Origin: a virus
Reading direction: 5' to 3' (one strand)
Virus record (IMG/VR): IMGVR_UViG_3300020450_000017
Span: 8,965 to 72,964 of that record
Length of the DNA: 64,000 bases
Below, piece by piece: positions 1-64,000 of this stretch (positions are counted from its first letter, which is position 1; the number at the start of each line of letters is the position of its first letter). The notes below the pieces were generated by a model that ran no database searches, had not been told where the DNA came from, and was given only the letters and a program-made list of their open reading frames with translations. A program made the position numbers and the translations under genes.

Positions 1-65
1 GCAATAATATAGGAACAAATACAGGTACTGGTACATATTTACCCGGTTCATTTTTAGGAGATTAA
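1..65 (+). CDS. 3' end of upstream gene (partial, probably structural)
   Basis: Open frame from nt 3 (NNIGTNTGTGTYLPGSFLGD) ending TAA at 63-65, just before the next ATG. Confidence 0.55.
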   Translation, partial: NNIGTNTGTGTYLPGSFLGD

Positions 66-69
66 TAAT

Positions 70-378
70 ATGAATAGATATAATAATTTAAATATTAAAA
101 AAACATTTCAGGGTAAAAAATATTTTAATAATCCCATTTATCCTAATATACCTGAAAGTTTAGACGATATATATGTTGAAACTGAGTTTGGGGATAGAAC
201 AGATATTTTAGCACATCAGTTTTATAATGATCCCTCTTTATGGTGGGTAATAACAATAGCTAATCCTAATAAATTAAGAAGAGATAGTTATGTATGTAAA
301 GAAGGATTACAAATAAGAATACCCTTAAACCCTGAACCTATAATAAGAGCTTATAATAGACTTAATTCTAATAGATGA
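70..378 (+). CDS. Baseplate wedge protein, LysM/gp53-like
   Basis: GDRTDILAHQFYNDPSLWWVITIANP...GLQIRIP resembles phage baseplate LysM-like proteins. Confidence 0.75.
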   Translation: MNRYNNLNIKKTFQGKKYFNNPIYPNIPESLDDIYVETEFGDRTDILAHQFYNDPSLWWVITIANPNKLRRDSYVCKEGLQIRIPLNPEPIIRAYNRLNSNR

Positions 379-3300
379 GTATTTTTAAAGAAACATTTAG
401 AGGGTTTGTTAAAAATCAACTTGGTGTTAGAAGACAAATACAAGCCCAATCCGTTAAAGATAATAACGCTTTAGTATGGCAACAGACTAAACAATGTGTT
501 ATAAGGGCTACTTCTTTAGTTGATTATAACCAAGATATAAACATTAGTTTAAATGAAGGATTTGAATCTTTAAATGGTTCACAATTATCTAAAAGATTTG
601 TTTTACAAGGAGGTATAGGATTTAAAGGAGGTATTAATGGTGCATATGGAGATCCATTATTAGCTTCCGAAGGAGATAATATTGAAGGCTATGGACAAGT
701 TCCAATGCCTGGAATTACATCTTTAGACATTGAAACTAAAACAGCATACGGTTCTTTACGTTCAGCTAAACTTAGTTTTGTAGTCCATAGTTTACGCCAA
801 TTAGAAATTATGGAGTTATTATACCTACGTCCTGGTTACCCTTTAGTAATAGAGTGGGGATGGAGTCCTTATATAGATAATAGTAATTCTATAATTAGTA
901 ATCTTCCAACAATAGCTGAAATCTTAGAAACTGATGGTGTTGATTTATTTTCAAAAAATATTACCCAAAATGATCTCTATAAAGCTATAAATCAATTAAG
1001 AATAGACTCTAATGGTAATGCTGATGGATTTTTAGGGTTTATAAATAATTTTGGTTTTAAAGCTCGCCCAGATGGGGGTTTTGATTGTTATTGTGAAATA
1101 TCTTCTATGGGGGAATCTTTAGATAGTTTAAAAATAATTCCTTTTAAAATCCCTGGTCCTGAAAACCTCCCAGTAGAGTTTGTTGTAGAAGAAACAGATG
1201 AAGAAATTAAAAAACCTGATGCTGTAAAAGCTATAATATTACTTTTATTAAAATACGCTGAAAAACTAGATACGGACTCGGTAAGTAAACCAGGTTTTTG
1301 GAATGATGTAGATAATTCTAGTGACGTAACTGAGGCCGTTATAAATGACATAAAACAAAACTTTCCGTTACTACAAAAATTTACATCTCCACTAGAAAAA
1401 CAATTAGCATTAGATAATTTTATTTTACGTAAAGATCAAGAAATCCAATCTGCTGCTTTTAATAGCTTTATTAATACCTCTTATATAAGATGGGATTTAT
1501 TTGCATGGCTTTTATCTGAATATGCTATACCTAAGAACGAAAAGGGAGAAGTTACAGTAGAAGTTAATACTGTAAGATTTATACCTGATGGAAATAATCC
1601 CCCTAAAGTAGACCCTTTATATTATGTTCAATTTAATAATTCAGATAATAAAACCCAATTAGATATAAGCTGTGACCCAGCTATATGTTTATTACCTCAT
1701 ATGTTTGCAGATGAATCTTTAGGAGATACTTTATCATCTGAGACCGGTTGGGGAAGATTTTGGGAAGGGGCTTGGGACTTAGTTGAAGGAAGTAACGCTT
1801 ATCTAGCTAGGGGTTTTAGAACAGCATTTACAGGCGGTCCTACAAGCACTGTTGCTTTTGATAGTAATGGGGAACAAAACCAAAATTTTATAGGAGGTAT
1901 CTTTTTGAATATAAGAAATTTGATGAAAGCATATGATGCTACTATTAGAGACCAAGAAGATCCGGATTTAGGCAGTTTTATAAAAAAAGTATGGGATGAT
2001 GTAAATATAGCTTGTCCTATGCATAATTTTATTTTTAAAGTAGATAATGATTTCCCTAACCAAGCATATATTATAGATTTACCAGTTGATCACCAAGATG
2101 TAGCTAATATAGAAGAAATTTTTGAAGTGCCAGTACAGGCAAAAGATAGTATAGTTAGAGACTATAATTTAGAAGCTAAAATACCAGACGCTTTAAAGTC
2201 TACTATAGCTATTCATGCTCAGGATCCTGGTGATCCCCAAGATATAGAAGATGTAACCTTTAATGCTTTTAATAGAGCTATAAAAAATAGGTTATTTTAT
2301 GGAGATTCTAATGACCCCAGTGTTAGAACTACTTTTGAAAGCCCTTTAGCTAAATTAAAAAGGGATAGACAAGAAAGTATGGTAGCTTTTAATAAATTAA
2401 AAAGAACATATTTTGAAACCATTAATGGGGCAGAAAATAGTAATATTGAAGATTCTACATCTCAAATAGATGATTTAAAAACTGCTTTAAAAAAAGCTCA
2501 AACTAACGTTATGCAAGAGTATAACTTAGAAACTAAAGAAACTAATGCATCATCAGTAATTCCTTTAGAATTTAGTATGACTTTAGATGGTATTTCTGGC
2601 ATAGTAATAGGTAATGTATTTAAAATTGATACTACTAGATTACCTAGAGCATATAGAGGTAATGTAGAAGGTGGTGCTAATATAGGATTTGTAGTATTTG
2701 GAGAAAGTCAAAAAATAAACGCAGGACAAGACTGGACAACTGATATTAATGGCAAAATGATTATATTACCTGGTGAAAATTATGGAATTGAAAAACCAGA
2801 TTCTAATAATTTTGATGAAAGCGAACCTATATATTTTGATGAAGATTTAAGAGGTAATGAGGATTTTGAAATCAGCGATGAACAAACACTTATAGATCCC
2901 GGTTTAGATAGTGTATCTGTAGGAGACCAAATTTACGTTAAAATAAATGGAGTATTTGATAGTGATGGTAATATTATATTTAATGACTCTAATGGAAATC
3001 CACAAGGGTATACTTATATTAGAGAAGAACCTCGCGTAGATAATGATACTGGTTTCTTTGATTTAGATGATAATATTATAGGTGCTATAAAACCTGGTAA
3101 TAAAGGTTTATTATTAGGAACTGTAACTGAAATTGCTAATCAAGGGGTTACTGGAGTTTTAGGAGAAAGAGAAGTAATTTGGTATAAGTTTAACATGGAC
3201 GAAAATACTTTCTCAAGTGGTGAATATGTAGATGAATTTACTAATAAAGGAGCAGGTAAAGGTGATGGAGATTTTATTAGTGATAGCAAAGGAAAACGAC

Positions 3301-3869
3301 AGGGGTGGGTAAGGATAGATGTAGTCCAGACAATACCTGAATCTACACGCTCTACTACTAACCCACCGCCACCACCACCACCAACTAATAGTAATACACC
3401 TAATGCTGATAGACTAAGGGCAGCACTTAATCAATTTGGATACAAAGAAAAGGGAGAAGAACTTTCTAATGGGGGCGATATAACCCCTGAAATGGCAGAT
3501 TATACTATAGCCGTATTTAGAAAAATAAAACGCAAAATGCCCGATTTAAAAATCAGAGCTACTGGAGGTAATGATCAATATCACCAAGGCTTATCTTATC
3601 GTAGCCGACATAAAGATGGAAGGGCAGTTGATTTTACAATTTCCCCTGCAACTGAAACTAATATAAGAAAAGTAGATAAAATATTACGGGGTTTTTCGGC
3701 AGGTGAAAATGATTTAGCACGTTTTATAAATGAATACGATGATCCCACTAAAGCAGCAACCGGAAAACATTTCCACATGTCATGGGGTAAAGGAACTGAA
3801 GCATCATCAACTATAAGGGAATCTATAGCTCAAGCAGATAGAGGTGAAATAGAAGAATATAGAATATAA
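375..3869 (+). CDS. Baseplate hub / tail-associated lysin with C-terminal peptidase M15-like Zn domain
   Basis: N-terminal PMPGITSL..LYLRPGYPLVIEWGWS hub-type motif and IPLEFSMTLDGISGI; poly-Pro linker; C-terminal SRHKDGRAVDF...HFHMSW (H-x6-D, HxH). Confidence 0.65.
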   Translation: MSIFKETFRGFVKNQLGVRRQIQAQSVKDNNALVWQQTKQCVIRATSLVDYNQDINISLNEGFESLNGSQLSKRFVLQGGIGFKGGINGAYGDPLLASEGDNIEGYGQVPMPGITSLDIETKTAYGSLRSAKLSFVVHSLRQLEIMELLYLRPGYPLVIEWGWSPYIDNSNSIISNLPTIAEILETDGVDLFSKNITQNDLYKAINQLRIDSNGNADGFLGFINNFGFKARPDGGFDCYCEISSMGESLDSLKIIPFKIPGPENLPVEFVVEETDEEIKKPDAVKAIILLLLKYAEKLDTDSVSKPGFWNDVDNSSDVTEAVINDIKQNFPLLQKFTSPLEKQLALDNFILRKDQEIQSAAFNSFINTSYIRWDLFAWLLSEYAIPKNEKGEVTVEVNTVRFIPDGNNPPKVDPLYYVQFNNSDNKTQLDISCDPAICLLPHMFADESLGDTLSSETGWGRFWEGAWDLVEGSNAYLARGFRTAFTGGPTSTVAFDSNGEQNQNFIGGIFLNIRNLMKAYDATIRDQEDPDLGSFIKKVWDDVNIACPMHNFIFKVDNDFPNQAYIIDLPVDHQDVANIEEIFEVPVQAKDSIVRDYNLEAKIPDALKSTIAIHAQDPGDPQDIEDVTFNAFNRAIKNRLFYGDSNDPSVRTTFESPLAKLKRDRQESMVAFNKLKRTYFETINGAENSNIEDSTSQIDDLKTALKKAQTNVMQEYNLETKETNASSVIPLEFSMTLDGISGIVIGNVFKIDTTRLPRAYRGNVEGGANIGFVVFGESQKINAGQDWTTDINGKMIILPGENYGIEKPDSNNFDESEPIYFDEDLRGNEDFEISDEQTLIDPGLDSVSVGDQIYVKINGVFDSDGNIIFNDSNGNPQGYTYIREEPRVDNDTGFFDLDDNIIGAIKPGNKGLLLGTVTEIANQGVTGVLGEREVIWYKFNMDENTFSSGEYVDEFTNKGAGKGDGDFISDSKGKRQGWVRIDVVQTIPESTRSTTNPPPPPPPTNSNTPNADRLRAALNQFGYKEKGEELSNGGDITPEMADYTIAVFRKIKRKMPDLKIRATGGNDQYHQGLSYRSRHKDGRAVDFTISPATETNIRKVDKILRGFSAGENDLARFINEYDDPTKAATGKHFHMSWGKGTEASSTIRESIAQADRGEIEEYRI

Positions 3870-4747
3870 TGGCATTTATACCTAAAAATAAAGTTAAATT
3901 TTTATCTACCAAAGGGAAAGAACTATATAACCCTAAAACCCAAAAAGAATACATTGGGGATTATATACAGTATGGAACTAAATTTTTTAAAGGAAATAAC
4001 ATAGCTAATTTAGGTGATGAATTAAAACTTATAGATCAAGTATCTAAAAACTTAGATGCTTCTAAAACAAGTCAAATATACCACGTTTTAAATAAACCTT
4101 ATTATAATAAAGCTAAACAACGAAAGCAACCACCTAATAATAAACCTACACCAACAGAAGAAGATTATACTAAAGGCTATTTTTATAGGTACTTTGCAAA
4201 GAGAAAAAATTCCCCTACTAGCTTATACGAAATTAATAAAACTGTTTATAAAGAATTAATTCAAGGGAAATATAATAATACATTATATTTGCCCGGTAGA
4301 ATCCTATGGTCCTTAGAAGATGAAACAATAAATAATGTTAATATATTAAAAGCCGAAAAAAATTATCCAGGAATAGGATATTTATTTGGTAATATTTTAG
4401 AATATATTTTCTTTGCTAGAGATATGGAAGCAGGAACAGATTCAGGAACTGAAAATCTTATCGCTCAAGAAGGTGAATTAGTATACCTTGATGGTACTCC
4501 TTTTCCCGCGGGAGAAAAATACCATATTCATCCTAATAAAGGACCTATGGAAGGGGGTAAACACATTTCAGAACCCCATTCTCGTTTAAGATACACAAAT
4601 CCAGGATCTTCAATACAACCAACATCTAATGTAACACCTCAATCACCTCAACCTAGTATGAGCACATATTCTCCAACTACACCACAGGTTAATATTAGTT
4701 CATCACCTAATTTAGGAGGAGGAGGTGGAGGAGGTGGCTCTTACTAA
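3869..4747 (+). CDS. Hypothetical baseplate-associated protein
   Basis: PTEEDYTKGYFYRYFAK motif, His-rich YHIHPNKGPMEGGKH segment, low-complexity S/P/G tail. Confidence 0.6.
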   Translation: MAFIPKNKVKFLSTKGKELYNPKTQKEYIGDYIQYGTKFFKGNNIANLGDELKLIDQVSKNLDASKTSQIYHVLNKPYYNKAKQRKQPPNNKPTPTEEDYTKGYFYRYFAKRKNSPTSLYEINKTVYKELIQGKYNNTLYLPGRILWSLEDETINNVNILKAEKNYPGIGYLFGNILEYIFFARDMEAGTDSGTENLIAQEGELVYLDGTPFPAGEKYHIHPNKGPMEGGKHISEPHSRLRYTNPGSSIQPTSNVTPQSPQPSMSTYSPTTPQVNISSSPNLGGGGGGGGSY

Positions 4748-4768
4748 ATTTGTTTGTATATTTAAGGT

Positions 4769-6094
4769 ATGTACTACCTTATAGAAACGCAAGATCAATT
4801 AAAAAGATTTTTTAGTGATGAGGGTAGTGAATGCTACCTACAATTTATTACTAATAATGATAATGTACACCCTAAATTACAATCGTTAAGTGCCCTTTAT
4901 ATCTATTCGTTTAGTAAGGAGAAAGGATTTATTATTAATTTAAACCATCCTGAGGCATTTGAGCTTGAATTACCAATAAGTTATTTAAAATCTTATACAA
5001 ACATATTTGTAAAAGAAAAAATAAAAAGCTTACTATACATCCCTACACTTCCTTATACGGATATACAAAGTATATACTACTTACTAAAAAATGAACCACT
5101 AGAGGGATTACCTAAAACGGGCACTCACACGTTCTATGAGCGCAAATATGGCGCGAATAACGTGAATAAAATCATTCCACTTGCAAAACACTATGAGGCG
5201 TTGGAGGAGGAATTTAATGCGATTTACCCGTATATACTTAATTATAAGAGTGAGGAATCAAATAGGTGGTATAACGAAATATTAACTCCTACATTAGCAA
5301 AAATGGTAAGTGAGGGCTTTAAAACTAATAAGGAGTTTAAAAAACACTTTGACATAAATGAGAAATTTAGCATTAATGAAAATAAGATTTACGGATGGTA
5401 TAATTTTTGCACAACAACAGGACGCCCTACAAACAACTTTAATAGCGTTAATTTCTCAGCTTTAAAACACGATACAGGTGAGCGAGATGGCTTTGAAGCA
5501 GATAATGATTTACTAATTGAAATGGATTTTGAGGGTTACCACCCACGAATTATAGCGCGTTTATCAGGAGGTAAATTAGATAAAAGCGAATCAGTTCATA
5601 TACAAATGGCAAAAATGTATTTTGATACTGAAGAGGTAGATGCTAAAATGTATAAGCAAAGTAAGGAACTAACATTCCAACAAATGTATGGTGGGATAAA
5701 TCGTAAATATCTTAAATACGAATATTTTAATAAAGCACAACAATTTATAAACACATTATGGAGTGAGTTTAACACTAAAGGTTATGTTAAAACTGTAATT
5801 GCGAGACGCAAGCTTTTAAAAAGCAATTATAAAAACATGACACCTCAAAAACTATTTAATTATTATATCCAAGCATTTGAAACGGAGTATAATTTTACAA
5901 TGTTATCTAGATTATTTAAGTTACTTGAGGGTAAAAAAAGTAAGATAATCTTATATGTGTATGACTCTATACTAATAGATTTTGCGGTCGAAGATGGTAA
6001 AGAAACACTTCAATCAATTAGGTCAATAGTTTCGTCTGATTTTCCAATTAAAATTAAAAAAGGATATATATACTCTTCTTTGAAGGACATTTGA
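4769..6094 (+). CDS. Divergent family A DNA polymerase-like protein
   Basis: TTTGRP; motif A EMDFEGYHPRIIARL; motif B KELTFQQMYG; motif C VYDSIL; no recognisable exonuclease acidic motifs. Confidence 0.8.
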   Translation: MYYLIETQDQLKRFFSDEGSECYLQFITNNDNVHPKLQSLSALYIYSFSKEKGFIINLNHPEAFELELPISYLKSYTNIFVKEKIKSLLYIPTLPYTDIQSIYYLLKNEPLEGLPKTGTHTFYERKYGANNVNKIIPLAKHYEALEEEFNAIYPYILNYKSEESNRWYNEILTPTLAKMVSEGFKTNKEFKKHFDINEKFSINENKIYGWYNFCTTTGRPTNNFNSVNFSALKHDTGERDGFEADNDLLIEMDFEGYHPRIIARLSGGKLDKSESVHIQMAKMYFDTEEVDAKMYKQSKELTFQQMYGGINRKYLKYEYFNKAQQFINTLWSEFNTKGYVKTVIARRKLLKSNYKNMTPQKLFNYYIQAFETEYNFTMLSRLFKLLEGKKSKIILYVYDSILIDFAVEDGKETLQSIRSIVSSDFPIKIKKGYIYSSLKDI

Positions 6095-6101
6095 TATTTA
6101 T
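6094..6101 (+). promoter_or_regulatory. ATATTTAT motif, putative late promoter (also 47818, 51831, 52268, 53039, 53363, 53925; variant GTATTTAT at 12289)
   Basis: Recurs mostly in short intergenic gaps, 10-80 nt upstream of start codons. Confidence 0.55.
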
Positions 6102-6127
6102 TACAGAATAACACAATATATACTCAA

Positions 6128-6517
6128 ATGAACAATAAACTTTATTGCACCTTTCTGCAAGATGAAGGGGTAAATGAAGTTGTAGAAAGAATTTTAGAGG
6201 AGCACGATATATTATTTAATAAGATTTTTGTTCTAGTTGCATTAGATGACAATAAAACAATGTTAACCTATAATATAGACGGACCAGTCTACAACCTACA
6301 ATTGCCAAATACAATTCTTGTACATAGGAAAAAACAAACTAATACATTATACACTATAAATGCTTTAAATGAAGTAATAAGATACTTAAATAATGGTGTT
6401 TTAGATACTACGTATCAGGTGGATTGGACACGGTTTCGAAATTGCTTATTATTAACACGTCCTGGTGGATTTAAAAAGGTAAAAACACGTTTAAAAACTA
6501 TAATTGAAGTAGAATGA
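6128..6517 (+). CDS. Hypothetical phage protein
   Basis: 129 aa ORF with VHRKKQTNTLYTINALNEVI, preceded by ATATTTAT. Confidence 0.7.
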   Translation: MNNKLYCTFLQDEGVNEVVERILEEHDILFNKIFVLVALDDNKTMLTYNIDGPVYNLQLPNTILVHRKKQTNTLYTINALNEVIRYLNNGVLDTTYQVDWTRFRNCLLLTRPGGFKKVKTRLKTIIEVE

Positions 6518-7068
6518 AACTAAAAAAATTACTCAACGAAGCTATAGATGATGCAGGGGTAAAAGAATGCCCTACAGCAACACAAGATTTACGTGTTAAT
6601 ACACTTAATCGTGATAGAGCTATTACTACACCCTTTATTATGTATGGTCCCTTAAATGTTGAGGAACCAGGTGATTATTGGGAAAAAATAGCTAAAAAAT
6701 GGGGAACTACAGAAAAAGCAGCATTTAAATCTAGATGTGCTAATTGTGTTGCCTTTGATATTTCTCCACGAATGTTAGATTGTATACCTGGTTCTGTTTC
6801 CGAACCTGTAGAAGAACCCGGGGCTCAAAAAGATATAGAAAAAGCTTTTTCTGATAGACCAGTAGTTGGTGAACTTGTTAAAAAGGGTGTATTAGGTTAC
6901 TGTTGGATGCACCAATTTAAATGCCACTCAGCACGTGCCTGTAATACATGGGCTGCAGGTGGTCCTATAAATAAAGACGAAAATTCGTATGATTGGCAAA
7001 GGCGTAATTTAAAGGCTGCACTAAATCCCGATCCTATACAATCTGAAGAAGAAGTATATGCTGAATAA
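6514..7068 (+). CDS. Cys-rich metal-binding protein with MKLKKLLNE leader
   Basis: CANC...GYC-x12-CNTW pattern. Confidence 0.65.
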   Translation: MKLKKLLNEAIDDAGVKECPTATQDLRVNTLNRDRAITTPFIMYGPLNVEEPGDYWEKIAKKWGTTEKAAFKSRCANCVAFDISPRMLDCIPGSVSEPVEEPGAQKDIEKAFSDRPVVGELVKKGVLGYCWMHQFKCHSARACNTWAAGGPINKDENSYDWQRRNLKAALNPDPIQSEEEVYAE

Positions 7069-7085
7069 TTTAAAGAAAAAAGGTT

Positions 7086-7964
7086 ATGTTATTATTAGAT
7101 ACGGTAGGCAATACTCCCCTACTAAAATTTGAGTTCCCAAATGGTACTCTATGGGGTAAAGCAGAGTTTTTAAACCCAGGAGGATCAGTAAAAGATAGAC
7201 CTGTAGCATGGATACTTAAAGAAGCTATTCGTACTAAAAAACTTAAACCTGGAGATACTATAGTTGAAGCTACCTCGGGTAATATGGGTATTTCATTAGC
7301 AATGTTTAGTGCTAATTTAGGTTTTAAATGTGTTATAGTAATGCCCTCTAATATGAGTAACGAACGTAAAGTTATGTTAAAATCATTTGGTGCTGAGTTA
7401 ATAGAGGTACCTGCTGGTGACTTTGATGCTGCTATCTTACTAAGAAATAAATTAGCCAAAGATAATGGTTGGTTTAATTTTAACCAATTCCATAACCCGC
7501 TCAATATAGAATCACATTGGTATACTACGGGAATGGAGATATGCAGAGATATTCCATTTGGCACTTGTGTAGATGCATTTGTTGCTGGAACAGGAACAGG
7601 AGGGACAATAATGGGTGCGGGTAAATTTATCCAAAACCAGTTTCCTATATGTAAATTAATAGCTTTAGAACCAGCCGAATCACCTGTTATGTCTGGTGGT
7701 GAGCCTGGTTTACATGGTATTCAGGGTATTGGTGATGGTAGTAAGTTTTTAGTTGATTTAAATGATATCAATCGTATTGAAATAGTACCTACTGAAGAAT
7801 CAGTTGAAAAATCTAAATCATTAGCTAAAGACTATGGCTTATTTGTAGGTTTTTCTGCAGCTGCTAATTTTTTAGTTGCAGAAAGGTTAATTGAAGAAGG
7901 GTATGCTAAAAATGTAGTTACTATCCTTTGTGATAGGGGAGAAAGATATTTTAGTTGTTTGTAA
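7086..7964 (+). CDS. cysK: Cysteine synthase (PLP-dependent)
   Basis: VGNTPL, NPGGSVKDR, EATSGNMG, GTGTGGT, HGIQGIG, CDRGERY. Confidence 0.92.
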   Translation: MLLLDTVGNTPLLKFEFPNGTLWGKAEFLNPGGSVKDRPVAWILKEAIRTKKLKPGDTIVEATSGNMGISLAMFSANLGFKCVIVMPSNMSNERKVMLKSFGAELIEVPAGDFDAAILLRNKLAKDNGWFNFNQFHNPLNIESHWYTTGMEICRDIPFGTCVDAFVAGTGTGGTIMGAGKFIQNQFPICKLIALEPAESPVMSGGEPGLHGIQGIGDGSKFLVDLNDINRIEIVPTEESVEKSKSLAKDYGLFVGFSAAANFLVAERLIEEGYAKNVVTILCDRGERYFSCL

Positions 7965-7980
7965 AGGCCCGCTGGTAGAA

Positions 7981-8012
7981 TTTGGATTCCCTGACCTAAG
8001 GTATTATATTTA
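7981..8012 (+). promoter_or_regulatory. Bacteroidota-type promoter (-33 TTTG, -7 TATATTTA)
   Basis: TTTG at 7981-84, 20-nt spacer, TATATTTA at 8005-12, upstream of the SSB gene. Confidence 0.6.
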
Positions 8013-8029
8013 CCCAAAATTAAAAGGTC

Positions 8030-8782
8030 ATGAATCTAGATGAAATTAGAAAGCGCATGGACCGCTTGCAAAATAAGTCCAACGGCAAGTCAAAATCAGA
8101 CTATAAAGCCAACTTTTGGAAACCACCTAGCGGTGAGAAATCAGTTATTCGTATTGTGCCCTATAAGCACAATAAAGAAATACCATTTACTGAATTGTAT
8201 TTCTACTTCGGTATAGACAAACCTAGAATGATGTCACTCTCAAATTTTGATGAGTCTGACCCGATTTTGGAGTTTGCATCACAATTACGTAAGTCTAATG
8301 ACCCAGACAATATGGCATTAGCAAAGAAACTTTATCCTAAAATGCGTACGTTCGCACCTGTAATTGTTAGAGGTGAGGAAGATAAAGGTGTACGTTTTTG
8401 GGAATTTGGTAAGATGGTTTACCAAGAACTCCTTGGAGTTATGATGGATGAAGATTATGGTGACATTACTGACATTGCTCAGGGACGGGATGTTACCGTA
8501 GAAGTTATTCCGGCAGCAGAAACTGGTAAAATGTACGACACAACTACTGTTCGTGTTAAGCCAGTTCAGACCCCACTTTCAGATAGTGCCGAAACAGTTG
8601 AATCATTCCTTGAAAACCAAAAGAATGTTATTGATTTATTCAATAAGTACTCATTTGATGAAATGAAGGAATCACTTCAAAAGTACTTAGCACCAAGTGA
8701 AGAACAGGAAACGGTAGAGGCAACGTCACCTGTAAAAGAAAAAGTTGACCTCGATTCTAAAATAGACGATTTATTCGGTTAA
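8030..8782 (+). CDS. Single-stranded DNA-binding protein (T4 gp32-like)
   Basis: FWKP..VIRIVP, GVRFWEFGK, DITD..GRD, acidic C-terminus DSKIDDLF. Confidence 0.8.
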   Translation: MNLDEIRKRMDRLQNKSNGKSKSDYKANFWKPPSGEKSVIRIVPYKHNKEIPFTELYFYFGIDKPRMMSLSNFDESDPILEFASQLRKSNDPDNMALAKKLYPKMRTFAPVIVRGEEDKGVRFWEFGKMVYQELLGVMMDEDYGDITDIAQGRDVTVEVIPAAETGKMYDTTTVRVKPVQTPLSDSAETVESFLENQKNVIDLFNKYSFDEMKESLQKYLAPSEEQETVEATSPVKEKVDLDSKIDDLFG

Positions 8783-8783
8783 T

Positions 8784-9929
8784 ATGGCTAAAAAATCCAA
8801 CAATAAAGCCCTGGATGGGGGAAGTCTTACTGACGAACTAGCAATTTCGCTAAATAAAAAGTTCAGTAAAGAATATAATAAAGTTGCTTACTTCCTCAAC
8901 GGCGGGGATGAATCACCAACAGATGTTACATCTTGGGTATCTACTGGATGTACACCACTCGACTTGGCGATCTCTAACAGACCAAATGGGGGTTTGCCTG
9001 TTAGTAAAATTGTTGAGATTACGGGCCTAGAGCAAAGCGGTAAATCCCTCCTAGCAGCTCACGTAATTGCTTCTACACAAAAGCAAGACGGTGTGGCAAT
9101 ATACATTGATACTGAATCAGCACTAGATGCACAGTTCTTAACCGCCATAGGAGTTGATGTTGATAAAATGCTTTACATCCCACTTGATACAATTGAGGAT
9201 GTTTTTGAAGCAATGGAAGACATCATCGTAAAAATTCGCGAAAAGAACAAAGATAAACTAGTGACTATTGTAGTAGACTCTGTAGCCGCCGCAACCACGA
9301 AAATTGAGTCTGCAGCCGACTACGACAAAGATGGTTATGCTACTGCTAAAGCAATCATCATGTCTAAATCAATGCGCAAAATTACTAATTTAATAGGTAA
9401 GCAAAAGATCCTGTGTGTATTTACTAATCAGTTACGTCAAAAACTAAACGCGATGCCGTTTGGAGATCAATATACAACATCAGGAGGTAAAGCGCTCCAA
9501 TTCCACGCTTCAGTTCGCTTGCGACTCAAAGGAGTAGGCAAGATTAAAGAGAAAGTTAATGGTGTGGATGAAGTAGTTGGACAGGAAGTTGAATGCGTGG
9601 TTGTTAAAAACCGCCTAGGCCCACCTAACCGAAAAGTTCGTTATAACGTCTTTTACGATTCCGGGATTGATGACATTTATGGTACCTTAAAGTTGCTTAA
9701 AGAATACAAAATTGTTAAGCAAGGGGGAGCATGGTATAAATACACCACAGCAGATGGAGAAACCCATCAGTTCTTAGCTAAAGAATTTGGAGATTTATTA
9801 GAAAGCCACCCCACAGCTAAAGAAGAATTGTATGAAGCCCTTTGTGAGAAATACATTATGAAGTATCGTCACGAAAAGGAGGATGGTCTAGATCGTGACC
9901 CCGAAGAAACCATAACTGAGAATGAGTAA
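8784..9929 (+). CDS. uvsX: RecA/UvsX recombinase
   Basis: GLEQSGKS Walker A, YIDTESALD, VVDSVAA, TSGGKALQFHASVRL, KNRL. Confidence 0.93.
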   Translation: MAKKSNNKALDGGSLTDELAISLNKKFSKEYNKVAYFLNGGDESPTDVTSWVSTGCTPLDLAISNRPNGGLPVSKIVEITGLEQSGKSLLAAHVIASTQKQDGVAIYIDTESALDAQFLTAIGVDVDKMLYIPLDTIEDVFEAMEDIIVKIREKNKDKLVTIVVDSVAAATTKIESAADYDKDGYATAKAIIMSKSMRKITNLIGKQKILCVFTNQLRQKLNAMPFGDQYTTSGGKALQFHASVRLRLKGVGKIKEKVNGVDEVVGQEVECVVVKNRLGPPNRKVRYNVFYDSGIDDIYGTLKLLKEYKIVKQGGAWYKYTTADGETHQFLAKEFGDLLESHPTAKEELYEALCEKYIMKYRHEKEDGLDRDPEETITENE

Positions 9930-10941
9930 TTTCGAAGATATCTTAAACAATATATCCCGTGAAGAGAAGCACCCTAATGACAGGGTGCTTCTTATTGACG
10001 GACTAAACATATTTCTAAGAGCATTTGCTGTAAATGGTGCACTAAATGAAAAAGGTGTTCCTGTAGGTGGTATTATGGGTTTTATGAAATCCCTTGCACT
10101 TGCCATTAGACAAATGGAACCAACTAGGGTAATTGTTGTTTATGATGGTGCCGGGGGTAGTAAAAGACGAAGAAAAATCAACCCAGACTATAAATCAAAC
10201 AGAACCCCTAAGCGTGTAACTAAATTTGATGCTTTTAACTCATTGCAAGATGAGAAGGAAGCAATGAAGATTCAATTTAGAAGACTACTCAGTTACCTTG
10301 AGTTACTTCCAATTGATGTTTACAGCGTGGACAATGTTGAAGCGGACGATGTAATTGCGTATATCGCGCAAAATGTGCTAGGAAACGAAGCAATCATTAT
10401 GTCCGCTGACCAGGATTTTTTACAATTAGTAAACGATCGAATTGTAGTTTGGTCACCAAATAAGAAAAAATACTACACAAAAGAGCAAATATTTACTGAA
10501 TATGGAATACCAGCCCATAATTTTTTAATGTATAAATGTTTAATGGGTGATAAATCAGATAACCTTGAAGGTATTAAAGGTTTAGGCCCTAAAAAAATGG
10601 CTAAGGTACTTCCAGATATTACTGGAAAAGAGGTTAATTTAGATTATCTTATACGTTATTCTTCAACACAAGATAGTTTAATGCATAAACGAATTATTGA
10701 AAATAGAGTAACGTTGGAAACAAACGAAAAGATGATGTCACTTAAAGACCCAATTATGTCAGGTCAAATAAAAATTCAAATAAGTGATTTAGCTTCTCGT
10801 CCAACAAATTTGCTCCACCGAAATGATTTTATTATGTTATATAATGAAGATTATATGGGAAATAACTTACAGAATCCTGATATATGGTTAAATGAACATT
10901 TTCTTAAACTAAATAATCTTGCAAAATTAACACATGAGTAA
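9922..10941 (+). CDS. rnh: 5'-3' exonuclease / T4 RNase H-like flap nuclease
   Basis: LLIDGLN, YKSNR, EADDVIA, SADQDFLQL, GDKSDNLEGIKGLGPK. Confidence 0.9.
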   Translation: MSNFEDILNNISREEKHPNDRVLLIDGLNIFLRAFAVNGALNEKGVPVGGIMGFMKSLALAIRQMEPTRVIVVYDGAGGSKRRRKINPDYKSNRTPKRVTKFDAFNSLQDEKEAMKIQFRRLLSYLELLPIDVYSVDNVEADDVIAYIAQNVLGNEAIIMSADQDFLQLVNDRIVVWSPNKKKYYTKEQIFTEYGIPAHNFLMYKCLMGDKSDNLEGIKGLGPKKMAKVLPDITGKEVNLDYLIRYSSTQDSLMHKRIIENRVTLETNEKMMSLKDPIMSGQIKIQISDLASRPTNLLHRNDFIMLYNEDYMGNNLQNPDIWLNEHFLKLNNLAKLTHE

Positions 10942-12277
10942 GTTAGAACAGTACGGCCACAATTTCCAGGTTAAAGTACTATCTACACTTGTTAAAGATA
11001 GAGAATTTATCCAACAAGTAGCAGATATTGTATCTCCTGATTTTTTTGATAATGAAGCTAATAAGTGGATTGTAAGCAAAACCTTAGAATACTTTAATGA
11101 ATTTAGAACTACCCCTACAATGGAGGTATTTAAAGTTGAAGTAGAAAAGATCCGTAATGAAATTCAACAAGTTGCTGTAAAAGAACAACTTAAAGAAACA
11201 TTTAAATCTACTAAATCACAGGATCTTGATTTTGTTAAACAAACATTTCTTGATTTTTGCAGGAACCAAACACTTAAATCCGCCCTTCTTTCCTCAGTTG
11301 ATCTACTTGAAATAGGAAATTATGAAGATATCCGTAGACTTATTGATAATGCACTTAAAGCAGGTGTAGAAAAAAATCTTGGTCACGATTATATGGATGA
11401 AATTGAAGCCCGTTACCAAGAAGAAGCCCGAAACACAATTGAAACCCCATGGAATGAGATTAATAGTTTATTAAGTGGTGGTTTAGGTACAGGTGATTTA
11501 GGTTTACTTGTAGGTAATCCTGGTGGAGGTAAATCGTGGGCACTTGTTGCTTTAGGTGGACATGCCGTTAAACTTGGTTATACAGTTTTACATTATACAC
11601 TTGAACTTTCTGACATGTATGTTGGTCAGAGATATGATGCTTTCTTTACAGAAATACCAGTTAATGAGATTAAAATCCATAAAACAACTGTTAAAGAAGA
11701 ACTAGGAAATATGAGAGGAAAATTGTATATTAAACAATATCCTGCGGGTAAAGCCAACGTAAATACGATATTAGCGCATGTAGATAAATGTCGCGGCCAA
11801 GGCATTGAGCCTGATCTTATTGTATTAGATTACGCGGATCTTTTATATACCAGGAATGGAAAAGAAAAACGAGATAAATTGGATGACATTTATACTTCAT
11901 TAAGAGGATTAGCTACTGAATTAAAAATCCCTATTTGGACAGCATCACAAAGTAATAGATCAGCAGCTCGAGATAATATTATACAAGGTGACCAAATTGC
12001 AGAAAGTTATTCAAAAATTATGATTTCAGATTTTGCTCTCTCATTATCAAGAAAAACCGAGGATAAAGAAAATGGTACTGGAAGATTCCATGTTATGAAA
12101 AATAGATATGGAGCGGATGGCTTAACATTTAATGCACTTATGGATACATCTATAGGAAAAATTGATTTTACTAACCGTATAAATAATGAAGAAACCAGCA
12201 GTCCTGATGGAGCAGGTTTTACAGGAAATGAAAGAAGAAATCTCCAAAGGGCTGCTGAAAATATTTTTAACTTTTAA
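10934..12277 (+). CDS. dnaB: Replicative DNA helicase (DnaB/gp41-like)
   Basis: GNPGGGKS, YTLEL, VLDYADLL, WTASQSNR, KNRYG. Confidence 0.92.
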   Translation: MSKLEQYGHNFQVKVLSTLVKDREFIQQVADIVSPDFFDNEANKWIVSKTLEYFNEFRTTPTMEVFKVEVEKIRNEIQQVAVKEQLKETFKSTKSQDLDFVKQTFLDFCRNQTLKSALLSSVDLLEIGNYEDIRRLIDNALKAGVEKNLGHDYMDEIEARYQEEARNTIETPWNEINSLLSGGLGTGDLGLLVGNPGGGKSWALVALGGHAVKLGYTVLHYTLELSDMYVGQRYDAFFTEIPVNEIKIHKTTVKEELGNMRGKLYIKQYPAGKANVNTILAHVDKCRGQGIEPDLIVLDYADLLYTRNGKEKRDKLDDIYTSLRGLATELKIPIWTASQSNRSAARDNIIQGDQIAESYSKIMISDFALSLSRKTEDKENGTGRFHVMKNRYGADGLTFNALMDTSIGKIDFTNRINNEETSSPDGAGFTGNERRNLQRAAENIFNF

Positions 12278-12327
12278 CAGTATATACTGTATTTATCGCT
12301 ACAACAATAAAAAAAATTTAAATTAAA

Positions 12328-13311
12328 ATGGCAAAGAAAGACTTAAAAGAAGAACGGATTGTATATAAGCCATTCGAATATCCAGAAGCTTTTGATTACT
12401 GGTTAAAACAACAACAGGCACATTGGATTCATACTGAAGTACCTATGATGAGTGATATCAATGATTGGAAGCAAAATCTAACAGAAACGGAAAAAAATAT
12501 AATTGGTTCTATCTTAAAAGGCTTTGCCCAAACCGAAACAGTAGTAAACGACTATTGGACAGGATTGGTTACAAAATGGTTTAGAAAACCAGAAATCATA
12601 GCAATGGCGACCACCTTTGGGGCTATGGAAACAATACACGCCGAAGCATATTCACTATTAAATGAAGAACTTGGACTTGACGACTTTAGCGAATTTCTCG
12701 AAGACGAGACTACAATGGCTAAGATTGAGAATCTTATGTCAGTTAGGGATAGTTTTAATAACGAAAAAGATTGGCATGAAATTGCCAAATCGCTTGCAAT
12801 ATTTTCTGCTTTTACAGAAGGAGTTAACTTATTTTCTTCCTTCGCCATACTTCTCTCTTTCAAGATGCGAAATAAACTTAAGGGAGTGGGACAGATTGTT
12901 GAGTGGAGCATTAGAGACGAAAGCATGCACTCAGATGCGGGATGCTGGTTATTTAGAACACTTATCAAGGAAAACCCTGAGCTCGACACTCCGGAGCTCA
13001 AAACGGCGATAACAGAAGCCGCATTACTTTCTTTACAACTCGAACTTGATTTTATTGAAAAAGTTTATGAGTTAGGAGATCTTGAAGGGTGTTCTAAAGA
13101 AGATTTAATTTGCTTTATTAAACATAGAGTAAATACAAAATTAGGTGATTTAGGGTATGATCCAGTAGTAAATGGAATTGATCCAAATGCACTTAAGAGA
13201 ATGAAATGGTTTGATAGCTTATCAGCGGGTAAGCAACACACTGATTTCTTTGCAAACAGAGTAACAAATTATTCAAAAGGAACCCATAACTGGGACGAAT
13301 CAATATTTTAA
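12328..13311 (+). CDS. nrdB: Ribonucleotide reductase class I beta subunit
   Basis: METIHAEAYS, FTEGVNLFSSF, IRDESMH, DFFANRVTNY. Confidence 0.95.
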   Translation: MAKKDLKEERIVYKPFEYPEAFDYWLKQQQAHWIHTEVPMMSDINDWKQNLTETEKNIIGSILKGFAQTETVVNDYWTGLVTKWFRKPEIIAMATTFGAMETIHAEAYSLLNEELGLDDFSEFLEDETTMAKIENLMSVRDSFNNEKDWHEIAKSLAIFSAFTEGVNLFSSFAILLSFKMRNKLKGVGQIVEWSIRDESMHSDAGCWLFRTLIKENPELDTPELKTAITEAALLSLQLELDFIEKVYELGDLEGCSKEDLICFIKHRVNTKLGDLGYDPVVNGIDPNALKRMKWFDSLSAGKQHTDFFANRVTNYSKGTHNWDESIF

Positions 13312-13314
13312 AAA

Positions 13315-15024
13315 ATGGATGGAAATTTAGTAGCAGACACAACCCAGTGGGTTGCAGGGAAGGACTACCCTGAATGGATGGATGAAGTTGGAGTAGCAAC
13401 TATATCAAAAGGATATTTATTACCAGATGAAACACCAAAAAAAGCATATAGAAGAGTCGCACATGCAATCGCAACCCGGATTAATAGACCGGATTTGGAA
13501 AATAAGTTCTACAGATACATTTGGAACGGTTGGATTGGCCTTGCTTCTCCCGTGTTGTCTAACACTGGGACCGATAGGGGTCTTCCCATCAGCTGTTTTG
13601 GTATTGATACACCTGACAGCATTAGGGGAATTGGATTAACTAACGCTGAACTTATGAAACTTACAGCACTTGGGGGTGGTGTAGGTATTAGTGTTTCTAG
13701 AATCAGACATAGAGGTACCCCCATATCAGGTAATGGTAAATCAGAGGGAGTTGTACCGTGGTGTAAAATTTATGATTCTGCAATTATTGCTACTAATCAA
13801 GGATCAGTTCGCAGAGGTGCTGCTTCAGTAAATTTAGATATTAATCACCTTGATATAGAAGAATTTATGCAAATTCGTAGACCTAAAGGTGACCCTAATA
13901 GACAATGTCTTAATCTCCATCAATGTGTAGTTGTAGATGATGCCTTTATGAGGCGTTTACAAGATAGAGATGGTGAAGCAATGAAACTTTGGTTAGAAAT
14001 TCTTAAAACCAGAGTAGAAACAGGTGAACCTTATATTATGTTTAAGGATAATGTTAATAAAAATAATCCTTTAGCATACGCTATGAATAATTTAGACGTT
14101 ACTATGACTAATATTTGTACTGAAATTACGCTCCATACAGATGAAGAACATAGTTTTATTTGTTGCTTATCATCTCTTAATCTTGCTAAATATGATGAAT
14201 GGAAAGATACAGATGTAGTAGAAATAGCTACTCGTTTCTTAGATGGTGTAATGCAAGAGTTTATAGATAAAAGTAATGGTAAAGATTCACTCATAAGAAC
14301 CCACAGACATGCTTTAAAGGGTAGAGCATTAGGTTTAGGGGTAATGGGTTGGCATTCTTTCTTACAACAAAAAGGATTACCATTTAATTCTATAGCTTCA
14401 ACAGCTTGGACACATACGATTTTTAGCGATTTAAGAAATAAAGCAGAAGCTACTTCTAGAGAATTAGCCCAGGAATATGGTGAACCTGTATGGTGTAGAG
14501 GTACAGGTATGAGAAATACCCATTTAATTGCTATTGCTCCTACAGTATCTAATTCTCGTTTAAATAGTTGCTCTGCAGGTATTGAACCTATTCCTGCAAA
14601 TATCTATACTTTTAATGGAGCTAAAGGAACATTTATTGTTAAAAATAAAGAGTTAGAAACATTATTAGAATCTAAAGGTAAAAACACTGAAAAAGTATGG
14701 GACCAAATATTAGCTGATAATGGGTCAGTTCAAAATTTACATCATGATATACTTACTGAATCCGAAAAGGAAGTATTCCTTACATTTAGTGAAGTAAATC
14801 AATTAGAATTAGTACGCCAAGCAGCTATAAGACAAAAATATATTGATCAAACACAATCACTTAATTTAAGTTTTGACCCTACAGATTCTCCGAAATGGAT
14901 TAATCAGTGTCACTTAGAAGCTTGGAAATTAGGAGTAAAGACATTATATTACCTAAGAACCGATTCTGTAATTAAAGGGGATTTAGGTTCACGAACAGCA
15001 GAATGTATAAGTTGCGATGGATAA
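13315..15024 (+). CDS. nrdA: Ribonucleotide reductase class I alpha subunit (short, no obvious ATP cone)
   Basis: PISCF, QGSVRRGA, TNICTEI, IAPTVSNS, TLYYLR, C-terminal CISCDG. Confidence 0.95.
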   Translation: MDGNLVADTTQWVAGKDYPEWMDEVGVATISKGYLLPDETPKKAYRRVAHAIATRINRPDLENKFYRYIWNGWIGLASPVLSNTGTDRGLPISCFGIDTPDSIRGIGLTNAELMKLTALGGGVGISVSRIRHRGTPISGNGKSEGVVPWCKIYDSAIIATNQGSVRRGAASVNLDINHLDIEEFMQIRRPKGDPNRQCLNLHQCVVVDDAFMRRLQDRDGEAMKLWLEILKTRVETGEPYIMFKDNVNKNNPLAYAMNNLDVTMTNICTEITLHTDEEHSFICCLSSLNLAKYDEWKDTDVVEIATRFLDGVMQEFIDKSNGKDSLIRTHRHALKGRALGLGVMGWHSFLQQKGLPFNSIASTAWTHTIFSDLRNKAEATSRELAQEYGEPVWCRGTGMRNTHLIAIAPTVSNSRLNSCSAGIEPIPANIYTFNGAKGTFIVKNKELETLLESKGKNTEKVWDQILADNGSVQNLHHDILTESEKEVFLTFSEVNQLELVRQAAIRQKYIDQTQSLNLSFDPTDSPKWINQCHLEAWKLGVKTLYYLRTDSVIKGDLGSRTAECISCDG

Positions 15025-15208
15025 TGATAAAGAATTAGAACAATTATTAGGCGATTTAAATAAAATTATAAGCCTTTTTAAAAAAATGGAAAACTCTTCT
15101 TTAGATGATGTGGATTCCTTAAAAAAAGCGAGTACCTTACTACAAAAAGAATTAAAAGAACGTTATGGCGAAAAAAATACCCCCGAAACCGACACACCGG
15201 AAGCGTAG
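15017..15208 (+). CDS. Hypothetical protein
   Basis: 63 aa ORF overlapping the nrdA stop. Confidence 0.55.
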   Translation: MDNDKELEQLLGDLNKIISLFKKMENSSLDDVDSLKKASTLLQKELKERYGEKNTPETDTPEA

Positions 15209-15692
15209 TCCATTTTATTGGTGGAGACGTTTTCCTACCCATAAGGGTCTTCACCACTATAAACCCCTTATTGAGCGTATCAAAAACGGTGATTTCGATT
15301 ATCCTGAGTATTTTGAGCAAGCTGAATGGGAGGAGCAATGGTGCCGAGAAGAAATTGAGTCAAAAAGACATCTATTTAAGGATACCCAAAATTTCTTAGA
15401 AGAGTCTCGTTCTATTGAGCGTAGATATCGTAAGCGTCAAAATCTCCTTATTAAGGACGGTTATGAGACTGAACAAAAACGACTCAAAGAGCTTATTAAG
15501 CAGTTTACTATTACATTTGGTGGTTCAAAACAGGATGTAATTGCAGTTATGGAAAAATTTGATGGTACCCTTGAAGAAATGTACTATTATTACGCCGAAC
15601 TTAAGGGCATTAAAAACGTTAGTTTGCTTGAAACTATGCCTGTAAAAAGACGTGGAAGAGGGAGGCCTCGTAAAAATCCTTTGATACAATAA
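15165..15692 (+). CDS. Hypothetical protein with C-terminal AT-hook
   Basis: FYWWRRF, IKNGDFDY; C-terminal RRGRGRPRK. Confidence 0.65.
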   Translation: MAKKIPPKPTHRKRSPFYWWRRFPTHKGLHHYKPLIERIKNGDFDYPEYFEQAEWEEQWCREEIESKRHLFKDTQNFLEESRSIERRYRKRQNLLIKDGYETEQKRLKELIKQFTITFGGSKQDVIAVMEKFDGTLEEMYYYYAELKGIKNVSLLETMPVKRRGRGRPRKNPLIQ

Positions 15693-15696
15693 TAAT

Positions 15697-16161
15697 ATGG
15701 GAAAATTTCAATCAACAAAATTATTTGACGGATTTAGCTGTGTGTTTCGTCAATGGAAAGCAGAAAATACACACTGTAGATTTATGCATGGCTATGGAGT
15801 CAGCTTTAGAGTTTGGTTTGAGGGTAGTTTAGATGGCCGAAATTGGGTATGGGATTTCGGTGGTATGAAACGTGCTCAAACTAAAATTGATGGTATGAGT
15901 CCTAAAGCATGGATGGATTATATGTTTGATCATACTATACTCGTTGCTAAAGACGATCCTATGATAAATCTTATTAATGATTTAGAACATAACCAAATTG
16001 CTCAGGTAAGAGTAGTCGAAGCAACCGGAGCAGAAAAATTTGCTGAATTTATATTTGGTAAATTAAATACATTTGTACAAACAGAAACTAACGGTAGAGT
16101 TAGAGTAGCTAAAGTAGAATTTATGGAACATGGGAAGAACACAGCAATCTACGAAGGTTAA
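15697..16161 (+). CDS. queD: 6-carboxytetrahydropterin synthase
   Basis: HCRFMHGY, WVWDFG, FDHT, GAEKFA. Confidence 0.88.
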   Translation: MGKFQSTKLFDGFSCVFRQWKAENTHCRFMHGYGVSFRVWFEGSLDGRNWVWDFGGMKRAQTKIDGMSPKAWMDYMFDHTILVAKDDPMINLINDLEHNQIAQVRVVEATGAEKFAEFIFGKLNTFVQTETNGRVRVAKVEFMEHGKNTAIYEG

Positions 16162-16942
16162 AGTATCCCATGAGGTACCTCTACAATTATTAGAGGAAAG
16201 TAAACAATTTAATGATTATGATTATTGTTTACCCCATCTTTTAGACCAATATAAAGTATATAAAGATTATTTCTACCAAGCTAAAAAGGAAGGTAGATAT
16301 ATAATTATGGATAACTCACTCCATGAATTAGGTAAAGCATATGATACATCACGTTTGTTATATTGGATTTCTGAACTAGAACCAGACGAATTTATTGTCC
16401 CTGATGTTTGGGAAAACGGCCATTACAGTGTAAGAAATGCTAAAACATGGTCTACAATTGAAATGCCCGATAACACTACTAAAGTAGCTGTAGTGCAAGG
16501 TAAATCATATTCAGATTTTGTTAATGGCTACCAATCATATAAGTGGTTTGGTTATCAAAAAATAGCCTTTAGTTATGGTGCCTCTTGGTTTGAAGAATGT
16601 TTTAAACACCCAAACTTATACGTAGCTAAAATGATGGGCCGTTTAAAAACTATTACTAATTTATATAAGGGGGGACTTATCAGTGATACTGATAGAGTTC
16701 ATCTTTTAGGTTGCAATTTACCTCAAGAATATCTTTATTATAAAGATTTTAAATTTATAGAGTCTATAGATACTTCAAATCCTATCATACATGGTTTAGA
16801 AGGAATTAGGTATTCAGAGGGGGGCTTATTACAGAAAAGTAAACAAAAAATCGATAAAGACTTTACTCAAAAAGTCACACCTAAACAAAAAGAAAACATT
16901 CTATATAATATAGAAATGTTTAGAAAAATAAACAATTTATGA
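16130..16942 (+). CDS. dpdA: TGT-fold DNA guanine transglycosylase-like (DpdA-like)
   Basis: IIMDNS, IVPDV, AVVQG, VHLLG and SIDTSNP align with TGT barrel motifs; lies between queD and queC. Confidence 0.65.
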   Translation: MGRTQQSTKVKVSHEVPLQLLEESKQFNDYDYCLPHLLDQYKVYKDYFYQAKKEGRYIIMDNSLHELGKAYDTSRLLYWISELEPDEFIVPDVWENGHYSVRNAKTWSTIEMPDNTTKVAVVQGKSYSDFVNGYQSYKWFGYQKIAFSYGASWFEECFKHPNLYVAKMMGRLKTITNLYKGGLISDTDRVHLLGCNLPQEYLYYKDFKFIESIDTSNPIIHGLEGIRYSEGGLLQKSKQKIDKDFTQKVTPKQKENILYNIEMFRKINNL

Positions 16943-17409
16943 ATTTAGTCTTAATTACTATTACAATATGTGCATTAGCATTTACTTATTATGTATGGAG
17001 ATTCCATGACCAATTAGCTGAAAGAAAAGCAGAAGCCCAATTAGCAAAATGGAAACTTAAAGAAGAAAAAGCAATTAGAGAAGATGCTTATCAGCGCTCT
17101 AGAGCAGTTAGTTTTGGAAAAACAATAGAACATTATGTTCCATTTATGGAAAATTTTCCAATAAATCCTAACGATATAAGATTTTTTGGCAACCCAATTG
17201 ATTATATAGCTTTTACAGATATGGGATCTAAAAAGAAATGTGCCGTACATTTTTTAGAAGTTAAAAGTGGAGAAAGTCAACTAAACGGTAGGCAAAGAAA
17301 TATTAAAGATGCTATTCAAAAAGGTAGAGTATATTGGCATGAATATAATGCTAAGGGTATTTGGGAACATGAGACTAAGGACGAACATTTAAATAAAGAA
17401 ATAAAATGA
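16939..17409 (+). CDS. Membrane-anchored PD-(D/E)XK nuclease (archaeal Holliday junction resolvase-like)
   Basis: N-terminal TM helix; RSRAVSFGKTIEH, RFFGNPIDYIAF, FLEVKSG. Confidence 0.75.
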   Translation: MNLVLITITICALAFTYYVWRFHDQLAERKAEAQLAKWKLKEEKAIREDAYQRSRAVSFGKTIEHYVPFMENFPINPNDIRFFGNPIDYIAFTDMGSKKKCAVHFLEVKSGESQLNGRQRNIKDAIQKGRVYWHEYNAKGIWEHETKDEHLNKEIK

Positions 17410-18212
17410 AAAAACAAGCAGTATTGTCACTAAGTGGAGGTATGGACAGCTCCACAGTGTTGCTTCATCTACTCGCCAATGGCTATGAAGTGACAGCACT
17501 GTCTTTCGATTATGGGCAGAAACACAGAGTAGAACTCGAACGAGCCCAACAATTAGTCAATTATATTAACTTAAACAGGCTTACAGAACCTAATGTTAAA
17601 TATGGAGTAATTAAACTTGATGGTTTAGCTCCTATGCTTAATAGTGCTCTTGTAGAAGGTGGAGATGAAGTACCTGAAGGACACTATGAACAAGAAAACA
17701 TGAAAGAAACTGTTGTTCCTAACCGTAATAAAATATTTTCATCATTAATCCAGGCTGTTGCCCTATCTATCGCAAATGAAAAACAAACAGAAGTCCATAT
17801 CGCAATGGGTATTCACGCAGGTGATCACGCTATTTACCCTGACTGTAGACAAGAATTCAGGGATGCTGACTATAAGGCTTTCACCGAAGGTAACTGGGAC
17901 GCTGATCGCGTTAGCTATATTACCCCTTATCTTAATGGGGATAAATACGATATTTTGGTTGATGGGGCCGAGTGCTGCGAGCGATTGGGGTTACAATTTG
18001 ACGACGTTTATGCACTCACAAATACTTCTTATAAGCCCATTAATATTAATGGGACTTGGTACAGTGATTATAAATCAGCTTCATCGGTGGAAAGGGTTGA
18101 AGCCTTTCTTAAGATGGGAAAACCTGATCCAGTCGCATACGCTGATGAATCAGGACCTGTCAATTGGAATGTTGTACAAAAGCATGTTGAACAAGTATTA
18201 AATAATGCGTAA
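17406..18212 (+). CDS. queC: 7-cyano-7-deazaguanine synthase
   Basis: SGGMDS, FDYGQKH, TVVPNRN, YPDCR. Confidence 0.93.
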   Translation: MKKQAVLSLSGGMDSSTVLLHLLANGYEVTALSFDYGQKHRVELERAQQLVNYINLNRLTEPNVKYGVIKLDGLAPMLNSALVEGGDEVPEGHYEQENMKETVVPNRNKIFSSLIQAVALSIANEKQTEVHIAMGIHAGDHAIYPDCRQEFRDADYKAFTEGNWDADRVSYITPYLNGDKYDILVDGAECCERLGLQFDDVYALTNTSYKPININGTWYSDYKSASSVERVEAFLKMGKPDPVAYADESGPVNWNVVQKHVEQVLNNA

Positions 18213-18978
18213 AAGAATAGAAGATTATAATAAGGTACTACCAATAGTAGAAATATATCGTTGTGTGCAAAGTGAGGGATCTCGTTTTGGGCGCCCTACT
18301 ATTGCCGTTAGAACAACAGGTTGTACTCACCGCTGTTGGTTTGGTGAAGGGGGTTGGTGTGATAGTTGGTATACAAGTATTCACCCAGATAAAGGTACTT
18401 TTACTTTTAATGATATAATCGCTATTTATGACGAGAACCCTCAAGTAAAGGAAATGATGCTTACGGGGGGTTCGCCTTCAATGCATTTTGCCTTAGTAAA
18501 TGAAATTACACACTTTGCCAAAGAAAGAGGAATCCTCGTTACAATTGAAACCGAGGGATCCCATTTTCTCGAGACTGATTATCCGATTAATCTCATTTCT
18601 CTTAGCCCTAAGTTTTCTAATTCTGTGCCTAGGGTGGGTATTACTACTCCCGGTGGTAAAATTGTTGATGAAAGGTTTGTCAAAATTCATAATAGGCATA
18701 GATTACATTATGAAAACATTAGGAAAACTTTAGATTATCATGAAGATTACCATTTTAAACCCGTTTGGGATGGTACAGATGAAAATTTAAAAGAAATAGA
18801 GGAATTTAGAGTTAAAATGGAAATTCCTAAGAATAAAACATTTGTAATGCCCGCAGGTGATACTCGTGAAACATTAGTTGAAATGTATCCTAAAGTATTT
18901 GAAATGGTAGCAGAACATGGTTATAATATGACGGGAAGAGATCATATTATAGCATACAACACAGAAAGGGGGGTTTAA
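18205..18978 (+). CDS. queE: 7-carboxy-7-deazaguanine synthase (radical SAM)
   Basis: VQSEG, RTTGCTHRC..WCDS, LTGG, IETEG, SLSPK. Confidence 0.9.
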   Translation: MRKRIEDYNKVLPIVEIYRCVQSEGSRFGRPTIAVRTTGCTHRCWFGEGGWCDSWYTSIHPDKGTFTFNDIIAIYDENPQVKEMMLTGGSPSMHFALVNEITHFAKERGILVTIETEGSHFLETDYPINLISLSPKFSNSVPRVGITTPGGKIVDERFVKIHNRHRLHYENIRKTLDYHEDYHFKPVWDGTDENLKEIEEFRVKMEIPKNKTFVMPAGDTRETLVEMYPKVFEMVAEHGYNMTGRDHIIAYNTERGV

Positions 18979-19121
18979 TGAAGGAACAAGCACTTGAGAT
19001 TTTAGAAGAAATAAGAGATAATGTTACTATATGCTGTGCTGTAACTATGGAACCTGATGAGGTAGAAGAATTAATAGATAAGTTAAAAAAAGTTATAGAA
19101 GAAGAATGGAACAAGCAATAA
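18978..19121 (+). CDS. Small hypothetical protein (47 aa, not in ORF track)
   Basis: MKEQALEILEEIRDNVTICCAVTMEPDEVEELIDKLKK...; fills the queE-hpt gap with TAATG coupling. Confidence 0.6.
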   Translation: MKEQALEILEEIRDNVTICCAVTMEPDEVEELIDKLKKVIEEEWNKQ

Positions 19122-19618
19122 GTGAAAAAGATTTAGATATTAAAATTAAAATCTTAGCTAAACAAATAAATGATGAACATAGAGGTGATCCTACTCCTAT
19201 TGTAATGGTGTGTATATTAAATGGGGGATTTATGTTTTTTAGTGATTTAGTAAAAGAAATAGAGATTCCTGTTGAAATAGATTTTATTCGTTGTAAATCT
19301 TATTTTGGTAGAAAACAAGGTGATTTAGTTGTGTCAAAAGATCTAGAAACTAAAATTAAAGGTAAACATGTTTATTTAGTAGATGATATTTTAGATTCTG
19401 GAAATACTATGGTAGCTGTTAAAAAATTTCTATCTGTTAAAGAACCTAAATCAATAACTCCAGTAGTAGCAATTTATAAAGAAAGTGTGGATTTTGATAG
19501 GGTTCTTCATATATTATATCAAGATGTAGATTCTATATTTGATCCTTGGTATATAGGATATGGTATGGATGATGATAAGGGACATAATAGAAATTTAAAA
19601 ACAATTTATACTATATAA
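19106..19618 (+). CDS. hpt: Hypoxanthine/guanine phosphoribosyltransferase
   Basis: VCILNGGFMFFSDL, KSY loop, VYLVDDILDSGNTM PRPP motif, IGYGMD. Confidence 0.88.
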   Translation: MEQAISEKDLDIKIKILAKQINDEHRGDPTPIVMVCILNGGFMFFSDLVKEIEIPVEIDFIRCKSYFGRKQGDLVVSKDLETKIKGKHVYLVDDILDSGNTMVAVKKFLSVKEPKSITPVVAIYKESVDFDRVLHILYQDVDSIFDPWYIGYGMDDDKGHNRNLKTIYTI

Positions 19619-20313
19619 TGGAGAATAAGAGAAGAAAAGTACACGAAGAATTAGAAGTAGTACAAACAGGTTTTGCAAACGGTGTTGCTGAAGGTTTTCC
19701 ACTCCAACAATCAGAAAAAGATAAGATGATTGATGAAGCCGAAGTAGCATATGGTAAATTTTTAGATGCTTTAAAATGTGATTGGAGAAACGATCCCAAC
19801 TCAATGGAAACTCCAAGACGTGTTGCTAAAGCTTATGTAAATGATTTATGGGCGGGACGTTATACAGCTATGTCGCCTATAACTTCTTTTCCAAGTGATG
19901 GTTATGATGGAGTTATTATAGAAAGAAACATACCCCTTACATCTATGTGTTCCCACCACCACCAAACAATTGGGGGTGTAGTCCATATTGGGTATATTGC
20001 GGGGACAGAAGGGCAAGTAATTGGTTTATCTAAATTAAATCGTATTGTAGAATTATTTGGCCGTAGGGGGGCAATTCAAGAACAACTAACCTCTGCAATT
20101 CATAATGCTGTAGATAAGATTACTGAAGGTAATAAAGGTGTTATTGTTACAATTGTAGGTACTCACAATTGTGTTAGTTGTAGAGGTGTTAAACACCAAG
20201 GTGCAGCAATGGTTACTACCAAAGCATCAGGCGCATTTAGAGATGATACAAATCAAGCACGTAAAGAGTTCTTCGACAGCTTGAAAATTAATAATGGAGG
20301 ACACAATATTTAA
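19618..20313 (+). CDS. folE: GTP cyclohydrolase I
   Basis: ETPRRVAK, SMCSHH, IGLSKLNR, IQEQLT, HNCVSCRG. Confidence 0.95.
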   Translation: MENKRRKVHEELEVVQTGFANGVAEGFPLQQSEKDKMIDEAEVAYGKFLDALKCDWRNDPNSMETPRRVAKAYVNDLWAGRYTAMSPITSFPSDGYDGVIIERNIPLTSMCSHHHQTIGGVVHIGYIAGTEGQVIGLSKLNRIVELFGRRGAIQEQLTSAIHNAVDKITEGNKGVIVTIVGTHNCVSCRGVKHQGAAMVTTKASGAFRDDTNQARKEFFDSLKINNGGHNI

Positions 20314-20318
20314 AAGTT

Positions 20319-20468
20319 ATGTTAGAGTTTTTATACCACGCACTCGGAATTTGTGGTGAGCACGATCACCCACACTTAATTAACCTTGGCTTTTTAGCAG
20401 CTGGGGTATACGCAATCATTAAAATATCAAATAATTATGGCATATTGGCTAGCAAAAGTAAAGGTTGA
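20319..20468 (+). CDS. Small membrane peptide with GICGEHDHPH motif (49 aa, not in track)
   Basis: MLEFLYHALGICGEHDHPHLINLGFLAAGVYAIIKI...; fills the gap after folE. Confidence 0.55.
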   Translation: MLEFLYHALGICGEHDHPHLINLGFLAAGVYAIIKISNNYGILASKSKG

Positions 20469-20637
20469 AGAGGAAACCTCCCGTGGCGCTATGAGATGGA
20501 CCACTGAACAATTCCTTGTTAATGCAGAAAATGCAACAGACGCAGAAGTTAAATTAACTGAAGAATATTCATCATACCCACATGATTGGCATGTTGATCA
20601 GTTAAAGCAAATTAAACTAGTAAAAGTTATTGAGTGA
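20437..20637 (+). CDS. DUF4494-like protein
   Basis: YWLAKVKVEE...TEQFLVNAENATDAEVK resembles this Bacteroidota family. Confidence 0.6.
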   Translation: MAYWLAKVKVEEETSRGAMRWTTEQFLVNAENATDAEVKLTEEYSSYPHDWHVDQLKQIKLVKVIE

Positions 20638-21128
20638 TGAATAAAGTACCATTTGTAGATGAAGTGGAGGAATTTAATTTGTTAATGAATAAACCTAACA
20701 ATTATGAGCCCACAATACCAGAAAAAAAGGAATGGGAGTTTGTATACAACTTCGTCCTGGAAGAACTTGAGGAATATAGAGAAGCATGTGAACGAGGTGA
20801 CATCGTTGAGATTTTGGACGCTTTGTGCGACATTGCTTATGTCTCATTGGGGAATGGAACTATGTTACATGGCCTTAAGGATAAAATTTGGCCCGCTTAT
20901 CAAGAAGTACAAGCCTCTAACCTATCTAAGGCTTGCAAAACTGAAGATGAAGCACGAGAAACGGTTAAAAAGAGATCCGAAGAACAAGGTGAGCCCTGCC
21001 ACTATGAAATGGTCGGTGATAAGTATATTGTATACCGTACGCGTGACAGAAAAGTTATGAAAAATATTAATTATTTTAGACCAGACTTAAAACAGTTTTT
21101 TAATGAAAATGAATTAAAAAATGTCTGA
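20634..21128 (+). CDS. MazG-like nucleoside triphosphate pyrophosphohydrolase
   Basis: EELEEY..VEILDALCDIAYV, EVQASNLSK, DRKVMKNINYFRPDL. Confidence 0.85.
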   Translation: MMNKVPFVDEVEEFNLLMNKPNNYEPTIPEKKEWEFVYNFVLEELEEYREACERGDIVEILDALCDIAYVSLGNGTMLHGLKDKIWPAYQEVQASNLSKACKTEDEARETVKKRSEEQGEPCHYEMVGDKYIVYRTRDRKVMKNINYFRPDLKQFFNENELKNV

Positions 21129-21375
21129 TAGAGAAATAATGAATTCAAAAGGTTTTAAAAAGAATAAAATGCCAATTAATTTTGATCCAAAACAACCCAA
21201 AGTACAAGTAAAAAATATTGACCAAATGCCTGACCAAAAATGGCATCGTAGAATTTCGTTTCTTAAATCAGGAATCAGGATTGTAGGTTATGTTTTTATC
21301 CCATTTAATTTAATCGCTGCTACAGCATTACTTGTTGTAAGTGAAGTAGTAGGAATTATAGAAGAATTAGTATGA
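21121..21375 (+). CDS. Small membrane protein
   Basis: HRRISFLKSGIRIVG...SEVVGIIEELV. Confidence 0.6.
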   Translation: MSDREIMNSKGFKKNKMPINFDPKQPKVQVKNIDQMPDQKWHRRISFLKSGIRIVGYVFIPFNLIAATALLVVSEVVGIIEELV

Positions 21376-21623
21376 AAAAGTTTTTATATTTTAGTGCCCC
21401 CTGGTGTGGGCCTTGTGAACAATTAAGTCCTGTTATGGATGAACTTCATGCAGAAGGAATGACAGTCCAAAAAATTGATGTAGATTCTAACCCTGAAATT
21501 GTCCAATCATTTAATATTAGAAACGTTCCTACTGTAATTTTACAAGTAGATAACGTAGAAAAGGGAAGGAAAATTGGCCTTGCGTCAAAATCTATGTATA
21601 TTGACCTATATAATCAAGGTTAA
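21372..21623 (+). CDS. trxA: Thioredoxin
   Basis: FSAPWCGPC, IDVD, NVPT. Confidence 0.92.
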   Translation: MKKFLYFSAPWCGPCEQLSPVMDELHAEGMTVQKIDVDSNPEIVQSFNIRNVPTVILQVDNVEKGRKIGLASKSMYIDLYNQG

Positions 21624-23338
21624 TGTATAAAAATTGTTATGTTCAAAGAGGTGAAGAATGGAATCATTATAGAATCCATTTATGGACTGATGAGGGATAC
21701 TCTATAGAAGATTACCAAAATTATGGTTATTTAGAATGTACAGATAGTGCTGCTACTCATATTGGCCTTAAAGGAGAAAATCTTAAGAGGGTATTTAATT
21801 GGGAAAGAAATGACCCTCGTATGCACTATTCTGATCATACTAGGGGAAATATTCACACTAAATTTCTTATAGACAAATATGGTGATGATGATACTCCCTC
21901 GGTAACTCATAGAGAAGTATTTTTTGATATTGAGATTGAGATAGGAGGTGCTCTTACCCCTGAATATATCAAAAAAGCCCCTAAACCAGTTACTTCAATT
22001 GCCCTTTGGGATAAACAATTAGATGATTGGAAAATCATTATCCTAGATAAGGATAATAATATTGAACATACAGTTGATAAACAGGGGAGAGAAGTAATCC
22101 CTGTTAAGAGAGAATCTGATTTACTAGAAAAATTTCTTAACACATTAGAAGAGATAGAACCAGATATCCTTATAGGATATAATAGTGATTATTTCGACAT
22201 TCCTTATCTTTACTATAGAATTAAAAATACATTAGGAGATAGATATGCTAATAGAATGTCTCCTATTAAAATAGTAGAAGAACAAACATGGAATGAAGAT
22301 GTACCTATCAGAATAGCCGGAGTTACTTCTCTTGATTATATGCGCTTACATAAAAAGTATAGTTTTAAAGATGAACCATCTTTTAAATTAGATGCTTTAG
22401 GTGAAAAATATGTTGGTCAAAAGAAGATTGAATATGAAGGTTCACTTGATAGGTTATTTGCAGAGGATAAAGAAAAATTTATTGAATATAACTTTGTTGA
22501 TGTTTTAATACTTAAAAAACTAGACGAAAAATTTCAATATATTGATCTAACTAAAAACCTTGCCCATAAAGGAAAAGTGTTATATGAAGAAGTGTATTTA
22601 TCTTCTAAAATTCAGGATGGTGCTATTTCAAGTTGGTTATTATCTGAAAATATTATTCCACCTAATAAGGACTTAGACCCACTTACTAAGAAAAATTATG
22701 CAGGTGGTTATTTATTTTGCCCTAAAACAGGTATTTACAATTATATGTTTGATGAAGACCTTACATCACTATACCCTTCTATTATCATGTCTTTAAATAT
22801 AGGCAAGGAAACTTATGTAGGTAGAGTATTAGATTTATTTGATGATAGGAATAATAGATTAGGTTTAAACGACTTAGAAAAAATGGTCAACGAAGACCCC
22901 GAAAAAGAGATGCCTGTTGAAAATCTTCAACGTAAACAAAATTATATGAAGGTTAAAGATGTTATAGATACTATCAAAAAGAATAATCTATCTGTAACAG
23001 CTAATGGTGTTATGTTTAGAACAGATAAACCATCTACTCTAAATGTTATTCTGGATAAATGGTTTGATGAAAGGGTAATGTATAAGAAAGCTATGAAAAA
23101 AGCTTATAAAAATGGTAATAAAAAAGAAGGTGAATTAAATCATCTTAAGCAATATACTATGAAAATTTTGCTTAACTCACTTTATGGTGCTACCGCTTTA
23201 CCATCATTTAGGTATGGTAGTGTTATTTTATCTGAAGGCATCACACTTACAGGACAACGTATCATTCAAGAATCGGCTTTATTTGCAAATACACATATGA
23301 ATAAGGTATTACGAGGAGAATTAAAATTAGAATTATGA
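21623..23338 (+). CDS. Family B DNA polymerase, N-terminal part (exonuclease plus regions II/III)
   Basis: FFDIEI, GYNSDYFDIPYL, YNFVDV, DLTSLYPSII, KILLNSLYG; lacks YxDTDS. Confidence 0.92.
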   Translation: MYKNCYVQRGEEWNHYRIHLWTDEGYSIEDYQNYGYLECTDSAATHIGLKGENLKRVFNWERNDPRMHYSDHTRGNIHTKFLIDKYGDDDTPSVTHREVFFDIEIEIGGALTPEYIKKAPKPVTSIALWDKQLDDWKIIILDKDNNIEHTVDKQGREVIPVKRESDLLEKFLNTLEEIEPDILIGYNSDYFDIPYLYYRIKNTLGDRYANRMSPIKIVEEQTWNEDVPIRIAGVTSLDYMRLHKKYSFKDEPSFKLDALGEKYVGQKKIEYEGSLDRLFAEDKEKFIEYNFVDVLILKKLDEKFQYIDLTKNLAHKGKVLYEEVYLSSKIQDGAISSWLLSENIIPPNKDLDPLTKKNYAGGYLFCPKTGIYNYMFDEDLTSLYPSIIMSLNIGKETYVGRVLDLFDDRNNRLGLNDLEKMVNEDPEKEMPVENLQRKQNYMKVKDVIDTIKKNNLSVTANGVMFRTDKPSTLNVILDKWFDERVMYKKAMKKAYKNGNKKEGELNHLKQYTMKILLNSLYGATALPSFRYGSVILSEGITLTGQRIIQESALFANTHMNKVLRGELKLEL

Positions 23339-24255
23339 AAGAAGAAATACCATGGTGGATCTGTAATGAGGAAGATAAAAACTTCTGCACATATGTGGAT
23401 ACAGATTCTAATTATTTTCATGCTGAACCACTTTTGAAGCACTTATATCCTAATTTTTCAGAATTACCTGCTGAAGAACAGGACGATTTACTTGAAAAAA
23501 TGGCTTTAAAATACCAAGATTTAATTACAGAATATTATGATACTTTAGCTAGGGAAGCATTTAATATAGATAAACACCGTTTAGAAATGAAAACGGAGTG
23601 CACTATTCGTTCTGGTTTTTTCTCAGGTAAAAGAAGATATGCACAATATATTACTAAAAAAGAAGGTATTAAAGTAGAAGATATAGATGTTAAAGGTCTT
23701 GATTTTATGAAATCAAATTTCCCTCCCCTATTTAAAAAATTCTTTAATGGTATTTTAGATAAAATCCTATTTGGTGCTACTAGAAATGAAATCGATCAGG
23801 AAATTTTAGAGTTTAAAAATAGTTTAGATACATTACCTCTAGAGTTACTAGGTAAGCCAACAGGAGTAAAGGATATTAAAAAGTATATTGAACGTCCCCC
23901 GGGTGCTGGAAATATATTTACTACCCTTAAAACCGGGGCCCCTGTAAATGTTAAAGCAGCAGTTAGATATAACGATTTCCTTAAATTTAAGGGTTTAGAT
24001 AAAAAACACTCTCAAATAGTTGCTGGTGATAAAATCAAATGGGTTTATTTAAAAGATAATCCTTATAAAATTGATACTATGGGTTTCTTAGATTTTGATT
24101 TTCCAGAAGAAATTCGTACATTTGTAGAGCAATATATTGATAGAGATAAAGCATTTGATTCTATACTTAAAAATAAGCTAGAATCATTTTATAAAGACTT
24201 AAGTTGGGGTAGTTTAACCCTTAATACACATGTAAACAATTTTTTCTCATTCTAA
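23335..24255 (+). CDS. Family B DNA polymerase, C-terminal part (region I plus thumb)
   Basis: YVDTDS, KRRYA, VKGL, GDKIKWVYL. Confidence 0.9.
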   Translation: MKEEIPWWICNEEDKNFCTYVDTDSNYFHAEPLLKHLYPNFSELPAEEQDDLLEKMALKYQDLITEYYDTLAREAFNIDKHRLEMKTECTIRSGFFSGKRRYAQYITKKEGIKVEDIDVKGLDFMKSNFPPLFKKFFNGILDKILFGATRNEIDQEILEFKNSLDTLPLELLGKPTGVKDIKKYIERPPGAGNIFTTLKTGAPVNVKAAVRYNDFLKFKGLDKKHSQIVAGDKIKWVYLKDNPYKIDTMGFLDFDFPEEIRTFVEQYIDRDKAFDSILKNKLESFYKDLSWGSLTLNTHVNNFFSF

Positions 24256-24983
24256 TGACAGATAAAAGAATAATAGATAGTTTTATAGGCAAATACCACT
24301 TAGGGGGCAATATAGAACGAACTAAATGGGTTTCAGATGGTGAATCCCTTAAAGCTGATTTTATAAACGATTCACAAAATTTAGTAGGTAAAGTAGTATC
24401 TAAAAAATTTAAATTTCCAATAGGGGAATTTGGCATTTACAGTACTTCTACTTTAAGTAAAATGTTAGGAATCCTCGAAAACGAGGTTATGTTTGACATA
24501 ATAAAAGAGGGAGGAACACCTGCTAGGTTTAATATAGGTGATACTGCTATGGATATTAAGTTTAATTTAGCAGACCCACAAGTTATTCCTAATGTTCCTT
24601 CCATTAATAAAACAGAAGGTAATATTTATGTGGAATTAACTGAAGAATTTACTACACGTTTTATTAAATCTAAAGACGCAGTAGGCGAAGAAGTGTTTTA
24701 TGTTTCTACCCAAGACGGATTTACTTCACCTGAAGTAAAACTTACTATAGGAAATAGTACGTCTAATTCAGTATCATTTGCCGCCCATATAGAACCTGGT
24801 AGTGCTGAAGTAGAATTAGATAATATACCTTTTAATGCAGATTTAGTTAAAGAAATATTCAAACATAATAAACGCTTTGAATTAGGTTGGATGGATATAA
24901 ATCCAAAAGGATTAATGTCTTTTGCATTTAAATTTGGAGACCTAGAAAGTAATTATTATCTTGTAAGAAATCAAAATCAATAA
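24255..24983 (+). CDS. Sliding clamp (gp45-like)
   Basis: Size, position after the polymerase, EFGIYS..LSKML, C-terminal SNYYLV. Confidence 0.7.
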   Translation: MTDKRIIDSFIGKYHLGGNIERTKWVSDGESLKADFINDSQNLVGKVVSKKFKFPIGEFGIYSTSTLSKMLGILENEVMFDIIKEGGTPARFNIGDTAMDIKFNLADPQVIPNVPSINKTEGNIYVELTEEFTTRFIKSKDAVGEEVFYVSTQDGFTSPEVKLTIGNSTSNSVSFAAHIEPGSAEVELDNIPFNADLVKEIFKHNKRFELGWMDINPKGLMSFAFKFGDLESNYYLVRNQNQ

Positions 24984-24986
24984 TAA

Positions 24987-25283
24987 ATGGAAAATATCCC
25001 AATTACACCGTTGGCTGATCGTGTGTTGATCCAACCGATTGAAGCTGAAGAATCAACCTACGGGAACATTGTTGTTCCTGATATGGGTAAGGATCGTCCT
25101 GACTTTGGAAATGTACTTGCAGTTGGTCCTGGCCGTTATGACAATAATGGTAATTTGGTCCCTATGCGGGTTGAAGTAGGACAAAAAGTTATTATGCCTA
25201 AGTACGGGGCAAATACCGTAGAAATTGAAGGTGAGGAATATGTTCTTGCCTCGGAATCAGAAATTTTAGGATTTATAAATTAA
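24987..25283 (+). CDS. groES: Co-chaperonin GroES
   Basis: PLADRVLI, VLAVGPG, EGEEY. Confidence 0.95.
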   Translation: MENIPITPLADRVLIQPIEAEESTYGNIVVPDMGKDRPDFGNVLAVGPGRYDNNGNLVPMRVEVGQKVIMPKYGANTVEIEGEEYVLASESEILGFIN

Positions 25284-25286
25284 TAA

Positions 25287-26902
<1,616 letters not shown>

Positions 26903-26903
<1 letters not shown>

Positions 26904-27793
26904 TGGATTTATTTGTAGAAAAATATAGACCCCAAGATTTAAATGGGTTTGTAGGAGACGATACTATTCGTCTTAAAATCCAAGAGTACCTTAAAACAGG
27001 TAAACTACAAAATCTACTATTGTTTGGTCCAGCGGGGACAGGAAAAACCTCGCTGGCCAAACTAATAGTAGGGCAACTGGGTGCGGATCACCTTTATATT
27101 AATGCCTCAGATGAAAGGGGTATTGACACAATTAGAGATAAAATTATCCCTTTTGCTTCTAGTATTGGGTTTAATGGATTAAAAGTAGTTATATTAGATG
27201 AATCAGATTACCTCACAGCCCAAGCACAGGCAACTCTTCGAAATGTTATGGAAAGTTTCAGCGCATCCTGTAGGTTCATTCTTACTTGCAATTACCTTGA
27301 TCGTATCATTTCTCCCCTTCAGTCTCGTTGTATGGCTTTTGGAATTACTCCTCCTTCTAAAAAAGAAGTGGGACAACATGTTCTCCAAATCTGTGAAAGT
27401 GAAGGAATTAACTATACTAAGGAAGATCTGGGACAAGTAATTATTACTCATTACCCCGATATTAGAAAAATCCTTAATACCTTACAGGGCAGTTTAAAAG
27501 ATAATCAATTAGTATTAGATACTAAATCCCTTAAAAATACTGATTTTGAAAATAAAGTAGTTAATGGATTAAAAAATAAAACCCCTCTTAAAGATATAAG
27601 ACAAATGATAGCAGATAGTGGTGCTACACAATTTGAATCCTTATTTAGGTGTCTTTATGATAATGTAGAGGAATATACTACAAATATAGGTGATGCGATA
27701 ATTATAATAGCTCAGTATCAATATGAGTATGGATTTGTAGTAGATAAAGAAATCTGTATTGCCGCAATGTTAAATAAATTATTAAAGTTATGA
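26903..27793 (+). CDS. Clamp loader large subunit (gp44/RFC-like)
   Basis: VEKYRP, GPAGTGKT, INASDERGID, LDESD, LQSRC. Confidence 0.92.
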
Positions 27794-27921
27794 GTGTAAA
27801 TTCACAAAGACAAAATTATGAACAATTCCAAGAATGGTATAAGTGGTTTAATAAAAAATATAATAGGTTTCATAAACTTAGATTTAAAAAGCCTGTAAAG
27901 AAAAATTATTATAATAGCTAA
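27790..27921 (+). CDS. Small basic hypothetical protein (43 aa, not in track)
   Basis: MSVNSQRQNYEQFQEWYKWFNKKYNRF...; coupled to both neighbours. Confidence 0.5.
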   Translation: MSVNSQRQNYEQFQEWYKWFNKKYNRFHKLRFKKPVKKNYYNS

Positions 27922-28139
27922 TGCAACAACAAAATTTTAATTTAGATCTTAGCCAAACTACTCCGGTAATATGTGAAAAATGTAGGCACGAACATTTTAT
28001 TGAAGTTAACATAATACGTAAACTATCTCCTATGCTATCGCCAACAGGACAACCAGCATTAATTCCTATTCCTGTTTATGCCTGTTCTAAATGTAGTCAT
28101 GTAAATGAAGAATTCCTCCCGAAAGATGACGCCCTTTGA
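27921..28139 (+). CDS. Zn-ribbon protein
   Basis: CEKC...CSKC. Confidence 0.7.
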   Translation: MQQQNFNLDLSQTTPVICEKCRHEHFIEVNIIRKLSPMLSPTGQPALIPIPVYACSKCSHVNEEFLPKDDAL

Positions 28140-28539
28140 TTTTTTAAAATTAGTACACGATAAAAAAATTAAATGGGAAGACCTTAATGAAGACGAACAA
28201 AAAACCTATAATAAATTTATTATTAATAGGGCGTTAGGGTTTAATAATAATATGTTAGATATAGTAAATCGTTTACAAGGATATGATGTTACTCCAAAAG
28301 AATCTTTTAAATACTACCAATCTATGACTGGTAATAAATTTAGGTTTAATAAGTGGATTAAAGGAAGCAAAGAAAAATCTTTTAACTCTGAATTATTACT
28401 TAAGATTGCTAATTATCTAGAGTGTTCTAAAAAACAAGCTAGTGAATATTTAAATATTCTATCTAAAAAAGAAACTAAAAATTTACTTAAACATATAGGT
28501 TTACAAGATTCTGAAATCAAGAAATTAATGAAAAAATGA
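28105..28539 (+). CDS. Clamp loader small subunit (gp62-like); start probably 28126
   Basis: MTPFDF, YNKFIINRAL, KFRFNKWIK, YLECSKKQASEYL. Confidence 0.75.
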   Translation: MKNSSRKMTPFDFLKLVHDKKIKWEDLNEDEQKTYNKFIINRALGFNNNMLDIVNRLQGYDVTPKESFKYYQSMTGNKFRFNKWIKGSKEKSFNSELLLKIANYLECSKKQASEYLNILSKKETKNLLKHIGLQDSEIKKLMKK

Positions 28540-28892
28540 TAAATTTTAACGAAGAAGACGATGCAGCTGTAAAATGGTGTGAAGAAAAATACCCTGAATT
28601 AACCCAGGAATATAAAAAAATCATGATGGAACAGTATGTTTTGTTTTGTAAAAAACATAGGAACTATGGACCAACAAATATTAATGTAGGTACTAATCTA
28701 GAAACCGAAGCAGATATTAAATTAGCACTCACCGGCTTATGGTTTAGAATAAACGATAAAATACAGAGATTAAAAAACTTGGTTGTGCAAGGAGAACCTG
28801 ATACAGTAGGGGAACCTATAGAAGATACGCTTAAAGACCTCAGTGTGTACGGAATTATAGGCCAAATCGTACAACAAGGTAAATTTAAATGA
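28536..28892 (+). CDS. Nucleotide-modification-associated domain 1 (DUF1599-like)
   Basis: FCKKHRNYG, RINDKIQRL, EDTLKDLSVYGII. Confidence 0.75.
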   Translation: MINFNEEDDAAVKWCEEKYPELTQEYKKIMMEQYVLFCKKHRNYGPTNINVGTNLETEADIKLALTGLWFRINDKIQRLKNLVVQGEPDTVGEPIEDTLKDLSVYGIIGQIVQQGKFK

Positions 28893-29803
28893 TTTTAGAA
28901 AACGTACAGAACACAGTTGTCCCAAAAATGGATTGGGAAAAATATAAGATGGTTTCTTATACCCAATTTTCGGCATGGAGTGAATGCCCCCACAATTGGA
29001 AATTAATGTATATTGATAAACAAAAGCAACCCCCAAATATTCATTTAGCTTTTGGATCTGCTATGCATGAAACCCTCCAGGAATATCTAGACTTAATGTA
29101 TAATAAGTCTATTAGAGCCGCAGATGAATTTCCTATTTATGAAGACTTTCAAGAACGTTTCATGAAAATGTATGGTGAATATAAAGAACAAATTGGGGAT
29201 AATTTTGCAACTAAAAAAGATTTAGTTGAGTTTGTAAATGATGGGCTTAATATAATTGAATTTTTCTTGCAACGTCGCCAAATGCATTTTTCAAAACGTG
29301 GTACTAAATTACTTGGGGTTGAAATGCCTATATTAACACCACCTCATGAAAAATTTCCTGATGTTATGTTATTTGGAAAATTAGATTTAGTATTTTATGA
29401 TGAAGATTTACAAAAGGTAAGTATTTGGGATATCAAAACTTCTACTAGGGGGTGGACCAAATATGAAAAAGAAAATAAAATTAAAACCGCACAAATGGTT
29501 TTATATAAGCGTTACTTCGCCGAACAGTATAATGTTCCGGTTGAATCGATTGATTGCAAGTACTTTATCGTAAAACGTAAAATACCTAAAAATCCTAAAT
29601 ACCCAGCAATGGCTTCAAGAATACAAACATTTGAGCCTTCTTCTGGTAAAGTATCTTTAAATAGAGTAACTCGTCAGCTTCATGAATTTATTGAAAGCGT
29701 ATTTGTCGAAGGAACTAATACGTATGATATAGATAAAATAGAACAGACGCTAGCTACCACAAAAAAATGTTCTTCTAAATGGTGTGTAGCTTGTAATAGC
29801 TAA
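28889..29803 (+). CDS. PD-(D/E)XK exonuclease (RecB/Cas4-like)
   Basis: SYTQ..CP, FGSAMHE, GKLDLV, WDIKTS, QMVLY, C-terminal Cys cluster. Confidence 0.85.
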   Translation: MILENVQNTVVPKMDWEKYKMVSYTQFSAWSECPHNWKLMYIDKQKQPPNIHLAFGSAMHETLQEYLDLMYNKSIRAADEFPIYEDFQERFMKMYGEYKEQIGDNFATKKDLVEFVNDGLNIIEFFLQRRQMHFSKRGTKLLGVEMPILTPPHEKFPDVMLFGKLDLVFYDEDLQKVSIWDIKTSTRGWTKYEKENKIKTAQMVLYKRYFAEQYNVPVESIDCKYFIVKRKIPKNPKYPAMASRIQTFEPSSGKVSLNRVTRQLHEFIESVFVEGTNTYDIDKIEQTLATTKKCSSKWCVACNS

Positions 29804-29807
29804 CCCC

Positions 29808-30782
29808 ATGAAACAAAAACTATTTCCTTTTATAATCGCATTATCTGCATTATCTGTTTCGGCATCAGCTGCTTTTTATTCTGTAAGTGGATTAAGTAAA
29901 CTTTTTGCTGGAGCAGCTTTTGCTGTTATAATAATGGCTGCTTCTCTTGAGGTAGCTAAATTGGTTATAGCTTCTCTTCTTTACCAATATAGAAAAAATC
30001 TACCTAAATTACTTAAATACTACCTTTCAGTAGCTTGCCTTATATTGATATTAATTACAAGTATGGGCATTTATGGTTTTTTATCAGCTGCCTATCAAGA
30101 AACAGCAGCTAAAGCTGGTAATATAGATTCTCAAATAGCACTTATTGAAACTAAACGAGATAATATAAAAGAACAACTTGCGATATACAACGCAGAAAAA
30201 GAAACTATTAACGAGGCGGTGAGCAGTCTGAGGTCTGGCTTATCTAACAACGTAATACAGTATACTGACACATTAGGTAATGTGATTACTACAACTTCTT
30301 CGTCTACAAGACGTGCTTTAGAAAAACAACTTGACCAAGCAATAGGTAGACAAACCGAAATCAATACTAGAGTAGATGGCTTAAACCAACAATTATTTGA
30401 ATACGAAACAGAAATAGTTGAAGTAACTAGTAATGCTAATATAGCGGGTGAGTTAGGACCACTTAAATATTTATCTGGTTTAACAGGAAAACCTATGGAT
30501 CAAATTATAAACTGGCTATTATTAACTATTATATTTGTATTTGATCCTTTGGCTATTGCCCTAGTAGTTGCTGCTAACTTTGCTTTTGCACAATTAAAAA
30601 TTAAAGGTGATAAAGAACCTGAAATTAAAGTAGTAGAAAAAATAGTAGAAGTACCTATAGAGGTAGAAAAAATAGTTAAAAAAAACGTTTATGGGGAAGA
30701 AGTAGAAAAAAAATTAAAACTATTTGACCACCCTAAAATACAAACAACTATAAAACACATGAGAAGAAACGGGGATTTATAA
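29808..30782 (+). CDS. Membrane protein with coiled coil
   Basis: Three N-terminal TM helices, coiled coil, IFVFDPLAI TM. Confidence 0.7.
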   Translation: MKQKLFPFIIALSALSVSASAAFYSVSGLSKLFAGAAFAVIIMAASLEVAKLVIASLLYQYRKNLPKLLKYYLSVACLILILITSMGIYGFLSAAYQETAAKAGNIDSQIALIETKRDNIKEQLAIYNAEKETINEAVSSLRSGLSNNVIQYTDTLGNVITTTSSSTRRALEKQLDQAIGRQTEINTRVDGLNQQLFEYETEIVEVTSNANIAGELGPLKYLSGLTGKPMDQIINWLLLTIIFVFDPLAIALVVAANFAFAQLKIKGDKEPEIKVVEKIVEVPIEVEKIVKKNVYGEEVEKKLKLFDHPKIQTTIKHMRRNGDL

Positions 30783-30815
30783 TTTATGTATATGTATATG
30801 TAAACATATACAATC

Positions 30816-31007
30816 ATGGCTTTAAAATTAACATCCGTAAAATTAGAAGAACGTTTATTTGAAGACTTTAAAGTAGCTTCAATTAGGCAAAAATTTAACC
30901 TCCAAAAATTAGTAAATAGAAGTATACATCTTTATTTAACTGATGAGGAGTTTGCAAAATCCCTTCATACACACACTGATCTCACTATTAGTGGTAGTGG
31001 GTTATAA
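30816..31007 (+). CDS. Small DNA-binding protein (ribbon-helix-helix-like)
   Basis: LTSVKL..LFEDFK...LQKLVNRSIHLY, directly upstream of the glycan island. Confidence 0.55.
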   Translation: MALKLTSVKLEERLFEDFKVASIRQKFNLQKLVNRSIHLYLTDEEFAKSLHTHTDLTISGSGL

Positions 31008-31029
31008 ACAATAAAAAAGGTTTTATTTA

Positions 31030-32499
31030 ATGAAAAAAGGTTATATTCCTAAAGAGGAAAGAAAAAAGATACTATTCCTCTGCGATGATATTAGACTCCA
31101 TAGTGGAATAGGAACTATGGGAAAAGAAATAGTCCTTAATACAGCTCACCATTTTAATTGGGTTAATTTAGGTGCAGCAGTAAAACACCCTGAACAAGGA
31201 CAGGCATTTGATTTAAGTCCCGAAGTTAATCAAGTTATAGGGATTGAAGACTCTAATGTAAAAGTGATTCCCTGGAGTGGATATGGAGATGATAATATAA
31301 TTAGACAACTCCTTAATCGGGAAAAACCAGATGCAATACTTCATTTTACTGATCCTAGATATTGGACCTGGCTTTATAGAATGGAAAAAGAAATTAGAAC
31401 TAAAATCCCATTAGTATTTTATACTATTTGGGATGATTTACCTTACCCCATGTATAATAGAGATTTTTATCGTTCTGATGATCTTCTTCTTTGTATTTCA
31501 AAACAAACTAAAAATTTAGTTGAAAATGTTCTTAAAGATTTTCCTAAAAAAGATTGGCAAACCCAATACGTTCCCCATGGTATAAATGAAACTTCATTTT
31601 ATCCTGTTATTAATGATTTAGAATTTGAAGTATTTAAGGATAAATTCTTTGAAGAACAAGAATATGATTTTGTAGCATTTTGGAATAATAGAAATATTAG
31701 ACGTAAAAACCCGGGTGACGTAGTTACTGCTTGGAAAATTTTCACAGATCAATTACCTAAAGAAAAAGCAGAACGTTGTTTACTTATTATGCACACGGAT
31801 CCTGTAGATGGAAATGGTACAGATATACCTGCAGTAATTAAAACTATGTGTGATCCTGAAAGAAATAAGGTTAAGTTTACCTTTGGTAAATGTGATCACA
31901 AAACCCTAAACTATTACTATAATTTAGCAGATGTACAATTTATGATGACAGATAATGAAGGTTGGGGATTATCTCTTACTGAAGGGCTTATGGCGGGTAA
32001 TATGATTATAGCTCCTGTTCAGGGTGGTATGCAAGACCAAATGCGTTTTGAAGATGAAAACGGTGATTGGATTAATTTTACAACTGAATTCCCTACTAAT
32101 AGTAATGGTAAATATAAAAAATGTGGTGAGTGGGCTATACCAATGTGGCCTAAAACCCGTTCATTAAAAGGTTCACCTCCTACTCCTTATATCTATGCCA
32201 CACAAGTAGATATTGAAGATGCTGGTTTAGCCTTATTAGAATGTTATAACTTAGGTAAAGAAGAAATTAACCGTAGAGGACTTAAAGGAAGAGAATGGTT
32301 ACTTTCTGATGAATCTAAAATGACTGCTTCTAATATGGGACAAAATTTTATAGATAATATTGATAATTTATTTAAAAATTGGGAACCTGTAAGTAGGTTT
32401 TCTATAGAAAAAGTGGATAACGGGAATACCACATATAACCCAAATTCGGTACAATATACTCCTGAATTTGAACAAAAATTAAAAAAAGTTTTAGCATGA
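31030..32499 (+). CDS. Glycosyltransferase (GT-B, GT4-like)
   Basis: YVPHGIN, NRNIRRK, NEGWGLSLTEGL. Confidence 0.85.
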   Translation: MKKGYIPKEERKKILFLCDDIRLHSGIGTMGKEIVLNTAHHFNWVNLGAAVKHPEQGQAFDLSPEVNQVIGIEDSNVKVIPWSGYGDDNIIRQLLNREKPDAILHFTDPRYWTWLYRMEKEIRTKIPLVFYTIWDDLPYPMYNRDFYRSDDLLLCISKQTKNLVENVLKDFPKKDWQTQYVPHGINETSFYPVINDLEFEVFKDKFFEEQEYDFVAFWNNRNIRRKNPGDVVTAWKIFTDQLPKEKAERCLLIMHTDPVDGNGTDIPAVIKTMCDPERNKVKFTFGKCDHKTLNYYYNLADVQFMMTDNEGWGLSLTEGLMAGNMIIAPVQGGMQDQMRFEDENGDWINFTTEFPTNSNGKYKKCGEWAIPMWPKTRSLKGSPPTPYIYATQVDIEDAGLALLECYNLGKEEINRRGLKGREWLLSDESKMTASNMGQNFIDNIDNLFKNWEPVSRFSIEKVDNGNTTYNPNSVQYTPEFEQKLKKVLA

Positions 32500-33818
32500 T
32501 ACCAACTACAAAACCAACTTGTATAGTCAGTTGCCCTATAGATACTTTTAGTGGTTATGGGCATAGATCTAGAGATTTTGTTCGTTCTTTAGTTAAGGTT
32601 AAAGGAGAAGAATGGAATATACAAATCTTACCCCAAAAATGGGGCAATACACCTTGGGGGGCACTATCTGATAATGACCCATTAAAACAATTATACCACC
32701 CGGGAGGAGAATCTAAGCGCCCCGAAATTTGGGTGCAAATAACTATCCCTAGTGAATTTCAACCTACTGGACAATTTAATATAGGTGTAACCGCGGGTAT
32801 AGAATCAACGGTACCGCCCCCAGACTGGATAAAAGGAATGAATAGAATGGATTTAAATTTAGTATCTTCAAACTTTACTAAAGATACTTTTAGCCAAGTT
32901 AAATTCACAGAAAATGACCCACAAGGGCAACCAATAGGTGAAGTAAAATTAGAAAAACCTATTGAAGTTTTATTTGAGGGATTAGATACAGGGGTATACT
33001 TTAAAGAAGTAAATAAATCAGGATTATTAGATGATATAGATGAAAATTTTTGTTTCTTATTTACAGGCCATTGGTTACCTGGTAAATTTGGGGAGGATAG
33101 GAAAGACGTAGCTACACTAATTCAAACATTTTTAGAAACTTTTAAGGATAAAAAGAATAAGCCAGCATTACTGTTAAAAACAAATAAAGTAGATTATAGC
33201 TTATTAGATAAAGAAGAAATCCTTAATAATATTAGGCAGATTAGAAATAAGTTTAAAAATAAAGAAAACTTACCTAATATCTATATTTTACATGGTGAGT
33301 TTACAAATGAAGAACTTAATAAAATTAATAACGACCCTAAAATTAAAGCTTTTATATCATTTACAAAAGGTGAAGGTTTTGGTAGGCCACTTTTAGAACA
33401 AGCTATTACTGGTAAACCCGTAATTACTACAAATTGGAGTGGTCATACTGATTTTATCCGCCCAGAATACAATGTATTATTAGGAGGAGAATTAAAACCC
33501 GTCCACGAATCAGCTGCTAATAAATGGTTATTAAAGGAAGCAAATTGGTTTAATGTAGATACTAAAGTAGCCTCAAAAGCTATGAGTGACGTGTTTAAAA
33601 ATTATAGAAAATATATTGAAAATAGCCGCAAACAAACTAAATTCCTTACAAATAACTTTAGTATTGATAAAATGGCTGAGGTATTAAAATCCCATGTGGA
33701 TAAAGTAAAACCTGTAATGAATGTACCATTAGTATTGCCTAAACTAAAGCAAGTAAAAAATACATTACCCGAAACACCAAAGTTAAAATTACCTAAATTA
33801 AGTAAAGTAAATGGATAA
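32496..33818 (+). CDS. Glycosyltransferase (GT-B, GT4-like)
   Basis: SGYG, GEGFGRPLLE, PVITTNWSGHTDF. Confidence 0.85.
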   Translation: MIPTTKPTCIVSCPIDTFSGYGHRSRDFVRSLVKVKGEEWNIQILPQKWGNTPWGALSDNDPLKQLYHPGGESKRPEIWVQITIPSEFQPTGQFNIGVTAGIESTVPPPDWIKGMNRMDLNLVSSNFTKDTFSQVKFTENDPQGQPIGEVKLEKPIEVLFEGLDTGVYFKEVNKSGLLDDIDENFCFLFTGHWLPGKFGEDRKDVATLIQTFLETFKDKKNKPALLLKTNKVDYSLLDKEEILNNIRQIRNKFKNKENLPNIYILHGEFTNEELNKINNDPKIKAFISFTKGEGFGRPLLEQAITGKPVITTNWSGHTDFIRPEYNVLLGGELKPVHESAANKWLLKEANWFNVDTKVASKAMSDVFKNYRKYIENSRKQTKFLTNNFSIDKMAEVLKSHVDKVKPVMNVPLVLPKLKQVKNTLPETPKLKLPKLSKVNG

Positions 33819-34266
33819 CTTAACAGAATGCCCTTGTTGTGGGTCTAATGCTTGTTCTAAAACTACTGCTCATGACGGCAATGAAATTTATTTATGCTGG
33901 ACATGTGGTATGTCTACTACTAGTGAGTTAATTGATGGAAGTGATTTTGAAAAAAATAATTTTTCTCAAACCGCTGAACTTATAAAAGACCTAAAACAAG
34001 TCCATAATAGTTTAGCCTGGTATCCCAAAGTTATTAACTTACCTGAAAATGGAATGGTATTTCCGGAATGGAATAAAAGGATGAAAGATTGGTATTGGGC
34101 ATCTGTGAAAGCAGTTCCCATAACTGAAGAAGAAAAGGATAAATACCCAAATCCTAATAACCCCGGAGAATACTATAATTTTAAAATGGACATCAAAAAC
34201 ATAAAAAGATTTAACAAAGTATGTTTTATGGATGCCGCCGAATATATTGGAATGTTTGAATCATGA
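33811..34266 (+). CDS. Zn-ribbon hypothetical protein
   Basis: CPCCG...CWTCG. Confidence 0.65.
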   Translation: MDNLTECPCCGSNACSKTTAHDGNEIYLCWTCGMSTTSELIDGSDFEKNNFSQTAELIKDLKQVHNSLAWYPKVINLPENGMVFPEWNKRMKDWYWASVKAVPITEEEKDKYPNPNNPGEYYNFKMDIKNIKRFNKVCFMDAAEYIGMFES

Positions 34267-34889
34267 AAAATCCAACAATAAGTTTTGCTATTCCTGTTCA
34301 TAATGAACATGAAGAAATAGATAGGTTATTAAACCAATTAATAAAATACAAAAAGACTGAAGACGAAATTATAGTCCAGTGTGACCAGGGAAATACTACG
34401 AGTAATGTGTATAAGGTATTAGATAAATATAAAGATCAAATACATGTAATTGAATTTCCACTTAATCGTGACTTTGCTACTTTTAAAAATAATTTAAAAA
34501 ATAATTGTAAAGGAGATTGGATATTTCAAATTGATGCCGATGAGATTCCCGATGAATACTTAATTGATACTGTACATTATTTCTTAAAAGAAAACCCCGA
34601 GATAGAAGTATTTTGGGTACCTAGAATTAATACTGTAGATGGAATTACCACAAAACATATGCAAAAATGGGGCTGGCAAAAAGATAACCAGGGCAGAATT
34701 AATTTTCCTGACTATCAATGCCGTATACTACAAAACACCCCTAAAATACAGTGGGTAAGTAAGGTACATGAAGTATTACATGGCCATAGTAGCCAAACTC
34801 AATTACCCGCAAATCCCGAATTTTGTTTAATCCACCCAAAAACTATAGATAGACAGGAACATCAAAATAAACTTTATAGTACTATATAA
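34263..34889 (+). CDS. Glycosyltransferase family 2
   Basis: IPVHNE, WIFQIDADE, FPDYQCR, VHE. Confidence 0.85.
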   Translation: MKNPTISFAIPVHNEHEEIDRLLNQLIKYKKTEDEIIVQCDQGNTTSNVYKVLDKYKDQIHVIEFPLNRDFATFKNNLKNNCKGDWIFQIDADEIPDEYLIDTVHYFLKENPEIEVFWVPRINTVDGITTKHMQKWGWQKDNQGRINFPDYQCRILQNTPKIQWVSKVHEVLHGHSSQTQLPANPEFCLIHPKTIDRQEHQNKLYSTI

Positions 34890-34893
34890 TACA

Positions 34894-34925
34894 TTTGGAT
34901 TTGTAAATGTATTTTTGTATATTCA
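34894..34925 (+). promoter_or_regulatory. Bacteroidota-type promoter
   Basis: TTTG at 34894-97, 20-nt spacer, TATATTCA at 34918-25. Confidence 0.55.
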
Positions 34926-34946
34926 CTAAATAAAATAAAATAATTA

Positions 34947-35921
34947 ATGTTAAATTTTGAAAATATAGGAGATAAGTTTGTTCAAACTGTAAACTCCGCT
35001 GAATGGAATGCACTCCAAGATAAGTTTAATCAGTGCAATGAAATATTTGTATTAGGGCATGGTGGTAACTTAGCTATAGCTGACCATGCCGCAGTAGATA
35101 TTACTCGTCTTTCTAACGGAAAGAAAAATGCTGTAGCACCTGGGTCTGCTATTGTTAATACTTCACTTATTAACGATACAAACTGGGACCAATGGATGGT
35201 TTCATGGCTAGAAGCTAGAACCCGAAACAGAACCAAATCCCAACTTAAAAACACATTAGTATGGGGTATTAGTTCTTCAGGTAAAAGTACAGATATCATT
35301 AAGGCATTACAGTGGGCAGAGCAAAATGGCTTACAAATAGCATGTACTACTTCATATCCTTTAGTTGAAAAGGTTCCTAATTTAACTGAGGTAGTTTTAG
35401 GTGCTGATTACTACCACACAGCAGAGGTATTAACACTCCTTTTAAGTTACCAATTAACCCACGGATCAGGAGCTGAATGTCCCCCTATTGGTAGAAATAC
35501 TCCTGAAGAACTTGAAAAACTTAACTGGAATAAGGGTATTAGAGAACATTCTTACCCTGATGAGCAAGTTAATTTAGGGGTTGACTTTGATAAAGTAATT
35601 CATAAATGCTCTAAAGGGTTCTATGATGGGACTGTATATGATGATCCAGTAGATGGAGTTGAAGAAGCTCTTAAAACCCTATCAGAGAAATATACCCTTA
35701 TTTGTTATACTGCTAAAGCTAAACCAGACCGAGGACTAGTAAATGGTAAAACAGGAACCCAATTAGTTTGGGAATGGCTAAAACACCATAATTTAGATAA
35801 ATATATATCCAAAGTAACAGCTGAAAAGCCAAGAGCAGTAGCTTATATTGATGATAAAGCAATAAGGTTTACTGATTGGAATTCTTGCATAACACAACTT
35901 AAGGATTTTAACATTTTATGA
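34947..35921 (+). CDS. SIS sugar-phosphate isomerase (GmhA-like) fused to a HAD phosphatase
   Basis: LGHGGNLAIADH, ISSSGKS; C-terminal VDFDKVI...YIDDKA. Confidence 0.75.
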   Translation: MLNFENIGDKFVQTVNSAEWNALQDKFNQCNEIFVLGHGGNLAIADHAAVDITRLSNGKKNAVAPGSAIVNTSLINDTNWDQWMVSWLEARTRNRTKSQLKNTLVWGISSSGKSTDIIKALQWAEQNGLQIACTTSYPLVEKVPNLTEVVLGADYYHTAEVLTLLLSYQLTHGSGAECPPIGRNTPEELEKLNWNKGIREHSYPDEQVNLGVDFDKVIHKCSKGFYDGTVYDDPVDGVEEALKTLSEKYTLICYTAKAKPDRGLVNGKTGTQLVWEWLKHHNLDKYISKVTAEKPRAVAYIDDKAIRFTDWNSCITQLKDFNIL

Positions 35922-36898
35922 GTACAATTCAAATATTAATCCATGCTCTTCCTAGAGAAATAGATGGCTTAGAAAGAGTTTGTGATCAATTACATAGGAG
36001 TTCATTTTTTTTAGAAAACTCCGATAAAGTAAATCTAGATATAACTTTAAACCTATCGGATGAATTTACTGACTGGGAAAATAGTTCTTTACCTAAAGAA
36101 TTCTTTATTGATAAATTTAAAGCTATTGAAATAAGATCTGATTGGACTAATAAAAATTATTTTGAAATCAGTCATGGTGATATCTGTTCTGGGTGTAATG
36201 ATAAAAGAAGAAACAGTATAAGACAATATTCAGACCAAGTATCTCATTTTCTTTATGCTGATCCTGATATTGCTTTTCCTATATGGGGGCTATATTATAT
36301 GTTTAGGGCTATAGAATCCATTAACACAAATTACCATATTATTTCGGGAGAAGTTCTTAAATTATGGGATAATAGCTGGGATTCTATAGTTAATGAAAGA
36401 TTCATAAATATACCCATAGATCTTGAAGATTTCCCAAATCGAAAAGTAAGATTTTATAAAGAATTTGACCCTTATAGATTAGACTCAGAATTTTTTACTA
36501 ATATAGATTCTACAGATATTAAAACAGTTCCTAATTTTAAATTTGCAGGCGGTTTATTTACCTGTTTTTCTTCCAATCTATTAAAATTTATAGATATCCC
36601 GGATGAATTAGGATCATATGGATTAGATGATACTTATGTACTACAGTGTTCTCAATTAATGAAACAAATGGGTTATGATATTCAACAATATGCTGTTAAA
36701 AATTTAGTAGTGTGTGAAAGTAGAAGATATAAGCATTTCCCTGCGGGCTTTCAAGATAAAAACGTAGAACCTAACCCTTATATTAAATTTTTAGCCCAAA
36801 AAGTTAATGAAAATGACCGGGATAATTTAGCCGAAAACGCTAAAAAAGCATATCCCCATCTTATAAATAAATTTATACAACGAGCCAATAAAAAATAA
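35918..36898 (+). CDS. Putative glycosyltransferase (GT-A-like)
   Basis: FLYADPDIAF (DxD), YGLDDTY. Confidence 0.6.
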   Translation: MSTIQILIHALPREIDGLERVCDQLHRSSFFLENSDKVNLDITLNLSDEFTDWENSSLPKEFFIDKFKAIEIRSDWTNKNYFEISHGDICSGCNDKRRNSIRQYSDQVSHFLYADPDIAFPIWGLYYMFRAIESINTNYHIISGEVLKLWDNSWDSIVNERFINIPIDLEDFPNRKVRFYKEFDPYRLDSEFFTNIDSTDIKTVPNFKFAGGLFTCFSSNLLKFIDIPDELGSYGLDDTYVLQCSQLMKQMGYDIQQYAVKNLVVCESRRYKHFPAGFQDKNVEPNPYIKFLAQKVNENDRDNLAENAKKAYPHLINKFIQRANKK

Positions 36899-36901
36899 AA
36901 A

Positions 36902-37675
36902 ATGATTAAATATTTAAATTTTGTTTTACCCGAACCTGACAGAAATGGGGCTGATAAGCCTGATTATAAAATTAATTTAACATGGGAAATGTTTCAGTCT
37001 TTTAGAGATGAGGCGAGAATATCTAAAAAATTTAATGATTTTCTTAAGGGAAAAAGTGTTGTATTAGTAGGTCCTTCCCCCTATTTAGAAGGAAAAAAAA
37101 GAGGTGAATTTATAGATTCACATGATGTAGTAATTAGAATGAATAAAGGGTGGAAAATTGAACCTAATATGGTAGAAGATTATGGTTCTAAAACCGATAT
37201 TAGATGGCATTGTATGATGGATCATCACCACCACGGAGGGGACTTTGATGTAGAAGGTATGGTAGATTATGGGGTAGAATGGTTAGCATCTCAATTCCCT
37301 AGAAATCTAGATTATTTCCATAATGATAATATTAAGTTCGAAACAATAAATGAAGGAAGAGTTAAATTCCATTGTTTTGCTGATTTAATATATTTTCTTA
37401 ATATACACATGGCTCTTGAAACCCGCCCTAATGTAGGACCTACAGCAGTAGCTGAATTAATTAATTATGATATTGATAGCCTTCATTTAATGGGTGTTTC
37501 GTTTTTTAGAGATGGGTGGCATAAGGGTTATAAGGAAGGATATGCCTTAGAACGAGCAACTGCTGCGGGGCATGCCCAAGAACCTCAAATGTATATGCTT
37601 AAATTAATTTTAGAAAACGAATCTAGATTTACTATGGATGAAGAAATAAAAAATATTATATATAATACTTTATGA
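36902..37675 (+). CDS. GT29 sialyltransferase-like protein
   Basis: Sialylmotif L-like VVLVGPSPYLEGKKRGEFIDSHDVVIRMN; S-like RPNVG...LHLMGVSFF; VS-like HAQEPQ. Confidence 0.75.
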   Translation: MIKYLNFVLPEPDRNGADKPDYKINLTWEMFQSFRDEARISKKFNDFLKGKSVVLVGPSPYLEGKKRGEFIDSHDVVIRMNKGWKIEPNMVEDYGSKTDIRWHCMMDHHHHGGDFDVEGMVDYGVEWLASQFPRNLDYFHNDNIKFETINEGRVKFHCFADLIYFLNIHMALETRPNVGPTAVAELINYDIDSLHLMGVSFFRDGWHKGYKEGYALERATAAGHAQEPQMYMLKLILENESRFTMDEEIKNIIYNTL

Positions 37676-38304
37676 GTAAAAATATAGTTTTTATCCCTAT
37701 AAAACAAATCTCAGAAAGAGTTCCAAATAAGAATTTTAGATCTTTTCAAGGAAAAACATTATGGGAACATACTATAGATAAACTTAAATCTTTTAAAGTT
37801 TATATAGATACTGATTCTTCTTCTATTATAGAAAAATGCAAATCTAAACCATGGGTAACTACTTATAAAAGAAATTCTAATTTATTAGGTAATAGGGTTT
37901 CTGTAGTTGATATCCTAGATAATTTTATAACTAAGTATAATATTACAACTCCTATATGTCAAATACATGTAACCTCTCCTCTTTTGCAAGTAGAGCATAT
38001 TAATCATTCTTTTAGTTTAATAAATAAAGATTTTGATAGTGTATTCGGTGTTACTAAAACACAAAAACGTTTTTGGGGAGAAAATGGTTTACCTTTAAAT
38101 CATAACCCTAAAAAGTTACTTCCCACTCAGGATTTACAAGTGTGGTATGAAGAAAATTCATACTTATATACTTTTAAACCTAAAGTTATAACGGAGTGTG
38201 GAAATAGAATAGGGGGACATTTCCATATGATGGAAATAGGTTTTCCTTATAATTTAGATATAGACACAGAAGATGATTGGAATCTTATAAATAAGTTAAT
38301 ATAA
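37672..38304 (+). CDS. CMP-Neu5Ac/Kdo-type cytidylyltransferase
   Basis: IPIKQISERVPNKNFR, HVTSPL, YEENS, LDIDTEDDW. Confidence 0.85.
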   Translation: MSKNIVFIPIKQISERVPNKNFRSFQGKTLWEHTIDKLKSFKVYIDTDSSSIIEKCKSKPWVTTYKRNSNLLGNRVSVVDILDNFITKYNITTPICQIHVTSPLLQVEHINHSFSLINKDFDSVFGVTKTQKRFWGENGLPLNHNPKKLLPTQDLQVWYEENSYLYTFKPKVITECGNRIGGHFHMMEIGFPYNLDIDTEDDWNLINKLI

Positions 38305-39716
38305 TGAAACCTATATTAATTAGTATTTCAGGTAAATCAGGTGTAGGAAAAACTACTATATCTAATATATTAGCTCAATGTATTAGAAAGTCAAATTGTA
38401 CTATATTAAGCACAGATGATCTCCATAAATATGAACGTAATAATCCTGCATGGGATAGTGTAACTCACTTTAACCCTAAAGCTAATAATATAGAATTAGG
38501 GGATTTTCATATTTCTCAATTACTTAAAAGTAAACCCATTTATAGATCACATTATAACCATGATACAGGAGCTTTTGATCCCCCGGTTTGTATTTCACCT
38601 AAACCTTTTATTATTAATGAGGGATTACATGCTTTCTATAGTGATAAAATGGAACAACTTTCTGATTTTAAAATCTATGTCGATACGGATGAAGAGTTAA
38701 CTAAATTATGGAAAATAAAAAGAGATACAAAACATAGAGGAAAATCTAAAGCAGAAGTATTAAAAACTATTAATTCTAGAAAAAAAGACGAACATTATAT
38801 AGAATCTCAAAAATCTAAAGCAGATTTAATTTTAAAATTTTATTTAAAAGATAATGTAGTTAATTTATCTGTATCTAAACCTATTAAATCTTTAGTATTT
38901 AAAAAAATTATAGATAACTTAATTGAATATTTTAATAATATAAAAGTATTAGTATCTTTATCTAAAAAATATGGATGTAATCCTTCCTATATTCAGGGTC
39001 CCGCAGGTAATATTAGTGTAAAATATTTAAATAACATGTTTATAAAATCAAGTGGAACTAAATTAGAAAACGTTGATTATTTTAAAGGATGGAGTAATAT
39101 AGATACTAATTATGTTAATGAATATTTTTCATTTACTAAAACTTTAGATGACACTAAATATTTTAACATATTAAATGAATCTGTACAAAACAATACAGTT
39201 CCCTCAATGGAAAGTGGAATGCACAGTGTTTTAAAAAAATATGTTATTCACACACACCCTAATGAGTTACTAGAAATATTAAGTAATAAAGATTGTGAAA
39301 ATATACTTTTAAATCTTTATCCTGATTTAAACTATTGTTTTGTTCCTTTATTAATGCCCGGATTAGATTTATTTGAGTTTATATCTAAACAAAGTAAAAT
39401 ATATGATGTATATTTTTTACAAAATCATGGATTAATAGTAAATTCTGATAATATAGATGAGTTAGAAAACTTACATAGTTTAGTACATACTAGAATTAAA
39501 CAAGGTTATATTCCCCCAAAAGAAAAAACCTATAAAAAATTTGGGTATTTAACACCTGATGAGTACATTTTTCGTGAATGTAAAGAATCATGGTATATTA
39601 ACATGAAAAATTATTATGATTTTATAAGAGATAATTACGATTGTAATTTTATAAATAAAGATTTTTTATATAAACTAGATAATCTAGAATTTGAAAAACA
39701 CCGAAAATCACTATGA
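38304..39716 (+). CDS. Phosphoribulokinase/uridine-kinase-like domain fused to class II aldolase/epimerase
   Basis: SGKSGVGKTT, DDLHKYER, EGLH; GNISVK, PSMESGMH, HTHP, LQNHGL. Confidence 0.8.
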   Translation: MKPILISISGKSGVGKTTISNILAQCIRKSNCTILSTDDLHKYERNNPAWDSVTHFNPKANNIELGDFHISQLLKSKPIYRSHYNHDTGAFDPPVCISPKPFIINEGLHAFYSDKMEQLSDFKIYVDTDEELTKLWKIKRDTKHRGKSKAEVLKTINSRKKDEHYIESQKSKADLILKFYLKDNVVNLSVSKPIKSLVFKKIIDNLIEYFNNIKVLVSLSKKYGCNPSYIQGPAGNISVKYLNNMFIKSSGTKLENVDYFKGWSNIDTNYVNEYFSFTKTLDDTKYFNILNESVQNNTVPSMESGMHSVLKKYVIHTHPNELLEILSNKDCENILLNLYPDLNYCFVPLLMPGLDLFEFISKQSKIYDVYFLQNHGLIVNSDNIDELENLHSLVHTRIKQGYIPPKEKTYKKFGYLTPDEYIFRECKESWYINMKNYYDFIRDNYDCNFINKDFLYKLDNLEFEKHRKSL

Positions 39717-40540
39717 AAGTTATAATTCCTATGGCTGGTTTAGGCCAACGTTTTGTTAATAAAGGGTATAAAAATCCTAAACCTTTTATTTGGGTAGATG
39801 ATAATTGTATTATAAATAAGGTAGTCAATATGTTTGATAAAAACGATGAACTTATTTTTATATGCAATGAACGCCATCTAAAAGAAACAGATATGCATGA
39901 TAGGTTAAATAAAATACATAAAAATTCCCATGTTGTATCTGTGCCTGAACATAATAGGGGTCCCGTATTTACTGTACTTCCTTATTTAGATATGATTGAT
40001 GATGATGAACCCGTCATAATATGTTACTGTGATAATCCTTATTTATGGGATTATGAAAAATTTAAAAAATGGGCTAAAACCACTAAAACAGATGGGTGTG
40101 TTTTAACTCATACTGGATTCCATCCCCATAGATTAGCTTCTACTTATATGGCTTATTGTAAAATGAAAGGTAATCAAATGGTTGAAATAAAAGAAAAAGA
40201 ACCATATACTAATAATCATTGGGATGAACACGCTTCTACTGGAACTTATTATTTTAGAAAAGGTTCTTATATTAAAAAATATTTTCAAGAAACCATTGAT
40301 AGAAAAATTAAACACACTAATGGTGAATATTATGTAACTTTAGTATATAATTTACTTATTCAAGATGGTTTAGATGTTAGAATATATGATACAGATTTTG
40401 TTACTGTATTTGGCACTCCTAGTGAGCTAGAAAACTATAAAGCCTGGTATACCATTATAAAAGGTGAGCAAGTAAAAAATAAAACAGATTTAATTAATTG
40501 TTATGAATACTGGAACAAGTACTTTTCACATAGCGAGTAA
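39713..40540 (+). CDS. Sugar-phosphate nucleotidyltransferase
   Basis: IPMAGLGQRF...PKP, EIKEK, NGEYYV, FGTPSEL. Confidence 0.85.
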   Translation: MKVIIPMAGLGQRFVNKGYKNPKPFIWVDDNCIINKVVNMFDKNDELIFICNERHLKETDMHDRLNKIHKNSHVVSVPEHNRGPVFTVLPYLDMIDDDEPVIICYCDNPYLWDYEKFKKWAKTTKTDGCVLTHTGFHPHRLASTYMAYCKMKGNQMVEIKEKEPYTNNHWDEHASTGTYYFRKGSYIKKYFQETIDRKIKHTNGEYYVTLVYNLLIQDGLDVRIYDTDFVTVFGTPSELENYKAWYTIIKGEQVKNKTDLINCYEYWNKYFSHSE

Positions 40541-40862
40541 AAACTCAACTAACCAAAAAACAGCACTAGTAGATATTGATGAAACTATATGCTTTTATTC
40601 TGGAGAAAGAAGATATGATTTATCCGAACCTAATTTTAAAAATATAGCTAAAATAAATAAACTATATGATGAAGGGTGGAAAATAATATATTGGACTGCC
40701 CGGGGGTCTATGACAGGTAAAGATTATACCGAACATACTAAGACCCAATTAAGTGAATGGGGTTGTAAATACCATGAATTAACTATGGGAGTAGGTAATA
40801 ACCCTAAACCCTATTTTGATTTAGTAATAGATGATAGAGCAAAACGAATTGAAGAATTATGA
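40503..40862 (+). CDS. HAD-family phosphatase (capsule-biosynthesis type)
   Basis: VDIDETIC, WTARG, KP..DLVIDDRA. Confidence 0.8.
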   Translation: MNTGTSTFHIASKNSTNQKTALVDIDETICFYSGERRYDLSEPNFKNIAKINKLYDEGWKIIYWTARGSMTGKDYTEHTKTQLSEWGCKYHELTMGVGNNPKPYFDLVIDDRAKRIEEL

Positions 40863-41311
40863 AACTAATTTCACATAGGGGTAATATTAATGGTATAAAT
40901 CCACTTTACGAAAACACTCCTGAATATATAGATAAAGCTATTAGTTTAGGCTATGACGTAGAAATAGATGTATGGTTTACTGATAAATTATATTTAGGTC
41001 ATGATTTTCCTGAGTATAATATTAATGAATTATGGTTAAAAGATAGATCTGAAAATTTATGGGTTCACTGTAAAAATTTTAATGCTTTATCAAAATTAAT
41101 AGATACCCCCCTTAAAGTATTTTACCACCAAAAAGAAAACCATACTATAATAGGGAATAGTAACATTATATGGTCTCATCAGATAGATGAAGCTAATAAT
41201 AAATCAATAATTCCTCTTTTAGATAAAAAAACATTACAGAATTGGGCCCCTAAACATGTATTTGGTGTGTGTTCTGATTATATAACCTTATTAGAAAATG
41301 AAAAAAATTAA
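40859..41311 (+). CDS. Minimal GDPD/PLC-like phosphodiesterase
   Basis: ISHRGN, ENT, DVEIDVW, LGHD, WVHCKN, GVCSDY. Confidence 0.75.
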   Translation: MKLISHRGNINGINPLYENTPEYIDKAISLGYDVEIDVWFTDKLYLGHDFPEYNINELWLKDRSENLWVHCKNFNALSKLIDTPLKVFYHQKENHTIIGNSNIIWSHQIDEANNKSIIPLLDKKTLQNWAPKHVFGVCSDYITLLENEKN

Positions 41312-42245
41312 AACATATATAGTAACTTATAAAAGAAACGATGTTCTAAATGAATTACTAGAGAATATATTTACTAGTAATATATCAGGATATAATTTAG
41401 AAGTTAATATAATAAACAATCATTCAGATTTTTTTATTAATGATAAATTTAAATCGTTAGTAAAGGTCCATCATAATCAATGTAGAGTAGATTGGTCAAA
41501 TGGTAACCTAGCGGCAGATTTTAATTTTGCATTATTAGATGGGTTTCGTGATTTAAATAACCCAGATTGTGATTATGTTGTAACTTTGCAAAATGACGCC
41601 CTATTACACCCCGACTGGTGTGAATGTATAGATAAACAACTACAAAAATTTGATTTTGTTGTAGGTTATTTGGGGGATAATATAGTAGGTTATACCCCTG
41701 AAGTGATAAAAAATGTAGGGTTATGGGATGAAAATTTTTCAGGGGTACAAAATAAAGAAGCTGATTTTTATTTAAGAAGTTTAATCCACCATAATCCTGA
41801 AAAAATTCAAATAAATGATATTTTACATAGAAGGTTAATTAATTATGACCCTGCTTTAACTCTGGATTTAGTAGAAGATCGTGGATTTATAATTAATCAA
41901 CACAATACTTCTAGATTCCCTGATGATGAAGAGCATAAAGAAATAAGAGTAAATATGAATAGTCATAGAAATCAAGGAAAACATTATTTTATGTGGAAAT
42001 GGGAGGGTACAAAGCCATCTTTACAAATGAAAGGAGGGAGTTGGGAAGAACCTGGTTGGTTAATTAATTGGCCAACTGATATGAAAGAAAATCCCCCTTC
42101 CCTGCCTAAAGTTACTCAACATATAAAATATCCATTTTTTGAAAAAAATATAATTGATATAGCTAATAAAGGATATATTACTGATGGTAATTTAATTGAT
42201 AACCCCGGTAGAGAATTTACAATTAAAGAAGTTATTCGCAGATGA
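41298..42245 (+). CDS. Putative glycosyltransferase (GT2-like)
   Basis: IVTYKR, LQNDA, VGLWDENF, EADF. Confidence 0.65.
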   Translation: MKKIKTYIVTYKRNDVLNELLENIFTSNISGYNLEVNIINNHSDFFINDKFKSLVKVHHNQCRVDWSNGNLAADFNFALLDGFRDLNNPDCDYVVTLQNDALLHPDWCECIDKQLQKFDFVVGYLGDNIVGYTPEVIKNVGLWDENFSGVQNKEADFYLRSLIHHNPEKIQINDILHRRLINYDPALTLDLVEDRGFIINQHNTSRFPDDEEHKEIRVNMNSHRNQGKHYFMWKWEGTKPSLQMKGGSWEEPGWLINWPTDMKENPPSLPKVTQHIKYPFFEKNIIDIANKGYITDGNLIDNPGREFTIKEVIRR

Positions 42246-42931
42246 AACTCCTTTGGCAACAGATACCCAGCAGTGAAATAACTACTATATACTGCAATAC
42301 AGATTTTGAGGGCATTGTATTAGATGATGAACATGGTTGTTTTAATAATGAAACACTAGTAACCCTAGTAAAACTTATAAATGCCCACAATAAACGTTCA
42401 TTTGTTAGATTAACAGAACCTAATAAAACTAAAATTCGAACTTTACTAGATTCAGGGGTTTCGGGTTTAATATTTTCTACTGTAGAAGAGGATAAAATAA
42501 GTGATATTATTGACAATTGTTTTTATCCCCCTAAAGGAAAAAGGGGCCAAGGATTAGTAACAGAAAATCTTTGGGGACAAAAACCTCACTTACTCCAAAA
42601 TATATCTCCTATAATAATAGCACAAATAGAAACTCAAGAGGGTATAGCACAGTTACCTAGAATAAATCATTTATTTGACTATTATATGTTAGGACCCTAT
42701 GATTTAACGGCAGATTTAGGATGTGTAGCTGAATGGGATAATTTGGAATATCAAAATGCTATTAATACATTTAATTCAATTATCCCTGAACCTAAAAGAG
42801 CAGTGCATATAGTTTCTAATATAGAAGATGAATTTAAGAACAAATTTAAAAACTATGGTTTAGTTGCACTAGGTATGGATACTACTCTATTAATTAATTC
42901 CTTATCAGATATAAAAAATTTAATAAAATGA
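42242..42931 (+). CDS. HpcH/HpaI-family pyruvate aldolase
   Basis: LDDEHG, FVR, YPPKGKRG, AQIET, GPYDLTADLG. Confidence 0.85.
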   Translation: MKLLWQQIPSSEITTIYCNTDFEGIVLDDEHGCFNNETLVTLVKLINAHNKRSFVRLTEPNKTKIRTLLDSGVSGLIFSTVEEDKISDIIDNCFYPPKGKRGQGLVTENLWGQKPHLLQNISPIIIAQIETQEGIAQLPRINHLFDYYMLGPYDLTADLGCVAEWDNLEYQNAINTFNSIIPEPKRAVHIVSNIEDEFKNKFKNYGLVALGMDTTLLINSLSDIKNLIK

Positions 42932-43560
42932 AAAAAGATTTAATAGTATATATAGCACATATTGATGATTTTGAATGTGCCTGTTATGGATATGTTTTAA
43001 ACCATTATAAAGAGTATGATAAAGTAAAAATCATTACTGCCACAACATGGCCGGCTAAAGTTAACGTTTGGGAAGAAAATAAAAAAGATTTTCCCCAAGA
43101 TCTTCAAAACAAATTAATAGATATTAATTTAGGGTATGAAGCAAGAACCTTATGGAAAAATCTAGATGATATGAAAGATGATTTTTATAGACTAATAGAT
43201 TTTTCTACCCGTTTTGATTTATTAACCCATGATGGTGAAGATTGTCATACAGACCACACAGCATGTTTTACAATAGCAAAAGGTATGTTTAAATACTGCA
43301 ATAGATTTTTAACTATATATTCACCTTCATCTGCTGGTTTAAGACCTAATTTTTTTGTTGGAATGACAGCCGAACAATATGCTATAAAGAAAAAAGCATT
43401 AGATAAATATGATATTCAGAAAGAACAATCATATACAAAACTCGGTTATTATTTACAAAGTGATGAACATTATAATATAGGAAGGGCTCATGTATTAGAA
43501 AATTATGTTTTTGATGATTACCCCCACTACGAAATTTATAAAATACAAAAATGGCTATAA
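42928..43560 (+). CDS. PIG-L/LmbE-like deacetylase
   Basis: AHIDDFE, THDGEDCHTDH. Confidence 0.75.
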   Translation: MKKDLIVYIAHIDDFECACYGYVLNHYKEYDKVKIITATTWPAKVNVWEENKKDFPQDLQNKLIDINLGYEARTLWKNLDDMKDDFYRLIDFSTRFDLLTHDGEDCHTDHTACFTIAKGMFKYCNRFLTIYSPSSAGLRPNFFVGMTAEQYAIKKKALDKYDIQKEQSYTKLGYYLQSDEHYNIGRAHVLENYVFDDYPHYEIYKIQKWL

Positions 43561-44204
43561 TAGATATTTCAAATAATATTTCTTATAAGGAAATAGATAG
43601 AACTCATGGAATTAAAGAAGTAATAACAACTATGAATGGCTGGGGAGTTGATATTAAAAACTCCAAAACATTAGATATGTTTGCCGGGGATGGTAGTTGG
43701 TGTAGTAATATTTTATTACCCCTAGTTAGTAAAAACTCGGTATGTTGGGATATTAATTCTGATAAACTTAAAGTTCTTAACCAAAATTATGGGTTAAAAA
43801 CAGTTAATAGTGATGTCTTAACATCTATAAAAAATAACCAAGAAAATTTTGATATAATACATTGTGATAATCCTTCTTCTGTTTATGGGGAAAATACTAA
43901 AAGATATGAATATTTTGATGTGATCCCTTATATTAAAGATTTATTTAGTAAAGAATGTATTTTTATCCACAATTTAAACACAACACCTTATAATTTTAAC
44001 CCGGATTCAAACTGGGCTAAAAAACGCTCAGAATTTTATAATTTACAGGATACTTCAGATTTAAATCCTAATGAAATTCTTTCCTACCACATAAATTATT
44101 TTAAAGATCAAGGTATAAAAGTATCTAAATCTAGCTATATAGCTAGGGAAATGTATAATGGGAATGTTTATTGGTGGTATTTAGTCTATAAATTAAATAA
44201 ATAA
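43551..44204 (+). CDS. SAM-dependent methyltransferase-like protein
   Basis: LDMFAGDG, WDIN, FDIIHCDNP. Confidence 0.7.
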   Translation: MAIIDISNNISYKEIDRTHGIKEVITTMNGWGVDIKNSKTLDMFAGDGSWCSNILLPLVSKNSVCWDINSDKLKVLNQNYGLKTVNSDVLTSIKNNQENFDIIHCDNPSSVYGENTKRYEYFDVIPYIKDLFSKECIFIHNLNTTPYNFNPDSNWAKKRSEFYNLQDTSDLNPNEILSYHINYFKDQGIKVSKSSYIAREMYNGNVYWWYLVYKLNK

Positions 44205-44206
44205 TC

Positions 44207-44884
44207 ATGAAAGTAGCTATACACCAACCTGAATTTATGCCTTGGTTAGGGTATTTTCATAAAATGAGAGAGGCGGACATATACGTTATTTTAGATAATG
44301 TTCAGTTTAAAAAAAGATATTTTGAAAATAGAAATTACATAAGAAATAATAATACTAAAGAATGGATTACTATTCCTGTTATTACTAAAGGTAAGTACAA
44401 TCAAAATATATCTAATGTTGAAATTTCATATAATGAAAATTGGTGTAAAAAAATCTCAACAACTTTTATAAATAGATATGGTGTAAATAAAGTTACCGAT
44501 TCATTTAATGATTTACTTTTCAACTATACAGCACTACAAAACACTTCATTATTAAACCTTAACTTATCAATCATAGATTGGTTTAGGGATAATTTTAATA
44601 TTACTACACCTATAGTATATCAAAGTGATTTTAATATTAACTCTAATGGAAGTGATCTAATATTAGATATATGTAAAAATATAAAAGCTACAACTTATAT
44701 ATGTGGGCCATCAGGTAAAGACTATCTAAATATAGATAATTTTAAAGCAGAAGATATAACAATAGAATGGCAAGAATTTAATGAGCCAGATTATAATAAT
44801 TTAGGTTTATCACATTTATCTTCGTACGATTTTGTACAACACTTTGGTTTACACTGTTCTGATAAATTTAATAAATTAATATGA
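44207..44884 (+). CDS. WbqC-like protein
   Basis: IHQPEFMPWLGYFHK, DNVQF...NRNYI, YICGPSGKDYL. Confidence 0.88.
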   Translation: MKVAIHQPEFMPWLGYFHKMREADIYVILDNVQFKKRYFENRNYIRNNNTKEWITIPVITKGKYNQNISNVEISYNENWCKKISTTFINRYGVNKVTDSFNDLLFNYTALQNTSLLNLNLSIIDWFRDNFNITTPIVYQSDFNINSNGSDLILDICKNIKATTYICGPSGKDYLNIDNFKAEDITIEWQEFNEPDYNNLGLSHLSSYDFVQHFGLHCSDKFNKLI

Positions 44885-45852
44885 ATATAAAATACTCTAC
44901 ATCAGAAATGGGGTTTGAGGGACTATTTACAGTAGATTATCCCTATTTAAGAGTTTTAGAAACACAACTATTATTTCTAGAAGCTTATCATATTCCTATA
45001 ACTAAAATCCTTCAGTCTACCACTAAATACGATGGAGATTTAATATATAATATAGGTAAGGGAGGGTTTGATAAACCCTATATAAAATATCTTTATGAAA
45101 ACTGTAATAATATAGTAGAACATTTAAAACAAAAATTTCCTAAAGTATACATTTATCAAGATGGAGAAATAGGATGGTGGAACCAAGTTGATGTAAAATT
45201 ACAAGTTTGGTGGTATAATCAATTACAGGAAGCAGATGGTATATTAGTTCCCAATGAAGATGATATACCCTTTTATGAGGGTATATTCCCCGGGGGTAAT
45301 ATAAAAGTTATCAGAAGCGTTATGACTGATAAAGGGTTAGATAAAACTAAATTTAAGCCTAAAGAAAATAGAGTAATCATTAATGGTCCCCTAACTATGG
45401 AATATAATGGTTTTTCTCAAATACTTCTAGCCCATAATACAGGTATGGAAATAGATATCCCCCCTATGGGAGAAAGTAAAATGCCTAAAGACTCATGGGA
45501 TATGGCTCCTAATTTAGGAGTAAGTTATTTAAAGTATATGACTTGGACGGATTGGATGTATAATTTAAGCAGATATAAAATAGGTTATATGTTAATGCCT
45601 GCTATGGCTTCAGGTTCATTTGCCCTAAATTGTGCTTATCTAGGTATTCCTTGCATAGGTTGGAAAAAAGCTGATACACAAAGGATATTATTTCCAGATT
45701 TAGCTATTGATTTATTTGATAATAAAAAAGCATTAGAATTAACTTTAAAACTAACTAATGATTCTGATTTTTATAAAAAAGTAAGTGCTAAAGCTAAAGA
45801 AATATATCATAAAGAATTTACCCAAGAAAAAATGTTAGAATTATTGAAATAA
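44881..45852 (+). CDS. Putative glycosyltransferase (GT-B-like)
   Basis: GSFALNCAYLGIPCIG; position in the glycan island. Confidence 0.6.
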   Translation: MNIKYSTSEMGFEGLFTVDYPYLRVLETQLLFLEAYHIPITKILQSTTKYDGDLIYNIGKGGFDKPYIKYLYENCNNIVEHLKQKFPKVYIYQDGEIGWWNQVDVKLQVWWYNQLQEADGILVPNEDDIPFYEGIFPGGNIKVIRSVMTDKGLDKTKFKPKENRVIINGPLTMEYNGFSQILLAHNTGMEIDIPPMGESKMPKDSWDMAPNLGVSYLKYMTWTDWMYNLSRYKIGYMLMPAMASGSFALNCAYLGIPCIGWKKADTQRILFPDLAIDLFDNKKALELTLKLTNDSDFYKKVSAKAKEIYHKEFTQEKMLELLK

Positions 45853-46922
45853 TGGAAAAAATAACTTTTGTAATACCTAGTAGGAATAATTTAGAATTCT
45901 TACAATTAGCATATAAATCTATTCGTAATCTCGCGATTAAACATGAGATACTTATATTAAATGATGCTAGCACAGATGGTACTGAGGAATGGATTACTTC
46001 ATTAAATGATCCAGATTTAATAACTTATCATAACCCTGGACCTGAACGTATTGGTATAGTTGGTATGTTTGATAAGGGTATTGAAATAGCTAGAACTGAG
46101 ATTATATTTGCATTTCACGCAGATATGGTTGCAGCTCCCGATTTAGATAAGCACATACTTAAACATCTTGAAAGAGGTAAAGTAGTTAGCGCTACTAGAG
46201 TTGAACCGCCCCTACACCCAGATGGTCCCGAAAAAATGTTAGTTGATTTCGGAATCGAAGTAGAAGACTTTGATATAGATAAATTTAATAATTGGGTTAC
46301 TAACGATTATAAACCAAAACACGGAGTACTAACTACAGAAGGTATATTCGCTCCTTGGTGTATGTATAAAGATGATTTTCTTGCTATTGGCGGACATGAT
46401 GAATTATTTGCCCCCCAATCGAAAGAAGATAGTGATCTATTTAATCGATTTATATTAAACGGATATGATGTAGTACAAACTTGGGAAGGATTAGTATATC
46501 ATTTTACTTCCCGTGGAAGTAGATTTAATAAACATGCTGGTGGTGCTGCTGGTAAAAACTCAGATGAATGGCTACATACCACAACTACTAATATGAAAAA
46601 GTTTATTAAAAAGTGGGGTACTGTAGTTCAACATGATCCCCTAATGAAACCCATTATATCTCCTGTTTATAAAAAGAGTATTAATATTACTAATCCTAAT
46701 CCCCAACTAGAAGAAGCATTAGAACCATGGGCTAATGGGGGGAAAGATATTATAGTTGAGATTGATGGGAATACTTTTAATCAACAAGATTTTCAAGTAA
46801 TACAAAAATTAAACGATATTATAAAAGATAGTGGTGAAATAGGAAAATTTGAATTAGGTAATTTAACTATAACCATTAATTCTTTAAAAGAATACCAAAA
46901 CGAATTAATAAAAGTAAAATGA
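45852..46922 (+). CDS. Glycosyltransferase family 2
   Basis: VIPSRNN, NDASTDGT, FHADM, IGGHDELF, EDSD. Confidence 0.85.
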   Translation: MEKITFVIPSRNNLEFLQLAYKSIRNLAIKHEILILNDASTDGTEEWITSLNDPDLITYHNPGPERIGIVGMFDKGIEIARTEIIFAFHADMVAAPDLDKHILKHLERGKVVSATRVEPPLHPDGPEKMLVDFGIEVEDFDIDKFNNWVTNDYKPKHGVLTTEGIFAPWCMYKDDFLAIGGHDELFAPQSKEDSDLFNRFILNGYDVVQTWEGLVYHFTSRGSRFNKHAGGAAGKNSDEWLHTTTTNMKKFIKKWGTVVQHDPLMKPIISPVYKKSINITNPNPQLEEALEPWANGGKDIIVEIDGNTFNQQDFQVIQKLNDIIKDSGEIGKFELGNLTITINSLKEYQNELIKVK

Positions 46923-47818
46923 ATTTTAAAACAGCCGCAGTAACAGGAGGAGCCGGTTTTATTGGCTCAACATTAGTTGATAAATTAATATCTTCAGGGG
47001 TAGATGTTACTATTATAGATAACTTATCTACTGGTAAAAAAGAAAATATAAACCCAAAAGCTAAATTCTTACATAAAGATATTAGGGACATAACTAGTGG
47101 TATGCTAAATAGAATTGATATAGTTTTTCATACAGCTGCTTTAGCAAGGGTACAACCATCTATAACGGATCCTGTTGAATTTGATAAAATAAATGTAGGA
47201 GGAACAGTAAATTTATTAAAAGCATGTGTTGATGCTGGTGTAAAAAAAGTAGTATATAGTGCTAGTAGTTCATGTTATGGGGATGCTACAGTATTTCCAA
47301 CTCCTGAAACCCATTCAACTAACCCACTTTCACCATATGGGTTGCAGAAATATATAGGTGAACAGTATTGTAAAATGTTTTCTCAAGTATATGACATAGA
47401 TACAGTATGTCTTAGGTATTTTAACGTATACGGTGAGCGTATGAATTTTGAAGGTGCTTATAAATTAGTACTAGCTATATTCATTCAACAACACCTACAA
47501 AACACCCCCCTAACAATTACAAATACAGGTGATCAACGAAGAGATTTTACATATGTAGACGATGTTATAGAAGCTAATATATTAGCAGCAAACCATCCTA
47601 ATAAGTTAAATGGGGAAAGCTTTAACATAGGAAATGGTGATAATTTTTCTGTAAATGAAATTGCTGATATTTTTGGTGGTGAAAAATCTTATGGGATAGA
47701 AGTACTAGAGCCATTCCAAACGCTAGCAGATAATAGTAAAGCTAAAACCATATTAGGGTGGAACCCACAAGGAAATCTAAAACAATGGCTTAAAGATTAT
47801 TTAGAAAATATCTCTTAA
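46919..47818 (+). CDS. NAD-dependent NDP-sugar epimerase/dehydratase
   Basis: VTGGAGFIGS, YGLQK, RYFNVYG, RDFTYV. Confidence 0.92.
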   Translation: MNFKTAAVTGGAGFIGSTLVDKLISSGVDVTIIDNLSTGKKENINPKAKFLHKDIRDITSGMLNRIDIVFHTAALARVQPSITDPVEFDKINVGGTVNLLKACVDAGVKKVVYSASSSCYGDATVFPTPETHSTNPLSPYGLQKYIGEQYCKMFSQVYDIDTVCLRYFNVYGERMNFEGAYKLVLAIFIQQHLQNTPLTITNTGDQRRDFTYVDDVIEANILAANHPNKLNGESFNIGNGDNFSVNEIADIFGGEKSYGIEVLEPFQTLADNSKAKTILGWNPQGNLKQWLKDYLENIS

Positions 47819-47839
47819 TATTTATAATAAACAGTCACA

Positions 47840-48205
47840 ATGAAAAAAACGGAATTACACGATATAGTTCTTGAAACCCTTAATGATTATATTACAGAGG
47901 CCGAACTATCTACGGGGGATAATGATTTTACTATTAAAATAGATGTAAACAGAAATCCAACTAAAAAAGGTATCAAAATCCAATTAATTCCCAAAGGAGA
48001 TACTGTATTAGTTGATCCAGATGAAAAAATTGATGTTAATGAAAAAGTACAATCAGCTATGAATTCTAAACTTAGAAAATATGATTTACAAGTTAACATT
48101 GACCCTGATATAAGACAGGCAACGGATAATCCTAACGTGTTAGGTTATTATATTCCCTTGAATCAGTTTAAAAACTTAATTGTAAAAGCTCTTAAAGGAG
48201 AATAA
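47840..48205 (+). CDS. Hypothetical (possible virion-internal) protein
   Basis: MKKTELHDIVLE leader; preceded by ATATTTAT. Confidence 0.65.
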   Translation: MKKTELHDIVLETLNDYITEAELSTGDNDFTIKIDVNRNPTKKGIKIQLIPKGDTVLVDPDEKIDVNEKVQSAMNSKLRKYDLQVNIDPDIRQATDNPNVLGYYIPLNQFKNLIVKALKGE

Positions 48206-48250
48206 TAAAAAATTTTGGTTTTAGGAGCTTTTTTCTTAAATTAATATAAG

Positions 48251-48550
48251 ATGAGAAAAAGACGAATTATTCCAACATTACCTGCTGATTTTTTTAATGA
48301 CGCAAGCAATAAGGTAAAGTATCAAAAAATGTTATACTCTAGCATATTAGACGGTGTTGAGCAAACATTAGAAAACGGTAAACCTAGTTTTATAATGGCT
48401 AGGGTATCAGATGGTAGAAATATTAAGGATGTCTCTATACTTAAAGAATCATTTAAATCTAATCTAGAAACTGTATTAGATTTTTATGAACAAGTAGAAG
48501 AATATGAAAATTGTTCTCGTACTGTCAATCTTATTAAACAGATAAAATGA
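48251..48550 (+). CDS. Hypothetical protein with UVR-like motif
   Basis: LDFYEQVEEYENCSRT. Confidence 0.6.
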   Translation: MRKRRIIPTLPADFFNDASNKVKYQKMLYSSILDGVEQTLENGKPSFIMARVSDGRNIKDVSILKESFKSNLETVLDFYEQVEEYENCSRTVNLIKQIK

Positions 48551-48735
48551 GTAAAACAACATATATTTTAGAAACTAAAACAACACAATCTGGGGTTAGG
48601 GGGGAAAGAATAAGCAAAGTAGTAGCAGAATCATTATCTGAAGCTATCCATATGTTTGCGGGGATTAAGCAATTACGACCAGACCAATTAATAGAATTAT
48701 TTTCAGTTTATGAACAACCAAGTGATGGCAAATGA
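48547..48735 (+). CDS. Hypothetical protein
   Basis: Coupled 62 aa ORF. Confidence 0.55.
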   Translation: MSKTTYILETKTTQSGVRGERISKVVAESLSEAIHMFAGIKQLRPDQLIELFSVYEQPSDGK

Positions 48736-49117
48736 TCAATTAAAACAGGATCTTAAAAATATACTTAAGATTAAAAGTAAAGTTACTAAAGAACGCCCTG
48801 TTAAAGGTTTACTTAAAAAAGAAGCATTTATCCGTTTTATAGAAAATTATAAATATGCTAATGATAGAGCATTAATGCTTAAAATGGAACATGCAATTGA
48901 TTTTGTTAATTTTGAAGAACCATTTGTGCAGTCAATTGAAGCATTACTTGAACTTAATTTTAATAAAAATCAACTCCAAATTATTCATTGGTGGTTATAT
49001 GAAAAATGGAATACTGGGGATGAATCAGTTTTACAATTAAATAATGTAGAAACAGGTGATGAATTACCTTCAGATACATCAGAAGAACTCTGGGACCTGA
49101 TCCAATCATTAAAATGA
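48710..49117 (+). CDS. Hypothetical protein
   Basis: WWLYEK...EELWD; coupled ORF. Confidence 0.6.
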   Translation: MNNQVMANDQLKQDLKNILKIKSKVTKERPVKGLLKKEAFIRFIENYKYANDRALMLKMEHAIDFVNFEEPFVQSIEALLELNFNKNQLQIIHWWLYEKWNTGDESVLQLNNVETGDELPSDTSEELWDLIQSLK

Positions 49118-49767
49118 ATAAAATAATCCTTACAAAGGACGACGTTTTAAGAGCCCAAAAACATACTTTAAGTAATAGAGCAGCAGCTCGTTATTTGGGT
49201 GTTTCATATAATGTATATAAGCGTTATGCGCTTACATTTAATGATAATGAAACGGGCAAAACACTATTTGATAAACATTTAAATCGTCAGGGTAAGGGTA
49301 TTAAAAAACATTTAGGTGGTTATGGTAAGCCAAAGAAAAATATTAAGGCACCGCTTGAAGATGTATTAGAGGGTAGAGTAGATGTTTCACACTATACCGT
49401 TGACATACTTAAATCACGATTAATACAAGAAGGTTATTTAGAAGAATGTTGTAGTAGTTGTGGGTTTAATGAAAGGCGAGTAGTAGATTTTAAAGTACCA
49501 CTTGTACTTAATTTTAAAGATAGTAATAAAAAAAATTGGAAACGAGATAATTTAGAATTCCTTTGTTACAATTGTTACTTTTTAAATGTAGGTAATATTT
49601 GGAGTGATAACCAACTTAAACAAATGGAAGATTATCAAGTAAATAAAAACACTAATAATAAAGACGAGGAGCCAACTTGGGATTTAGATGATACTCATAT
49701 TCAACACCTTAAAGAACTCGGTTTATGGGATGGTGAAGATGGAGATGAATTTATAGATAGAATATGA
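49114..49767 (+). CDS. HTH plus degenerate HNH nuclease-like protein
   Basis: AAARYLGVS HTH; CSSC...LVLNFKD..NW..NLEFLCYNC. Confidence 0.7.
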   Translation: MNKIILTKDDVLRAQKHTLSNRAAARYLGVSYNVYKRYALTFNDNETGKTLFDKHLNRQGKGIKKHLGGYGKPKKNIKAPLEDVLEGRVDVSHYTVDILKSRLIQEGYLEECCSSCGFNERRVVDFKVPLVLNFKDSNKKNWKRDNLEFLCYNCYFLNVGNIWSDNQLKQMEDYQVNKNTNNKDEEPTWDLDDTHIQHLKELGLWDGEDGDEFIDRI

Positions 49768-50243
49768 AACATTTAGTTTTAGCATTAGGATTAGTAGCAT
49801 TGCCAATAGAGCAAAAACAAGAAAGCTTACTATCACCCATCATACCCCTTACTCCGTATATACAAACAAGTAAACAAACTAAAACACTTAAAATAAACAA
49901 ACCAAAATCGCTAGTAGATGCTTTAATTTTGGTTGAATCCGCTGGTAACCCAAACGCGTTTAATAAAAAAGAAAACGCCTGTGGTTGTCTACAAATAAGA
50001 CCCGTTATGGTTAGAGAAATAAATCGTATATTGCGTAAACAAAAGTCAGAACAACGATTCACTAAAGAAGACCGTTGGGATTGTGGATTATCAAAGGAAA
50101 TGTTTTATATTTGGCGCGATTACCACCACAAGATATCGAACGATGAAATAATCGCTCGAAATTGGAACGGTGGGCCAAGAGGATATAAAAAACAATCAAC
50201 AGAGCATTACTGGCATAAAGTTCAATTACAATGGGCAAATTAA
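49764..50243 (+). CDS. Lysozyme-fold muralytic enzyme (transglycosylase-like) with N-terminal hydrophobic segment
   Basis: ALILVESAGNPNA, GCLQI, ARNWNGGP, YW. Confidence 0.75.
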   Translation: MKHLVLALGLVALPIEQKQESLLSPIIPLTPYIQTSKQTKTLKINKPKSLVDALILVESAGNPNAFNKKENACGCLQIRPVMVREINRILRKQKSEQRFTKEDRWDCGLSKEMFYIWRDYHHKISNDEIIARNWNGGPRGYKKQSTEHYWHKVQLQWAN

Positions 50244-50410
50244 AAGAATATCACTTTGGAAACAAGTCATTTAAGGACTACGAGGACGATTTTCTAGATG
50301 ACGATTACCAATACGCTAAATGGAAAAAAGATAAGAACAAAAAGCGTAAGCGTCGTCAACAACAAGAAGGTGAATACGGTGATGAATGGATAGATGGAGT
50401 AGACGAATAA
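50231..50410 (+). CDS. Small charged protein (59 aa, not in track)
   Basis: MGKLKEYHFGNKSFKDYEDDFLDDD...KKRKRRQ. Confidence 0.5.
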   Translation: MGKLKEYHFGNKSFKDYEDDFLDDDYQYAKWKKDKNKKRKRRQQQEGEYGDEWIDGVDE

Positions 50411-50419
50411 AATATTAAA

Positions 50420-50737
50420 ATGGATAAAAAAGAAAGGTTTCAATTAGCAAAGAAAAACGTACTAAAACGTTTTCCTAAGGCTGTTACATTAGCAGACAGC
50501 AGGGGGAAATTTTATGTAGCGCAAGATGGTATAGACATCTGTAATAAAGAAATGCATAAAGCAGTCAAGCGAGGAGCGGGGCTTGAAGAGTTAAATTTAA
50601 TTAAGGAAATTAAACACGCAGATACAGTATTTGAGGCTTGGCTTAATACTGAGAGTATGATAGTTGCTAATCGTGTTATTGAAAGCAATACAAAACGGTT
50701 TAGTGATGAGAAAGTAGCAAATAAAAACTTAGAATAA
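50420..50737 (+). CDS. Hypothetical protein
   Basis: 105 aa ORF. Confidence 0.6.
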   Translation: MDKKERFQLAKKNVLKRFPKAVTLADSRGKFYVAQDGIDICNKEMHKAVKRGAGLEELNLIKEIKHADTVFEAWLNTESMIVANRVIESNTKRFSDEKVANKNLE

Positions 50738-51087
50738 TGAGTGATATAAAAGCAGTTATTATAGGTGTTGCTATATTTTTATTTGTGCACATCATTACTT
50801 GGTTTCAATTAAATGGTCAATTTTTTAGTGAGTGGTTTAAAAATAATAATTTTATATTAGCGTTATTTGGGATTCCCATTTCATATCTTTATATTTATGG
50901 AACTAAGTATTGTTATGAAGGATTTGATGGTTTAATCTGGCCCGGGCGCTTTATAGGATTCGCTTGTGGTATGATCATATTTGCTATATTTGCCTCCTTA
51001 ATTATGAATGAGGGAATAACAGCTAAAACAGGTGTTAGTTTAGCTTTAGCAACTGCATTAGTTGCTGTTCAAGTTTTTTGGAAATGA
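50737..51087 (+). CDS. Small 4-TM membrane protein (DMT/SMR-like)
   Basis: Four hydrophobic helices, WFQLNGQF, WPGRFIGF. Confidence 0.6.
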   Translation: MSDIKAVIIGVAIFLFVHIITWFQLNGQFFSEWFKNNNFILALFGIPISYLYIYGTKYCYEGFDGLIWPGRFIGFACGMIIFAIFASLIMNEGITAKTGVSLALATALVAVQVFWK

Positions 51088-51353
51088 AACAATGTAGACA
51101 TATTTGGTGGAGAAAGATACTTAAATCAATGGTGCGTGATAGAAAACTTACACCATTAGAACGAATGTCATCTCGAATTGGTTATATGGGATCTGGTTTT
51201 TTAGTAGCGGGACAATGGACATTAGAACCAGCTTTATTTATAGCTGGTTTTTTATGTGTAATGTGTCAAGTATTAGTTAGAAAACAATGGAATCTAGTTG
51301 TATTATATATTAATGGTTTAGCAGCTTGGATTACACATTATTTTTATGGATAA
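51078..51353 (+). CDS. Small membrane protein
   Basis: RIGYMGSG...KQWNLV. Confidence 0.55.
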   Translation: MEMKQCRHIWWRKILKSMVRDRKLTPLERMSSRIGYMGSGFLVAGQWTLEPALFIAGFLCVMCQVLVRKQWNLVVLYINGLAAWITHYFYG

Positions 51354-51538
51354 TGAAAATAGGAGACAAAATAGAATTTTATTGCTTTAGTGCTTTAGAA
51401 AAGGGCACTATAGTAGAAATTAATAAGGATAAAACACTACAAATAGCGTGTGGTGGAGTTATTTATCCTGGTGTTCAAACATTTAAAAAATTACCTAAAC
51501 GAAAAAAAGAAATTCCACCATGGTATATATTAAAGTAA
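51326..51538 (+). CDS. Hypothetical protein (start probably 51353)
   Basis: MKIGDKIEF SH3/KOW-like start. Confidence 0.5.
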   Translation: MDYTLFLWIMKIGDKIEFYCFSALEKGTIVEINKDKTLQIACGGVIYPGVQTFKKLPKRKKEIPPWYILK

Positions 51539-51912
51539 TATTATTTGTAATATACCCTATAATTTGCTATTTTTTATTAGCAAAATGGTTATATAAACAA
51601 GAATTTAAAAAATTAAAAACTGTTAAAGAACAATATAATGAGTTAGAAACCAAATACAATCAGAAATTATCTGATGAGTATTTAGAGTTTAAACAAAAAT
51701 TAACGAATGAGTTTGGTGATTTTCAAAAAGAACTTAGGGTTCAACTAAGTGATTTAAATAAGGATCTTAATTCTAAAAATAAAGAATATTTAGATAATCT
51801 TAGGAAAGAAATGTCTGGAGAAATTAACCGATATTTATTAGAAATGAATAATAGGATTTCTAAAGAGATTAAGGAATTGCCTAGTAAAATTAATATTAAA
51901 AGGGTAATATAA
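51520..51912 (+). CDS. Membrane-anchored coiled-coil protein
   Basis: N-terminal TM plus coiled coil. Confidence 0.55.
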   Translation: MVYIKVILFVIYPIICYFLLAKWLYKQEFKKLKTVKEQYNELETKYNQKLSDEYLEFKQKLTNEFGDFQKELRVQLSDLNKDLNSKNKEYLDNLRKEMSGEINRYLLEMNNRISKEIKELPSKINIKRVI

Positions 51913-52265
51913 TGCAGCCAAGACTATGGAATAGGCATATGACTTTTGAGGAGTGGAAATTACAACATCACCACCTTAATGATAGAGAAGCTCTACAGCT
52001 ATATATGGCTGAACAACGTTTATTTGAAAACTATAAAAGAGACTTAATTAATCAACAGTTACTAGTACAAAATAATATTATAGCTGAAAATATTTATAAT
52101 TTAGCGGATAATATATCAAATATATTTAATGTATCGATTGATGTCCCGGCGGCTGGATTTAAATATGTGCTTCCACGAGATTCTAAAACAACTCCTAACC
52201 TAGAGTTAATAACTGATGATGGAGAATTATTAATTACGGATGAAGGTAATTTCTTAATAACCTAA
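51912..52265 (+). CDS. Hypothetical (possibly structural) protein
   Basis: C-terminal repeat LITDDGELLITDEGNFLIT. Confidence 0.55.
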   Translation: MQPRLWNRHMTFEEWKLQHHHLNDREALQLYMAEQRLFENYKRDLINQQLLVQNNIIAENIYNLADNISNIFNVSIDVPAAGFKYVLPRDSKTTPNLELITDDGELLITDEGNFLIT

Positions 52266-52302
52266 TTATATTTATAACAGAATCTATTCATTCCCTCTAT
52301 AA

Positions 52303-53037
52303 ATGAGCACAGTAAAAATATCAGAATATACAGGCAACATAAGTGGTAGCAATATAAATATTGGTGCCACTGGTTCTTTTGGTAGGATAATATGTACAAC
52401 AATTTCATCATCTACTGGTGAATTTGATGCTAATACTATTTTTATAGGAGGTACAGCATTTAGTAAATCTAACTTAGATGACCTTAAGGATGGAAAACCA
52501 CTAGGAACAGGAATTAAACAGTTTAAAAGCCCTACTGATGATAGTGTTTATATTAGACAAAGTGTAGCAGGTAAATCTTGGCACTATGCTTCAGATGTTG
52601 CACTTATGAAAGTACAAACCTCTTCATTTGAATTAGGAGCGGGTAATGTTCCAACAACTTTAGAGGGAAGTGCTATTGCAATTACTGGTTCTACTGAAGT
52701 TACAGGTTCACTTAGAGTAGTAAGTAATAATCAGCAAATTGAATTCGATGCTGGTAGTGGAGGATTTAATGTAAATAATTTATTAGATCTTTTAGCTAAT
52801 TTTAGTTCATCTGGAGTAGAAGGGGGAGTTGAAGAAGGAGATATTAATTTAGATGGCCAAGTCAATGTAAATGATTTATTATTAGGATTATCGGGTTATG
52901 GTAACCCTAACACTATAGCTAATAATATTTTAATTCCACATAATATAAATCATCAATACATAGGACCTACGATAACAATACTTTCTCCTGTTTCAATGTC
53001 TATTTCAACAGGATCTTTCGTTTCTATAACACTTTAA
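52303..53037 (+). CDS. Putative fiber/decoration protein with dockerin/EF-hand-like motif
   Basis: S/G/T-rich; GDINLDGQVNVNDLL. Confidence 0.55.
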   Translation: MSTVKISEYTGNISGSNINIGATGSFGRIICTTISSSTGEFDANTIFIGGTAFSKSNLDDLKDGKPLGTGIKQFKSPTDDSVYIRQSVAGKSWHYASDVALMKVQTSSFELGAGNVPTTLEGSAIAITGSTEVTGSLRVVSNNQQIEFDAGSGGFNVNNLLDLLANFSSSGVEGGVEEGDINLDGQVNVNDLLLGLSGYGNPNTIANNILIPHNINHQYIGPTITILSPVSMSISTGSFVSITL

Positions 53038-53060
53038 TATATTTATAATAAAATACACAA

Positions 53061-53318
53061 ATGAGTACCCTTAAAGTTAATTCAATCCAGCCTTTTACCC
53101 CAACAGAAGCAGTGTTAATTGATTCAGCTAGTATAGTTTCAGGATCATTGGGTAAATTATCAGTGAAACATGTCGGCTTTGGTGCAACTACGCAAATTAG
53201 TTTTGAATCGTTACCTTCAAGTGACCCAGGAGTAGCAGGCAGATTATTTACTACCCAAAGTGCAGGGACTGGGGGTAATTTAGATGGTAAATTAGTATTA
53301 TTAGTATCAGCTGGCTAA
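53061..53318 (+). CDS. Small structural protein
   Basis: MSTLKVNSIQP, LPSSDPGVAGRLF, LLVSAG. Confidence 0.55.
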   Translation: MSTLKVNSIQPFTPTEAVLIDSASIVSGSLGKLSVKHVGFGATTQISFESLPSSDPGVAGRLFTTQSAGTGGNLDGKLVLLVSAG

Positions 53319-53340
53319 TAGAATATAATATACATTATTT

Positions 53341-53360
53341 GGAGGGGCTTTAGCCCCTTC
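53341..53360 (+). terminator. GC-rich hairpin
   Basis: GGAGGGGC-TTTA-GCCCCTTC after a stop codon; no clear U-tract. Confidence 0.55.
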
Positions 53361-53443
53361 ATATATTTATATACGACTGATTGATCGCAAGACAATCAAA
53401 AACAATTAACCCGGCACCTTAGGGGCCACAAAACTTAAATAAC

Positions 53444-53878
53444 ATGGTACATAAAATTGACCTATTTGACCCGCGATTTGTATCGCCACTAGACGTTCTT
53501 GTAAAGAACTTTTTTGACCAAGATGCGGTTTTTAATAAACCAGATAACCGCTCAGTAAAACACCCAGTAGACGTATTTGAAGATGAAAACGGGCTAACTT
53601 TTGAAGTAGCTTGTACTGGGCTAGATAAATCCGATGTAGACATTACTATTGAAGGAGATATCTTAAAAATTTCCTATGATAAAGGTGAGGAGAAAAAATC
53701 CGATAGTTCAAGACGCTTTTATCACTCCGGAATTAAAAAATCAAGCTTTAATTTCGGTTGGAAAGTAGCTCGTCGCTTTGAATTAGCTAAAGCAAATGCC
53801 GAGATGAATAACGGATTGCTAATTATTGCTGTCCCATATGCTAATGAATCAAAACCAAAATCACTTAAAATAAAATAA
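53444..53878 (+). CDS. Small heat-shock protein Hsp20
   Basis: HPVDVFE, ACTGLDKSDVDI, GIKKSSF, AEMNNGLLII. Confidence 0.92.
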   Translation: MVHKIDLFDPRFVSPLDVLVKNFFDQDAVFNKPDNRSVKHPVDVFEDENGLTFEVACTGLDKSDVDITIEGDILKISYDKGEEKKSDSSRRFYHSGIKKSSFNFGWKVARRFELAKANAEMNNGLLIIAVPYANESKPKSLKIK

Positions 53879-53902
53879 ACTGACAAAACGATCAGTCAGT
53901 CA

Positions 53903-53924
53903 TGAGGGGGCTTCGGCCCCCTCA
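53903..53924 (+). terminator. UUCG-capped hairpin after hsp20
   Basis: TGAGGGGGC-TTCG-GCCCCCTCA. Confidence 0.65.
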
Positions 53925-53941
53925 ATATTTATATACAACTA

Positions 53942-54046
53942 ATGGAACATCAAGAACCAGAAGAAAACGAAATCGCTGGACCAGTAGTATTTGCTTTAAT
54001 GCTACTTAGTTTAGCTGTAACAATAATATATTTTTTATCAACATGA
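53942..54046 (+). CDS. Single-TM peptide (34 aa, not in track)
   Basis: MEHQEPEENEIAGPVVFALMLLSLAVTIIYFLST, after ATATTTAT. Confidence 0.45.
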   Translation: MEHQEPEENEIAGPVVFALMLLSLAVTIIYFLST

Positions 54047-54261
54047 GTAAATTTAACGTACACGAATGGAACCACAAGCGTCGGTTAGCTGAAATAGAAG
54101 ATAATACCGAAGAAATGAGATCAGAGGCAGTTACTAATTTAATAGATGCTATTGAAATAGCTAAAAATTATAATCTTTTTAACACAGCTCAAGAATTAGC
54201 TTTAGGCCAAATAACAACCTCATTAATTAAAAATATGGCTCGTGAACGAGGAGATATGTGA
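54043..54261 (+). CDS. Hypothetical protein
   Basis: 72 aa coupled ORF. Confidence 0.55.
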   Translation: MSKFNVHEWNHKRRLAEIEDNTEEMRSEAVTNLIDAIEIAKNYNLFNTAQELALGQITTSLIKNMARERGDM

Positions 54262-54434
54262 TGGAAGATAAAGTAAGAAACCTAATCAGAGAAGCTATAT
54301 TTGATGTTATGACAGAAGGTCTTTGCGCTAAGGGTAAGGCATATATAGCAAAACGTAAAAGAGCAGGTGAAAAATCATCTGCATATCTATCTGGTAGAGC
54401 AGTTAAAGTATGTAAGGGCCAGATGAAGGGGTGA
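54261..54434 (+). CDS. Small basic protein (57 aa, not in track)
   Basis: MEDKVRNLIREAIFDVMTEGLCAKGKAYIAKRKRAGEKSSAYLSGRAVKVCKG. Confidence 0.6.
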   Translation: MEDKVRNLIREAIFDVMTEGLCAKGKAYIAKRKRAGEKSSAYLSGRAVKVCKGQMKG

Positions 54435-54667
54435 TGGACGATAAGTTAAGGAAATATATTAGGGAGTATGTTATGGCTCTTTATAAATCTAAAATGGAAG
54501 ATGGTAGTGAAGATTATCAGTATAAATATACTAGTGATGTAGAACACCCTATCCAACCTGGTTACCCAGGTGACTTAAAGGGATTTCCATTTGATAGTTC
54601 TCAAAATAAACTACCTCCTGCTTATAATCGAAGACATCATAGTTATAGTGTAAAAAAATATTACTAA
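54431..54667 (+). CDS. Hypothetical protein
   Basis: MDDKLRKYIRE leader. Confidence 0.55.
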   Translation: MMDDKLRKYIREYVMALYKSKMEDGSEDYQYKYTSDVEHPIQPGYPGDLKGFPFDSSQNKLPPAYNRRHHSYSVKKYY

Positions 54668-54670
54668 TTT

Positions 54671-54698
54671 AAGAGAGCCTTTTGGTTCTCTTTTTTTT
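54671..54698 (+). terminator. Rho-independent terminator
   Basis: AAGAGAGCC-TTTT-GGTTCTCTT followed by a T run. Confidence 0.75.
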
Positions 54699-54711
54699 GT
54701 TCGTATATTCA
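54681..54711 (+). promoter_or_regulatory. Bacteroidota-type promoter
   Basis: TTTG at 54681-84, 19-nt spacer, TATATTCA at 54704-11. Confidence 0.6.
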
Positions 54712-54715
54712 CAGT

Positions 54716-55846
54716 ATGGATTATAAACAAGTTTTAAGAGGATACTACGATACAGATAAAAAAGTTAAAGCAATAGATTTACTTACAGATCAGCCTTATT
54801 ATATTGAGGATAGGCCTGATATGAAGCAACGCGTTGAGCGAGCTATTAATTTTAAACAACTATTAGCTATATATCAACGTGGAACCCGCAATGGGTTTAA
54901 ATACATTGAACAAGATAATTTTTATATTGAAGTTCAAGAATCAAAATCTGTTAAACCAGTTACAATGATAGATAAACCAGATGATTTTATTATTAGCGAT
55001 CTTAAGTGGAAATATTTAACTCGCTGTATCAATAAGGGTAAGAACCTTATGTTTGTTGGACCAGCAGGTACTGGTAAAACTCAAATTGTATTTAAAGCAG
55101 CTGAGCGTTTAGATAAGCAGATTTTTTACTTTAATTTAGGATCTACTCAAGATGTTCGTTCAGCTCTTATTGGTAATACTTACTTTAAGGACGGCACATA
55201 TTTTGAGGAATCTGCGTTTGTGACTGCATTAAAAACGCCAAATTCTGTTATTTTACTTGATGAAATTTCGCGAGCAAATCCCGAGGCATGGAATATATTG
55301 ATGCCAGTTCTTGACGTTAATATACGCAAACTTAGATTAGATGAAAAGGAAAACAGCCCTGTTATTGATGTCGCTGATGGTGTTAGCTTCATTTCTACAG
55401 CCAATATTGGGTTTGAGTATACAGCAGCTCGTATGCTCGACCGCGCTTTGGTTGACCGCTTTAGTGTTATTGAGATGGATATTCTCAATAAAGAACAAGA
55501 AATGAAATTGCTTAATATTAAGTATCCTAATTTAGATCCTAAAGTTAATGAGGCACTTTGTGATATTAGTTTTAGAATTAGAATGGAATGTGAAAGAGAA
55601 AATAGTAAATTAAGTGCTCCTATTCCAACTAGAATGTTACTTGAAGCAGCAGAAATGAGTATAGATGGTTTTGATATTGATGAAACTGCTGAATTAATTA
55701 TATATCCTCAGTACTCAGATGAAGGAGGAACAGATTCAGAACGTATTTATATCCGACAATTAGTTCAAAAATACGTTCAAAAAGGTGATAAAGAAGATTT
55801 GTTTACAGACAATGATTTTAGAGCATTAGATAATTATGACATTTAA
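54716..55846 (+). CDS. AAA+ ATPase, MoxR/CbbQ-like
   Basis: GPAGTGKT, ILLDEISRA, TANIG, LDRALVDRF. Confidence 0.88.
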   Translation: MDYKQVLRGYYDTDKKVKAIDLLTDQPYYIEDRPDMKQRVERAINFKQLLAIYQRGTRNGFKYIEQDNFYIEVQESKSVKPVTMIDKPDDFIISDLKWKYLTRCINKGKNLMFVGPAGTGKTQIVFKAAERLDKQIFYFNLGSTQDVRSALIGNTYFKDGTYFEESAFVTALKTPNSVILLDEISRANPEAWNILMPVLDVNIRKLRLDEKENSPVIDVADGVSFISTANIGFEYTAARMLDRALVDRFSVIEMDILNKEQEMKLLNIKYPNLDPKVNEALCDISFRIRMECERENSKLSAPIPTRMLLEAAEMSIDGFDIDETAELIIYPQYSDEGGTDSERIYIRQLVQKYVQKGDKEDLFTDNDFRALDNYDI

Positions 55847-56402
55847 AAAAGGATATATTGAAGTATGTTTATCTACTGAAGATGGTATTCAGCATTTACG
55901 TTGCCATGGGTGGTTAAAACGCCAACAAATATTAATCAAATCTGAACAAGTATTTAGAAAAGGTAGTGAAGATTTTGGTATGTTCATCATTGTAATACCA
56001 AGTGAAGAATTATATGAATTAATGGATCTTAAAGATGACATGTTTAGTTCATTCGAGGTAATGTCAAAAGAAGAAGAACGATGGTCATCCTATAAAAAGA
56101 AAAAAGATAAAGACTTTATAAAAAATATTTCTAGTTTTATGTTTAGTTTAGCCCCAGAAAATAAGGTTGATATTGATGATTTTATTGCTAAAGCAAATGA
56201 AGCAACATTAAAAATGTTTAAAACATCAAATGAATTTAGAGGTGATTATGTGGTAAATGATTTTATGACTGTAGAGGAAAAAATTAATGATTTAGATGCT
56301 TTAATTGAATTCTTTGAAATTAGAGAACGTTATGAAGACTGTGCCTATTTAATGAAAATTAGGGATAAAATAGTTGCAAATGAAGAATTTAAAACAAAAT
56401 AA
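55836..56402 (+). CDS. Hypothetical protein with C-terminal UVR-like motif
   Basis: LIEFFEIRERYEDCAYLMKIRD. Confidence 0.6.
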   Translation: MTFKKGYIEVCLSTEDGIQHLRCHGWLKRQQILIKSEQVFRKGSEDFGMFIIVIPSEELYELMDLKDDMFSSFEVMSKEEERWSSYKKKKDKDFIKNISSFMFSLAPENKVDIDDFIAKANEATLKMFKTSNEFRGDYVVNDFMTVEEKINDLDALIEFFEIRERYEDCAYLMKIRDKIVANEEFKTK

Positions 56403-56462
56403 CTATTGGGTAAGTGATTGTACTTATGATATTGAAGTAATATACACTTACAAATGAGAGAA

Positions 56463-56494
56463 TTTGGATTACGGTTAAGAAAGTTTTACATTCA
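56463..56494 (+). promoter_or_regulatory. Bacteroidota-type promoter
   Basis: TTTG at 56463-66, 20-nt spacer, TACATTCA at 56487-94. Confidence 0.5.
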
Positions 56495-56583
56495 CCTAAG
56501 GTGGAAACGAGCAGTTAAACAATGGTTTAACCATAATGAAAAACCGTTATTTAAACTAGCAAGACAATTAAACAAAATAAACT

Positions 56584-56817
56584 ATGAGCTTAGACAAATT
56601 AGAAGCAGCAAAAAAGTATTATGAAGCAGTAGCAGCTGAAGCTGAAGTTACAATAGACTTATACTTAAATAATTCAGTGGGTATTGGTGAACACCCTGGA
56701 ATAATGGAAGAATTACGTAAGCAAATTGAAAAATTAGGCGAAGCAAGGGATGGTATTGACACTGTCATTACACTTCAGAATAAAAATAAAGCTGAAAAAA
56801 AACAACTAAACGGTTAA
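56584..56817 (+). CDS. Hypothetical phage protein
   Basis: YLNNSVGIGEHP motif seen in T4-like small proteins. Confidence 0.7.
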   Translation: MSLDKLEAAKKYYEAVAAEAEVTIDLYLNNSVGIGEHPGIMEELRKQIEKLGEARDGIDTVITLQNKNKAEKKQLNG

Positions 56818-56824
56818 TTAATTA

Positions 56825-57046
56825 ATGAAAAGGTTTTGGGCAGACCTCAGCGATATATTCGTTGAGCAGGAAAGAGCTTACATTGTTTGCAATGATCAAG
56901 CACAATTTTTTAGTGGATTAAGAGGTGGTAAACCATCATTTAGCGAATCTTATGATGATGCTAAACCACTTACTAGAGAAAGTCAATTTAGAACCTTGGT
57001 TAGGGTATCGGATGTTCCTATATTTAAAGAGTATATTGAAAAATGA
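56825..57046 (+). CDS. Hypothetical protein
   Basis: 73 aa ORF. Confidence 0.55.
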   Translation: MKRFWADLSDIFVEQERAYIVCNDQAQFFSGLRGGKPSFSESYDDAKPLTRESQFRTLVRVSDVPIFKEYIEK

Positions 57047-57318
57047 GTGGTTTTTTATTAGCAATTGGAGTTAGTGCCTTCCTTACACTTGTAAGTGGAA
57101 TGTTTATATGGTATTCTAGACAAATATCCGGACCTTCTTCGGTAAACATAATTCAAACAGGGATGTTTGTTAAGTTTATGTTAGGGGCATGTATTACATT
57201 TTTTGTTATTAATGAAGTAAACGTAAATCCTTATATATTTGGGATGACATTTGGCATATATGTTTGCACGGCATTTCCCGTAGTTGCATATATGATGGTA
57301 AAAAATGATTTTAAATAA
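57043..57318 (+). CDS. Small membrane protein
   Basis: Three TM helices. Confidence 0.55.
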   Translation: MSGFLLAIGVSAFLTLVSGMFIWYSRQISGPSSVNIIQTGMFVKFMLGACITFFVINEVNVNPYIFGMTFGIYVCTAFPVVAYMMVKNDFK

Positions 57319-57403
57319 AAAATAATGCCTCAAGAACAAATAATAGTATGTACTATCTTAGCTACAGCTATGATAATAGGGTTAGTTTTAAAAGATCATA
57401 TGT

Positions 57404-57697
57404 GTGATGAGTAAAAATCTAGTATATTATTTTAATGTTGCTGATTTTCTTGAAGTAGAAAACGCTAGCAATGGAGATTGGGTTCAAGTCACTTGCTTTA
57501 CATTTAGATCATATGCTGGGAATAGACGTATTAGGGGTGAAGTATATGAAGGACCAATTTTATACAGTGGTACAAACCTATTATATGAAGGTCCTCTTAC
57601 TGGGAAAATTGTTTCACTTGAAGAAGGGGAAGACATTAGCCACTTGAGAAAGGTAAGAAAAAATAGTAGATTCGCATATTCAAATGAGTGGACATAA
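57404..57697 (+). CDS. Hypothetical protein
   Basis: FRSYAGNRRI..YEGP. Confidence 0.55.
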   Translation: MMSKNLVYYFNVADFLEVENASNGDWVQVTCFTFRSYAGNRRIRGEVYEGPILYSGTNLLYEGPLTGKIVSLEEGEDISHLRKVRKNSRFAYSNEWT

Positions 57698-57903
57698 TGA
57701 CTAGAGATGGATCATATATTTACCCTGTTGTAGTAACATTTAAAACATCAAATCGCTCCAACGCTAGAGTAAAGCAAAAAGTTATTCGCAATAAAAATGT
57801 TGACGAAGTATTAGACGTAAAAACAAAAATACCTGGTATTCCAGAGAAAGCTGTTATTTTAGAAATCGGATTAGGAAAGAGTTTTATTAAGAAAGTTGGT
57901 TAA
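57688..57903 (+). CDS. Hypothetical protein
   Basis: 71 aa ORF. Confidence 0.55.
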   Translation: MDIMTRDGSYIYPVVVTFKTSNRSNARVKQKVIRNKNVDEVLDVKTKIPGIPEKAVILEIGLGKSFIKKVG

Positions 57904-57926
57904 CTGAAAATTCAATCGTATATTTA
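57895..57926 (+). promoter_or_regulatory. Bacteroidota-type promoter
   Basis: GTTGG...TTCAATCGTATATTTA; the same TTCAATCGTATATTTA core occurs at 59387-59402. Confidence 0.65.
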
Positions 57927-57965
57927 GGGAAGAAAGTTAGTTAAAAAACCCACAAATTCAAAGTT

Positions 57966-58856
57966 ATGTCAGAAGTACAAGACACACAATTTTCAACTGC
58001 ACAGCAGTTAATTAATACGGTCAATCAAAAGATCGAAAACCGCGATGAACTCACTATGAGTGAGCTCAAGATGATTTGTCCTGAGATCGCAACACCAGAG
58101 ATTAACCCAGCACTTCGTCAGAAGTTGGGTATTACGGATAGATATGTCCACGTGCCTACTGAAAAGGTGATTGAGGATATTATGGAATTGGGTTGGACCC
58201 CAATTAATGCTTATCGTGTTAATTCACGAGGTAAGCGTACGGGTACTGGTCGCCACATGGTCAAATTTGTTAACTATGACTTCATGGAAGAGGGTAAAAC
58301 CGAGTACCCTGAGCTGTTGCTCACTAATAGCCACGATGGCACTACTGCATTCAAGTTGGATGTAGGTATTTTCCGATTGGTTTGTTCCAATGGAATGGTT
58401 GTTAAGTCCCAAGACTTCGGTTCAATGCGAGTTCGTCACTACGGTTACGATTTCGAAACCATTAAGGGTGCTGTAAACAGCTTGGTAGAACAGATTCCTG
58501 ATTACCTCAAACAAGTTGAGGATATGAAGGAGCAGGAATTGGAGCGTGAACAGATGCTTGAGTTTGCTCGTCAAGCAGCGTTGCTCCGATTTAAAACAGC
58601 TAATATTGAAACGATTGATAAGGTCGTTGATGTAGAGGATTTGCTTGAGTCAACCCGTAAGGAGGACAATGGCAATGGTTTGTGGGAGGTGTTTAACCGC
58701 CTACAAGAGAAGGTCGTGAACGGTAAGTTCAATTATGCACTTGGTAAGAAAGAGCGTAAGGCTCGTCCCGTGAAGGGTTTCAAGCCGCAGGTAAAGCTCA
58801 ACCAGGATTTGTGGGAGCTTGCGAGCAGTTACTTGCCTGAAACCGCAGCGGCCTAA
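57966..58856 (+). CDS. DUF932/DUF945-family protein
   Basis: YVHVPT, ELLLTNSHDG, FRLVCSNG, LWEVFNRLQE, LNQDLW. Confidence 0.85.
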   Translation: MSEVQDTQFSTAQQLINTVNQKIENRDELTMSELKMICPEIATPEINPALRQKLGITDRYVHVPTEKVIEDIMELGWTPINAYRVNSRGKRTGTGRHMVKFVNYDFMEEGKTEYPELLLTNSHDGTTAFKLDVGIFRLVCSNGMVVKSQDFGSMRVRHYGYDFETIKGAVNSLVEQIPDYLKQVEDMKEQELEREQMLEFARQAALLRFKTANIETIDKVVDVEDLLESTRKEDNGNGLWEVFNRLQEKVVNGKFNYALGKKERKARPVKGFKPQVKLNQDLWELASSYLPETAAA

Positions 58857-58864
58857 ATATAGAA

Positions 58865-58886
58865 GAGGGGGGCGTAAGCCCCCCTC
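58865..58886. terminator. Bidirectional terminator
   Basis: GAGGGGGGC-GTAA-GCCCCCCTC between convergent genes, T-rich on both strands. Confidence 0.75.
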
Positions 58887-58888
58887 GT

Positions 58889-59044
58889 TTATTTTTCACT
58901 ATCCCATGAATAAACAGCCCCGTCAGGCATCATTACATAGTTAGTAACAGTTGAATTTTGACTACAACAAGTAGATCGTGTAGTATTAGTGGTTGCGCAA
59001 CCCGCTAAACACAATACTACCGCTAGTGCGAATAAGTATTTCAT
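58889..59044 (-). CDS. Small lipoprotein (51 aa, not in track)
   Basis: MKYLFALAVVLCLAGC-ATTNTTRSTCC...; signal peptide with LAGC lipobox; stops at the shared terminator. Confidence 0.7.
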   Translation of the reverse strand: MKYLFALAVVLCLAGCATTNTTRSTCCSQNSTVTNYVMMPDGAVYSWDSEK

Positions 59045-59079
59045 GTTATTTGGGTTTTAATTCAATTATACATACATTG

Positions 59080-59117
59080 GTAACATATAAGTCATAATAA
59101 AGTCATAAAACGTCATA
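59080..59117. repeat. GTCATA direct repeats with 10-11 bp periodicity
   Basis: GTAACA at 59080; GTCATA at 59091, 59102 and 59112, in a divergent intergenic region. Confidence 0.7.
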
Positions 59118-59122
59118 TTAAA

Positions 59123-59383
59123 ATGAGAGATCACAATAGCCGCCGGCGCCGCCGGAATTATAGTAGCACCATGAATGACCTAGCCTATGCTATGGTTAGA
59201 GGTGATGTTAATAATGTTAAAGACCACTTTGAAAGAGTAGTACGTTACGGTGGAAAAATGACTCGCCGTGACTGTGAGGAGTTTATTAGGGAGTTTCGGG
59301 CTGAAATGGAGGAACGGGTTCCTAGTAAGCAACAGCTTGCGGTTAATAAGGAAAAGAGAAAGCAAAGAAATTTGGGAAAATGA
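59123..59383 (+). CDS. Basic hypothetical protein
   Basis: 86 aa, Arg-rich N-terminus. Confidence 0.55.
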   Translation: MRDHNSRRRRRNYSSTMNDLAYAMVRGDVNNVKDHFERVVRYGGKMTRRDCEEFIREFRAEMEERVPSKQQLAVNKEKRKQRNLGK

Positions 59384-59402
59384 GAATTCAATCGTATATT
59401 TA
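59371..59402 (+). promoter_or_regulatory. Bacteroidota-type promoter upstream of the tRNA array
   Basis: TTTG at 59371-74, 20-nt spacer, TATATTTA at 59395-402. Confidence 0.65.
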
Positions 59403-59440
59403 AGAAGTAAGGTTGATAAAGAAATCCAAAAAACAACAAC

Positions 59441-59617
59441 ATGAAAAACCGTAAATATGCAGATGGGTACCTGCCAAAAATTGCCTACTACATCTCCAAA
59501 TCAAACAGTGAAAAGGTAAATTACTTCACTGAGCGCCATGAATCCAAGTATGGTAAGTTGAACGCTAATGATATTAATAAAATTATTGACATGGTTATGG
59601 AGCTAGCAACTAAATAA
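59441..59617 (+). CDS. Hypothetical protein (58 aa, not in track)
   Basis: MKNRKYADGYLPKIAYY...KVNYFTERHESKYG. Confidence 0.55.
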   Translation: MKNRKYADGYLPKIAYYISKSNSEKVNYFTERHESKYGKLNANDINKIIDMVMELATK

Positions 59618-59623
59618 TAGTAT

Positions 59624-59709
59624 GCCCGGGTGGTGGAATAGGTAGACACGACAGACTTAAAATCTGTTTCGCCGAACGGTGAGTGCGGGTTCGAGCCCCG
59701 CCCCGGGTA
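59624..59709 (+). tRNA. tRNA-Leu(UAA)
   Basis: GCCCGGG/CCCGGGT acceptor stem, ACAGA-CTTAAAA-TCTGT anticodon arm, long variable arm, GTTCGA. Confidence 0.95.
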
Positions 59710-59717
59710 CACAGCAT

Positions 59718-59791
59718 GCTCCCTTAGCTCAGTTGGATAGAGCAACAGCCTTCTAAGCTGTGGGTCACAGGTTCGAATCCTGTAGGGAGTA
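59718..59791 (+). tRNA. tRNA-Arg(UCU)
   Basis: GCTCCCT/AGGGAGT, ACAGC-CTTCTAA-GCTGT, GTTCGAATCC. Confidence 0.95.
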
Positions 59792-59858
59792 CAGTTCATT
59801 GAAATCTTGGTTTAATTCGCTGATGACGTCACTGCGTAAATTTATGACGCACCAATAT

Positions 59859-59932
59859 GGGAACGTAGCTCAATTGGTTAGAGCATCAAGCTTATATCTT
59901 GAAGGTCGCAGGTTCAATTCCTGCCGTTCCTA
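59859..59932 (+). tRNA. tRNA-Ile(UAU)
   Basis: GGGAACG/CGTTCCT, TCAAG-CTTATAT-CTTGA, GTTCAATTCC. Confidence 0.9.
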
Positions 59933-59933
59933 C

Positions 59934-60282
59934 AAATGAAATGAAGGAAACCCCACCGCGCTGATCACGCACGGGGGGGTATGACTGAATGTGTTCCTAT
60001 GATTTAGGGGAACAAAGTACACATGCTAATGGGCAGCTTTACTTACAGCAAGCGCTGTGAGACTAGGTGGGCTTATTAGGGTGTGGTTGTGTGGTTAGAA
60101 ACTAAATTTCTACTAGTCGATATTGTGAACTTCAATTGGGGTTAGCAGCCATGAAGTGAAACAAATGACAGGTATGCGGGATTAACAATCCTCATGTGCC
60201 GTTATGAGTTACCAATATTATTCGCCTGCTTGCCGCGCTTAAGAGCCTGAATAACTCTTTACCCATTCCTTCATTTTCATTT
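59934..60282 (+). ncRNA. Unassigned ~350-nt structured RNA in the tRNA array
   Basis: Terminal helix AAATGAAATGAAGGAA/TTCCTTCATTTTCATTT, many internal helices, no ORF in the track, raised GC. Confidence 0.7.
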
Positions 60283-60284
60283 AT

Positions 60285-60357
60285 AATCTCGTAGCTCAGT
60301 TGGTAGAGCAACGCCCTTTTAAGGCGTGGGTCGTCGGTTCAAGCCCGACCGGGATTA
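60285..60357 (+). tRNA. tRNA-Lys(UUU)
   Basis: AATCTCG/CGGGATT, ACGCC-CTTTTAA-GGCGT, GTTCAAGCCC. Confidence 0.92.
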
Positions 60358-60376
60358 CAGCGTGTGAGGCGAATGG

Positions 60377-60451
60377 GGTTCTTTAGCTCAGTTGGTTCAG
60401 AGCATCTCGTTTACACCGAGAGGGTCGCTGGTTCGAGTCCAGCAAGAACTA
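60377..60451 (+). tRNA. tRNA-Val(UAC)
   Basis: GGTTCTT/AAGAACT, TCTCG-TTTACAC-CGAGA, GTTCGAGTCC. Confidence 0.93.
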
Positions 60452-60473
60452 CAAACTTATTAAATTAATTATT

Positions 60474-60668
60474 ATGAATAGATTCAAAACATTCATGGGT
60501 GTATACTACCCTATAGTATTAGCGTTTGTTTCATTTTTATACTCCGTTTCATTATGGTTTACAGGAAACAAACTAGAAGGAATATTTGTTGGAATTTGGG
60601 TACCCTCTATTTTAGCATTTTCAATTGCAATTAGACAACGTAGAAACGACTTAAATAGAAAGCGATGA
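60474..60668 (+). CDS. Small membrane protein
   Basis: SVSLWF..GIFVGIWVPSIL. Confidence 0.65.
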   Translation: MNRFKTFMGVYYPIVLAFVSFLYSVSLWFTGNKLEGIFVGIWVPSILAFSIAIRQRRNDLNRKR

Positions 60669-60919
60669 ACATAATTATGTTTTTGATTGGTAGTGCTATT
60701 TTTATAGCATATATGTTTGGTTTACTTACTATGATTAATAACGCTCATAAGGACCAGGCTAATACTGATAGGCATACATTACATGCAGATGAAATGGATA
60801 TGGATGGTATGGGTAATTTTAGCCGTATGCCATCAAATATTAAAGTAAAAAAGCGTAATGCAAGGAAGAAAAAAAAGACAGTACGAAGACAGTTGGTGGA
60901 TGATAGAAAAAGCAAGTAA
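60665..60919 (+). CDS. Membrane-anchored hypothetical protein
   Basis: N-terminal TM, DMDGMGNF, basic tail. Confidence 0.55.
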   Translation: MNIIMFLIGSAIFIAYMFGLLTMINNAHKDQANTDRHTLHADEMDMDGMGNFSRMPSNIKVKKRNARKKKKTVRRQLVDDRKSK

Positions 60920-60925
60920 GTGCTT

Positions 60926-60957
60926 TTTGGCTTCCCTAATTTTTTACCTTATATTCA
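60926..60957 (+). promoter_or_regulatory. Bacteroidota-type promoter
   Basis: TTTG at 60926-29, 20-nt spacer, TATATTCA at 60950-57. Confidence 0.55.
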
Positions 60958-60975
60958 CAATCATAAGTTAAGAAA

Positions 60976-61155
60976 ATGGCAAAAGAAGTAAACATTGTGG
61001 TTCTGTGTAATGAGATTTACCAGGGCCTTAAAGCGAAAGGATGTGGCATGTCCCCCATTGAGGTAATTGAAAAATCAGACCTTGGTAGTGATAGGAGTTT
61101 TAATGGTACATTTGTAAATATTATTTTTGATGCTTTAGAAAAAGCAAAAAGGTGA
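60976..61155 (+). CDS. Hypothetical protein (59 aa, not in track)
   Basis: MAKEVNIVVLCNEIYQGLK..., directly after a promoter. Confidence 0.55.
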   Translation: MAKEVNIVVLCNEIYQGLKAKGCGMSPIEVIEKSDLGSDRSFNGTFVNIIFDALEKAKR

Positions 61156-61160
61156 GGGAT

Positions 61161-61191
61161 TTTGATATTAAAAAAATCTATCGTATGTTTA
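61161..61191 (+). promoter_or_regulatory. Bacteroidota-type promoter
   Basis: TTTG at 61161-64, 19-nt spacer, TATGTTTA at 61184-91. Confidence 0.6.
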
Positions 61192-61208
61192 TAGGGTAAG
61201 ATTAAGAA

Positions 61209-62027
61209 ATGAATTTAAAACAATACAAACAAAAACAAAACAAAATGGCTGGACGTGGACGACCTCGTAAGAATGCTGTTGCACCCAAGACGGTGCTTAA
61301 GCATGTAGAATTTACTAAAATGCATGACGTGAAGTTTGATCCTTCACTGTTTACACCTGTTAAAAGTGGTACTATTGTAGATACTGTACTCAGTAATGAA
61401 GGTGGTATTTTCCCTGGTACTAATACTGTTGTGATTGGTGATCCAGGTGTAGGTAAGAGTACCGTATTGCTTGATTTGCTTGCTAATTTCCAGAGCAAGG
61501 GCAAGCGTGTGTTGTTTATCTCGGGCGAGATGAACGAAATTGATATGTTTGGTTACGTAAAGCGTTACCCCAAGTTTGGTCGTTTGCCCATTTTGTTTAT
61601 GCAAAATTACCCTCAAAACCCAAAGAGCGCTATTGAATTGTCACTTAATCAGGGATTTGATATTGTACTGATTGATAGCTGGGCTGAGGTGAATGATATG
61701 GTTCAGGAGGAGAATGGTTGGACGCGTAAGAAGGCTGAATCATGGTTGCTTGATTTGATGGATAAGCATAATAAGGCAGGTAATGAGCGTAATAAGCATA
61801 CCGCATTTATTAATATTCAGCAAATGACTAAGGGTGGTGATTTTGCGGGTTCAAATCGTATTAAGCACATGACCACAGCTATGGCTCAGCTCAAGTTTGA
61901 TGGTCGTGGACGTGATGCTTTACGTTACATGGTGTTTAGTAAGAACCGTCGAGGCGATGTTGGTGATAAGATTTACTTCTCACTGTTCCGCCCTAATAAT
62001 GTTGAATATAGCTTTGAGCAAGTATAA
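61209..62027 (+). CDS. RadA/Sms-like RecA-family ATPase with N-terminal AT-hook (start probably 61245)
   Basis: GDPGVGKST, FISGE, VLIDS, TKGGDFAGS, KNRRG; GRGRPRK. Confidence 0.8.
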   Translation: MNLKQYKQKQNKMAGRGRPRKNAVAPKTVLKHVEFTKMHDVKFDPSLFTPVKSGTIVDTVLSNEGGIFPGTNTVVIGDPGVGKSTVLLDLLANFQSKGKRVLFISGEMNEIDMFGYVKRYPKFGRLPILFMQNYPQNPKSAIELSLNQGFDIVLIDSWAEVNDMVQEENGWTRKKAESWLLDLMDKHNKAGNERNKHTAFINIQQMTKGGDFAGSNRIKHMTTAMAQLKFDGRGRDALRYMVFSKNRRGDVGDKIYFSLFRPNNVEYSFEQV

Positions 62028-62108
62028 AGATTTGTTTTGTGTTGTTGCAGAGGGGGGTTCGGAGCAATCCGGCTCCGTCCCCCTGATGTTACATTAAAAT
62101 TAAAAATA

Positions 62109-62537
62109 ATGGTATTTAGTACAGATAAATTTATAACAACAATTAGAAAGCAACTGGATGGAATTGCAGATGATTTTGTTAATGATATGTGTGATGATGC
62201 TTGTATTGTAGCACGTCGCCTTATTGATGAAACTAATGATGCTAAGTGTTTGGATCATATGAATGAAATTAGTACACTGGCCGAAATGTGTACTAATATG
62301 AGACATGATTGTAATGCTTTGGCTAGTGCATTTGAAGATGTGTTTAGACGTGAACACGGTAGTGGTAAAGAAGCCGCTACTGGTTTAGATGCTATGAAAA
62401 TTATTACTGAAATTGGTAATGATATTAATGTAATTGCCCCACATATTAGTTGGTTATTTGAAGATAGTGATTGTACTATCATCCAAAACATTTACAACGA
62501 TTCGTTTTTTGCGCCGGCTGAAGGTCAGCCGGTTTAA
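62109..62537 (+). CDS. Hypothetical protein
   Basis: ATG at 62109 after an A-rich leader; the upstream extension in the track runs through a hairpin. Confidence 0.6.
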   Translation: MVFSTDKFITTIRKQLDGIADDFVNDMCDDACIVARRLIDETNDAKCLDHMNEISTLAEMCTNMRHDCNALASAFEDVFRREHGSGKEAATGLDAMKIITEIGNDINVIAPHISWLFEDSDCTIIQNIYNDSFFAPAEGQPV

Positions 62538-62563
62538 CAGTTTAATCTTAACCCAAATACACA

Positions 62564-62779
62564 ATGGCTAAAGATAACCCCACCAAACCAGGAGGTATGC
62601 GTCGTTTTGATGAGCTAGTGGCTCTGAAAAATGTGTTTGGCAATGATTCCGTCTTGCTTGAAGAGCTTGTTCGAGTCATGTCCAACCGTGATGCAAGTTA
62701 CCTGTTTAGGCGTGTTGCTAAGTCGTTTGATGTTACAGGTGCTCTGAATAGAGAACTTGATACTATCAACCAGCGGTAA
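62564..62779 (+). CDS. Hypothetical protein
   Basis: LLEELVRVMS motif. Confidence 0.6.
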   Translation: MAKDNPTKPGGMRRFDELVALKNVFGNDSVLLEELVRVMSNRDASYLFRRVAKSFDVTGALNRELDTINQR

Positions 62780-62801
62780 CTTGATACCTAAAAATCAATT
62801 A

Positions 62802-62845
62802 AGAGATGAGGACCTTTGAGTCCTCATCTTTCGTTCGTATGTTTA
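62802..62845 (+). promoter_or_regulatory. Terminator hairpin overlapping a Bacteroidota-type promoter
   Basis: AGAGATGAGGAC-CTTTGA-GTCCTCATCTTT with TTTG (62815-18) in the loop; 19 nt to TATGTTTA at 62838-45. Confidence 0.6.
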
Positions 62846-62864
62846 CGGTATAAGATTAAAGCAT

Positions 62865-63095
62865 ATGAGTTTATTGAATGAATTAATTCCTGAAGTGCGT
62901 AAACAGCTTGAAGCAGATAAGGAGCAGTACCCCTTTCTGTATAAAACAATTATTGCTGATATACAAAAAGCACAATTGAGTACTGATGTTAAAGTTTCAA
63001 CTGCTAATACATTAATTGGTTATGCTGAGGTTGCTAATGTAGAGTTTGAAAGTGATAGTTTTGTTTTGAAATTGTATAATGTATTTGGACGGTAA
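62865..63095 (+). CDS. Hypothetical protein
   Basis: 76 aa ORF after the promoter. Confidence 0.6.
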   Translation: MSLLNELIPEVRKQLEADKEQYPFLYKTIIADIQKAQLSTDVKVSTANTLIGYAEVANVEFESDSFVLKLYNVFGR

Positions 63096-63196
63096 TGGAA
63101 GACAAAATAGATGAATTGTTCCAGCAATTGCTGGATGATGGTTATACAGTTGAACAAGCCGCTGATATGGCTTACCTTGAATTTAATGGACGATGA
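63095..63196 (+). CDS. Small acidic peptide (33 aa, not in track)
   Basis: MEDKIDELFQQLLDDGYTVEQAADMAYLEFNGR; coupled on both sides. Confidence 0.5.
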   Translation: MEDKIDELFQQLLDDGYTVEQAADMAYLEFNGR

Positions 63197-63360
63197 GAAA
63201 TGAATTGTTTGATATATTGAGTGAAATGGTTGAACATGTTGGTGTTGAGGTAATTTTGGATGAATTACTCCAAGCCATGACTACTGATGAATTAGAAGCT
63301 AATGTTAAGCATCTTGATCAACACCTTTTTGAAAATCATTTTTTGACCCGTGAAGATTGA
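63193..63360 (+). CDS. Hypothetical protein (55 aa, not in track)
   Basis: MRNELFDILSEMVEHVGVEVILDELLQAMTTDEL... Confidence 0.55.
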   Translation: MRNELFDILSEMVEHVGVEVILDELLQAMTTDELEANVKHLDQHLFENHFLTRED

Positions 63361-63390
63361 AAATTCGTTCGTATATTAAAATAAAAAAGG

Positions 63391-63576
63391 ATGGGTAATA
63401 TGAGCTACTGCCGGTTTGAAAACACAATGGCCGACCTAAAAGATTGTTTGCGTAACATTGATCATGAGGCAGAAAATAATCGTGATGAATCAGCGCGTCA
63501 AGAAATGATTGAACTATTTAGAGAAATTTTTGAGGATTGGGATGGTGATGTTATTCAATACGCCTTATACCTTTAA
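63391..63576 (+). CDS. Small phage protein
   Basis: NMSYCRFENT..DLKDC motif. Confidence 0.7.
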   Translation: MGNMSYCRFENTMADLKDCLRNIDHEAENNRDESARQEMIELFREIFEDWDGDVIQYALYL

Positions 63577-63600
63577 CAACATTAATAATAACAAAACAAT

Positions 63601-64000
63601 ATGGATTTTTGGGAAGTAATTGAAAAAATGGATTTTAATGGCCTTGGCCATGAAGAGGCAGGTCGTTGGCTTGTTGAGGAGAGTGGTTTATCTGCTACGC
63701 AACTTGAAAATTTTTCTAAAACAGCGAACCGCAAAGTAGCATATATCATGCGTTTGTTGAATAGTGTCACTGGAGTTAGTGATGATGGATACAGTGATGT
63801 GTGTTGGCAAATCCTTGCTAATGGACAAGAAGCATATAAAAATGCTACAGTTGAGTCCACTCAGGAAATGATTGATAATAATGATTACACTGAGAGCTTT
63901 GCCTATGCATTTCATGCTGTGGATGATGTAGTAATAGAACATCAGGCTGCACTTGAGTACCTAAAGCAAGAACGTCACCTTGAGGAGGTACGTAAGGGCT
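63601..64000 (+). CDS. DUF4240-like protein (partial, runs off window)
   Basis: MDFWEVIE...VSDDGYSDVCWQILANGQEAY..YTESFAY. Confidence 0.6.
   Translation, partial: MDFWEVIEKMDFNGLGHEEAGRWLVEESGLSATQLENFSKTANRKVAYIMRLLNSVTGVSDDGYSDVCWQILANGQEAYKNATVESTQEMIDNNDYTESFAYAFHAVDDVVIEHQAALEYLKQERHLEEVRKG

Follow-up and report, generated by a model that had tools for sequence, protein, structure and literature searches.

The window, a 64,000-nucleotide stretch of a 72,964-base viral contig, contains a gene on the plus strand (4769..6094) for a family A DNA polymerase of 441 aa, which was assigned to the divPolA1 type from the ORF, a Pfam match, an AF2 model, and homology to phage immuto. A 129-aa gene on the plus strand (6128..6517) starts 33 nt past the polymerase stop; its product, designated p129, carries the motif NTILVHRKKQTNTLYTINALN. 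The next two genes (6514..7964, plus strand), one with a Cys-rich product of 184 aa and one for a PLP-dependent (CysK-like) enzyme, form a variable insert that is found in some relatives only and lies outside the conserved unit. They are followed on the plus strand by a module (8030..12277) recognised by Pfam, which encodes a gp32-like SSB (8030-8782), a RecA/UvsX-like recombinase (8784-9929), a 5'-3' exonuclease/FEN (9922-10941), and a DnaB/gp41-like helicase (10934-12277).

A regular family B polymerase is encoded farther along the plus strand (21623..24255), where it is split into overlapping ORFs of 571 aa (21623-23338) and 306 aa (23335-24255), both identified by Pfam; its closest phage match is the PolB of phage Mel-JY01 (36.7%). 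Pfam also identified the large AAA+ subunit of a clamp loader (26903-27793, plus strand) and its Phage_clamp_A small subunit (28105-28539, plus strand). An earlier note on this DNA had described PolB together with a clamp and its loader. The polymerase and the loader were recovered in our analysis; however, the supposed clamp, a 242-aa ORF after PolB, had no Pfam or PHROG match.

The divPolA1 family and its gene neighbourhood

A profile search with the window protein matched the Pfam family DNA_pol_A (PF00476) over aa 202-423 (48.6 bits, E 7e-13; the curated cut-off is 34.3), and a phmmer search of PDB sequences returned 18 distinct sequences, every one a Taq Pol I variant (top E 7e-7). In a tblastn search, residues 1-430 (98% of the length) aligned to gene 1 of phage immuto with 33.1% identity (E 3e-66); this gene occupies 1-1326 of MW353176.1 and is annotated as 'DNA polymerase family A'. 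The identity to named phage members of divPolA1 was 26-47%, and the lineage of the window polymerase is marine. The divPolA1 family was named in 2024 (Yutin et al., 'DNA polymerase swapping in Caudoviricetes bacteriophages', Virol J, PMC11348598; preprint 10.1101/2024.04.26.591309). In the available portion of PMC11348598, the family is described as retaining the palm, while the thumb is truncated and the exonuclease domain inactivated; immuto gene 1 is its named type example, 14 phages with divPolA1 are listed, and these phages also carry a regular PolA, PolB or PolC elsewhere, with replication genes conserved downstream. The product of 4769-6094 is a member of this published family, and the general reading of the earlier note, that of a second, specialised polymerase beside PolB machinery, stands. 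Immuto phages growing on Flavobacterium sp. LMO8 constitute a cultured divPolA1 system.

Our searches showed that the family is far commoner than the 14 printed phages: 664 representatives (50% identity) were retrieved at E<=1e-30, and divPolA1 occurred in at least 200 IMG/VR stretches, with matches in Tara Oceans as well. Among the matches listed in literature searches, one study in two versions dealt with divPolA1, with no biochemistry. The family was absent among the matches listed for a steric gate, histidine, family A, and phage, and one unrelated match was obtained when an additional family A polymerase lacking exonuclease was sought in T4-like phages. A search for phage Mel-JY01 returned none.

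The linkage of the 129-aa gene to divPolA1 is also new. The order SSB, RecA, FEN, helicase was common to the window, immuto, Mel-JY01, LR756508, and IMG/VR loci, and the complete order, headed by the polymerase and p129, held down to 26-33% identity. Among loci collected with the polymerase as the seed, p129 followed in 75 of 80, and the remaining five ended within 121 nt; among those seeded with p129 and having at least 1400 nt of room, the polymerase preceded it in all 66. The small protein was the better conserved of the two, with identities of 49% to immuto and 39% to Mel-JY01, compared with 33% and 26%, respectively, for the polymerase, and it formed at least 8000 clusters at 90% identity. 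Neither p129 nor two marine homologues matched any Pfam family at a threshold as loose as E<=10; p129 had no PHROG match and no usable Atlas match, and its profile matched no PDB sequence at E<=10. The AF2 model of p129 was poor (pLDDT 60.6, with residues 69-116 under 50), and its best structural matches in a VIA search of 48,161 chains were ferredoxin-like, ACT, and RRM folds over residues 1-70, which were below noise level (Z<=6.3). A motif resemblance to T4 RegA or UvsY was considered and dropped, as sequence and structure searches gave it no support. The predicted complex of divPolA1 and p129 scored 0.00 in both runs, a result that, without controls, is neutral on binding. p129, which belongs to no known family, is put forward as a candidate factor in the replication or recombination of large aquatic phages.

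Fourteen longer proteins containing p129 were found. In two of them, P0393 and P0397, p129 is fused to the C-terminal part of divPolA1; a third joins p129 to gp32, and a fourth contains FEN and polymerase fragments. All four fused forms are single-sequence clusters, may be read-through caused by sequencing errors, and were given no weight here.

Fold and nucleotide pocket of the window polymerase

The AF2 model of the window polymerase (pLDDT 91.6) superposed with residues 1-439 on residues 300-876 of the Bst Pol I large fragment, exonuclease-like domain included (Z 26.6, rmsd 3.4, 412 aligned). The Bst, Klenow, and Taq large fragments gave Z scores of 24.6-26.6 over residues 1-439, and the 441-aa chain is fully covered by this fold. 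The best 50 matches each of Foldseek and VIA were DNA polymerases throughout, with no RNA polymerase among them. These listings do not speak against families outside them.

The palm and fingers begin at approximately aa 202. The thumb appears to be short, the model having at its expected place helices 138-157 and 163-181 with a 5-residue turn between them, and the N-terminal part is an exonuclease-like domain. No exonuclease family of Pfam matched the polymerase at E<=1, and hhalign did not align the N-terminal 200 aa to Klenow, in agreement with the earlier observation that exonuclease residues are not evident in a protein of only 441 aa, a length that the ORF confirmed. The domain has nearly invariant residues of its own (4868..5062, plus strand), namely H34 (144/151), H60 (146/151), E or D at 62 (149/151), and D98 (138/151). 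The exonuclease domain of Bst BF is inactive. The sequence and the model together suggest that the window polymerase has a 3'-5' exonuclease domain that is present but inactivated.

The gate position was set by two sequence or profile alignments, with Taq and with E. coli Pol I; fold comparisons gave ranges only. In the phmmer alignment with Taq, DYSQIELR pairs with DFEGYHPR, RRAAKTINFGVLYG with YKQSKELTFQQMYG, and QVHDEL with YVYDSI. An hhalign comparison of the family alignment with the Klenow fragment of E. coli Pol I from NC_000913.3 (probability 93.6%) gave the same motif A pairs, D705/D253 and E710/H258. In motif B, R754 pairs with Y295, K758 with K299, F762 with F303, and Y766-G767 with Y307-G308; toward the C terminus, Q849 pairs with Q368 and H881-D882-E883 with Y398-D399-S400. 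All three motifs lie on the plus strand. Motif A (D253-F-E-G-Y-H258-P-R260, 5525..5548) keeps its Asp, encoded by GAT at 5525-5527, and has His, encoded by CAC at 5540-5542, at the steric gate E710 of Pol I. Motif B, the O-helix (Y295-K-Q-S-K299-E-L-T-F303-Q-Q-M-Y307-G308, 5651..5692), has Tyr for R754, and motif C (Y396-V-Y398-D399-S400-I-L-I-D404, 5954..5980) has YDS for HDE. The residues that the earlier note had listed as kept (the catalytic Asp of motifs A and C and the K/F/YG of motif B) and those it had listed as changed were confirmed by both alignments.

The conservation of these residues was tallied over the window protein and the 150 best 50%-identity representatives (n=151). D253, D399, and K299 were found in 151/151, as were R219 and Q368, the equivalents of Pol I R668 and Q849; F303 was found in 145/151 and Y307 in 147/151. 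Conservation of the gate His in homologs, which the earlier note had marked as a point to check, was high: H258 was present in 148/151 (Q in 2, F in 1) and also in 3/3 distant phage relatives. Tyr at 295 occurred in 107/151 (I in 17, R in 9) and Y398 in 149/151; position 400 was S in 117, A in 33, and G in 1, and never Glu. The Glu gate, R754, and the HDE triad of Pol I are absent from the window polymerase, a change that extends across the family. E710 of Pol I is the Glu that rejects ribonucleotides, and mutagenesis of Klenow has shown that R754, H881, and E883 contribute to catalysis. Because they are conserved over the family tallies, the active-site changes are not due to chance, and the conservation of the replacing residues themselves (H258, Y398, and S or A at 400 in 150/151) speaks for selection that keeps the pocket functional. 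The loss of R754, H881, E883, and E710 would also be expected of a catalytically dead scaffold of the replisome; we regard this as the remotest of the explanations, since the invariant metal-binding Asp residues, K299, R219, and Q368 are hard to explain without catalysis.

A different sugar selectivity is another conceivable consequence, in which the His gate would allow the addition of ribonucleotides and the synthesis of RNA or mixed primers. The residue of Pol I that excludes rNTPs is replaced in 148/151 members, and E883 has become Ser or Ala, with Ser being found at this position in T7-type RNA polymerases. However, His is as bulky as Glu, so that the steric block can persist, and F762 and Y766 are retained, as F303 and Y307. 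A chain of 441 aa is also too short to include the N-terminal, promoter-binding domain that single-subunit RNA polymerases have, and the best 50 matches of each structural search described above were all to DNA polymerases. We therefore consider this explanation improbable; any effect of the His gate on the choice of sugar is inferred. In the available text of PMC11348598 (figures and supplements apart), the terms steric, E710, histidine, and ribonucleotide are not mentioned, and the gate change is undiscussed.

Priming, modified guanine, and the role of the polymerase

The earlier note had also proposed that the enzyme makes primers, no primase being visible in the window. The latter statement was correct, as no primase family was found among the 77 ORFs scanned, and Toprim_2 had no match anywhere in the 72,964-base contig, of which bases 1-8964, outside the window, hold only tail sheath, tube, and baseplate genes. 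This absence is uninformative because the contig is only 42% complete by estimate. Toprim_2 was likewise found in 0/5 long fragments of relatives (29-59% complete), which is uninformative because the immuto primase lies approximately 104 kb from gene 1. A DnaG/T4 gp61-type primase did co-occur with divPolA1 in four genomes of relatives: immuto, in which a DnaG-type primase is annotated; Mel-JY01, which has an orthologue with 38% identity (phrog_47, E 3e-29); a 173-kb record (rated 100% complete); and a 120-kb record. Conventional priming is therefore available, and divPolA1 is no replacement for a primase.

A narrower version of the priming hypothesis takes divPolA1 and p129 together as a primase-polymerase of the PolA type, comparable to CCPol-MP in staphylococcal SCC elements. 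p129 would hold the single-stranded template while the trimmed polymerase starts chains de novo; alongside the DnaG-type primase, such a pair would be used for repriming or for restart independent of an origin. The precedent is CCPol, a family A enzyme with a truncated exonuclease domain that, according to the available parts of PMC7581432, PMC10201439, and PMC10061031, primes only with its partner MP, the gene of which adjoins the CCPol gene and a helicase. The near-constant linkage of p129 to the polymerase (75/80 and 66/66 loci), its better conservation, and the presence of a helicase within the same block all accord with such a pair. However, gene order is conserved over the entire block, so that adjacency by itself counts for little, and p129 has no visible OB fold, its model being poor and its matches at noise level. 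Ordinary DnaG-type primases are present in the four genomes described above, and CCPol, as described in the available part of PMC7581432, keeps E710, which places the His gate outside the precedent.

The stretch before motif A bears on the same question. It must shorten for initiation according to the proposal of Rice, as far as the available part of that source goes. Compared with Taq, the window protein lacks 2+1 residues here, and its model shows a 4-residue helix at 238-241. The stretch is three residues shorter than in Taq in 83/151 members, window included, in which the spacing from R239 to D253 is 14; in 64/151 the spacing is 16-17, as in Taq. Since these 64 members have a Pol I-like length, the shortening is no family trait. 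Taken together, we consider a primase of the CCPol-MP type unlikely. The broader conception of divPolA1 and p129 as a His-gated, exonuclease-less two-gene unit that starts or extends chains with a non-standard choice of nucleotides (primers of ribonucleotides or of mixed composition, or DNA chains primed de novo) is similarly doubtful. If it were true, an enzyme for priming or restart would have been derived from PolA a second time, independently; it would be abundant in large marine phages and work alongside the classical DnaG-type primase.

The third function suggested in the earlier note was the handling of modified dG nucleotides. The window encodes FolE, QueD, QueE, QueC, a DpdA3-like DNA transglycosylase, a phosphoribosyltransferase, and a MazG-like pyrophosphohydrolase, and QueC was found in 7 of 10 divPolA1-bearing records (the window, immuto, G001, G002, G003, G005, and G006). 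An adapted polymerase might copy fully modified template strands or incorporate modified dG nucleotides, the analogous case being DpoZ and 2-aminoadenine. The residues changed in divPolA1 presumably face the sugar and the phosphates, not the base edge with position 7, as we take it from Pol I structures, and this speaks against such an adaptation. Furthermore, the count of 7/10 overstates the association, because the QueC-positive records are kin. QueC was absent from the full-length Mel-JY01 (190 kb) and LR756508 (484 kb), both of which keep divPolA1 and p129, and from G008 (74% complete). In the available part of bioRxiv 10.1101/2023.04.13.536721, every G is replaced in immuto DNA, and DpdA proteins are the enzymes that put 7-deazaguanines into DNA; the DpdA3-like transglycosylase implies that insertion occurs after synthesis. 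An adaptation to 7-deazaguanine DNA is accordingly quite improbable. The earlier conclusion that the enzyme is specialised holds, and the changes are real and family-wide; of its three specific functions, none gained support and two lost some.

These findings suggest that the window polymerase is probably an exonuclease-less accessory DNA polymerase of the replication and recombination module with a remodelled nucleotide pocket, an explanation that we favour with modest confidence. The enzyme would be a miniaturised Pol I large fragment, with trimmed thumb and fingers, in which the exonuclease domain may act as a scaffold only. Because the metal-binding Asp, the O-helix Lys, Phe, and Tyr, and the equivalents of R668 and Q849, which serve at the primer terminus and minor groove, are kept, it is predicted to be an active, template-directed, primer-dependent polymerase that extends a 3' end without proofreading. 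Four residues that in Pol I lie around the sugar and triphosphate of an incoming nucleotide are replaced jointly (E710 by His, R754 mostly by Tyr, H881 by Tyr, and E883 by Ser or Ala), and this joint, family-wide replacement points to remodelling of the pocket and not to its decay. The fixed position of the gene in front of the SSB-RecA-FEN-helicase block, with PolB and the clamp loader encoded separately, argues for an accessory role. Judging by the gene neighbourhood, this role may be short-patch DNA synthesis in recombination-dependent replication, or the filling of gaps or Okazaki fragments with the separate FEN.

Several observations fit the accessory reading less well. The joint loss of R754, H881, and E883 could mean a different substrate or chemistry, not ordinary dNTP addition, and the short thumb, the dead exonuclease domain, and the linked small gene may recall the CCPol-MP primase. 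According to the available text of PMC11348598, the regular polymerases of these phages lie in less obviously replicative neighbourhoods than divPolA1 does, so that divPolA1 may exceed an accessory role. In the extreme, divPolA1 would act as the main replicase, leaving another role to the regular polymerase, which is swappable; the conserved replicative context and the exchange of the regular polymerase among families A, B, and C, as described in the same text, are in keeping with this. However, an enzyme with no proofreading and an apparently trimmed thumb would then replicate genomes of 155-190 kb (available text of PMC11348598), and the window PolB lies beside clamp-loader genes in a T4-like arrangement, which makes a main replicase highly improbable. 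The nearly invariant His in place of the sugar-selecting Glu and the three further pocket changes constitute a natural experiment on the substrate choice of Pol I, and divPolA1 could interest enzyme engineers.

Comparison with known polymerases

Compared with Klenow, Bst BF, and KlenTaq, the window polymerase keeps the whole-chain fold, the Asp of motifs A and C, the K/F/YG of motif B, and the equivalents of R668 and Q849, whereas E710 has become His, R754 has become Tyr, and HDE has become YDS or YDA. It is approximately 140 residues shorter than Bst BF (chains of 580 aa). By residue numbers, the spacing from D253 to K299 is 45-46 residues compared with 53 in Klenow, and that from Y307 to Q368 is approximately 61 compared with 83. 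E371 and D404 (149/151) are extra, invariant or nearly invariant residues of divPolA1 relative to the Pol I large fragment.

With a length of approximately 440 aa, a kept catalytic palm, PolB elsewhere, and similar downstream replication genes, the window polymerase agrees with published divPolA1, and nothing excludes membership. The divPolA2 of barbaviruses resembles it in being a divergent PolA that a phage carries in addition to a regular PolB; however, as described in the available text of PMC11348598, it has no homologous thumb, a novel N-terminal domain, a variable neighbourhood, and RNA polymerase-like character, none of which is shared by the window polymerase. The likeness to CCPol-MP, drawn from published descriptions, comprises a family A enzyme with a crippled N-terminal domain, a small gene directly downstream, and a helicase in the block (available parts of PMC7581432 and PMC10061031). 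Unlike divPolA1, CCPol keeps both E710 and F762 (available part of PMC7581432), and MP is an OB-fold SSB. Unlike CCPol, divPolA1 has a complete, not truncated, exonuclease-like domain, is accompanied by a separate gp32-type SSB, and occurs in relatives that carry a DnaG-type primase.

A divPolA1 polymerase with an altered active site

The finding is genuine: the family A polymerase encoded at 4769-6094 on the plus strand of the window (441 aa) is a new member of a known phage PolA family, divPolA1, which was described earlier with the immuto protein as its named example (Yutin et al., preprint 10.1101/2024.04.26.591309; Virol J 2024, PMC11348598). The accessible text of that study reports divPolA1 in 14 phages of 155-190 kb, with the palm retained, the thumb truncated, and all three catalytic Asp residues of the exonuclease domain replaced; these phages encode a regular PolA, PolB, or PolC elsewhere, their replication neighbourhood is conserved, and the polymerase activity of divPolA1 was concluded to be probably kept (PMC11348598). 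Those defining features that were testable were found in the window protein. Among the literature matches listed, the name divPolA1 occurred only in versions of this study. Neither version mentions steric, E710, histidine, or ribonucleotide in its accessible text (PMC11348598; 10.1101/2024.04.26.591309), and primase appears there in other contexts only (PMC11348598); the motif reading made in the earlier note goes beyond the discussion in that text.

Pfam DNA_pol_A matched residues 202-423 (48.6 bits; curated cut-off, 34.3), and the PDB sequence matches were Taq Pol I variants only (18 distinct sequences; best E value, 7e-7). The family profile aligned with the E. coli Klenow fragment at a probability of 93.6%. 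The Taq and Klenow alignments agreed at every position named in the earlier note, whose motif reading was accurate, and the motif codons were confirmed from the DNA. Pol I D705, K758, F762, Y766-G767, and Q849 correspond to D253, K299, F303, Y307-G308, and Q368, and E710, R754, and H881-D882-E883 correspond to H258, Y295, and Y398-D399-S400. The His at the E710 position, the gate that excludes rNTPs, was thus borne out; it was placed by these two sequence and profile alignments because the fold tools report ranges only. Residues 1-439 of an AlphaFold model (15-sequence alignment; pLDDT 91.6, pTM 0.89) superposed on residues 300-876 of the Bst Pol I large fragment (Z 26.6; rmsd 3.4 A over 412 residues), followed by Klenow and KlenTaq (Z 24.6-25.3), and the 50 best Foldseek rows were DNA polymerases throughout. 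Residues 1-200 had no similarity to Klenow detectable by profile alignment and no exonuclease family match in Pfam.

When 1.84 billion representatives were searched with a profile, 1900 proteins matched at E<=1e-3, of which 664 reached E<=1e-30; the divPolA1 family is much larger than reported in print. Conservation was tallied over the window protein and the best 150 of the 1900 matches (mostly 410-470 aa; range, 351-471), with distant members outside the tally. D253, K299, R219, Q368, and D399 were found in 151/151 sequences, H258 in 148 (Q in two, F in one), Y398 in 149, Y307 in 147, and F303 in 145. Position 400 was S in 117, A in 33, G in one, and never E; Y295 was kept in 107 (I in 17, R in nine). 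Family-specific invariants without a Pol I counterpart were E371 (151/151), Y365 (149/151), and D404 (149/151). The same His, Lys/Phe/Tyr, and Y-D-A motifs were present in all three of the most distant readable phage relatives, so the His is conserved in homologs as well. Identity to the window protein was 33% for immuto, 31% for LR756508, and 26% for Mel-JY01. As judged from sequence, the active-site changes are a family trait. In the exonuclease-like domain (residues 34-98; window 4868-5062), H34 (144/151), H60 (146/151), E or D at position 62 (149/151), and D98 (138/151) were conserved as well as the polymerase site and could bind a metal, form an interface, or provide a new activity.

Structures of Klenow, Bst, and Taq and mutagenesis have shown that, in Pol I, the four changed residues ring the incoming nucleotide at its sugar and triphosphate; the His side chain is at least as large as that of Glu. 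Because the four were changed together and then held fixed, the pocket seems to have been remodelled rather than to have decayed. Since the metal-binding, general-acid Lys, O-helix aromatic, and primer-terminus residues are invariant, the simplest reading is that divPolA1 would be an active, template-directed enzyme extending a 3' end.

Gene neighbourhood and 7-deazaguanine genes

The window is a portion of a large AT-rich phage genome (GC about 0.25-0.43), and its source record of 72,964 bases has an estimated completeness of 42%. The polymerase ORF lies between tail/baseplate genes and the replication block. Tail sheath, tube, and baseplate genes and then unnamed ORFs of 1164 and 292 aa are located 5' of it, and genes for a gp32-like SSB, a RecA/UvsX-like recombinase, a 5'-3' exonuclease (FEN), a DnaB/gp41-like helicase, and ribonucleotide reductase are located 3'. 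Farther 3' are a 7-deazaguanine gene set, a two-ORF PolB, GroES/GroEL, and clamp-loader subunits. A complete PolB replisome had been claimed for this phage: the split PolB (21623-24255; ORFs of 571 and 306 aa with a 4-nt overlap, the first closest among phages to Mel-JY01 PolB at 36.7%) and the loader genes were found, and the putative clamp is a 242-aa ORF (24255-24983) that had no family match in profile searches and is conserved in Mel-JY01 and LR756508 only.

Lost proofreading, the apparently trimmed thumb and the trimmed fingers of divPolA1, its fixed place ahead of the SSB-recombinase-FEN-helicase genes, and the separate PolB and clamp loader suggest an accessory role. From the gene neighbourhood, we infer that divPolA1 may perform short-patch DNA synthesis, possibly by extending D-loops during recombination-dependent replication or by filling gaps together with the FEN, which is encoded separately.

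The 7-deazaguanine set (15697-21128) encodes QueD, a DpdA3-like transglycosylase (16130-16942), a Holliday-junction-resolvase-like nuclease, QueC, a radical-SAM QueE-like enzyme, a phosphoribosyltransferase, GTP cyclohydrolase I (FolE), and a MazG-like pyrophosphohydrolase; no QueF-like gene was noticed within it. The DpdA3-like protein is 40% identical to the annotated DNA guanine transglycosylase of immuto and 36-37% identical to Campylobacter CP220-group proteins. In immuto DNA, G is replaced in full, and the accessible text assigns the insertion to DpdA3 (10.1101/2023.04.13.536721). The pairing of the phosphoribosyltransferase with MazG might hint at a nucleotide-level branch. QueC was present in 7 of the 10 divPolA1 records examined and was not found in the full-length Mel-JY01 and LR756508 records or in one 74%-complete fragment. 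Since it is missing from those two full-length records, its link to divPolA1 is lineage-wide and not obligatory. Of the three functions proposed in the earlier note (accepting rNTPs, making primers, or handling modified dG nucleotides), two now appear weakened.

GroES and GroEL are encoded at 24987-26903 and an Hsp20-type small heat-shock protein at 53444-53878; according to the accessible text, every divPolA1 phage has chaperonins adjoining its regular polymerase (Virol J 2024, PMC11348598). Sugar-nucleotide and glycosyltransferase genes occupy about 17 kb (31030-47818), encoding GT1, GT2, and GT29-like transferases, a CMP-sugar cytidylyltransferase, a uridine-kinase/aldolase fusion, an HpcH-type aldolase, a PIG-L-like deacetylase, WbqC, and an NAD-dependent epimerase; these enzymes may act on DNA, the virion, or the host surface, and GC falls to 0.25-0.29 at 38-46 kb within this region. 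GC rises to 0.37-0.43 at 58000-64000, a region that contains a DUF932 protein gene (57966-58856) and a 272-aa P-loop ORF (61209-62027) and might be a separate module or a mobile insertion.

The linked small gene p129

An unnamed gene for a 129-aa protein (p129; 6128-6517) starts 33 nt past the polymerase stop codon. Among the best 80 of 200 polymerase matches in IMG/VR, p129 was directly 3' of the polymerase in 75 loci, and the remaining five stop <=121 nt after the polymerase; among the best 80 of at least 600 p129 matches, all 66 loci with at least 1400 nt upstream carried a same-strand divPolA1 (gap of 33-98 nt in 63 and 1.8-2.1 kb in three), and its end was visible in 12 of the 14 shorter loci. 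These two sets are partly overlapping and kin and are not a random sample. p129 is also next after the polymerase in immuto and Mel-JY01 and lies about 1.5 kb downstream in LR756508. Its linkage to divPolA1 is obligate. Identity was higher for p129 than for the polymerase with immuto (49% vs 33%), with Mel-JY01 (39% vs 26%), and in marine clades (52-57% vs 38-47%), and p129 is the better conserved of the two.

The p129 motif is NTILVHRKKQTNTLYTINALN. At least 8000 unnamed 90%-identity clusters of p129 occur in metagenomes, and sequence and structure searches found no recognisable family or fold. Variable inserts are mostly 3' of p129 and rarely 5'. In the window, the gap between p129 and the SSB gene holds a Cys-rich ORF of 184 aa and a gene for a CysK-like, PLP-dependent enzyme (6514-7964); since this insert is found in only some relatives, the gap is an insertion hot spot.

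The divPolA1 enzyme is common, its active-site change is unusual and near-invariant, and its obligate partner gene is unnamed. The family size, the p129 linkage, the primase co-occurrence, and the QueC distribution are new here; divPolA1 itself is already in print (PMC11348598).

Primases and comparison with CCPol-MP

That no primase is visible in the window was borne out by an ORF and profile scan, which found none there or in its 72,964-base contig (42% complete); a 272-aa P-loop ORF (61209-62027) had DnaB-like and primase/helicase PHROG matches around the P-loop only. Immuto has an annotated DnaG primase beside divPolA1 in its genome, and Mel-JY01 has an orthologue of it (38% identity); both match phrog_47 (E 5e-42 and 3e-29, respectively). 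Among the primase-seeded IMG/VR records, divPolA1 was present in one of 173,415 bases rated 100% complete and one of 120,008 bases (74% complete) and was not found in a third (82% complete). Because divPolA1 coexists with a DnaG/T4 gp61-type primase in relatives, it is no substitute for a missing primase.

A precedent for a priming family A polymerase is CCPol-MP of staphylococcal SCC elements, in which, according to the accessible text, CCPol needs MP, a small ssDNA-binding protein encoded next to it, for de novo priming (PMC10201439, PMC7581432, PMC10061031). We consider it unlikely that divPolA1 and p129 form a PolA primase of this kind, although this is the leading alternative. p129 is an obligate small neighbour of divPolA1, a helicase is encoded within the divPolA1 gene block, and the N-terminal domain of divPolA1 is crippled; however, relatives with divPolA1 also carry a DnaG-type primase, and no OB fold was seen in p129 at the model quality available. 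The shortening before motif A, tied to initiation in the accessible text of Rice, occurs in only 83/151 divPolA1 members. The two enzymes also differ at the gate: CCPol retains E710 in the accessible text (PMC7581432), whereas divPolA1 has His, H258 in the window protein.
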